Assembly: GCF_036321535.1 (NCBI RefSeq) | Contig: NC_087453.1 | Coordinates: 496,001 to 560,000 of the forward strand | DNA from: Camelus dromedarius | Lineage: Eukaryota | Length of the DNA stretch: 64,000 nucleotides | Direction of reading: 5' to 3' | Shown here: piece by piece, positions 1 through 64,000 of the stretch | Layout of the letters: each line of letters begins with the position of its first letter | Position numbering within the stretch: position 1 is the stretch's first letter | Notes under the pieces: model-generated | The model's database searches: none | The model's input: only the letters and a program-made list of their open reading frames with translations | Told to the model about the DNA's origin: nothing | Made by a program: the position numbers and the translations under genes

Positions 1-1244
1 GAAACCACTGCACGGAGAGTGGGCAGTGGGAGGGCAGGAGTGCAGTCCCCATGGCCCCAGAGTGGCGGAGGGTGCCGCGTCTGGAGGGGAGGTCTTAGGA
101 GGCTGGCCGGAGCAACTGGGTGGATGGTGCTGCCCCCAGAACTGTCTCCTGGGCCACCAGATCTGAGGGGCCCACAGACGCCCAGGGAGGGGTGGACCCC
201 CACGAGGCTGCTTGGGAGGGGCGTGGCTGAGCACTTGTTAGTGTCGTTACTGTGGAGAAGGCGTGCAGGGAAGCACCCCAAGGCTCAGGGTGGCGGACAC
301 TCAGCACCTGGGCCAAGGGCAGCGGGGACCCTGACTCCAAGCACCAGCTGCTTCCTCTGAAGGTCCGAACTCTGGTAGTGGATCCAGCTTGCACCTGGCG
401 CCTCACTCAGCTGCGGCCCGTGTGCACTGGCTCCTGCAGCCTTGGGCTGGCCAGGACCACCAGGAGCAGAGCAGGGCTGGTGGGGAGCAGGGTCCAGAAA
501 GGGTGGGGGCTCGAGGTGAGGCAGCCTGCCTTCACTGGTGGGGGCACTCAGGTCAAGGCAGGCCCTTCTAACTCAACTTTTATCCTCCAGTGATTTGCAG
601 AACACCCACAAAAACCTGTTCTTTGATCAGTGAAAACATTGAAAAGGGTCAAAGGGCACAGGTGCTGCCTCAACACAGCCAGTCGACAGACAGAAGGCGC
701 ACCCCTCCCAGGGACATGGGGAGAGCACGGTCCATCCCAGACGCACTCCCTGCAGTGTGGCTGGGCCCCACGTTGGCAGAACCGATGCAGGAGTCCATGG
801 GTTGGGAGGGGCACTTGTATATGGCAGGGTGTGCGGACCAGACGAGTGTCGGGGGTCCAGAGCCCAGGTGTCCTCGGGAGGGACTCCCCGCCCTGTCCCA
901 CATGGTCTTCATCTCCCAAATGTCCCTCCAGTCCCCACACAGCCCCACCCTAGGTCCCCTATCTCGGGGTCCCCACCACCCAGCTGGGTGCCTGTACCAC
1001 ATCAGTTCTTGTAAGTGCCATGTGTGCTTGAAAACAAAACGTGTGTTTTCTCTTGGCCAAGTGGGTTTCGCATCTATTGGATCAGGCTAGTTAACTAGCT
1101 GTTGGATTTGTTTTTTGTTTCTATACTTGGATTTGTTTTTTGTTCAGCTTGATCTGTTGGTTTCTGAGAGAGGTGACTTACAGTCTCCAATTTGTCTAGT
1201 GAATTGATTTGACATCTCTTAAATAAAATACTTTAAAATACATC

Positions 1245-2640
1245 ATGTATTTTATTTATTTATTATTCATATTTATTTTTAGGTTCACACCAAACTTGAG
1301 TGGGAAATACAGAGATTTCCTATATGCCCCCCCCCCCCGGCAAAGCCTCCCCAACAGCTTCATGACAGTGGGAAATTTGTTAAAGCCAGTGAGCCTACAC
1401 GGACAGGATGCTGTCACTAGGAGCCTGAAGTTCACGCCAGGGCTCACTCTCGCTTGTGCATCTGCTGATCTGGACACGTGTATGGTGGTGTGCGCCCACC
1501 AGCACAGCATCGCACAGAGGGGTTTCACTGCCTTGAAGTCTCCCGGGCTCCACCTGTTCCCCCTGCCATCTCCCCAGCCCCTGGCAACCCCTGATCCTTT
1601 CGCCATCTGCATAGTTTTGTCTTTTCCAGAATGTCATGCAGTTGGGTTCACTCAGTCTGTAGCCTTTTCACGCTGGCTTTCTTCACTTAGTTAAGTGCAT
1701 TTAAGTTTCCTCCATGACTTTTCATGACTTGGCAGCTCATTTCGATTAGTGCTGAATAATATTCCACTGTCTGGATGCACCCCAGTTTATTATTTATTCA
1801 CCTGCAGAAGGACGTCTTGGTTGCTTCTGAGTTTTGAGAATTGCCATCTGTATGTCTTCTTTGGTGAGGTGTCTGTTAAAGTATTGGCCGTTTTTAAATC
1901 GGGTTGTTTGTTTTGTTATTGTTGAGTTTTCAGAATTCTTTGTGTATTTGGGTAACAGTGCTTTATCAGATGTGTCTTTTGCAAATATACTCCCCTAGTT
2001 TGTGGCTTGTCTTCTAGTTCTCCTAATACTATCTTTTGCAGGACCGATTATTTTATTTTAATGAAGTCTTACTTATCTATCATTTCTTTCACAGATCACG
2101 CCTTTGGTGTTGTACCTAGAAGTCATCGCCACACCCAGGATCACCTAGATTTTCTTCCGTGTTACCTTCCAGGAGTGTTGCGTTTTGCTTCTAGGTCTGA
2201 GACCCACTCTGAGCTCGTTCTGTGCGTGGTCCCAGGCCTGGGTCTCGATTCATCTTCGCACGTGGGTGGGCGTCCGGTGGTTCCAGCACCGTTTGTTGAA
2301 GAGACTGTCTTTGCTATTTTGTCAAAGACCACTTGAGTCTATCTGTGGGTCTATTTCTGGGCTCTCTGTTCGGCCCCATTGATCTGTTTGTCTGTTCTTT
2401 CACCAGAACCGCTGTCCTGATTCCTGCAGCTCTACAGTGAGTCTCGAAGTCGGGCGGTGTCCGTCCTCTGACTTTGTTCTTCTTCTTCAGTATCGTGATG
2501 GCTCTTCTGGGTCTTTTGTTTCCCCCCGACGTGACCCTTGCCGATGTCCACAGAATAACCTGCTGGGACTTTGACTGGGATTGCCCTAAATCTATAGATC
2601 AAACTGGGTGCTCTATGTATTTTAAGGTTGGGCTTCTGGT
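1245..2640 (-). mobile_element. Old L1 (L1MA/MB-like) 3' fragment, antisense
   Basis: The L1-type 3' end lies at about 1250-1330. The minus-strand translation contains SLIYRFRAIPVKVPAGYSVDIGK, which resembles L1 ORF2 LIYRFNAIPIKIPAGFFVEIDK (recalled). Boundaries and subfamily are approximate. Confidence 0.8.
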
Positions 2641-2964
2641 TAATAACGGTTGACATAGCTTCTTGGTTACGTCTTTCAAACAGACGGTAACATTTTAGTG
2701 TTTGTGGAGTCAGTTTAGAAGATTGTGTTCTCTTAAACGTGAAGATAGTAGGATACAGCAGAACAGAGGGAACAAGGAGAGCAGGATAGGAGGCGCAGTG
2801 TGCATCACGTGGAGTCAAAGTGGTACTTGGGAAACTGCGGTTGCAGATTCCAGGCAAAAAGTTTGAAAAACACTGTTTTTGGTGGGTTCCACTTGCACTG
2901 AATGACATCTCCTTGGCGTCCTGTTTACTTCGTGGGCTTTCCCCCACTACGTTCCAGGTTGCGC

Positions 2965-3407
2965 TGATGAAAAGTTAATCAGTTGATCTAAGAGAGAAAT
3001 GGAAATTTTATTTGGGCCAAATTGAGGATTATAACCCAGGAACAGCATCTCAGAATCCTCTGAGAACGGTTCTGCCCATAGGAAGTCAAGGCAGTCAGGT
3101 AACTTTTCGAGACAGAGGGCTGTATGTTAAATGGCGCCTTACTGACGGTTCACACAGTCCAGGTTTAGGCGTCATCATGGCCCCTCACGGGACCAAGAAG
3201 GAGTGTTGCCTTTAAGGAGCCGTCTCGCTGATGCTGGGAGAACGCCAGTCTTTACAGTCGGGCAGGCGTTTCTGAGGAGCGGGCAGGCCTGGTCAGCACG
3301 CAACGCAGACACACAGTGCACAGTGCCGGGAGAGAGGAGGCCAACGGGCAGAGAAAAAACCACGTCTAAGTCCTTGTTTTGCCGTAAAATGTGTATTTTG
3401 TTTCACA
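2965..3407 (-). mobile_element. LTR, probably the 3' LTR of an antisense ERV
   Basis: Minus-strand TG...CA termini (TGTGAAAC at 3407, ...TCATCA at 2965), immediately preceded on the minus strand by a polypurine tract AAAGTGGGGGGAGT (3408-3421). Confidence 0.7.
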
Positions 3408-6400
3408 ACTCCCCCCACTTTGATCATTAGTCTTTCAGTAGGAAGCTTTAGGCGAGCAAACGTTTGGTCCCTCGATGCCAGGGTGGCTGCTTGCCTGCCT
3501 CGGGCCCGTCGCGCCCCTCAGTGCAGGGTCCTAACAGCCAGTTCTGTCTCTCGGGCCGGGGGGTGGGGGCTGTACTAGAAGACTGTTCGGCAAGGGCTGA
3601 GAGCCAGTTCTAGTTGTTCAGTAAGACTGAAGCCTATGTTCTCACATGCGCATGGTGTATGTCCATCACGGTATAGAGAACTCTAGACGTGATCTATAGT
3701 TCCAGGTCACTTAGGCATCATTATCTTGGAGCAGACGACGCACCATGAAAGGCAAGGAACCAGCACCTTACAAGTTCCACGATGATAACCAAAATGTCAT
3801 TAGCAAAGATTTAAGTCAAGATCTTCCTGAACTAAACCATTTCCCTGGTATTCTCTGAACTGGGAAGAGGATTATTCAGAGCAGAAATCTGACACTTGAT
3901 GGGTCATAAGATGAGTCAACAAATACTGTGGCCAAACGATCATATCACTGGGAACCTGACAGAAACCAGCTTGCTCACGTTACAGACTGATGTCGCAGAT
4001 TGACAGGGGCTGTTTGCACGGCTACCCGTAGGTGACCTGAGCTCAGAGGAAACCAACGGAGCATACCCCGAACAAAGCTCATAACCGTGTTTCCTCAACC
4101 ACTGGGTCCTGTTAGGAGCTACCCAATAGTCAACATCTGGTGAAAAGCCGTATTTATGGCCCGGTTCAGAATAGTCCCCACTAATTGGCCAAGTAAGAGG
4201 GTCTCGCCTAGTGATATTGGTGGTAACATTAGCTCGTACGGTGCTTTTAAAATAAAATTTCTAAAGGCCGTTCAGTTAGCGCCTTGGAGGAGAGAAATCC
4301 ACCAAGTCCACCTGGGAGCACGAGGCTTAGGTAACTGGCCACAAACTCAGCATTTGGATTGATTTTTGAAACTTGCGTATGATTGAGCCCAAGGAGGAAA
4401 TACACAGGTTCATAAGCAAAACTGTGAGCAGTTGTCACCGTAAGCGCTGCAGGCCTGGCCTGGCGTCTTGGCTCAGCCGTCTGCTTTGGGTGTCATCGTC
4501 TCGTCCTGGTCGGGCAGTGCTGGTCCTAACTGAAGCTGCAGGTCAGAAGCAGGAGTTGCAGGGGGCGGGTGCAGCGCAGGTGGCAGAGAGCACGCTTAGC
4601 ATGCAGGAGGTCCTGGGTTCCATCCCCAGCACCTCCTCCACATATAAATAAATAAATAAACTCAATAACCTCCCCCTCATAATACAAAGAAAGAAAGAAA
4701 CAGGACTCACAGTTCATTCGGGAGAGGCTTGATGAGGTATTTTCCAAACTGGCTGCAATGAGCACTTTATCTGATGTCTTTTCCAGCATGAGTAATCTCC
4801 TGGTTGCAGGTCGTGGTGAATCCGATCTTCTCCCAAAGTTCGGTTACTGTGATGAGCTTCAGAAACAAACTTAGAGTGACTTTTAATAACTAAACTTTAC
4901 AGGGCGCGGTCTGGAAGGTGAGTCTTAGCCAGTAGACACAGACCTCGATTAGCAAAACCAGAATTTAATACCCACTGAAGCGCAATCTTCTCTCTAAAAC
5001 TACCCTCATTTCCCTACCAAATATAGCCAAATTAAGACTAATTGTTTGTGAGATAAGTTTGGTTAACTGACCACGTAGACTCTTTAAGTTGGCTGTGCTA
5101 AAACTTCTCATGAGGAATCTCAGGCTAAACTTTAAAAACACCCAGGCCAAGAAAGCCAGGCCAGAGGTGTGTCATGGACTCCATCTGTGATATCGACAGA
5201 TGTGGGTGAATTCCTCTCTCCTTGATGTCCCCAGATTGCCTCGAGATTCCTGTACCAGTTGGGAGTTGGACCTCCTTATATTCCTGAGAAAGCTGCTGGG
5301 AACCTAAGAGATTCCAGACTCTGGAGGGATTATGTAGAGAGAAAGGATCAATGTTGCAATTCTACTTGCAGGGTATAGTCCAAAGGGTTCCTTGTATCTG
5401 GAAAACGCAGATTAAAACCCAGTAAGTAATATTTCAGAGAGAAAAACAAAAATTATACCCATACTCATAACGTTTGCTCAGCCCTATGTGACTAATCCAT
5501 GATCTTCTGTTAACAGTTTTATGCAGCCATCAGATTTTCCAGAAGAAATTCTTTAATTTCTTACCCAGTTCAGCATTATGATCTGAAAGTTATCAGAAAC
5601 CTGTACCTGCCAGAAAGTCTTCTATGAATCTTTTTGGAGATGAAGCATTTTTGCCAAAACATCAGGATAAAATCATAACTGTCCATAAATGACAAAAGTC
5701 TTTAAAAATGCAAGGTTAAAGATCTGATTACAATGCGACCGACAAGAAGAAAGGTGGTTACTGCTGGGACATACAACAATTTAAGATAATTACTAAAATC
5801 TTGACTGATATCATTTACCAGGACACATCAGAACTTTGGGAGTTCCATATAATGTCTAGAACATCTGTGTTAATAGCATTCACCTATATGACACATCCTA
5901 AGAAGCTGTATCCCCACTCATTAGATAAAGTTTCCCATGTAATTTGACATACCCAACAAGCCTGGTTAATTTAATCTCTGTCTCCGAGTTGGAGAGAAAA
6001 ACGAGTATTCTGAGGTATTCCAGTGACCCTCTGGAAAACCTTCAAGTTAGCTGGAGGTCAAGGAACTTCATTTAGAATTTGACCTTGGGAATTTTGTCCA
6101 AAATATCGAAAAGCTGCAAAACACCTGGTCAGATAGGATCAAAGGAAAAGAAGAAGAAATGGAAGGGATGTGCACTATGATTGAAAAGTTGAAACAAATA
6201 AAGAAAATGGGTGCAATAGTCTGAGATGAGAGCTCTCTAAAATTTCAACAATTTAGCAGACTTTCCAATCCCAAGGCTCCAAGGGCCAGCCCTGTATTTC
6301 CCCCACTAATCGAGTTTCAGAAAAGAGCAAACACTTACCACGGCTGTTTCCAGCAGACCCTGCAGGCACAGAAGGCTGCCAGCTCTAACCCCGTGCTCAA

Positions 6401-6990
6401 AATTCAGTTTCGGAGCCCAGAAGAACCCCGTCTTGGCCATGTCAGGGCCTGATTTCCTTCAGCTGTCAACTAAGTACTCGCAAGCACACGTAAACCCAGC
6501 TGATCAGCTGCCCGCACAGGAAGCGTCTGTCCTTTGAGGCACAATTTCCCAGGATTAATTTCATAGCCTAATTCAGAGGTGCGGGTGGAACAACGTCCCG
6601 AGGGTGGAGTGGGGGACGGCGCGGTGCTGCGGCTGAGTCCGGCTCTGCTCCCGGAACCAGCACGCACCTCCCGGAGGGTGTGGAGCTGACAGACGACGGC
6701 GCCAAGGATGGGCAGGAGGAAGGTGCAGGAGTCGCAGCGAGTAAGGAGGGCACCGCGGGCCTTTCCCAGGCAGTGTCTCCCCAGCAGCAAAACCGGGGAG
6801 GTTTTGAGCTAAGGGTGCGTGCATGTTGGTGAAGGGGCCTGAGCAGAGGGGGAGAGTTCAGCGTAGACTCGGGGCTAAGGCAGACAGAGACTGAGCTGCA
6901 GTGATGGAAGCCGGGAGAGTCAGAAAGGCCACGTCCTCCCGCGCTGGGCTCCCGCTGGCTGGGCAGCAGAGCCCTCAGGCTGGTCTTCAC
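3408..6990 (-). mobile_element. Degenerate ERV internal region (ERV1/MER4-like, non-coding)
   Basis: A mostly AT-rich block abutting the PPT/LTR, in contrast to the GC-rich flanks. No intact gag/pol/env ORF appears in the ORF track. A matching 5' LTR and PBS were not identified, so the right boundary is uncertain. Confidence 0.5.
4561..4699 (+). mobile_element. tRNA-derived SINE (camelid Vic-1-like), nested in the ERV
   Basis: tRNA-like head GGGGGCGGGTGCAGCGCAGGTGGCAGAGAGCACGCTTAGCATGCAGGAGGTCCTGGGTTCCATCCCCAGCACCTCC with A/B-box remnants, an (AAAT)n stretch, AATAACCTCCCCC and an A-rich tail. No CCA or acceptor stem. Confidence 0.85.
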
Positions 6991-7099
6991 CACTGAAACG
7001 GAAATGGGGCCTTTACAGCTGACGCACTGTCTCTGCTCCTGCCACTTCTCCTGCTGGTTTCAGTCCTTTGTTCTTCTGTTCCCTTAAGGTCTTATTCCT

Positions 7100-7223
7100 G
7101 GGGAGGATGTAGCTCAGGGTCAGAGTACGTGCCTAGCATGCATTAAAAATATTAATTAAAAATAAACAGACAAATAAAAACCTAATTACCTCCCCCCAAA
7201 ATAAAAAATGAATTAAAACCACA
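7100..7223 (+). mobile_element. tRNA-derived SINE (Vic-1-like) with the B-box region deleted
   Basis: Head GGGGAGGATGTAGCTCAGGGTCAGAGTACGTGCCTAGCATGCAT, then AAATAAAAACCTAATTACCTCCCCCC and an A-rich tail. Candidate TSD tcttattcct (7090-7099) / tcttattact (7224-7233). Confidence 0.8.
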
Positions 7224-7429
7224 TCTTATTACTGAGAGCTGCTCCAGTTCAAGGCCAAACATTGGGAACAGCTCAGATCATGAAACGGGGAGGCCAGAAA
7301 TGGCTTCTCGTGCCAAGAAAGCTAGGCCTGGTCCTCCTTCTCCGGGACCGCCTGCCCCGCAGCGCCCCGTCCGCCAGGTACCGCCAGGTACCGCCAGTCT
7401 TCCCAAACCGAGCCTTCCCAGCAGGTTCC

Positions 7430-7830
7430 CAGCGGTGTCTCTCTGGCTTTGGCTTGCGTTTCCCTGGTGGCCAGTGATTTGAGCTCCTTTTTAACATGCA
7501 TGTGGCCTCTTTTATACTTTTCGATATGAAGTGTCTGTTCAATTATTTTGTTCGTTTTAAGAAAACTGGGCTTTTCAAATTTATTGAGTTTTAAGGTTAA
7601 GAAAATACAGTTCTTTATCAGATATGTGTATTTTGAGTCTTTTCTTTCAGTCGATGCTCTGTCTTTTCATTTTTCTCATGGGCATCTTTTAAAGAGCAGA
7701 AATTTTTGATGTTTATGAAATCCAGTTTATCGACTTTTTTTAAAGTGCTTTTCATGTCCTTTTAAAGAAATATTTGCCAGCCCCAAGGCTGTGAAGGGTT
7801 CTTGTTTCCTAGGAACTCTGCGATTCAGCT
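7430..7830 (-). mobile_element. L1 ORF2/3' fragment, antisense
   Basis: TGGCTTGCGTTTCCCTGGTGGCCAGTGATTTGAGCTCCTTTTT and TTCTTTATCAGATATGTG resemble recalled antisense L1 ORF2-end sequence. Confidence 0.65.
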
Positions 7831-9214
7831 TAGATGCTGATGATCTCTCTTGAGCTGCTTTCGGTGAGAGGCCCCTGAGAGGCCCCAGCGCCGTCTGTGG
7901 GGCGGCCTGCCCTTGCCCTGGGCCAGTGCCCTTCCAAGACCAGCTGAGAGCCCGTGGTCGTGGGACCCCTCCCCCTGCCTAGCGCCTCCCCCAGCATTGG
8001 CGGTGGGCTCTGTCCCATGCTCCACGTGTTCCGGGCCACAGGCAGGATCGTGTCCCCTGCAGCCCAGCATCTGCCACGCAGACGATACTACATCAGCGGC
8101 CAACCCCTCCTGCAGCGGCAGGTCCTGGAGACCCCGGTGGGCTGTGTGGCCAGGAGTGTGAACTCAGACCTCCGGCCTTGGGAGCAAGCCTCGTCTGCGT
8201 CTCCGGGGAGGATGCGGGCTCTGGCATTGGAGGCCCAACTGGAACCCCAGTCACGCCAGACTCTGCGCACAGGCCCCGCCTGGAGTCCGCGTGTTCGGTC
8301 AGGGCATGTCGTGGGACTGGGGTGCAGCCCACCCCACTCTCCCTCAGTGGTCACTGGGGCATCTCCAGCAGGTCATTCTGGGGAAGACCCCATGGAGACA
8401 GGGCACCCAGGATGGTGGGCGGTGGGCCTGGGGTACAGGGAGGAACCACTCAGCCCTCAAGGCCCTGCCCGGGAGGAGGACCTGCCAGTGGTCAGACCTC
8501 AGATGGGGGCAGGAAGGGGTGCAGCTGCCAGCTCCTCCTGGGGGGGAGGGTGCGCTTGTCCAGCGTCTTCACCAGGATGGCCCTCTGCTCAGGGACTGGT
8601 CTGGGGGCCCCTGAAGAGGTTCAGGTTGTGGGGTGGGGGTGCATTGGTGGAGGTGAGAGCCCACCATGCAGAGGCATTTTGGAGTCAGGTCAGGGAGAGC
8701 AGCTGGGGCTAGCCATGGTGGAGACCCTTCCTGGGGTGTCACCTCGTGGTCAGATCGCCCCCCCGACCCGTCCCCCATTCCCAGTGGGATGTGTCCCCTG
8801 TGACCCTTTCCCCATGAGCCAGGGGAAGGCTGATCCCTCCCCACAAGCTAAACCAGGACCCCCTGGGATGCTGATGAGATCTGGGACCCTCCCATCCATG
8901 GACTCAGCAACCCACTTGCTCCTGGGGCAGGGTGTGACCTCCTTCCCTTCTGGGAGGGTCGCTGGGTGTGTCCTTGGGAGGGTTCTTGACAGCCCTTAAA
9001 GTTCTGCTGGGGCGGGTGTCTTGCTGGGTGAGTTCTGCTGGGTGAGGCTGCTGGGCCCCGCCGAGGACCAGACCATACTGCAGGTGGACGTGGCTGGGCC
9101 CTGCGGAGATGCCGCGGGGGGCCTCTGGGGCTTTTCCAGTGTTTTCAGGCAAAGGCAGTGGGCCTTAGAGGGCGAGCGTTAGCAAGGGGGTCAGAGGATG
9201 CTTCTGTGACTTTT

Positions 9215-9790
9215 TAATTTAATGTCATTTCAAACAAATGCACACAAATGTGTAGTAAATGTGCAAAGAACTTTCATGTACTCTAGACTGACCAGCTGCT
9301 CACATCGTGTCCTGAGTGGTTTGTCGTATGTAAGAACTTTCATTTCTGAACCGTCTGAGCAAGTTGCAGGCACCATGCCGTTTACCCCTCCTGCTTCATG
9401 TGGGAACTGGTACTTCTTGTCAGTTGTCAAGAGGAAGTTCAGCATCGATGCAATATTACTGATGCCAATTCAGATTGGAACCGTCTAGTAATTTCACAAG
9501 CGTGCTTTCCTGACAAATCCCCTCTGAGAACCCAGGCCACATTCTGGGTCTGGACGTTCTGAGGGTCATTTGCCGAGTCTGTGATGTCTCCTTGAGTCTG
9601 GTTAAGGTTTGCCTGTGAGCCCCTGTGCGTCGTGCCCAGCGCCCATGAAGTCAGGCTGTCCTATTTCTGCTGACGTCCTGTCCCTGGGCGTCTGCACCAC
9701 AAAGCCACCTTTCCCTTTGTGGTTGGTAGGGACCCTGGGGAGATACGGAGACTCCGTGCTTCACTCACATGATGAAGGCTGTGGCCACTG
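9215..9790 (-). mobile_element. Ancient L1MC/ME-like 3' fragment
   Basis: TTTCTGAACCGTCTGAGCAAGTTGCAGGCACCATGCCGTTTACCCCT resembles the recalled L1MC/ME 3' end. Boundaries are approximate. Confidence 0.5.
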
Positions 9791-10079
9791 TCCTTTCCTA
9801 GACTTAGTCCCTCCACGTCCCTCCACGTCCCTCCCAGAGCAGAGTTTTGAAAGGACTGTTCTAACAGGGATGCCGGTGTGGACGGACCTGCTGATGACGT
9901 AGGGAGTGCAGAGGGGTCCAGGGTTAGGGTGAGGCCTGCTTGACAAGGAGAGGGAGGGCTGAAGAGGTTGAGGAAACCTGCGTCTGGAGTTTGGGGGAGA
10001 ATTCCTGCTGAGATGAGGAAACGGGCTATTGGATCTGGATGCCTGTGAGGCCAGAGGGCGATGCAGGGTGATGGGAGTC

Positions 10080-10560
10080 TGTGAGGGTGGTCATGTCCCT
10101 GGTCTCCAGGAAGTCCCTGAGAGTGAGGGTCCTTGGCTTCATGCAGGAAAGAATTCAAAAGTAAAATGAAAGCGGATTTATTCAGGGAGATGCACGGTCC
10201 CTAGACAGAGGGTGGGTTGTCCCAGCACGACAGGCCCCGGTGTGGTGGTTTTATGGGCTCGGGAACTTTAGACACTAACAAGTGGGGGGATTATCCCAAC
10301 TATTTTGGGAAAGGGGCAGGGACTTCCCGGAGTCCACTTTGGGGCCTTGTATGGTCAGCTCAGGACTGTCACGGCGCCTGTGGGGATGTCACGTGGCAGC
10401 TGAAGTATTGTGTGAGTGCATCATGAGGCTCAGGGTCGACTGGAAGACCAGTCTTCCGCCATTGTGGGCTTTGTTGTCTCTAAGCAGCTCATGTCGCGCC
10501 CCCAATGGCCGCGTCATGCTTCTGAAGGCTGTGCCCTGCCCCCTTCCCTCCCATCAACCC
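10080..10560. mobile_element. Probable solo LTR
   Basis: GGTCCTTGGCTTCATGCAGGAAAGAATTCAAAAG...GGATTTATT...GGTTTTATGGGCT resembles recalled ERV1 LTR motifs. Ends not precisely defined. Confidence 0.45.
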
Positions 10561-10831
10561 AGAGAGGGCCTGGAGGACAGGTCACGATGTGCATGTGCTG
10601 AGACGCCTTCTGTATGCTCTTCCTTCCCGCCAAGCAGGAAGCAGGCGTGTGACGTGACCTCGGAGCACAGCAGTGTCAGGCTGCCTTCCGTCCCAGCCCC
10701 GTGGCTTGCTTCTGACTTTTGCTGTTGTTGTTCTCTCTTTGTTTGTACTTCTGATTTTTGTAAGCAAGTTTTGTACAATTGTTTTCTTCTTTAACAAGTG
10801 CTCTTGGAAAAAACTCTATTCCAGAACATTT

Positions 10832-11243
10832 TGTTACCCAAAGCGGAGTTTACCTCTTGGTGTTGAGCCAGAGATCGGGAGGAGGAAGCAGTAACTAGCT
10901 GCAGCAGGTAAGGCAGCAGGAATCCCACTCAGTGTGTCCTCAGCAGCAAAACTGGGGAATCTTAAGCTGAGGGTGCACGCAGGTTCGTTAAGGGGCCCAA
11001 ACAAAGCAGAATTCAGCAGATTTGGGGCCAAGGTCGACAGAGTCCACGCTTTGGCTGATTGAAACCAGGAGTCAGTCAGCATCAACCCGTCCTCCACCTG
11101 GTGGGGCCTTGGCTCCTGCAGAGCTCAAGACCGTGTCAGCTGTCCGGGTGTCCCTTGAGGAGGAACTAGGGCTCTTACTGCTGAACTGCCGCTTCTTGGC
11201 TGCTCTTCCTGTTCCTGCATTCCCTCACTTACCCCTATTTGCA
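10832..11243. mobile_element. Probable solo LTR about 0.8 kb upstream of the HELZ2 start codon
   Basis: TGTTACC...TTTGCA termini. The internal motifs GGTGGGGCCTTGGCTCCTGCAGAGCTCAAG and GAGGAACTAGG...CTGCATTCCCTCACTT resemble laurasiatherian ERV1 LTRs (recalled). Confidence 0.55.
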
Positions 11244-12026
11244 GACAGCCCCTGGTTTGGCATCCCTGGAGCGGGAGGGTTCTCCAGCCCAGGGCGCTCA
11301 GGGCTCCATCATTTCCTTGTCAAACATCATCTTCGTGTCGCTCTCAAACTTTCCTTGAAAGTTCCCTTTTAGGCCCAGCAGTGTCTGCAGGGACCAGTTT
11401 CAATCCCAGCTGTGCTGGGCACCACCCCTTCCCCGCCGTCCAGCTTCCTCCTGCAGCCCTGGTGCTGCTGGTCCTGCCTCCCACCTGCTCTGTTCTTCTG
11501 GCCCCTCCCACGGCCCCATCCAGGCAGGTGTGGGTGCCTTGTTCCCAGGAGACAACCTTCATGTCACAGAACAAGGGGTGCTGTCCTTGGGAGTCAGGAG
11601 ACCCAGAGCCCGAGGGACCTTGGAATGCAAAGGCCTGGAAGCGGGGCTTCTGGGGGGTGGCGCCGAGAGCCCTGGGTTCCCAGGGCTCTCCCTGGTCTCT
11701 GGGCAGCCTCCTTCCCGTGCAGCCCGCCTGGCTCCTTGTGGGCAGGACCCAGAGACCCTACAAGAGGCCAAGGCTGGGCTGGTCTCGGTCAGGTCAGCGT
11801 CATGGGGCCCAGCTTCCCTGGACTAGACACCCCTCTCCCATCATGTTAGCAGAATTCTCGACCCTGCTGCTGCTCCCTTGGCCCCTGGCCTGTGGGAGAG
11901 GAGAGTGTGTCTGAGCCTGGACCCAAGGCGTACAGCTCTCCTGACCTCATTCCTTGCTCTTGCCCCAGACTTCCCACTTTTGGTGAACATCCCCAGAGGA
12001 CCCCCGGAGCCAGGCCAGCAGCAGGG

Positions 12027-15000
12027 ATGGAGTTGCCAGGGTCCGGCACACAGCCCACCAGCCCCAAGGCCACCCAGGAGCCGTCCCTGGCCAGCCCGCG
12101 CGCCCTGGTGGACCTGTGTCTGGCCTGCTCCCGCTGCACCCCACATCTCAGTGAGAGCACCTATCTGCGGAGCAGGGTGGAGCACAGCTGTGCCTGCGAC
12201 ATCCTGCTGGCCCGCCTGAAGAGAGCCGCCGAGAGCAGTGTCTGGCGCAAGGTGGACCGCCCGCCCAGCTTCCCGCAGCCTGCGCGCTGTGAGGTCGGCC
12301 GCTACTACAGCCCGGGGCTTGGCTGCAGGCACCACCACAACCAGTGCACCTTTGCCAGGAGCCCCAAGGGGGCGCTAGTCTGGTCCTTTGAGCTCGAGCA
12401 CAACGTTGGCCACCTGTGGGTGAAGGTGGGGGCGCAGAGCGGCGTGGCCCAGGGGAAGCCGCTGGCCCCAGCCGACGCCGTCCTTGCGGAGTTTGGTGGC
12501 CACTTCCAGACACTCTGCTCTCCCTGCTTCCAGCGCCGCCCCCCGGGCATCTGTCCGGTGGAGCCCCACAGCTGATGCCTCGATCATGGGAACTGCCCCA
12601 CTCTCCTGGCTCGCGTGAGCACAAGGGGCTGTCGAAAGCAAGTCCTGGCGGTGCGGGTAGATGTCTGGGGCCACCAGCCCCTGGCCTACTGCAAATGCGT
12701 GTAGCGAGGGCGTCGGTGCCAGCACGGCGCGTCCTGCCGCCGCTGTGATCACAACACTGTGGAGGTGCCTGTGTGGGAGGCCCAGCTTGGTCAGAAGGGC
12801 CTGCTCACGGCCCTTGCCCTCAGTGGGGATGGGCACACAGCCCTCCACGGCCAGCGCCCCAGAGTCCAGCTGGACTGCCACGCCTGCCTGTCACCTGCCG
12901 CTCCCAGGAGGCCTCCGAGAACCACTGCTCCCCCCCTGGAGCACACACAGATGCTGGAATTGAAACTAGTCGTGCCCTTGAAGCACCGCAGCCTGCCTAC
13001 TGGGCTCGCCCCTCTGGAGCTCTACCCGCGGTAAGGACGGGAAAGCGGGGTTTGCGGATGGGGGATGAACCCCCTTCAGCTGGAACCAGGATTCCCTGTC
13101 TTCTGTGTGGCCTCTGAGGGGTGGGGAAGGGAGGTCCACGGAGGCCACTCCTGCCAGGTGCTGGGTGTGCAGCAGTGGGTGGGATGGGGTTGCTCCCTGC
13201 CTTCTGCCTGGAATCAGCTTTGCTCCCCGACATGGACGGGCCAGTGTTGGGCTGAGGGCCCTCACCCCCGTGTGGCCTGCTGATCACCCCCGCCCCCTCC
13301 AGGCCCAGCCTCTGTGAGTTCGGGGACTTATGAAACAAGGTGCAAAGCAAGAGCTGCAGGAGTGGACCCAGCATTCTGGACCGTGGAGCTGAGGTGGTCG
13401 GCGGCCTGGCAGGATGGGCTGGGGTCTCACTGCAAGAAGCTGCTGGCTGAGTACCAGGACAGTGCCAGTGAGGTATTGGTGGTAAGTGGGGGCCGTGAGA
13501 ATGGGGGCAGGGCTGGGCCAGGGTTGCCCTGCTGACCCCTGGCTTCCTGGGCAGTTGGCTGAGACCCCTGACCATGTATCTGTCGGCTGCAAGCGGCCCC
13601 TGGTGCGGTGGACTTGGGAGAGGCAGGCGGCGCACACCTGGACCTTCACCATCTGTTCTGAGGTGAGGGGCTGCACAGTCAGGGGGCAGCTGGGGTCTGG
13701 GGTCCGGAGCTCTGCCCTGGGCAACCTCTCCTGAGTCTGGGATCTGGAGCAAGCCTGTGTCTCCCGCTGGGGTTGGTGCAGAGAGGGAGCGCTGGGCTGG
13801 TCCCCACTGAGTGCCCCACACTGCCCCCATCACCTGGGCCACAATGGCTATCCAGGCTGGCTCAGTGACCCCATCTTGCAGAGGAAGCCTCGAGGTTCAA
13901 AGAGGCCAAGGGCCCTGCTGGGGTCACAGCCAGGAGGGAAGGCAGGGTCTGTGCTGCAGCCTGGACCTTGATGGGCAGGGTGGATTCCAGAGGCCACCTC
14001 ACCATCCATCTTCTGCCCCAGGAGCCCCTGCGATGTGTAGCCCTGCTCAAGCAAGACTTTGGAGCAGACGTCTCACTGGTGGCCCCCAGCCTCTCAACAG
14101 GCCGGGTCTTTGCCCAGAGCGAGCACTTCTGCACGCCCAGCTGTCTGGCCGTGTTCCGGGTGGGGTGCTCAGGCAGAGCGCTTCCCCAGGCACCTTCGAG
14201 CAATGGGTGGTCTTTGACTTTGGCTGCCGGCTGGTGCTGCTCAGGAAGCTGGAGTTGCAGGTGGGCCAGGAGCACTTCCGGGGCCCTGGGCAACGCCACA
14301 CCTGGCCACCTCCCTGAGGAGCCGGACCGCTGGCACACAGGCAACCGCCACGTGGTGCCTGGCATGGAGAGGATGGCGGTGCCCAGGTGGCCAAGTCCGC
14401 GGGGTCTGCTCCAGCCCTGGAGGCCCCTGACCAGGGCTCCATCTTCCCCACCGACCCCGGCAGAAACTGCACTGGGCTCTGTGTGAGGAGGAGGCTGCTC
14501 AGCGACACCCGGTGGCCAAGTGAGTGGGGCTGGCGGGGGCAGGGGCTGCCGACCCATGTCCTCCCCCGAGGCTAAACTGTCGGGGCCTGGCATCCCTGAG
14601 GACAGCACTGGAGACATCAGTCCTGGACACACTCTTGCCGCCACAGGGACCCCTGTACGCTGAGAGATGCCCGACATGGACGAGGGCTTTCTGCTGAGCC
14701 GCGCAGTCAGCACGGCGCTCGTGGCCCCCGTGCCTGGGCCTGATCCCAGGGTGTGTGGGGTGTGGGTGGAGACGCGGCCCAACTCGGGGCAGGTGCTGTG
14801 GCTGCTGCTGCCTGCCCACTGTTGCGCGGCCCTGGGGCTACAGCCCAAGCCTGGGCACCCCATCTTGGAAGTGCAGTTCCAGAATGACCCGCTGCCCTTC
14901 CACCTCTGGCACCAGGCGGTGGACGCGCTGCCAGAGGAGAGCCTGGTGGTGCCTGACCTGTCAGCCTGCACCCTGCCCTGCCCTGGGCCTGTCTCGCCCA

Positions 15001-18000
15001 CACTGCAGGGCGACCGCAGGCAGAAGCAGGCTGTGGCGGTCATCCTGGGGACCAGCCCTGGGGTGGGGGCAGCCTGTTGCCCCTCTGCTCGTCTGTGGCC
15101 CCTCTGGCACGGGCAAGACCTACACGCTGGCCATGGCCTCCCTGGAGGTCGCCTGCCAGCCCCTCGTAAGGTGCTCCTCTGTACGCGAACCGACAGGTGA
15201 GCTGGGGCTGTTGGGCTGCTCTCCCGCCTCCCCGGCCTCACCTCAGGAGAAGAGGAGGGACCTGGGGGTCTGGGGCTCGGGCTGGTTCCCGGGTTCACTG
15301 GAGATCTCGGTGGCTAGTTCCAGGAGAGGGTGGGGGCTGGGCTGGGTGGCAATGAAGCCCCTGGGGCCAGTCCCAGGCATTTGAGAGTCTACCTGACAGT
15401 CAGTACCGGGCTGAGGACAGGGGACGCCTGTGCTTCAGGCCCGGTGCATGGTCTCCTGCCCACAGAGGAACATGGGCCAGGCAGAGTGGTGGGTAGGGTT
15501 GTGGCTTGACCCACCCAGCATTTCCTGGGGCGAGACTTGGGTGTTCTGAAAATCCTGTCATAGTTCCCCCCAGATGGACAGCTGCTCAAGCACGGGGCTC
15601 CCCATCTCTGCCCAGGGCTGACTGGCTACGGGACTGGGGCTCCAGGGGCCCGTGTCAGGCAGAGGCCCTGGCTGGTGGTCCCCTTCGGAGAGGTGGGGCC
15701 AGGTCTTGCTGCTCCCTGGCTGCTCGGGGTCAACCCCAGTCTCGGGCCGCGCTGGTGGCCCGGCCCACGCTGCGCCCTCCCCAGGGCTCTGCTGCTGTCT
15801 GGTTCTCATCGGGCACTGACCTCCTGCTTCTCTGTCTGTCCCCTGTGCTGCCGGGTTGGACTGCCTGTTGTCTGGGCAGGGGGGACGCACGGGAGGCACT
15901 TTAGCAGACAGGCGCTGTGCCCTTCTCCCCCACAGGGCGGCCGACACCTACGCTGCGGAGTATTTCCACCCCTACGTCAGCAGCGGTCACCCTGAGGCCG
16001 CTCCCCTCTGGGTGGTGCACACGGACTGCCCACCCAGCCTGACGGACGCGGCCACGCTGAGGTACTGCTGCCTGACCGAGGACCACCAGGCCTTTCGCCT
16101 GCCGACCTGGGCCAAGCTGGAGCGGCACCACATTGTGTTGGCCAGCACCTCCTGGACACGCCAGCTCGGGGTGCCCATTGGCTTCTTTTCCCACATCCTC
16201 ATTGACCAGGCCTCCCAGATGCTGGAGTGGGAGACGCTCACGCCCCTGCGTTACGCCGCGCCCGGCACCCGAGTGGTGCTGGCGGGCAGCCACGTGCAGG
16301 GCACGCCCGGCTCTTCAGTGTGGCCGGGCGCCGGGGCAGACGTGCTGCGGCACCGCCTCCTCGAGCACCACCGGCAGCAAACGCTCCAGGTCGCCCAGAG
16401 GAGCTGCACTATTTTGTACAAGAACTACCGCTCCACCCAGACCGTTGTCCGCTTTGTCTCCGACCACGTCTCCCTAGCCAGCGGCCACTCCATCCAGGCC
16501 AGCGGCAAGATCCCTGGCCACCCCGGTGGTACCCGCTCCAGTTCTGCCGCGTGGCGGGCAGCCCCAGTGCGACGTCTCCACGACGTCTTGGCTGAATGCA
16601 GCCGAGGTTCTTCAGGTTGTCGAGAAGGTACAGGAGGTCTGTAACTCCTGGCCCCAGTGCTGGGGCCACCGGGAGCAGAGGAGCACCGCGTTGTGTCCCA
16701 CAGGGCCCAGGTGAGACCCTGCCGCCCAGGGCAGCTTCCCCCAAGCCCCGTCTCCCGGGGAAGCCTCCCTCCCCCGTGGCCTGGTAGGCCTCCTCAGCCT
16801 GCTTTCCTTCCATACGAGAGGCTGAGATATTCAGATACTCACCTCCCAGGGCCTGGGAACCAGGGTCCCGTCCTTGGCAGGGGACGCTATGCCTCACTGG
16901 GGCCCCTCACCTGACCTGGTGGTGTGTCTCCAGTGAGCGCGATGAGGCAGGAGCTGAGGAAGCGGGACCTGGGCCAGGTGTCTGTGGGCAGCTTTGAGAA
17001 TCTGCCAGGTGGGTGATCGGTGCTGGGGGAAGGGGGGCCCCTCCCCTCCCCCTCCCCTCCCCCCTCCCTTCCCCTCCCACTTCTGGCCCAGCCTGACCCT
17101 GTAACTGCCCCCCTTGCAGGTGAGACTTCCGGGTGGTGGTGCTGGGCACACTGCACACCACCCACAGCCTGATGAGCCGGAGGCACCGGCCCCAGGGTGC
17201 TTCACGGACGCCTGCGTGCTCAGCACCGTCATGACCCATACACAGGCCCAGGTGGTGGCCGTGGGCGATGCTGTGGCCCTCTGCTCCCTGGAGGCTTGCA
17301 GCAAGCTCTGGGGGAGCTTCCTCCGTGAGTGTGTGGAGCACGGCGCCGTCTGCCCCGAGGGCCTGTCTCTGGAGCAGATCCAGAAGCAGAGCTGGGCCAG
17401 CTGCTGGCAGCCTGCGGCCCAAGAAACAGAAAGGTTTGTGGCAGCAGATGCCAGGGACACTGTTCCAGAGGAGGGGGTAGTGGGGGGTGGGCCACAGCAC
17501 ATGTGGCAGGGGCATGGTCTCCAGAGGCGCTGTGGCAGGACCGTCAGCCCCAGAGATCAGGGAGCCCGAGGGCCCTGTGGGCTTCTGGCCTTTTGACAGG
17601 GAGCTCAGCAGCAACGAGCCCCGCCCGCAGCAGCTCCTGGACCACAGCCGGGACGTGACAGTGACCGTCCAGGAGGATGGGCTGCTGGACAGCTTCGCCC
17701 GGCCCTTGTCTCCCCCGCCGGCGTGGCAGTATGTGAACCTGCCGGAAGCCAAACAGCAGAAACTTCTCCACAAGTGGCCCCAGCAGCACTGCTGCCACGC
17801 CTTCCTGAGGGAGAGCCTCCGGGAGGTGAGAGCGTCCCGCTGGACGACGGGAAGTTTGGGCCCATCCAGCTCAAGGGCCGCCTGCACTGCGGGATGGCCT
17901 TCCCTGGGGACGAGGCGCTGGTGCAGGTGCTCGGCTGGGCCAGGTGGCCCCAGGGCCGCGTGCTGAGCATTCACCAGAGGGAGCATCGCCAGCTGGCGTT

Positions 18001-21000
18001 CGTGTGCCATGTGGACGAGTGGGAACCCTGCGTCATGACCCCCATCGATGGCTCTGCCACCAAGGTCCTCGTGGCTGGGCTGCAGGACCCGCTGCAGGTG
18101 CCTGTCCACCGCCTTCTGCAGGGCTGCGTGCAGCGTGTGGGGCACGAGCCACTCTCGGTGGAGGCCTGGCACCACCGCCTCTTCTGGGTGTGTGTCCTTC
18201 TGTGGCGGGAGCGCTTCTACTACCCACTGGGCGTCCAGAAGGTGCTGCCCGAGGCCACCACCTGGGAGCAGTCTCCAGATCTTGGACCTGGCCTGCAGGC
18301 TGAAGGAGCCTCCCCACACCCGGCCTCGGTCCGCGAGGCGCTGCACAGGCACCACGCTGAGCTCAGCCGGGCGCCCAGCTGCCTGGAGGGCTGCCGCAGC
18401 TTCCTGGCCTTCGCCACGGACACCCGCTCACCTGCAACCTGGACGGCGCCATCAGCGCCAGGACCGGGGCCCCACGTATGAGGTGGCCACGCACATCGCT
18501 GACGTGGCCAGCTGCATGCCCAGGGACGGGGGCTCTGGGCCTGGAGGCCTGCAGGCGGCGGGGGCCACCATCTACGCCCCTGACCAGGAGCAGTGTCCAT
18601 GCTGCCAGCCAGCCTCCTGCCAGGCCAGGACCACTTAGCCGTCTCCCTCTTCTTGACGACCGAGAAGGGCAGCAACCAGCTCAAGAGTGAGTGCTTTGCA
18701 CCCGCTGTGATCTGCTCTGACCACCAGCTGACCTGTACAGAGGTGGAGCAGGTGATCAGGGGGCACCGGGGCGCCGGCCTCAAGCTCAGCCTGCCTGGAC
18801 TCTGTGGACGCCTGTGTGGCAGCCGCGTGCTACTTCTCCCACATGCTGTGCCAGCGCCGCCTCAGGGGCGACAGTCATTACAAGCAGCTGGACGGGGACA
18901 GCGTGCTGGGCTTCCGCGTGGCCCACATGATGGTTGAGGAGTACATGGTCCAGTTCAACAGCCAGGTGGCCAAATTCCTGGTGGACAGTGAGGGTACAAA
19001 GGGGGTCACACCCTTGCGGGTGCAGTGTGAGCCCAGCTTCGGCTGGCTCAGAGCCCTGAGCCAGGACCACGAGGACTGGGTGCCGTTGTCCCTGCACCTC
19101 TGCCACCACCGGCTGGGCAGCTTCAGCTCCTACATCTCCCCAGACCTGCAGTTCCACGTCCTGGTCTCCGTCTAGAGGTAACTCCAGCTTGCAGCCCACG
19201 CCCAGGGCTTCATCTAACTGGCGATCTCATCTCCACGGACGACGTGCACCCCTCCCTGGCCCCTGCCCTCCTTGACTTGAGCAGGGCCCAAGGCCACACA
19301 GTCTTCGGCCGCCAGGGCATGGAGCTGGATGGCCACTACTCGCTGCAGGTGGACAGGTACACCTGGGCCACCTCACCCATTTGCAGGTACATGGATGTGG
19401 TGCTGCAGCGGCAGATCCTGCTGGCACTGGGCCAAGTAGGGTCCCCCTACGTGCCCGGGGACATTGACGAGCTCTGCCAGGACTTCAGTTGCCAGTACAG
19501 GTGTGCCCAGAGCTTCCAGCGCTGGGCTTGTGGCCTGAACCTGGCCGCCTGGCTCAAGACCCAACCGCAAAGCAAGCTGGGCTTTGTGGTGGCCGCGGAG
19601 GACACCTGCTTCAAGCTGTTCTTCCCAGCCAGCCACAAGACCCTTCTGGACCTCGACCCTGTGCACTGCAGCTCCCTGCAGCCACCCAAGCACCCCTGTG
19701 GCCGGCCAGGTGGCTGCGGCTGCAGCTCCTATGGCGGCGCCGCCCTTACTCCACGCAGGTGGGTGGGCAGTGCCCCCCACTGCCCAGCACCCCGCTTGAC
19801 CCATGTGTCCAGCCTGTGGACTCCACCCTGTGGCAGCAGCTGCTGAGGCTGATGAAGAAGCCGAGGGCGGGCAGCGGGGCGAGCCCAGCTTCGAGCCCCA
19901 GCAGCGGGAGCCGGGACAGGCGAGGTGGAGCACCTGCGGCCCCTTCGTGGAGGCAGCCTGGGAGCTGGGCAGTGGTGATACACTGCACGTACAGCTCCAG
20001 CTCAGTGCCGCCCTGTAGCGTGGGCTCCTGGAGCCGGTCCTGCAGCTGTGGACTGTGGCGCCTGGCCTCAGCCTTTGCCTGGAGCACGTGGAGCAGCCAG
20101 GGGACGGCTTCTCACCCTGTGTGCCCCTGGTGGGTCGGGACTGGCACCAGGACGTGGAAGACGAAGCCCACGTGTGGGAGCCCTTCTGCTGCCTGGAGTC
20201 GGCCACCCGCGCTGCGGCCGAGAACGATCCTGTGACTTTGCAGGATGTGGCCATACCCTGCGGGGTGGAGCGGACGCCCCAGGGGCAGCTGCAGGGCACC
20301 TTCTGCCTGGAGCCCGCCTTCCTCCAGGAGCGAGGCATCGACATCAGCTTTGGCCACTGCTACCCGTGCATCCAACTCGAAGGGCTGCTGGCCACGCCAC
20401 GCCCCCGGCCAGCTGCGTCATCCCTGTCCGAAACATTGACCCTGACACACATACCTGGGTGACACCCGGGCTGGCGGAGGACTGAAGCCCAAAGGAGGGC
20501 TGGGCCAGCTAAGTAGGTGCCCTTCTTCCTTCAGCACGTGGCCATGGGTGTGGTTCCGGAAGAGGGGCTAAGGCCTGGGGCCGCTTCACCGCCGACGAGC
20601 TGCCCAGGCAGCTCCGGGGCCTGTGAGTGGCTTCCGGGGAGAGGCTGGCGGGTGGGCTGGTTGGGCTGGGAACCCCTGTCTCCTGGGGTGGTGGCCCGTG
20701 GGCCGTGCTCCTTGCCCGGGAAGATCCTGCTGGTGTCCGGTATCCATCTTCACCCCCACCTGCCCCAGCTGCCAAGACGAAGCTGTGTGTCGGCTCAAGG
20801 GTGCATCCCCGTGGGTCATCAGCATAGCCCAGGGCCAGCCCACCCCCCAACCCAGCCAGCAGCCCCTCCACAGAGGTGGGTGGATGGGGACCCCTTGGCT
20901 TCACCTCTCCAGCCCTGCCCCGGCCAGTGCTCAGAGGTCTGCCTCCTTCCTCAGGGACCCCCAGCAGTTTCCTGGAGTGACCAGCCTTCGACATTCCTGG

Positions 21001-23365
21001 AGGCCATCACAAGATGAACCCAAGCCAGAATGAGGCCGTTAGGGAGGCTCTGAAGAAGCAGTTCACGGTCATCTGGGGCCCACCAGGGGGACCCACCTTG
21101 GAGCTGCGGGACTGCCCGAGCAGGCAGGTGGGGGCTCTGCTCACCCCATGCTCTGCCCACAGGCTCTGGGAAGGCGGTGCTGGGTGTCCACACTGCCTAC
21201 TGGCTTTGCACGTCAAACGAGGAGCAGGTGCCAGCCTGTGGCTCCCACAGTGGCCAGCTGGGGGGGGGCCATCTTGTGCTGCAGCCCCTCCAACCAGTCG
21301 GTGGCGTGCTGGCAGGCGCACCGGGGCAGCTGGAGGGGCTCTGCCAGGGGGAGTTGGGTCCGGGAGCCATCACTCACACCCTGGCTTCCTCAGGACTTCT
21401 CCTGAGCAGGAGGGCAAAGCTGAAGCCCCTTCGTGTGCACAGGGAGCAGGAGGAGGCCACTGAGTGCCCAGTGCCGGGTGTGGGCAGCAGGGGCCCCCTA
21501 AGAAGACCCCTCAGGAGGGGAGGCCCAGCCAGACCCTCAGGTGCGGCCTCTCCACTGTTGTTCTATACAGGGTGGAGGCGAGGGGCGGGGGCTGTCCAGC
21601 TGGCCCTGCCTCGGGCAGGGGCCAACACGGCTTCACACAGGTCTTCTCACTGCCACCCACCCCCAGGAGCATCGCCCTGCACCACCGGGTCAGTCAGTCT
21701 TCCAACGCCCATGCGGCTGACGTCAGGGCCTCGGTGCCCGGCTGCAGGAAGGGGAGATCTTCTCCAAGGAGATCTTCAGCTGGTAAGCAGCTGAAGCCAT
21801 GGGGCTGCCTCCTGGCCTAGAGCGCAGGGATGCAGCCTGGGTGACCATATGGTGTCCCCACAGGTACAGGAAAGTCCTAGGGCAGGCTTGGAAATTCGAG
21901 CTTGACCGGCACCGCACTGTCCTGTTCACGTGCTGGCATGCGGGCTCCTCCAGCCTTGAGGACCTGGACATCCGTCAGATCCTTGCGGATGAGGCGGGTG
22001 TGGCCTCGGAGCCAGAGACCCTCATTCCCCTGGTGAACTTCTCCCAGGCTGAGAAGGTGGGTAAAGCAGGAGCTGAGAGCCCAGGCGTGTGTCCCTGGGG
22101 GTGCAGAGGTGCAGGGAATACGAGGGCAGCTCCAGGGTGGGGCGCTGCTGACCGAGGGGTCAGGACATGCCTGCCTGTCCTCCCAGGTGGTCCTTCTCGG
22201 GGACCACAAGCAGCTGCGGCCTGTGGTCAGGAGTGAGCTGCTGCAGAAGCTGGGGCTGGACCGGTCTCTGTGGCAGAGGTACTTCAGGGGTGCCTGCCTG
22301 TGGGATGTGCAGTACCACATGCTGAGTGCCCAGAGCTCTTGGGCCCAAGGTGGGCGAGGGCCAGTCTGGCCCTGACTCCTGTCCTCGCCTTCCAGCATGA
22401 GCGCAGCTGTGCGTTCCCCTCAGGGGAGTTCTACGAAAGGGAACTGAAGATCTGGCAGGGCCTGGGCAGGCCGCCCAGCGTCCTGGGCCACGCTGACGAG
22501 AAGGGCTGCTCGGTCATCTTTGGCCACTTGCAGAGCAAAGAGAAGAGCCGGCTGCTGTCTACGGACGAAGAGGGTGAGGATTCCAAGGCGAAGGATGAGG
22601 AGATGGCAGTGGTGGCGGCCCTCCCCCGGGCCCTCCCTGGTACCCCTTGCTTGGGAGGGCTCCCTGGGGGAGGAGGCAGAGGAGCTGAGGGAGCCCAGGG
22701 TGGGACAGACATCAGGGCTGGCTTCACCGGCACCCCTGGTCCCTCAGGTCTGCATCGCCAGAGAGCTGCCCCTGAGGGGGACAGTGGGCCCCAAGGACAT
22801 TGCCATCCTCACGCCCTACAACGCCCAGGTGGCGGAGATCAGCAAGAGACTTGAGCATCAGGAAGATGTTCCACGAGTGACTGTGTGTTCCATCACCAAG
22901 ATTCAGGGTGGGGCTGGCACCGGGTGGGAGGCCTGTGCGCGAGGGGTCAGGTGAGTGGGTGGCAGGGGCTTCACCAGACTCGCCTCGCCTCCCAGGGAGC
23001 CAGTGGCACTATGTTATAGTGAGCATGGTCCGCACCTGTGACAAGAGTGACATAGACCCGTGACCGACCAAGAACTGGCTGAAAAACTCCCTGGGCGTCA
23101 TTGCGGACCCCAGCCAAGTGACCGTGGCCCTCGCCCAGGCCCAAGAGGGGCTCTGTGTCATCGGTGAGAGCTGCTCAGGGACGGAGGGCTGGGGCCGCTC
23201 CTCCTGCTGGCAGGGCTACCTCTGACTCCTGCTTCCCCTCACAGGAGACCACCACCTTCTGCGCTGCTGCCCGGTCTGGTCCTGACTCCTGGACCTCTGT
23301 GAGGCCCAGCAGAGCCTGGCCCCGCCTCAGAGGTGAAAGTCTATGGGAAGTCACACTCTCCCTGA
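12027..23365 (+). pseudogene. HELZ2: HELZ2 (helicase with zinc finger 2 / PRIC285) pseudogene with its introns retained (not processed)
   Basis: Collinear peptides match HELZ2: ALVDLCLACSRC, FEQWVVFDFG, RWHTGNRHVVPG, GPSGTGKTYTLAMASLEV, FFSHILID, YTWATSPICRYMDVVLQRQILLAL, LNPSQNEAVREAL, ILADEAGVASEPETLIPLV, VVLLGDHKQLRPVV, DIAILTPYNAQ. Approximate ancestral exons: 12027-13030, 13303-13481, 13555-13662, 14022-14519, 14571-15196, 15936-16710, 16934-17008, 17120-21086, 21163-21315, 21394-21540, 21667-21782, 21864-22056, 22187-22321, 22396-22614, 22748-22907, 22996-23163, 23245-23365. In-frame stops at 12573, 12702, 13331, 19173, 19179, 19215, 20483, 23061 and 23283, plus many frameshifts and lost donors. 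Confidence 0.93.
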
Positions 23366-24863
23366 AGACCTCACTGCCCTCAGGCTGCCAGGACAGCACG
23401 GGAGAGTTCAGAGCCCTCTTCTGCCACCGCCTTGGCGGGCCCCTCTCAGCAGGACCCACAGGCCTTCAGTGGTCACTGCCAGACTGAGCAGGGGTCGCGG
23501 GGGGCCAGCCGTGGCCGTGCACAGTTACCACCCGGGCTGGGAGCAGGCCAGCCTCGCCTTGTGTGCAGACTTGGGAGGAAAGGGGACGAGTCTGCGCTCC
23601 ACCCTCCGGAGCTGCTGCACTGGGGCACTTGGTGGCAGGGAGCATCTCGGGTTGGGGTAGTCCTAGTGTCACTGGGAATGTTTGGGGTCAGGACGGGAAC
23701 CCCGTCGGGGCTGTTCTTGGACTGTCTCTGACTACACTGAGTGTGGTCTGTGGGGCTCAATTTATTCTCTAGTTTCAGATAAACCAAAAGCTAGCGTCTC
23801 TTACTGGAGCAGGGTCCTCAGCCCAAACTCAAGGCAGGGAGGCTTCCCCGGAGGGAAGACAGGGCCTTTTCTCTGCCATCAGTGCCCCGTCTAACTCAGA
23901 CCCACACCCCTGTGTCCTTCAGGGACTGGCCCCTGGCAGGGGAACCAGGTGACGAGCCCCTTGTGGACGTGGGGCTCCACTCTGAGCTCTGCAGCCCCCT
24001 CGCAGCTTCAGGCCTGCTCCCAGGGCAGGGCCACCCAGCTGGGTCTGCGTTTCTTTGCAGCACTGAGGACCTGGATCTGCCCCTCAGGCTGTGTCTGTGT
24101 CCTGCCGTGTGATGCCGCAGAGTGTGACAGTATGGCTTAGCCCCTGGCCAGCACGCAGCACCATGAATGTGTCAGAGGCTTAAGAGACCTGGGAGGGGCC
24201 CCAGGCTAAGACCGCTCCAACCCTGCAGTGCACTGTCCACAGCCGGGGAGGGGGGTGCTGGGCCTTCCTGGCACAGCTGGGGGCCCCTCAACCAGCCACG
24301 TGTCAGTGTGGGGGGGGGCTGTCCTTCTGGCCACACCGCCCTGGCCACACCTTCTCTTCTGAGGTCTGTCGTGGTGACCACCATGGTGTCTGTGGTGAGG
24401 GGCGGAAAGCTAGTTATCAGTGTACTGGGGGTGGCTCTGGGCCTCTTCCCACTGACAGTACTCCTCGGCCATAGCCGGGGCACACGGCACAGCCAGGGCT
24501 GTCCCTCCTGGACCCGTGGACGCAACGGCCACATTGCCTTCCAGAAGTGGACGTGTGTGTGGGGAGGGAGCGAGCTGCTGGCCGATCTGGGGGGTGACAC
24601 GACCACAGAGGATGAGGACAGACTCCCCAGGTCACCACACGGGCTGGACGCCGGAAGTTGGTGGGGAGCGCTGACAGACTGCAGGGAGGACCACCCAAAC
24701 AAGAGCTGGCCAGGCTCCCTTACTGGGACCTCAGCCACCCCGGGTGGGCGTCACCCTGGGTGGGGCTGCAGTGAACTTCAGCTTCTTTTGGGGAGAAGAT
24801 AAGACTTTAATTTTTGTTAAAAGAAATGTCCTCTTGGCCATGGGCCCCCTGTCTTCGGTGAAG

Positions 24864-25066
24864 CTGGGGGCGGTGGTACTGGGGGCGGTGGAACTGGGGG
24901 TGGTGGAACTGGGGCGGTGGTACTGGGGTGGCGGTACTGGGGGCAGTGGAACTGGGGCGGCGGTACTGGGGGCGGTGGAACTGGGGGCGGAGGTACTGGG
25001 GCGGCGGTACTGGGGGCGGTGGAACTGGGGCGGTGGTACTGGGGGCGGTGGAACTGGGGTGGTGGT
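24864..25066 (+). repeat. G-rich minisatellite, about 14 copies of a 14-15 bp unit CTGGGG(G)CGGTGG(T/A)A
   Basis: Directly visible tandem array with variant units. Confidence 0.92.
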
Positions 25067-25458
25067 AACAGGGCGGTGACGGCCCCCAGTGGGGCCTGGG
25101 CAGGGCCTGGGGGTATTGTCTTCCCTTGGGGAATCCCAGCCCAGGAGGCGGGAAAGAGCGGAGCCTGTGCTGGGCCCACAGCTGGTCATGGAGGGGGTGG
25201 GTGGGGGAGATGTGGGAGGGGCTGGGGCCCAGGGGTGGAGCCCTCAGGGCAGCCACATGCTGGGCTGAAGCTTCTCGCTCCAGGGGTCAGTGTTCTGGAA
25301 AGACCGGCAGGGGCTCTCCCTGGAAAAGGTGCAGGAGCTGGAGGCCTGGGGCTTGAGGGTGGGCTGGGTTGGGTCAGGAAAGACACTCACAGCTGCTGCC
25401 GCCTTTCAAGTGTAAGCAGGTTGGTCTCTCTCATTGTGTGCATGTGTTTACTCTCCTC

Positions 25459-25464
25459 TTTATT
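25459..25464 (-). terminator. Poly(A) signal AATAAA for FNDC11
   Basis: tttatt on the + strand, 20 nt past the FNDC11 stop codon. Confidence 0.6.
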
Positions 25465-25484
25465 AGTGGATAAATATCAGAAAA

Positions 25485-26486
25485 TCATCTCTCGGAAGGT
25501 GTGGTCAGGGGCAGGCCTGGCTTGCCCAGCCGACTGGGGGCAGGCCCTTCGGGGGGCCCTGGCCTGGTCTGCAGGGTGAGGCTGTCCCGCCAGGGCTCGT
25601 ACACCAGCGTGTAGCTCTCGGCCCGCTTGACGGTGAACCTGTAGGAGCGGTTGGGCAGCAGGTTCCGGACGTCGAAGGTGCAGGCGGCCACGGGGATGAT
25701 GCCGCACTGCAGGCACTCCTGCTGTGTCCGTGGGTCCAGCAGCTTGAAGCGCAGCTCAAACTGCTCGGGCACAGCTGGCTGGATGGTGACGAACCAGCGC
25801 AGGCTGACCCAGTCCTGGTAGGCCACCGACTCCTTGCGGTCGAACATGACAGGCATCTTGGTGCTCAACATGAGTCGGATGTGCGGGATCTTGGTGGCGC
25901 CAACGTCGGACACGAGGCGGTGCTTGATGTGCAGACGCCCCGGCACCATCATGGCCAGGAAGCTGTCCATGATGGCCGACAGGTCCGCCAGCCGCCGCTC
26001 CACGAGCCCCCAGCCGGCCAGGAAGGGCCGAGGGTCGGGCGACTCAAGCAGGGAGTCCAGCGCAGCGCGGCCGTGGTCCANNNNNNNNNNNNNNNNNNNN
26101 NNNNNNNNNNNNNNNNNNNNNNNNNNNNNNNNNNNNNNNNNNNNNNNNNNNNNNNNNNNNNNNNNNNNNNNNNNNNNNNNNNNNNNNNNNNNNNNNNNNN
26201 NNNNNNNNNNNNNNNNNNNNNNNNNNNNNNNNNNNNGGATCTCGATGTAGTAGGAGCACTTTCTGAGGAGCTCCATGCGGGCGTGGTGGCGCTTGAGCAG
26301 CTGGGGGCTCAGGTCTGAGGTCAGGAACTCGCGCAGAGCGTTGCGGCGCTCCACGTAGGTCCGCCAGGCCTCGGGCTCCAGCAGCTGCCTGTCCTCAGCC
26401 TCCTCTGCCTCCTCCTGGTCCAGGAAGGACTGGGGGCTGTCCAGCTTCATTTTGTCCAGGCCCAGGCCTGTCACCTGGAAATTCAT
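25485..26486 (-). CDS. FNDC11: Fibronectin type III domain-containing protein 11 (C20orf195 ortholog), single coding exon, 333 aa, interrupted by N gap
   Basis: [26 protein letters not shown]...[36 protein letters not shown]...[25 protein letters not shown] matches FNDC11 as recalled. The ATG at 26486 follows a splice acceptor (cccag|ACCATG; the exon starts at 26489). The ORF-track start at 26957 is intronic read-through. Confidence 0.92.
26081..26236. other. Assembly gap, 156 N
   Basis: Run of n. Together with 3 flanking bases it spans exactly 53 codons, so the FNDC11 frame is preserved. Confidence 0.99.
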
Positions 26487-27999
26487 GGTCTGGGAGCCGG
26501 GGAAGGGGGAGGGGGGAGGGCATGAGCTAGAACCATCAGACCGGCCTCTGCCACCCACCTGAGGGCTCGCTGGGGGCAGTGTTTGTGTGTGGGTGACTTC
26601 AGGCCCACTGCCCCTCCCACTGCTGGGCCCTCTGCCCTCCCCGGGGGCCGGGGGAGGAGGGCTCATCTCTCTGGAAAGAGGCTGCTTGGAGGGCCAGGCG
26701 GGCAGGCTGCAGATCTGGGTGCAAGTGGACGCTGAGGGGCCAACACTACTGGTTGTTGGCTCTGATGGCATAGGGCAGGGCTGAGACTGCGCTTGGGGCC
26801 AGAACAGCCTGTGCAGAACCCAGCCATTGACCAGTGGTGCGGCCACATCTGGATGGGGTCGCGGTGCCCCTCTGGAGCAGCTGAGAGGACTCAGTGTGAT
26901 CCTGTCTGAGTAGCACCAGACCTCAGGGGGGACACCACTGTCCTGCAGACCCTCCACGCCTCACTGCAGGTGCAAAGCAGAGGACCAAGGTCTCTCAGAG
27001 ACAAGGCAGCTGGGGACGGGGCCAGCTCGGGGGGCAGGCTGGCCGAGGCCTCAGCTCTGAGGAGTAATCGTGCCAGCTCCTGATGGCTGAGGGTGTGTCC
27101 TGGGGTATAACTTGGAGAGCTCACTGACTCCAGGAGAAAGGCCCCTAAGTGATGAGGTGTCAGCACGCTGCCTCACAGGGCGGGTGCCTGAGGCCAGGAC
27201 ACTTTGCAACTTGCTCTCAGTCAGGGCTTTGAGCCCAGCAGGGACCCCAGAGCCTGGGTCTCCTTTTGCACCCTCCCCCACGTGGGTTCCCAGCTCTGAG
27301 TGTCAGTGGGAGGGGGCCAGTGCACCCCCCAGGCCTGGCAGGCCGTGGCCACAAGGCTGGGGCTCCTCGGAGAAGGAGCCAGCACCCCTGGCTGTTGTCC
27401 CAGGTCCCAGCCACTTCCAAGCTCAGTGAGACAGAGCCAGTGGTTTCACTTGGGACATCTCATGTTGTCCCAACCCCGTGAAGTTTGGATGAATTACAAA
27501 TGGGAGCTGAGAGGCTAAGGGACCCGCCCCAGTCTGCACTGCTAAGTGCAAAGTGAGGCTGGGACTCAAGCTGGTCCCCCCACCCTCCGTTGCCCCCTCC
27601 CCCCTGCCCCACCGGCAAAGGCCAGGCCTTGAACTTCCTGGGGCAGAGGCAGACCAGCCTTGGTGCTGCAGAGAGGGTATCAGGGTGAGGTGCCAACAGA
27701 GACTAGGACCCAGGACTCCAAGTCCCATGGTGGCCGGAGGCTGGGGCAGATTCAGGCCACCTCTGGAGGGAACTCTTGGTCCAGATCTGGCTACGGGACA
27801 GAAGTGTGTTCGTTTGCCAGTGGCCAGCGGTCTCAGTTGGAAAACTGTCTAGGGGCTGCTGGTGAACTCTGGGGAAGAAGCTGCCTGCCCTGGCGGGCCT
27901 ACCCAGACCTACATTCTACTCGGCCTCCAACTTCATACCCCTGACCCCAAGCCCACTTCCCCTAAATCAACTTCCACTCGCGCCTGCCTGCCCACCTCC

Positions 28000-28400
28000 G
28001 CCTGCACCCCCAGCCCGCCTCTCCAGCCTCCCCGCGCCTCCAGCCTCCCCGCGCCCGCCCACTTGCCCTGCCTCCCGGAGCGGGCCGAGCAGTGCCGCCC
28101 ACTGTGCGCAGAGCCACCGGCGCCCAGCCTCGCATGCTCGGCGTCCAGCCGGTTGCCATGGGGATCTCCGGCCTCTGTGACGCCCCGCCCTCCCGGGGGT
28201 GGAGGCAGGGTGGGCGGAGAGTCCAAGGCGTGGGGGTCGGACACCTGCGGCTGGAGGGGCTGCGGCAAGATCGCGCGCGGCGCGGTCCCGGGTCCCAGGA
28301 CTCCGATTGAGAGAACCTCTCTTCCCAGCCGAATCTTCAGCCCTGGGCCCGCCTCCTGATCTCAGCTTGGACGGAACCGTCCAGAGGCTTGACTCCCTTC
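28000..28400 (-). promoter_or_regulatory. CpG-rich region, probable FNDC11 promoter and non-coding exon 1
   Basis: High CpG density, an X-box-like GTTGCCATGGGGAT (28152-28165) and a TGACG half-CRE nearby. It lies about 1.6 kb upstream of the FNDC11 coding-exon acceptor. Confidence 0.45.
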
Positions 28401-28974
28401 CCTGGGAACCTGGGGCGTCACAACCCGGGAGCCTCCTCAAGGCAAGGGACGCCTCTTCCTCCAACTACTTGGAGATCAGTGGCGGGAACCCTTCCAGCAT
28501 GGCGTGTCTGCGCCTGGGCTCCCCTCCCAGGCTGTTCCATGGCAGAGCCTCCCCTCGGCACCCCCGTCCCTCCTACTGACCTCACTCTTGGGAGGAGGCT
28601 AAGCCCCAATCAGCCTATCCTCTGGGTCCAGGCCTGAGCGTCGAAGCCCCCGCAGGTCGGGCCTGGGAAGGAGAGCCCTGGGCGCTTACTCAGTAATTAT
28701 GTTCTGTCGTTGTTACGGTTATTTAGGGGTCCGAGGAGCAAGAGTCGGATTATGTGGAAAGGGAGGTGCTGTCTGAAGGTCGAGGGGTGCCTGGCACCTG
28801 GAAAGTGGGGAGGGAATGAAAAGTAGTGGGAGGAAGACCCCAGACCTGCAGCCCACCCACAGAGAGGGGGTGGAGGGGCAGCGCAGCCTTCCTTCCTCCT
28901 CTGGGCCAGGCATGCCCTGGACCTCTGCCAGCTCCCATCTTCTTTTTTTCCCCCTATTTCTCATTCCTCAGCTA

Positions 28975-29200
28975 ATTTATTAAAATTAAACTTTCATTTT
29001 GAGATAATTGTAGATTCATCTGCAGCTGTAAGAAATAACACAGATCCCAGGTACCCTTTGCCAGAAACACCTTGCAGAACTGTCCTACAAGGTCACACCG
29101 GGAGAGTGACCTTGACACAGCCGAGACGCTGGCGACTCCTTCCCCAGAGGGACTTCCCCACTCTGCCTTTTACAGCCCACGAGACCCCACCCACCAGGCC
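28975..29200 (-). mobile_element. L1MC-like 3' end relic directly upstream of the SRMS CpG island
   Basis: TTTTGAGATAATTGTAGATTCATCTGCAGCTGTAAGAAATAACACAGATCCC matches the recalled L1MC 3' terminal consensus. Confidence 0.7.
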
Positions 29201-29564
29201 CCGCCCCATAGCCCCGCCCCGACGCCTGTTTTGGGACACCCTCTTCCAGGCCGCCTCGACTCCGCTTCTTGGGCGGCTCCCACCCCAGCCGCACCCGGAT
29301 CAGAGCAGTCGCGGGCCAGTCTTGCCCGCGAGACACCCTCGAGGCCGGGGAGAGGAGCGGCCGTCGTGTGTCCGGGGCTGGGGGCCCCTGCGCTGGTCTG
29401 CGCACCGCCGGGAGCGGGCGGGGGCTCTGCGCGCTTGGCCGGGAGCCCCTGGGGAGACCGTCCCCCCTACACCGCGCGCAAGCTGAGGCCCCGCGCAGCG
29501 AGGCCCCGCCCGCTCGCCATCCCACCGCCCCTCTGGTGTCTCCCCGTCGGGAGCGTCGCGGGGC

Positions 29565-36463
<6,899 letters not shown>

Positions 36464-38287
36464 CTCGGGCCCCAGACACCTGGCCAGGGCCACCCCCTTG
36501 CTGAGGAGCCTCCCAACCCACAGGACAGGTCAACACACACAGGGGTCTCTGGTGCCCCAAAACTGTTGCCAGCCCGCGCAGCCTCTGGCCGTGGGCCACA
36601 CGCCCTGACACGCTCTGACACTTGCATGGGCACGCAAGGCAGACATATGCAGACACCTGCTCAGACAGAGGAGGGGCTGGGGTCCTCTCCTGGTGTGACT
36701 GGTGTCCCTGGTGGGGTGAGGATCTCTGCAGAGAAGGCCAGATGGAGCCCCCTCAGCTCTCTCAGAGTCAAGAGTGAGAGGTGGGCTTCCCAGTGTCTCC
36801 AAAGTCCTGCTGTGGCCTTACCGAAGCGGCAGGCTGGGGCTCTCTGGCAGACTCGGGGCGCTGGCCACACGTAGCGCAGGCTGGGCACGGCCATCAGCAC
36901 ACGCATCAGCCCCCAGATCACAGCAGGAGCTGGAGCTGACGGCATGGTCCCCCAGCTGGCTTACCACAGCGGAGGAAGAGCTGGTCCCCACCCGCGGGCA
37001 TCTTTGCGCCCAGAACCAGGGACCCAGGGGCAGCATGACTCCTGGGCTGTTGGCAGGAACCGGCTGAGGCTGCAGAAGCTGTACGAACAGCCCTTTCCAT
37101 CTCCCTGGGGCTGGAGCAGAGAGGGCTGGGGAGGGGGGTGGGATGGGTCAGGCCACTGGAAGGTGACTAAGTTATGCTGGGGGTCGGTTCTCTGGGGGTG
37201 GGACAATGGTCAGGGAGGCAGAGTGCCTCAGGCGTGGGGCTGGGTGCTGGCCTGGCTGTGCAGGTAGGGGTGGGGCAGAGGCCATGTCGTCTGGGCACCT
37301 GGGTGATGACCAGCTCCCCTAGGAAAGGAAGCAGCCAGTTTCCAGGATGCGACTTCCCACAGGGCTGGTTTCAAGCCACGTCAGAGTGTCACCAAATGTG
37401 GACTGGGCAGGACATCACATTGGTTCCAGATCACCCTGATGGCTTTGGTCCCCAAGAGACAGACAGTGGAGGGCGGGGACTGAAGCCTTCCCAGAGGGGA
37501 GGGGTGGGCACTGTGGGCAGAGGCAGCCCAAAGGACTAGGTAGGAGGTAGGAACAGGCCACTTCAGGGCCCCAGTCGGCCTGGCTGTGGGTCAGAGCCTG
37601 GGACACCGTCCTCCCGACCCAGGCAGACAGTAGGGGCAGGTGGGTTTGGCCTGAGCCTTTTGGGGCCGCAGGCAGCTAGGGGGTCTGCCTTGGTCTGCAG
37701 CCCTCAGGGGTGGAGCTGGGCTCCTTGGGCTCTGGGTGGTTCCCAGATAAAGTGGTGTGAGGTTCAGGGCTCCGGCCATGCTGGAGGGCTCACCCGCTTT
37801 GTTTCCTGGAAACTGTGGCATGTGCGGAGCGGGGATGGCAGGCGCACTGTGGCCGGAGGGCTGTGCTGGGCGGTGACCGGAGAGGCGGGTGTGCTCAGGG
37901 TTGGGGTCACTGGCACATCCCTGGGGCATCTCTTCAGCACAAGCCAAGCAGGTCTGGTGGTGGTGCCTGGGGAGGGACCAGGGTCTCCACCTCAGAACCC
38001 TCCTGCGGCCCACATCCCAGTGTGGCCCCGGGAAAACCCCCGCACATCCGGCCGAGGCCCTGGACGCGGCGCCCAGGTGTCCCGGCAGCGGTGAAGGGTG
38101 GGCGTGCAGGGTGGGGCCTTGGAGCCCAGGGGAGCTGAGCAGCTCACCGCCCAGCCCTGGGTCCCTGCCCCCTGGGCCTGGCCCCTCCCTGGTCAGAACT
38201 GAGCGGGCTGCTCTGTGTGCTCACAAACTTGTGAAATGACACTTGTACTTGGTTTCAGTGAAGCGAGTGGTCCCATAGTCTCGTCTC

Positions 38288-38293
38288 AATAAA
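38288..38293 (+). terminator. Poly(A) signal AATAAA, probably for SRMS
   Basis: The canonical hexamer I found between the SRMS stop (36463) and the PTK6 ATG (38962). Confidence 0.6.
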
Positions 38294-38961
38294 AGGGAAA
38301 GCACCAGGAAGTAGGGTTAGAGTGTGATTTCCCCTGGTCCTTGTCCTCACCGCCTTCCTGTCGTGGCAGAGTTTCCCTGCTGGGCTCAGGGACTGCGCAG
38401 GCTCCGTGGGTGAGAAGGAGGCACCTGGCACTTGGAGAACCTTCGGTAGTGGGAAGAGACTCAGTGCCCACCGGGGCTTCCAGCAGCCATTCTGCTGAGA
38501 GCTGCCTGTTGTTGTGTCCTGGCTCAATCCCAGCAGCCCTGGGAGGTTTGGGAAGGGAGCGCCCTGGCTTGATCAGCTACCCCACCCTCCCTCCCCTGGT
38601 GCTCAGGTCTGGCCGTGTGGCCAGGGACACCTGAGTGGCTGCTTGGTGGGCAGGTTCCCCACAGCAGGGAGGCAAGATGAGCACCCAGACTGATCTGGCC
38701 CAGGGGTAGGAGGATGGGGGGCAGCTGCTGGGGCCCTCAGGGTGGAGTCGAGGGTGCTTGGGGAGGCCCGGGAGAAGCTGTCCTGGTGGCACAGGTGTGA
38801 CCAGCCCCGCCACCTTGTCAGGGAAGTGGGCAGTGGCCCAGTGGGGCGGGCTGGCCTGTCAGCGTCAGCCCTGCCCACACGCTGCTCCTAGCCAGCGGTG
38901 TCTGAGCCGGGCCAGTGAAGGCGGCGAGGCCAGGAGGCCCAGTTCTGCCACTGTACCAGCC

Positions 38962-45367
<6,406 letters not shown>

Positions 45368-46985
45368 GGAAGGGCCTGAGCAACCGCGGATCAAGGGTGT
45401 GGGCTGACCTTGAGTTACTGAGGATTTGTGCTAAGGCTGCAGCTCATGAACCAACTGGACACTCCCAGGTAGGGGCCCCCGGCAGCACTGGGCCCGCCCT
45501 GTCCCGGGGCAGGGGAGCTCACCCAGTGCAGTCTAGGGCTCAGACTACCCCTTCCTCCCACCTACTCCTCTCGACACCAGCTCTGGAAAGTGCCAGGCCC
45601 TCCACAGCCCACGCCTGCTCTGGAACCCTCCCTTCTTTCCTAAGGGAGGGGACCTGTCCCTGGTCCTGACCCGAAGCCCACTGACTGTCAGGACAGGACT
45701 GAGCCTCCCTGGCTGTGCACGGTGGGGACTTAGGCTTTGGCTGCACTCCCTCTGCCACCTGGCCCTGCCTGACCCCTGAACTTGAGGGGACATGGACTTT
45801 CCAGCACTCTGCATTGACAGGAGCCCTGATGCCTGCTACCTGGTGCGAGGCGGCTGTCCCTGGCCACCTGCCTCAGCAATCAGCAGCTGCCACCAGGGGA
45901 TCTGGGGGCTTCATCTGGACACTGTGGCCAGAAAGACTGGGTGGGGCTCAGGCCAGCCTTGGAGGTATGCCCCCTCCCCCTGGCTCATCACTGTCTACCA
46001 GCCTTTGGACCACAGGGGAGCCCACCCCCCAACTCTGCAGTCTGTGTGGACACACTGAGGGCAAGCAGGACAGAGGGTGCAGCCTTTGGGGGCCACTAGC
46101 CATCCAATTGCCTTGGAATGGACCTGTGCGAATGAGGCAGAGTGCAGATGGGGAGGTCAGAGAATGGGCTCCTTCAAGGGCCTGCTGAGCCCAGCCCATT
46201 AACCTCCCACCAAGCCTCCCTCCACTCCCCCGGTCCACCTCTGCTGGACACCACCAGCCAACCACCAGGAGGCCAGCAGAGGATGAGCCACACCCTCACC
46301 ACCACACACAGAGCCCCTGGAATTGGACTTTGCCCAGAGCTGGGCTGTCCCTGGTGGCAGGGCCCCTCTAGGGCACTCCTACACCTCCTACCCCTCAGCC
46401 TTAGTTTTGGGTGCCTGGGGCCACGCCCCCAGGGTTGGGGAACCCTGTCCAGAGAGCATCTTTCAAGAGGCTAGAAAAAGAAGAGGTGACCCCTTACCAG
46501 AAGGCACCTGGGAAGACGTGGCATATGAACCACCCTACACCAGCTTGAGGACGGCCTCCTCAAGGTCCTCCAAGGGGCACTGGGCTCCTGAACCCAGAGC
46601 CAGAGGCCCAGCCCCCAGCATTAGTGGCAGGGACAAGGGGTGCAGTCAGAGGGCCCTGACCGCAGTGGCTGTCCTGGAGGCCTCCTGTCCAGCTCCTGGG
46701 CTGCCTGCTCTCCCCAGCTCCCCAACATAGCAAGGCACCCTACCCCTTCTCAGATGCGAGGCTCCATGCTCACCAGAGCTGCCTCCCCATGTGCACCTGG
46801 GCCAGACCTTGGAGGTGGCCCCCTAGGGAGGGGCCCCAGGAAGGCCCAGGGAGCAAAGCCAGTTCCCCACCGCCCAGGAAGTGAGAAGGTTGAGGGTATG
46901 GGTGACTTCTCCCAGGGCGGGGGGCGGCAGGGTGCGGGTGGGGCACACAGCTCACACACACCATCAGGCTGATGGCTGCTTGGAG

Positions 46986-46991
46986 TTTATT
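46986..46991 (-). terminator. Poly(A) signal AATAAA for PPDPF
   Basis: tttatt on the + strand about 240 nt past the PPDPF stop. Confidence 0.75.
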
Positions 46992-47231
46992 TTCTACTTG
47001 GTGCAAGGCACAGGGTTGTTAAGTGTCAGGAAGGCTCTCACGTGGCTTGGACAGCAAAGAGTGCGGTTCTCTTAACTTCCTTTTTGGTGTTTTGCTGTTT
47101 TGATATTAAAGAACCCAACCGTTTCTGTTGGCTGTAGCCTGCTTAGTCTCAGGGAGGGGAGGGAAGAGGAGGGGGAGGGCTCTTATGAGCCTAGCGCCTT
47201 GGAAGGAAGCCTGGCAGCTGGTGGCAGCCAC

Positions 47232-47962
47232 TCAGGACGGGGGCCTGGAGTTGGTTTTGCCAGGCTGGCTGCCAGGCTGCTGCTTCCCCACGGCTTCCCG
47301 AACCAGGTCACAGGTGATCGTGCTGGTGGAAGTCTGGGGCGATTCCGAGCTGGGGGAGAGCGTGTGGTCAGAGGTTGCTTTCACCTGCCCACCCCCCTCA
47401 CTGCCCCCCAGGAAAGTGGACTCACTGCTCTGGGGACTCCAACACTGTGGCCATGAATGGGAGAGTGGACTTCCCGAAAAAGAAGCTAGCCCACCAGTGT
47501 CCCAGGTCGGCTTTGGGGAGACCTGAAGGAAGCAAAGTGAAGTCAGGATGCTGCAGCTGGCTCCTTCCAGAGGGCCCCTGGGGACAGATGGGAACGGGGC
47601 CTCCACTCACCCGGGTGGTGGGGGATGGCTTCCCCAGGGTACTCTGCACTTCCGCAGGAGCTGTTACTGGAAGTGGAGCCCAGGCGGCCTGGAGAGAAGA
47701 GGCCCAGTCAGCTCTGCAGGGTACTGAGCCCCCAGCCCACCAGGCCAAATGCTGGCTTTGCTGGCAGCACAGGGCAAGTGCCAGGGATCTTTAGCAGCTC
47801 ACTCCCCACCCAGATAAGGGTTCTCAAGACACTGGAGCTGCCGCCACAGGCTGGGTGAAGGAGGCTGGGTGAGACTTGGGGAGGGCGCGACCGAGGGGCT
47901 TACTTACGCCGGTAGTAGTCGTGGGTGGCCACGAGCGAGCCGCTGGAGGGGATGGCTGCCAT
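47232..47962 (-). CDS. PPDPF: Pancreatic progenitor cell differentiation and proliferation factor, 115 aa
   Basis: complement join(47962-47908, 47688-47611, 47522-47426, 47349-47232) = 348 nt with GT-AG sites. Protein: MAAIPSSGSLVATHDYYRRRLGSTSSNSSCGSAEYPGEAIPHHPGLPKADLGHWWASFFFGKSTLPFMATVLESPEHSESPQTST...NSRPPS. Confidence 0.96.
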
Positions 47963-47999
47963 GATCTTGCTTGGGCTGGTGGAAACCTGCAAAGGCACC

Positions 48000-48860
48000 G
48001 TGGGGGAGCCCCTTTGGTCACCGCTGCCCGTCGAGAGGGACGCTCCCCACCCGGGCTGAGCCGCCCGGTCGGGACGCCAGGCTCAGCCCCACGGGCTCCG
48101 GGGCGGGGCACAAAGGCTGGGTTTGTTTACCCAACCGAGGCGGGGCTCGGGAACTCCCGGCCCGCCCTCTCCGCGCGGGCGGTTCCAACCAGCCCGAACC
48201 GGCCGCGCGGGGTAACAAAGGCGCTTTGTGCGCGGGGCCGCAGGCCTGGGGCTCTGGAAGCGGCCGGCGCGCCCCTAGCTCCGCGTCCCGGGCCCGGCCC
48301 GCCGCCCCTGCCCGCCCGCGGCCCCGGCCCCGCCCGCCCTTCCGTCCTCTCGGCCGCCGTGCGACCCGCCCCGCCACCGTCGCGCACGGGCCGGCCCGCG
48401 CCGCCCGTTAGGGCCGCTCGACCCCACCCTCGCGCCGCCCCAGCCCCTAACCTCGGCGGCGACCCCTCGTGGGCCTCGGCGCACGATCACAGGTGGCGGG
48501 GACGGGGACGCTAGGCCACGGAGCCCATCTGCAGAAGTGACCGCGAGCTACAGCTCCACGACCCAGACGCGCGGGGCGCGCACGCGCGGACGCGTCTCCT
48601 TATACGGCGGCGCCGCAGTCTCGTCACGGGGGGCGGGACGAGCTGGCCCTCAGGCCCCGCCTCGATTCAGGCCCCGCCCAGGACCCCTGCGAGGCCTCGG
48701 CTCGGCCCCTCCCCAAGCACCTCCCCTCCCCAAGCACCTCCCCGCTCCGCCCCCTTGGCCTGGCCCTTGCCGGCCTGTGCCGGCGGAAGTTCAGTCCTGC
48801 GGCGTTGGTCAGACCTGGGCTCCCGAGGCAGCGCACCCTGGCGTGGCCTGGAGTTGGAGT
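48000..48860 (-). promoter_or_regulatory. PPDPF CpG island, promoter and non-coding exon 1 (about 48570-48428)
   Basis: Very CpG-dense. TATA-like TATAAG on the minus strand at 48604-48599, GC boxes, candidate donor GAGG|GTGGGG at 48428 and exon 2 acceptor at 47986. Confidence 0.65.
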
Positions 48861-51800
48861 AGTTAAATGACCCTCGCCCCAGTCCTAGAGCACAGCCTGT
48901 CTCCCTCCCACCTCCTGGACCCCCCCTTCCCGGGCTCTGGCCATTGCTTTGGGCCCTGGCCCCCAGCTGGTCTAGCCTGCCCCCACCTTTCCAGCTCTGT
49001 GGGGGCGGCGAGCAGCTGGACGATGGCCCCTGCGTTTCTGGTCCGTTTCTGCTGCTGCCACAGCCCTGGGCTGAGCCCTTCAGGCCGAGGCCCCGCAGTG
49101 CCCCTCTGCTCTGGCCTTCTCCGCTGAGGATGGGGCCTGCCCCTTCTCACCCAAGACAGGTTGGGGGTTTTTGCTTCTGCGTGCTCAGCCCTCCAACCAG
49201 ACGTGAGCCCCCGCGGGCACACGGTGGTACCCACAACAGGCTGCATGCCTTGAGCTTTCCAGCCCTTCAGGGACTTCACCGCGGGTGGGAAGCTGTGGAA
49301 CCCACCACCCATGACCCCTCACAGCCCTGGGGGCTCTGGAACCCACTCCCAGTTCTCAGCTCCAGCCTGCATCCAGCTGCTCGTGGGGCGTGGGGGAGGG
49401 AGGGAGGGAGAGTGGAAATCAGGGCAGGCAAAGGTGGGGGTTATTTCAGTGGATGAGGTAAAGAACTGCTGTCTGGAGAAGCCTCCGGTAGCTGGAGGTA
49501 AGGCCCTCTGGTTTGGGCAACCCCAGAATGTTCCCTGTTGTGGCTGGGCCCTGCCACACCCTGCCTCTTAGTCAGGAGGAGGATTTCCTTTTCAGTGTGG
49601 AAACCAGCTTTCCCCCTCCACCACACAACCTCCTCCAGGCCCCAGCCTCCCTCTGCAGGGGGGGAAGTCCCCCTGCATTCTCCCTGGCTCTTTGCCACTA
49701 GGCCCTGGCTGGGCAGTCTCGGCCCTGGTGGTCGGGAAGGTCTCGGGAGATCTGTGGGGGCTTCAGGGGGGCCACCAGGAAGAGCCCATAATCCTCTTGG
49801 CTGGGCTCTATATAACTTCACACCTCAGTCTGACTTTTCACTCAGCAGACGAAAAAGCCAAGGCCCCAGGAGGGGAGGGATCTGGGTGCCCCGGATGTGG
49901 CCCTTTATTGGTCTGGGTGGTGGGTCAAGGCTGCTGACTTCTAACTGTGACCTGCCTTGGGCAGCAGCGTGGCTGGGAGGACCCTCAGAGGAGAGCTACC
50001 TGGCCTAGGTGAGTTTTGGTCCTCCATCTCTTCCTGGCGTCCCCACGGACTGGACCCTGGCTGGTCACAGGGAAAAGGACAGTTCCAGGGGCTCTCCCTG
50101 CCACCTGTCCAGCTGGGCCTTTCATGGGCCTCCAAGATAACTGTGCTCACGGCGAGAGATGTGGCCCATACAAGTGAGGCCAGACCTCAGAGGAGAGGCA
50201 CATGGCCCCCCACTGCTCCCACCTCAACCCCACTTCACAGCCAGAGACCTTCGCTTCCCAGAGTCACCCACAGCTGTGCCCTGGCCAGCTTCCTGCCCCT
50301 CCAGGGCATTAGTTCTGGATCATGACTTTACTTAAATTTAAAATCAAGTTTAATTCTTACCACTTGCCATTTGCCCTCCCCTGCCCCCGTACACTCACCA
50401 AACCCTGAGCTTCGTAGTGGATGAGATGCACCAGGGCCATGTGGCTGGGTTATTGGCCATTTGGGTTCACGCAAGCTCCAGCCGTCACCTCTTCTCGGGG
50501 CCTCATAGAGCTGCCCGCTGTGTGGAGTGGCCTCTCCCCTCTGGTCTTAGCTCTCAGCCGGCCCCTGACCACACGCTTGCCTGGGATGGGCAACAGGGTG
50601 CCCTCCCCTCAGCTGACAAATTGCCTGGTGCCCGAGTATCTGCCCCTTATGCCCCCCCCCCCCGAGATGCTGGGCATCAGGCCCCTCCCCCAGAGAGGGG
50701 CAGCCCCCAGTGGGCTTGCAGCATGATTGGGTTCCATGTTTTGTGGTTCACGAAGGTGATTGGGGTGGTTGGGTGCCAGTTGTGTGCCCCAGGCTGAGGA
50801 CACTGAGGCCAACGGCACCTGCCTTTGTGGGTTCGTAGTGAGGACAGGAGAGCCAGGCAGGGGCACTGAAGGGGGCCTCTGGGTGAAACTGGGCCTGCCT
50901 GGACCGTGCACCACGCTGTTCACTCAATGCTCGGGTTGGCGAGGCACCTTCTGTGTATGTGTAGCTCAGCGAGGCATGGGGGTGGCTTGGGGAGTCAGAT
51001 GGGGGCTCCTTCTGGCAGAGGGGCCAGACCAGAGGGCAGGGCCCCTCCTTGGTGAGCAGGGACAGGAGGCGGAGTGTCAGGCTTAAGCTGAGGGCCAAGC
51101 AAGGAGGCGCTGGGGCAGGGCCAGCACAGACACTCTGAGACCCAGTTCTCAGAGCTGGGCAAGGGCAGGGCGGCGGGTGTGCTGGACAGGCAGGTAGCCA
51201 GGCCTCCTCACTGGGGCCCTGAGGGGTCACTGATAAGGCAGACTGGTCAGTGCGATTGACAGCAGGAGGATGGGACATTCTGGCAAGAATGTTCCAGTCT
51301 TGTCTCGCTCTGAAGGACCCTTAGCCACAGGGCTCTGCCCCTTCCCTGGATTCCCGTGTCCCTGTGGCTGGCAGCCAGGTGTGTGGGCATCTTGTGGTGT
51401 GCCCCTTGCTGGTGCCTCCAACAGGACTGGGGTTCCGGGGCCTGGAGCTGGAGAGGCTGGCGTGAGGCGCCAGCCCAGGACCATGGACAGCTCATATGGT
51501 CAGGACGCAAGGTTTGGTGAGGGGTCTGCTCAGAATCCTGGGCCTGGTGGTTGCTCAGGATGGGGCACAGCTCAGGGAATGAGGGCAGGTGCCATTCCTG
51601 AGGGCCCGTGGGACGGACGCAGTGTACCCTGGGGGGAGTGGGGAGCAGCAATATGGGAGGTGAGATCCCAGTTGGGCTGGGACCCCTGGGGCAGACTTAT
51701 CCTATGGCAGGGTCTGAACAGAGAGCAGGGACATGGGTCTGCCCTGGAGAACAGGGTCAGCTTAGCACCCCCTGACCAGGGCAGGAGGGCCACCAGGGCT

Positions 51801-54089
51801 TCTGCTGGGAGGGGCTTGGGACTGGAGAGAGCCCTGGTGCACTGGGCTGTGGGTGTGGGGAGGTTGAAGTCAGGCCCTCTCTGCTGGCAGGGAGCAGAGG
51901 AGATGTCTCAGTGACTCCCCGGGGGTGGGTGAGCTTGTGACACCCTAGTCACTCATGCGGGCCTCACAGCCTGGTGGTCCTGCGCCTGGGGCCTCGGCAG
52001 CCTCTCCTCCCACAGAGCTCATGAACAGTGCTGGGCCCCTGGGACGACACTGATGCAGCCACACCCAGCGCCTGCTCCTCGTGGGACCCAGGCCTTGCCT
52101 CCCGGCGCCTCCCTGGGCCTGGCTCGGGCCTGGTCAGCTGGGGAGAAGGGAAGTGCTGGGTGGCTGGGATCCTGACACCCCTTCTCCATTCTTCAGGAAA
52201 CCATGGAGCCCCCTCCACCTGCTGCCCCTGCCCCGGGCAGAGCTCACCTCCTGGGTGGACTGGAAGCTTTGGACCCTCGTGAGAGAGACCTGGAGGAGTT
52301 CTCAGGCTGTCCTCTGCACCTCCGGGAGCTGACACTTCCTGGGGACAGTTGCTGCCTCTTCCATGCTCAGAGCATGGCACGCCTCAATTAAGTTCTGTTC
52401 TATCCACTCCGGTTCCCCTGGCTCCAGCCGGCAGGGCTCCCCTAGCCTGTTGAGGCCACGTGACACCCTGCGCTGGGCGCGGACGTGTGCTGGGTGCGAG
52501 CACGGGGCAGAGCCTGTGAGCGTGTGCTCGGGGCTGAGGGCAAGGCTGGGGTCACCCTGTGGCAGGCCCGGTCAGGGAGCCTGGGCGGGTAGGGCACTCG
52601 GCTGTGACCCTCCGTGGCCACTTCCCGTCTGGGACTCCTGCTTGCACAAGTGTCACAAGCTGAGGTCTTGGGAGCAGAGGCTGGGACAGAGGCTGGGATG
52701 CAGGATGTGTGTTGATGACCCACACATGGGAAAGGGCTCAGTAGGGGGACATGTCAGCTCAGGTGCTGGCCCGCCGTTGGGGGTGACCTGCATGAGGCCC
52801 CACGTGGCCACCTGGGGAAGCAGCCCTGGGCACGGCGGCTCTGTGGCCAAGGCCTGCCCTAAAGGAGCCAGCAGTGGGGCCGTCTGCAGACCATTCCCGG
52901 CTGGGCACCTCCCCTGAAGGCGCACTGATGAGTGTGTCTCCCACCTCCCCAGGCCACCTTCCAGCTGCCTGCTTGGCCAGCCTGCCCCAGTCCACCCCAC
53001 TCTCAACCTCACCGATGGTGACTTCAATAACAGGCAACCTGAAGAGAGGGTTTTTTTAAGTGAACGTGTAAAAGCTGCGTGTACTAAGCTAGGAAGGTGG
53101 GGGCTCTGCCAGTCCCTCCCCAGAGCTGGGTCAGCGGTCTTGAGGGGGATGGGGGCACGTCCTGGTGAGACTGGGGAAAAGGGTGGGGTTTCGGGGTCTC
53201 AGGTTCCCTCTGTCCATCCCCAGCCTGTGTGTGGACCATCTGGGATGACCCCAAGGTGGCCACACACCCGTCTGGCGTCCTTGGAGTTGCTGAGTTGACC
53301 TCAGGGACGCTGTCTTGCTGGCTGCCCTAGGAGTGGCTCTAGCCCTGGGGGAAGGCGGGCTCTGGAGCCCCGAGGCCTGGGATGGAACCCGCCTGCCCAC
53401 GCTGGCTGCCCCGCCTCAGGGGGGCTACTTCAGAGTGGGCGGTAACGACAAGGTCTGGCACGGGCTGAGCTCGGGGGAGAGAGGTCAGCCCTTCCCTTCC
53501 ACCAGCCCCGAGGGAATGGTGGCCCGCCTGCTTGGAGGCTTGTCTGGGGCTCAAGGTGGGCAGGGCTGGGCCCGGGGTCAGGACGTAGCACCTGAGCCTC
53601 CAGCCACCTGGGAAGTGGGGACAGGAAAACCCTTGGGAGGGCCAGAGATGTTTCCCATCAGGATGGCGTCCAGCCCCGCCCTACCTTCGGGTCAGACGAT
53701 GCCTCCCTGGGTGGTAGCTGCGGCTGGGCCCTCGAGCAGGAGCTGAGCCTCTGTCGGTGATGTCAATGTTCTCAGAAGAAATGAAGCTACTGACTAGTAC
53801 TTAATGAGAGCTCATCACGGGGGTCGCTTTGTGTGGCCAGAGGGTTCCTCGGGGAGCCGCAGCCGGCCACCGCCACTCCCCAGTTTCCTCGTCTGTGAGA
53901 CAGGACGCGCGTGACTCGTGGGACTTGGTGTGGATGCGTAGACCAGGGCCCAGCTCAAAGCAGGTGCTCCGTGGAGGTCAGGTGTGGTCACCAGCTGCAG
54001 CGCTGTTCCCACCAAAGATGACCCCATCGGTTTTCCTGCTGGTTTAGTCAAATCTGTGAGAGCCAGGCTTGGACCCACTGTGTCCCCAA

Positions 54090-56500
54090 TGGCTAAGAGA
54101 GATCAGCCCTGACAGGCATACGAGAAATACATTTGAGGAAAAGGTGAGCCGTGTAGTAAGAGATACTACAGATTCCCAGCACGAAGGAGTGAGGAGGTCA
54201 AAAAACTTCCTCTCCAAAAAGCAAATATGAACCTTGGAAAAACTGTCAGAAACAAGCATTTCAGTGCCCTGGAATTCAGCTCAAGGTGTACAGCAAACCA
54301 CAAAGTGTTCATTCTTCAAAGACACTGAACTTTGGGATAAGAGCTAAAATCACTCGGCATAAAAGCACCAGGGAAACCTCAGGAAGTGGCACTGGAGGGA
54401 CGAACCCTGACGCTGAGGGGACCTGACGAAGGCTTTAAAGCAGTGCTTGTGGAAATGCACCAGCTGGCAGCCGTGAGCACGCCGGTCAAATGATGGACAA
54501 TGAGCTTTGGTAGACCCACTCGTGATGAAAACTCAGCAAGCCAGGAAGGGAAAAGGGCGTCCTTGATCTTGTAAAGAGCGTCAGTGGAGAGCTCACACCA
54601 GCCAGCTCCCAGTGAGCAAGGCCACGTGTGCTTGAGGGAGAGAGACAGACTCCCTCCCCGGGGCGGGGCTCTCTCGCTAGGCTTACCCAGCACCCCCCGG
54701 AGGCCTTAGCGGTACAGTGGGGCAAGAGAAAGACATAGGGGCACACAGATCAAAAGTGAGGAACGAAACTGTGCCGCTTCACAGACAACTTGGTGGCCCG
54801 TCGTCAAGGAACCCCACCAAAAGACTGAGCAAATGAGATCAGCAGGATACGAAGTCAACACACAAAAACCAGCCGTGTCCTTGCATACTAGTGATTTACA
54901 ATGAGAAGCAGAAATTTCAAAAATACCGTTTATAATGGCTACCCTCTGCTATGGAACACTGAAGTATAAACCTGACAAAACATGTCTAGGGTTTGTACGC
55001 CGAGAACTAACTGCTAATGAAAGAAATCAAAGAAGGCCTAAGTAAGTGGAAACACAGCAGAACAGACACCCGTTCCCTCCAAACTGATGTCCAGATTTAA
55101 TATAGTTTTGATAAAAATCTCAGCGAAATTTTTGAAGCCGTAGATCCTAAACCTGGGGGTTTGCCAGTGTCAGTGGATCATCCCACGCAAGAAAAAAAGT
55201 GGGTGCATCGGACTTCATCAAAATTAAAAGCTTTGGTACTATGAATGGCTGTTAAGTAAATAAAAAGACAAGCCACAGACGGGGAGAAAATACTTGCAAA
55301 CCAACTACCTGACAAAGGACTTGTATCCGGAAGACATAAAGAGCCCTCAAAGCTCAACGCTGAGAGAATAAACAAGCCACTTAGAATCGGGCTAAGGGTC
55401 CGAACGGACGCTTCTCCAGAGGAGGTACACAGATGGCCATACGCGCGGAACGATGCTCAGCATCGTCAGTCTTCAGGGAAATGCAGATCAAACCACAGCG
55501 AGAGACCACTTCACACTCACAGACGAACTCTGATCAGAAACACAGACCAGTCACGAGTGCGGGTGAGGCTGTGGAGGTGCTGGAGCCCTCCCGCCCGGCC
55601 GCCAGGGACGTGAAAAGGTGCAGCCGCTGTGGGAAGCCGGCTGGCAGTTTCTTGAAAGATCACAGGCACCACAAGACCCAGGAGTTTTGTTCCTAGATGT
55701 CCACCCAGGAAAGATGAACAGATACCCACCCAGAAAGCTCGGACAGGACTGGCGTGGCAGCACCATCCCTCCTAGCTAAAAAGCAGAAACGACTCGAATG
55801 CCCATCAACTGGAAAGTGATGACAAGAATGTGGTACGACTGTACGACGACGTGTTACGCGCAGCCCATGCGCTCGGGCCCAGCCAGAGGGGAGAGACCTG
55901 CTTGCTTACTTCTTAGGAGAAAAGGCTGCAACCTACAGCAACGCCTACTCCAGGCCCGACCGAGGAAAGTTAAAGCTGAGTCCCGCAGAGAGCTTTGCGG
56001 GGGCAGAGACTGGAGTCTGAGTGTCACCGAGTCGAGGGCCTGGGAGGCACTTCGAGGTTCCCAGGTCAGCAGCAGCGCGTGAGCACAAACAGCCACTGGG
56101 ACGTGAACCAGCGGTCTCCCAAGGAGTCCGGAGGAGTCGGGACCCGGGGTCTTCACAGGATGCTCAGTATGCAGCCCCAAATCACCAGACGTGCAAAAAA
56201 AATAGGACAATTTCCTCTTCGTCGAGGAAGAACACCAGCTATCTGTTTCCCCTTGGCTATAAATTAACCTGTCATTGCCTGCTCTGCGAAAATAGATCTG
56301 CTCGCTGTAAAGGAGGAATGCTTACCATGGTTTTGTTCGGTGTCACCGACCAGGTATCAGAGGGGGATCTTACAGCCAAGAGGCAGTGAATGAAAGACTG
56401 GCGTGATGTACATACAGCTGTGTGTGCGGCAAATGGAAATATGCACACAGGTGGGACGCAGGGAGGTTCTGAGCAGCTTTATTGGCTGTAGCCCCAAGCT
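54090..56500 (+). mobile_element. Old, fragmented L1 relic (5' part plus ORF2 C-terminal and 3' part), sense orientation
   Basis: GACTTCATCAAAATTAAAAGCTTT, AAAAGACAAGCCACAGACGGGGAGAAAATACTTGCAAAC and GGGAAATGCAGATCAAACCACAGCGAGAGACCACTTCACA match recalled L1 ORF2-end sequence. No intact ORF. Confidence 0.8.
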
Positions 56501-58689
56501 GGAAGTGGAATGCCACCCAGCAGCAAAAATAAACTAACAGCTCCCCTGCGCAGCAGCCTGGGCACAGCCGTCAGCATGATGGCAGGTGAGGGAAACCGCC
56601 CAGAGGATACACACCGTGCACACCATCCCCGCAGAGCTCAAGCAGGCCGTGCTGTCTGCGCGGGAGGAGCCAAGGTAGCCGGTGCTCTCCAGGGCGGGAG
56701 GGCGGGGCTGTTTCCCGACTTGGGGGCGGGGCCCATTTGTAACTTGTTTCTCTAGGTCTGTTCAGGGACAAGCTGGGGCACTGTCCCCCTCAGTCCCCCT
56801 CCCATCCTTTGCCCCGCCCGCCATCTCCGGCATCAGCCCATCCCAAGAGGCCCCAGCGTCTCTGGGGCTCCCCAGGCTGGGTTATTCCCAACTGCCCAAT
56901 TGAGGGGAGCTCCGTTCAGAGAGGAGAAAACACGGGCTCAGAGATGCTAACGAGCTTCACGTTCCCCTGGGCAACTCCTGCCTGGAGATGCACCCCTTGA
57001 ACCTGGGGGTGGGGAGGCTGGCTGAGCGCTGAGGCCTCGCCTCCCCCACTCCAGGGCTCCGGGGTGGTGCCGGTGCCAGGGCACCTGGATCCAGCCGCAG
57101 GAGGAGCTGGCCTGTCCCTTCTTGGCCCCTGAGGCTGATCCCCGCCCCCCCCATCTCTGGTTGGCCTCCCAGCCTGCAATGGACCAAATAGGGGGCCTGG
57201 CCGCTCCTTCTCCTTAGCTCCAGGCTGGAGCCCCTGGCCCTGGGCGCCGGCCCACCAGACCCCCTCTCTGCTCCCTAGAAGCCGGTGGTGGCCTGGGGTC
57301 ATGAGCAGGGCTGCGCTCAGACGTCTGAGGGCTCCTGTGGGGTGAGGGCCTGGGGAGGAGCCCGCAGGGGCCACCTACTCCTTCGGCACGGTGATGGTTC
57401 CCTGCGCGCTGCAGGTACAGGTGGCCCCAGCTCAGGTGGGGGTGGGGCAGGCCAGGCAGCCCCTCCCCCTCTCTGAGGAGCTGTGAGCCCCTCTCCAGGC
57501 CTCCTTCCCTAGGTGACTCAGGTTGGCCTCACACCCTCCCAGACACTCAGGGTGGAGTGTTTGGGAGCCTGGATTGTCCAGTAAGTCACCCCAACTCCCC
57601 ATTTCATTTGGCCCAGGGACTGAGCACAGCCCCGGCAGGCTGTGCAGCCTTGACTGGCCTTGGGGTCCAGCTGGTGTACACATGGCCCCGCCCCGCCCAG
57701 CCCAGCCCCCCTTCTCTGATTAGGGGCCGTGACCTTGCTTTTCTGAGGGAAGCTCTGTAGCCAAGAGCTCTTCTTTGCCATGGAGACCACTTAATTTTCT
57801 GCCTCAAGGGCAGCTCAGACCCCTGGGCTGGAGAGCTGGGGGCAGGGAACGTGTCTCTGAGGCCATCTGAGGTCCTGCTGCCCAGGCAGGCTGGGAGACT
57901 GACCCTCACGTGAGGATGTGCGCCTGATGCTCAGGGGTCAGAGGGCAGCCCGCGGCCCAAGGCCAGAGGTGAGGTCATTCTGAGACACTCCGCCCCCAAG
58001 CCCCACCTGCTGGCCAAGGCCCCCCAGGAAGGCGGCACAGGTAGAAAGCTCTGCATTGGCAGGTTATTATTAACCTGGCCCGCGGTGACATCACTCGTAG
58101 CCAATGGAAGGCGGGTTTATTTCCAGGGCTGACAGCTTGATAACGGTTAATTTTAGCTGGATCTTCTTTCCCCAGGCTCGTGAAACCCTCGCAGTCCAGC
58201 CAAGAGGGGGCTGCCTGTGTTGCCCCAAACAGCTCCCGGCTGGGCCTGGGAGCTACCGGGGCGGGGCCAAGGAGGTGGGGCGGGGCCTGCACCCTTCCTA
58301 CTGGGAGGCTGCCCTAGCCTGGTTGGCTGGAGTGCCTCCCTCCCTCATTCCACCGCCCGTGCCCTGGGCTGCTTGGGGCTGCTGTGACCATTGGCTCAGA
58401 CGTGGGAGAAAGCCGCTGTGGCTGGGGTGGTGAAGCCTGACCTTGAGGAGGGGCGGAGCCTGGGTGGGACCCTGGAGGGCTCGTCTAGAAGTAACAGGGG
58501 CCTGGCTCAAGCCTTCCGAGCCAGCTGCAAGCCCGGCCTCCTTGCTCTGTGGCCTTGGGCCCTGTGCTCTGCCTCTCTGTGTCCAGCTGGCTCTTGGCCC
58601 ACGGGTCCTCAGGCTGCCTGGGAGACCCCCCAGCACTCGGTGAACTTGCAAGGCTTGGTGACTGTGGCAATTCAGTACATGACATAGTA

Positions 58690-58930
58690 AGTGGTATTGC
58701 TTAGTAGTTAGTAGTTATTCAGTACTAGTTAGTGACTAGCAGTAAGTTAGTACTATTCACTAGTTACTAAGTACAAATCAGTCACTAGTAGACATTAAGT
58801 GCTACTTCATAGTTAGTAGCTGTTTAGCAGTTATTTGCACCACGCAGTGGTGGCAGCTGTCTGCTAGTTATTTATATGACGCAGTGGTTAGGAGCTGCTG
58901 ACCAGTTACTTGTGCCATGCCTCGGTTAGT
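58690..58930. repeat. Degenerate TAG/TAGT-rich low-complexity tract
   Basis: ttagtagttagtagttattcagtactagttagtgactagcagtaagttagtac..., AT-rich in a GC-rich setting. Confidence 0.7.
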
Positions 58931-60949
58931 AGGTGAGCACTGCTGGTGTGTCAGTATTTAGCATCATACCTTCCTTAGTCTCACTGCCTGCATGAGCCCG
59001 AGTGTCTCCAGACGGCCCAGCGGCCTGGGCCTCCGGGGCCCCGGAGGCAGTCCGGCTGATGGGCACGTCCTGGGGACACGGAGTCCCTTTGGAGAAACCA
59101 CTGGAGACCCCTTGCCAGGGCCAGCGAGGGAGTACACTGCATTCCACCAGCAGTGGCCACTGCTCTGGGCAGCCGGGCCTCCCAGCACAGACTAGCCCTT
59201 GGCACGGGCACTCCACTGCGGTTTGATTCCTGCCAACTGTCAGCTGTGGGTGAGGGGGTGGAGAGGTGAGGCTCAGACCTGTGTAGGGGGTGTCTGATGG
59301 ACACCCTCTGAGGCTGCAGGTAGCTGGTGGTCCCTCGGGGGGAGTTGGGGTGGCATCCACAGGGACCCAGGCCTCCTGCCCTCTTGGTCTGTCCCATCCC
59401 AGCCTCAGCCAGTCACGCCAACTCCCAAATCCTGCCTAACCTTCAGCAGGAGGGGGACGTGGTAAATATAGAGGCCAGCTGGGCAGGGTGGGGCGGGTCA
59501 CGCCTTCTCTGCAGGCGTTTATTTTTAATTCCTGGCTCCCGTTTGATGGTATCAGCAGCACTTGGACGGGCCGGGTCACTTGCAAGCTGCTCCCTGCCTG
59601 TTCTGTGAGGCAGACTCTGGGACAGTCCGGCAGGAGGGCCCCTCCCCTCCCTGAGAGACCCTCCCCATGGGCTGGGGAGACCTGCTCGGCCCCAGCCACT
59701 GCCCCAGGCCCGTCTTTACCTCCTGACCTGGTGGAGGTCCCATCTCTGGGGCTCTCCTTGGGCACTGCCCATCAGAAGGTGCTAGGCACAAGGCCTCTGC
59801 TCTCACCCACTCAACACACATTTTTTGAGACCCTGCCTGACCCTGTCCTGGACCCTGTGGTTACAAAGCTGGCAAAGATGCAAGCGTCCTCCGCATCTGA
59901 GGCAGACAGGAGGGGTGGCCACGGGGAGATGCCGTCATGGGTGAACTGACAAGATCAGAGGTCCCTGGTAGAGGCCCACAACGTTGGTCTTCGCTAACCC
60001 ATTCCCCTCCTCAGAGTCTGTTTTGGCCACTGCGCTGGTATGACCAGGATCCTCAGTGACCATCGCACTTCTGACAGACTGGCTGTGGTTCGGCACTGTG
60101 ACCCCACCAGGGCCAGGAGTGAGGGAGGCCGAGGGGCCACAGCCTGGAACTCTGTCTGGGAGCTGATTGTTTCACTGGCAAACTCTGCTTCCCTGGGAAC
60201 CCTCGCCCATGCGTGCAGACTAGCGCAGCCCTTGAAGACTTCGGTGGGCCCTCAGGGTGGACTTAAAGTATTCCGTGCACTCAGGGGGGCCCCGGGTGGA
60301 AAACAGTTCTTTCCAGGGGCCTCTGAGGGAGGTGGTCTGACTGGGCCTGCTGATGGCACCTCAGGCCACGTGGCCAGCGGAGGGGACCCTGGAGGTCCCT
60401 GTTCGGGGCCAAATCATGGGGCAGATAGGGAGAACCTGGCTTTGAGGGCCTGTTGGGGTGAGCCCGTGTGGCAGGTACGTTGAGGCAGGGGTGCTGGGAA
60501 CAAGCCGATTCTGGGGTCTCACCAGGAGGGCCTGAACCCCCAGGCCACCTCCGGTAGAAGTCTCAGAACACAGCTCCATTTGAAAATCAGGCACCAAGGA
60601 CATCCAGGGCCAGCCCTGGCCCTGGGAGATGCAGGCAGGACAGCTGTCCAGACCCCCGACCTCAGCAACCCCCTCCCAGACCTGACCGGTTCTTCCCCTG
60701 CCCCACCTGCCCCCTCCCTGGACCAGCCCCATCCGCGGGCCTCCTTTTATGATTAAAATGTCTTTCTGTCTTGTGCGGGGCCCACTGCTCCTGTCTCCAT
60801 GTCCCTGAGCCTGGTGCCTCAGTCTCCGCTTTATCTGTCCTCCGCCTCTGGCTGTGTGTCTCTCCCGGTGCCTCTCTCCATCTCCGCCCCTCCCTCCCTC
60901 TGTCTCCCTCTCCGGGTCCCCACCCCTCCCCTGCCTCCGATGGTGTTTC

Positions 60950-61560
60950 TCTCCCCGCGCGCCCTTCCTCGGGGGCTCTTCTCTGCCTCTGTAGCTCGCT
61001 CCCTCGCCGCATCCCCTTCTCACGCCCCTGCCGCTCCCGCAAGCGTCCTCGGGCCGCCGTCCCTGCATCCCTGCATCCCTGCATCCCTGCGTCCCCGCCC
61101 CCGGCCCCGCCCGCGCGGGTACCGCATTGCCGTACTGCAGGGGCGCAGTGCATTGCGCCTGCTCCGTCAATAGGTGGACCCCCTCCTGGAGAGATAAAAC
61201 CGCCGGCGCCGGCGCTGCCAGTCCCTCTGGCTGAGACCTCGGCTCTGGGTAAGGACGCTGGGCCTCCGGGTCCCCGCCCCCGCGCCCAGCTTTCCGCAGA
61301 GGGTCCTTTCCCTGGGGACCGGCCCTAGGGGCAGAGAGGGGCCAGGCTCGGCGCCTGGCGAGGCTGCGCTGCTCACCGCGGAGATCGGCCGCCGGCCTCG
61401 CACTCCCGGACCCGGCGCGGGTGGTCAGTCGCCGGGCGTGGGGTGGGGGCACAGGGGTGGCGTTTATTTACGCGGCAGCTGCCGCGGGGGCTGGTCTCCT
61501 GGGCTGCTGCGATCGCCCTGCAGCTGTGACCTTGGGAACACCTGGGGCCCTGCGGGATTG
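60950..61560 (+). promoter_or_regulatory. EEF1A2 CpG island, TATA-like GATAAAA (61193-61199) and non-coding exon 1 (ends 61248)
   Basis: CAGTCCCTCTGGCTGAGACCTCGGCTC matches the recalled EEF1A2 5' UTR and is followed by a strong donor GG|GTAAGG. Confidence 0.75.
61061..61092 (+). repeat. (CCCTGCAT)x4 tandem repeat in the EEF1A2 proximal promoter
   Basis: ccctgcat ccctgcat ccctgcat ccctgcgt, directly visible. Confidence 0.85.
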
Positions 61561-62443
61561 GGGCAGGGTCGTCGGCGCTGGGGCTGGTAAAGGTGGGCGC
61601 TGGGGGTGCCCTGTCGACGGAGTGGGAAGAGGGAGGCAGTGAGACCTGAGGGGTCCTTGCCGCCCTGCCCCCTGCCTTGCCGGCATGTCTACCCAGTGTC
61701 CCCACCCTAGGGTGCACGGTTTTCGCCCTCTTTCCCGCCCCCAGCCACCTGTCCCCTCCTGGTCTGCCTAGGTTTCTTCACTAACCTCCAGAATGGGGCA
61801 GGGGCTGTGACCCTGTGACCAGAGGGAAGGAGGAGGGGATGGCCCCTTATCCCACCAGGCTGGGGCATCTGTCTGGTGTCTGCTGAGCTTGGCGGTTGGG
61901 GCCAGATTCTCCCTCCTCTGGACAGAGCAGGGACACCCCCCCCCCGCCCTACTGTCTGCCCCCGTCCAGATCCCGGGAGGGCCTGAGCTATTCTGGGCCC
62001 CTGATCTGGGCATCGCATCACTGTGCCTGAGCTCTGATCCAGCCTGTCTCCCCTGGTGCCAGCCAGTCGGGCAGGGATGAGAGGAAGATGGCGCTGTCCC
62101 TGCTCGGGATGGGGAGTGGGAAACGCTGACCGTCTCTCCTTGGTGGCAGCTCTGCGGGTGGGGGTGGGGTGGGGTCGGGTGCAGTGTCCTGGCCCAGGAC
62201 TCCGGGTGGGGCAGCAAGTCCTGGGGACAGGGCAGGGTGACTCATCAGCAGGCTCCTGACTGGTCATGGGGCTCACCCAGCCGGGTGTTTCTCGGTCCCT
62301 CCAGATGGGGGTGAATTTCTTTAGTGGAGGGGTGTCTCTGCAGGCAGTTGGACTGTTTGGGCTTGCCACCGGGCTCTGCTTGGCCAAGCACAGGCTGGGG
62401 AGGCTCTTCCATCCCCACTAAGCTTGGAGACCTCAGGGCCTAG

Positions 62444-63133
<690 letters not shown>

Positions 63134-63159
63134 TAGGGCTGGGCCAGGACTCAGGGTGG

Positions 63160-63169
63160 CTATTTATAG
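63160..63169. promoter_or_regulatory. Perfect MEF2 consensus site CTATTTATAG in EEF1A2 intron 2
   Basis: Matches YTA(A/T)4TAR exactly and forms an isolated AT island in GC-rich intron sequence. Confidence 0.55.
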
Positions 63170-64000
63170 CTGACCGATGGGCAACCAGCCCATCAGCCCC
63201 ACTTCCCCATGCCGAGTGGGGGCAGGCTGTTTATCCAGGATGGCGCCCTTGGAGGGCGGCGTCTTGGTCGCCTGGTGAGGATAAGAGGGCCCCATTGGCT
63301 GACCTCCCTCTCTTGAAGCCGGTCCTCTCACATGGCCGAGATCCATTGTGGGAAGTGTCCACGGAGTGGGGATCTGCTCTCTGTGTCCCCCTTACTCCAC
63401 CCCTGAGTTCTAGGAGAAGGCCCGTCCAGGGGAGCTGTGAGGGCTCTCACCTGGATGATGGCGGGGCTGGGGTCAGGGCTCAGGAGGGGGCAGTGGCTGG
63501 CCTGGGCTAAGCCTTGCGGAGGGGATGGGGGTGCTCCTGGGCCCATAGCTACATCTCCCCTTCCTTGCGGGGCTGGTGTTGAGGGGCGCTGAGGGTGTTA
63601 GCAGGGTGTCTGGTTCAGGTCCAGCTGGGCCCTGGCTGCAGAGCCTCCTTAGAGGGCAGAGCCCTGTCCAGCTGGGCAGTGACCGCAGCCCTGGCCCTGG
63701 GCATGGGGGTCTCGTGGGCTCTGGGCACAGGTGTTGGCAGAGGGCAGCCCAGGCCTTGCTTCCCCTGCTCAGGTTGGGCAGGGAAGGGAGGAGGCGCCTC
63801 GGCGCCACTCGGGTGCTTTAGGGGCTGCAGAAAGAGCTGGAAAGCCAGGCCCCTCCTTGCAGCCTCATCCCATGTCTTTCTTTTTCCCTTAAAAAAAAAT
63901 CACAGAGGGGTTTTTTGGTTGGACAGCCTGAAACCCAGTGGTGTCGTCAGCCGACACAGGGGTGGGGGGGCTGGCTTCAGATAAAGGGGAGCCCTTGGCA

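Follow-up and report, generated by a model that had tools for sequence, protein, structure and literature searches.

The HELZ2 remnant and its neighbours

The window, which is the whole stretch of 64,000 nucleotides of dromedary DNA analysed here, contains a HELZ2 unitary pseudogene on the forward strand (12027..23365), extending from an ATG at 12027 to a terminal TGA at 23363-23365, with 19 exon remnants and 18 introns. Using an alignment aware of frameshifts and introns, the remnant was compared with five intact HELZ2 orthologues (rhino, horse, pig, pangolin and a bat), having 61-63% identity with them over 2740-2765 aligned residues. Mammalian HELZ2 (PRIC285/PDIP1) comprises zinc fingers, two UPF1-like SF1 helicases, an OB_HELZ2 domain (PF25049) and an RNB domain (PF00773). 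The similarity runs from end to end in the order zinc finger, helicase 1, OB, RNB and helicase 2, as read from the horse and pig proteins, and the camel remnant agrees with the mammalian gene (e.g., horse XP_023482698.1 and pig F1RMM8) in position, 19-exon layout and end-to-end identity. The 18 introns kept at the syntenic locus rule out a processed pseudogene, and the orthologous locus carries multiple inactivating lesions.

A SAND-domain exon is found some 9 kb beyond the upstream end of the window, which we take to be GMEB2, the gene expected upstream of HELZ2 in the human order. Downstream lie a single stop-free frame on the reverse strand that runs across 156 N (25488..26960), presumably FNDC11, and then SRMS (29565..36463) and PTK6 (38962..45367), both on the forward strand. 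In the window sequence, SRMS and PTK6 each have eight exon cores free of stops, joined at GT-AG junctions of compatible phase, giving 487 and 456 aa, respectively. The HELZ2 remnant thus sits between the presumed GMEB2 and FNDC11-SRMS-PTK6-PPDPF, as in the human order. This arrangement bears out the first-pass annotation, which had placed a dead HELZ2 at its syntenic locus. Its statement that the neighbours are free of lesions holds for SRMS, PTK6 and FNDC11, which are stop-free; for PPDPF, the sequence showed open but unassembled fragments. An exact look-up of five open reading frames of the window in a protein collection found none of them.

Lesions along the gene

The remnant has 11 stops in frame with all five orthologues, 31 frameshifts supported by at least four of the five and two lost splice donors. 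The frameshifts were selected from 44 clusters, 31 of them seen with at least four references and 24 with all five, and most are losses of one or two bases. No open frame of about 2900 codons is present.

Exon 1 (12027..13030), the zinc-finger region, carries the stops TGA 12573 and TAG 12702 and frameshifts near 12890 and 12930. Exons 2-5 (13303-13481, 13555-13662, 14022-14519 and 14571-15196) have frameshifts near 13325-13349, 13378, 14172, 14276, 14397-14457, 14665, 15063 and 15163. The helicase 1 core in exons 6-7 (15936-16710 and about 16933-17012) has frameshifts at 16525, 16569 and 16688 and an exon-edge lesion near 16934. The large exon 8 (17120..20622), which includes a spacer, the OB fold (about 17730-17990) and the RNB domain (about 18377-19433), contains six stops (19173, 19179, 19215, 20016, 20483 and 20514) and about 16 frameshifts. 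Helicase 2, in exons 9-19 (20769..23365), has stops at 20978, 23061 and 23283, frameshifts at 21267, 21304, 21489, 21731 and about 23323, donors lost at 21087 (GG) and 22322 (CT), and a GC donor at 21316. All of these are on the forward strand.

The first-pass annotation had listed nine in-frame stops, the first about 180 codons after the ATG. All nine triplets are stop codons at their positions, eight of them in frame against all five references; the ninth, TGA 13331, is in frame with three and adjoins a frameshift. The first stop comes 182 codons after the ATG at 12027. Three further stops (TAG 20016, TAG 20514 and TGA 20978) were found with all five references. TGA 17121, an exon-edge effect, and TGA 14428, seen with three of the five references, were left out of the count, and TGA 14521 was rejected as it falls within a 51-base intron. 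The frameshifts proposed near 12890, 12930, 14160 and 18425 were recovered with all five references, and the one near 23320 is supported by the final 13 codons, which lie in a different frame ending at the terminal TGA. Two others changed in kind: the one at 16934 appears as a non-canonical acceptor with four of the five references, and at 17125 a lesion is present, TGA 17121 (5/5) being its exon-edge effect.

The longest lesion-free run is 210 codons (48 lesions), a length matched by 83% of random placements, and invariant residues are altered in every region of the gene (12-30%). Lesions are evenly spread, and therefore no domain has been spared. In total, the camel remnant differs at 135-137 of the 720-724 residues that do not vary among 43 placental proteins (18-19%), compared with at most 17 of 753 in intact orthologues other than that of the pig. 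Nine residues reported as functionally important in human HELZ2 (K550, E668, D1346, D1354, D1355, K2180, E2361, S1920 and R1923) are all present in the pig, and six of them in the camel. The helicase-1 Walker A lysine is preserved at 15115; unlike in mammalian HELZ2, however, the Walker B glutamate has become glutamine (16207), the RNB residues equivalent to Asp1355 and Arg1923 are glycine (18445) and cysteine (19382), the helicase-2 Walker A is interrupted by a lost splice donor, and there is no open frame past codon 182. Translation of any transcript would end at codon 183, within exon 1 and well ahead of 18 junctions, which makes such a transcript a predicted target of nonsense-mediated decay, the largest possible product presumably being a 182-aa zinc-finger fragment.

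Copy number and camel gene models

The only detectable camel HELZ2 is therefore broken at more than 40 sites from end to end, and Old World camels likely make no HELZ2 helicase-exoribonuclease. The inactivation probably dates back tens of millions of years and followed a likely relaxation of constraint in the ancestor of even-toed ungulates; the reading as a whole carries high confidence. No earlier report of HELZ2 loss in camels was found in the literature searched.

A dead duplicate, with a functional HELZ2 elsewhere in the genome or in unassembled sequence, is a very unlikely alternative. The assembly consists of 171 contigs and may be incomplete, which leaves this reading some room. However, five protein searches of the assembly (one with a stricter initial screen), using the N-terminus, helicase 1, the large exon and helicase 2, gave HELZ2-level matches at this locus only, and no second copy was found in the 50 kb upstream and 20 kb downstream of the window. 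An intact paralogue, including one just upstream, had been anticipated in the first-pass annotation as an objection to a gene loss; the genome-wide search gave one locus and no intact copy. The neighbours are conserved on both sides, none of the 104 protein matches of 2182-5000 aa is camelid, and among the five matches of 336-2000 aa the only camelid entry is the cluster of broken models. Within the limits of assembly completeness, there is no functional paralogue, as expected of a unitary pseudogene.

It is just as improbable that a shortened gene still functions, as a 182-aa zinc-finger peptide, as a 790-aa predicted protein or as a regulatory RNA. Codons 1-182 form an open stretch in which the rate of change is lowest (5 of 42 invariant residues), and camel "HELZ2" proteins are present in databases. 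Yet 5/42 far exceeds the 0-2% of intact genes, the spacing of the lesions fits chance (P = 0.83), and the database models contain wrong-frame stretches and introns laid over lesions, with only partial Pfam matches. In the dromedary model KAB1262810.1, 784 of 785 aligned residues match the window, and all eight testable lesions are crossed in the shifted frame of the window. The model of the wild Bactrian camel, Camelus ferus (EPY87820.1), which ends at TAG 19173, has 10 of 12 testable lesions in common with it, lesion sharing being judged here from predicted proteins rather than DNA. Absent from the C. ferus model are a 1-base deletion at 18457..18461, which is in the dromedary model, and a 2-base deletion at 18788..18791 (both on the forward strand). 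The camel database proteins are pseudogene artefacts.

The lesions common to independent dromedary and C. ferus models (8/8 and 10/12) make sequencing or assembly error unlikely, as previously suggested; even with a GC content of 63-67% near a contig end and mostly 1-2 base losses, it is the least probable of these explanations, as SRMS and PTK6 are open in equally GC-rich sequence and indel errors do not explain substitutions at 18-19% of invariant residues.

Timing of the loss and possible decay across Cetartiodactyla

The suggestion that the loss is old is supported, and it is proposed here that it took place in three steps: selection would have been relaxed on or near the cetartiodactyl stem, with the frame still open; the gene would then have been inactivated on the camelid branch, probably ahead of the camel-llama split; and neutral decay would be continuing in the dromedary line. 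Clocks based on the dromedary-C. ferus comparison disagree, the indels (2/12) giving about 6 times the Camelus split and the substitutions about 35-40 times. In a rough neutral simulation, 12 stops correspond to a d of about 0.04 and the residue changes to about 0.07-0.08, a mismatch that fits a relaxed phase ahead of inactivation.

In alpaca, HELZ2 is annotated as a coding gene with a model of at least 1593 codons (PMC10873959), and therefore the loss may be confined to Camelus; inactivation before the camel-llama split is nevertheless rather likely. Placement of the alpaca variants Cys1440 and Thr1593 on the remnant was tried and set aside: in-frame TGC and ACG codons stand 153 codons apart at one place only, 19935/20394, about codon 2050. 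On this placement the alpaca model would lack some 600 codons, and with 0.17 pairs expected by chance it is a weak hint. Alpaca HELZ2 variants scored as high-impact may likewise be pseudogene artefacts.

Pig HELZ2 has an open frame, in which 70 of 806 otherwise invariant residues are changed. The camel remnant has the identical change at 23 of these 70, compared with 7/174 across the remaining taxa (Fisher p = 7e-9), and the stem value for pig plus camel is 0.106 versus 0.042 for rhino plus horse and 0.057 for carnivores. This sharing suggests that constraint on HELZ2 was probably relaxed early in Cetartiodactyla. C. ferus retains the ancestral arginine at 17213, so that at least one of the 23 changes is parallel, and a Pontoporia fragment has one of the four shared residues that it spans; fewer than 23 changes therefore belong to the stem.

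The loss had been described as possibly lineage-specific, but camels are not alone in it. A supplementary list gives HELZ2 as eroded in two toothed whales, dolphin and killer whale (Turakhia et al. 2020, PMC7498332), and a third toothed whale, Pontoporia, has only a 250-aa patchwork model (NIG61694.1), consistent with erosion of the same gene in the same mammalian order. However, this concerns another lineage. The panel of that study included alpaca, Bactrian camel and four ruminants, and HELZ2 was called only in dolphin and orca (PMC7498332), which stands against a camelid loss. The toothed whales would represent a separate loss, likely independent because the pig, with an open frame, branches between them and camels. 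Other interferon-stimulated genes have been lost in Cetartiodactyla as well, MX1/MX2 by toothed whales and DDX60 by ruminants (PMC7498332); these are, like camel HELZ2, unitary losses of interferon-induced antiviral enzymes. HELZ2 differs from these in that the open pig orthologue partly shares the erosion, indicating a long relaxed phase before loss.

An order-wide dismantling of HELZ2, an interferon effector found throughout vertebrates, with ancestral relaxation, independent death in camelids, whales and ruminants, and an eroded pig copy with damaged helicase motifs, is plausible but tentative. A ruminant loss deduced from absence was not retained: among 198 proteins of at least 1500 aa, only 15 pig records were closest to the pig. 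Clusters can hide behind short representatives, as those of beaver and Rousettus did, which makes an argument from absence weak; likewise, no rabbit, tree shrew, mole or armadillo is named among the HELZ2 protein matches. Among the rows listed of the Shaw 2017 table, none names HELZ2 for cow, sheep or pig, and pig ZNFX1 is also missing. HELZ2 was not found in the accessible part of the supplements of Huelsmann 2019, nor were artiodactyl names in the accessible supplement text of Huntzinger 2023. Metagenomes scanned for cattle or camelid host DNA gave 237 pattern matches, among them a single helicase locus, which was unrelated. If order-wide decay holds, most hoofed livestock would be natural HELZ2 knockouts or hypomorphs, and changes in the interferon toolkit would be expected in camels, whales, pigs and possibly cattle and sheep.

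HELZ2 has been reported to degrade structured RNA and to restrict LINE-1, and mice in which it is knocked out handle liver fat differently. The effects on MERS-CoV tolerance and LINE-1 control raised in the first-pass annotation would be hypothetical consequences of the loss. Camels seem to have been natural knockouts for a long time, in which case the gene would be dispensable in a large mammal, and they offer a comparative system for asking which factors replace it. The most likely reason for the loss, offered as a hypothesis, is that further UPF1-like helicases induced by interferon, for example ZNFX1 and MOV10, made HELZ2 redundant. HELZ2 is strongly interferon-induced in human, rat, horse, dog, two bats and chicken (log2 fold change 3.2-6.6). 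Within window positions 1-12100, a simple ISRE-like pattern has three matches, the closest to the gene at 9338.

Lesions of the HELZ2 remnant

In protein searches, a 191-residue piece of the large exon of HELZ2 (exon 8, 17120-20622) showed 99% identity to a dromedary protein annotated as HELZ2 and lower identity (56-60%) to four other HELZ2 pieces, and the cluster look-up returned full-length beaver and bat orthologues as well as a model from Camelus ferus, the wild Bactrian camel. The tblastn matches span 12039-23324 of the window, with the frame shifting along the length. The remnant (12027-23365, plus strand) was aligned with a custom-written, frameshift- and intron-aware aligner using rhino, horse, pig, pangolin and one bat as references, each of which yields 12-14 stops, 32-35 frameshifts and 17-18 introns. 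The nine in-frame stops listed in the first-pass annotation are all stop triplets, and its list of lesions is correct as far as it goes, the alignment adding further stops, frameshifts and the loss of the splice donors at 21087 and 22322. Eleven true stops are supported by all five references (12573, 12702, 19173, 19179, 19215, 20016, 20483, 20514, 20978, 23061 and 23283), TGA 13331 is supported by three of the five, and 31 of the 44 frameshift clusters by at least four. The remnant also has a 51-base GT-AG intron (14520-14570), unusually short for a mammal, which was probably shortened after gene death.

Among the residues invariant in 43 placental HELZ2 proteins, 135-137 of 720-724 are altered in the camel remnant (12-30% by region, with no region spared), as are three of the nine residues of known importance in human HELZ2. 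The longest run without a lesion is 210 codons, a length matched by 83% of random placements. Transcripts with early stops are degraded under the established NMD rules, and the camel transcript, having its stop at codon 183 in exon 1, would be expected to be degraded in the same way.

Assembly error, already considered unlikely in the first-pass annotation, is further disfavored by the lesions common to two other Camelus models and by the open frames of the neighbors, with eight open exon cores apiece in SRMS and PTK6 and the open frame of FNDC11. The dromedary model KAB1262810.1 shares 784 of 785 aligned residues with the window and keeps a constant frame within its exons (one short predicted intron is below the minimum of the aligner and is drawn as an insertion). 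The C. ferus model EPY87820.1 terminates at TAG 19173 and agrees with the window at 1222 of 1234 residues. The testable lesions are crossed in the shifted frame of the window by the dromedary model (8/8) and the ferus model (10/12), both being predicted proteins and not DNA. Two deletions (18457 and 18788) are not present in the ferus model; therefore, HELZ2 decay went on after the two camels split. Although SRMS is open, the exon junction that follows its SH2 exon cannot be placed unambiguously (33914-34760), and the linker there appears a few residues shorter than in the human protein.

Copy number and surroundings of the locus

An intact paralog elsewhere or just upstream would make this locus a dead duplicate. 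Queries spanning the N-terminus, helicase 1, the large exon and helicase 2 gave HELZ2-level matches in the camel assembly (G000) at this locus only, the few others being weak (E above 1e-6), and the flanks of the window (50 kb upstream, 20 kb downstream) hold no second copy. Three weak RNB matches read as DIS3-family exons, and two weak helicase matches match the AAA_12 family. A DIS3L2-like RNB exon is present in two copies on one contig (L010:698-5001 and L011:572-4867, in G000:C4), ~40 kb apart and with 99.0% identity over 4.3 kb, either through segmental duplication in the recent past or through false duplication in the assembly. On the same contig as the HELZ2 locus, an AAA_12 helicase exon (G000:C18:9437675-9438148) lies in an 824-codon open frame; by its position and size, it is probably ZNFX1, a possible substitute for HELZ2.

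A SAND-domain exon ~9 kb upstream of the window presumably belongs to GMEB2, according to the human gene order. Between the upstream gene and HELZ2, a lower-GC stretch (1000-7800, 35-52% GC in most 500-base windows) resembles repeat remnants, with SINE-like pieces near 4560-4660 and 7100-7200, and a G-rich minisatellite (24856-25073, 15-base unit, ~14 copies) lies between HELZ2 and FNDC11.

Erosion in Cetartiodactyla and age of the loss

The loss had been proposed as possibly lineage-specific; the camel locus is indeed dead, but HELZ2 erosion is also listed in PMC7498332, for dolphin and killer whale only, although the panel of that study included camelids and ruminants; its scoring counts substituted and deleted residues. 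The toothed whale Pontoporia has a 250-aa patchwork model, "HELZ2-like". The table of interferon-induced genes in PMC5747502 names HELZ2 in seven of ten species, without cow, sheep and pig, which is a weak sign of loss because pig ZNFX1 is likewise missing from the rows shown; pig HELZ2 is among the differentially expressed genes in a PEDV study (PMC6719071).

Pig HELZ2 proteins (P0164, P0117 and relatives) have an open yet eroded frame with altered helicase motifs, and in the compared records their C-terminus extends 6-21 residues further than that of horse. With a leave-one-out control, 70 of 806 otherwise invariant residues are altered in pig, the next taxon having 17 of 753; helicase motifs are altered in 8/8 further pig records examined, and the tested catalytic residues are retained (9/9). 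Pig HELZ2 is a candidate for ongoing gene decay. Camel has the identical residue at 23 of the 70 pig-altered sites, compared with 7 of 174 for the private changes of other taxa (p = 7e-9), and the stem length is 0.106 for pig and camel, 0.042 for perissodactyls and 0.057 for carnivores. A higher neutral rate in artiodactyls could add to the length of the pig and camel branches, and against shared relaxation, one pig-camel change is demonstrably parallel and the Pontoporia fragment has one of the four shared residues it spans. Constraint on HELZ2 probably relaxed close to the root of the order. No ruminant, camelid, whale or hippo HELZ2 was found among 104 long matches, nor in the best 120 of 719, and none of the unnamed long proteins compared is closest to pig; the missing ruminant, whale and camelid proteins are weak evidence of loss, because clusters can hide behind short representatives, as those of beaver and Rousettus did, and because rabbit, tree shrew, mole and armadillo are likewise not named among the matches.

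A rough neutral simulation (assumed kappa 4, CpG tenfold) requires d ~0.04 for 12 stops and ~0.07-0.08 for the residue changes, a gap that a pig-like relaxed phase ahead of inactivation would fit. Dromedary and ferus have 8 isolated residue differences in ~1230 codons (d ~0.002 for the pair), and the loss would be ~35-40 times as old as the Camelus split by substitutions and ~6 times by indels, on a poor calibration, because the substitution figure exceeds the age of the order. The Camelus split is dated to ~4-5 My and the camel-llama split to ~16-17 My, and with these dates both clocks point to a loss before the latter. Loss before Lamini is fairly probable; against it, HELZ2 is annotated in alpaca as a coding model at least 1593 codons long (PMC10873959), and the loss may be limited to Camelus.

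HELZ2 function and the camel loss

The interferon-induced HELZ2 is an RNB exoribonuclease that can degrade structured RNA owing to its helicases; the related ZNFX1 and MOV10 are induced too, and HELZ2 knockout mice are resistant to fatty liver (PMC10516660, PMC7426972). LINE-1 restriction occurs chiefly via helicase 2 (PMC9839780), and antiviral activity has been reported for dengue (PMC5316548) and in a meeting abstract (PMC7824690); the Discussion of PMC10516660 refers to one report that describes a proviral role in the case of a coronavirus. Nothing in the camel results bears on MERS tolerance. No paper on the loss of HELZ2 in camels, or on relaxation of its constraint in Cetartiodactyla, came up in the full-text literature search; the locus may already be flagged in sources beyond its reach, such as subscription journals, most supplements, TOGA or NCBI gene status. 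Camel HELZ2 is a well-supported further case of lineage loss of an interferon-stimulated gene, and an order-wide extension of the decay is plausible. The putative reason for the camel loss, in our preferred reading, would be redundancy.
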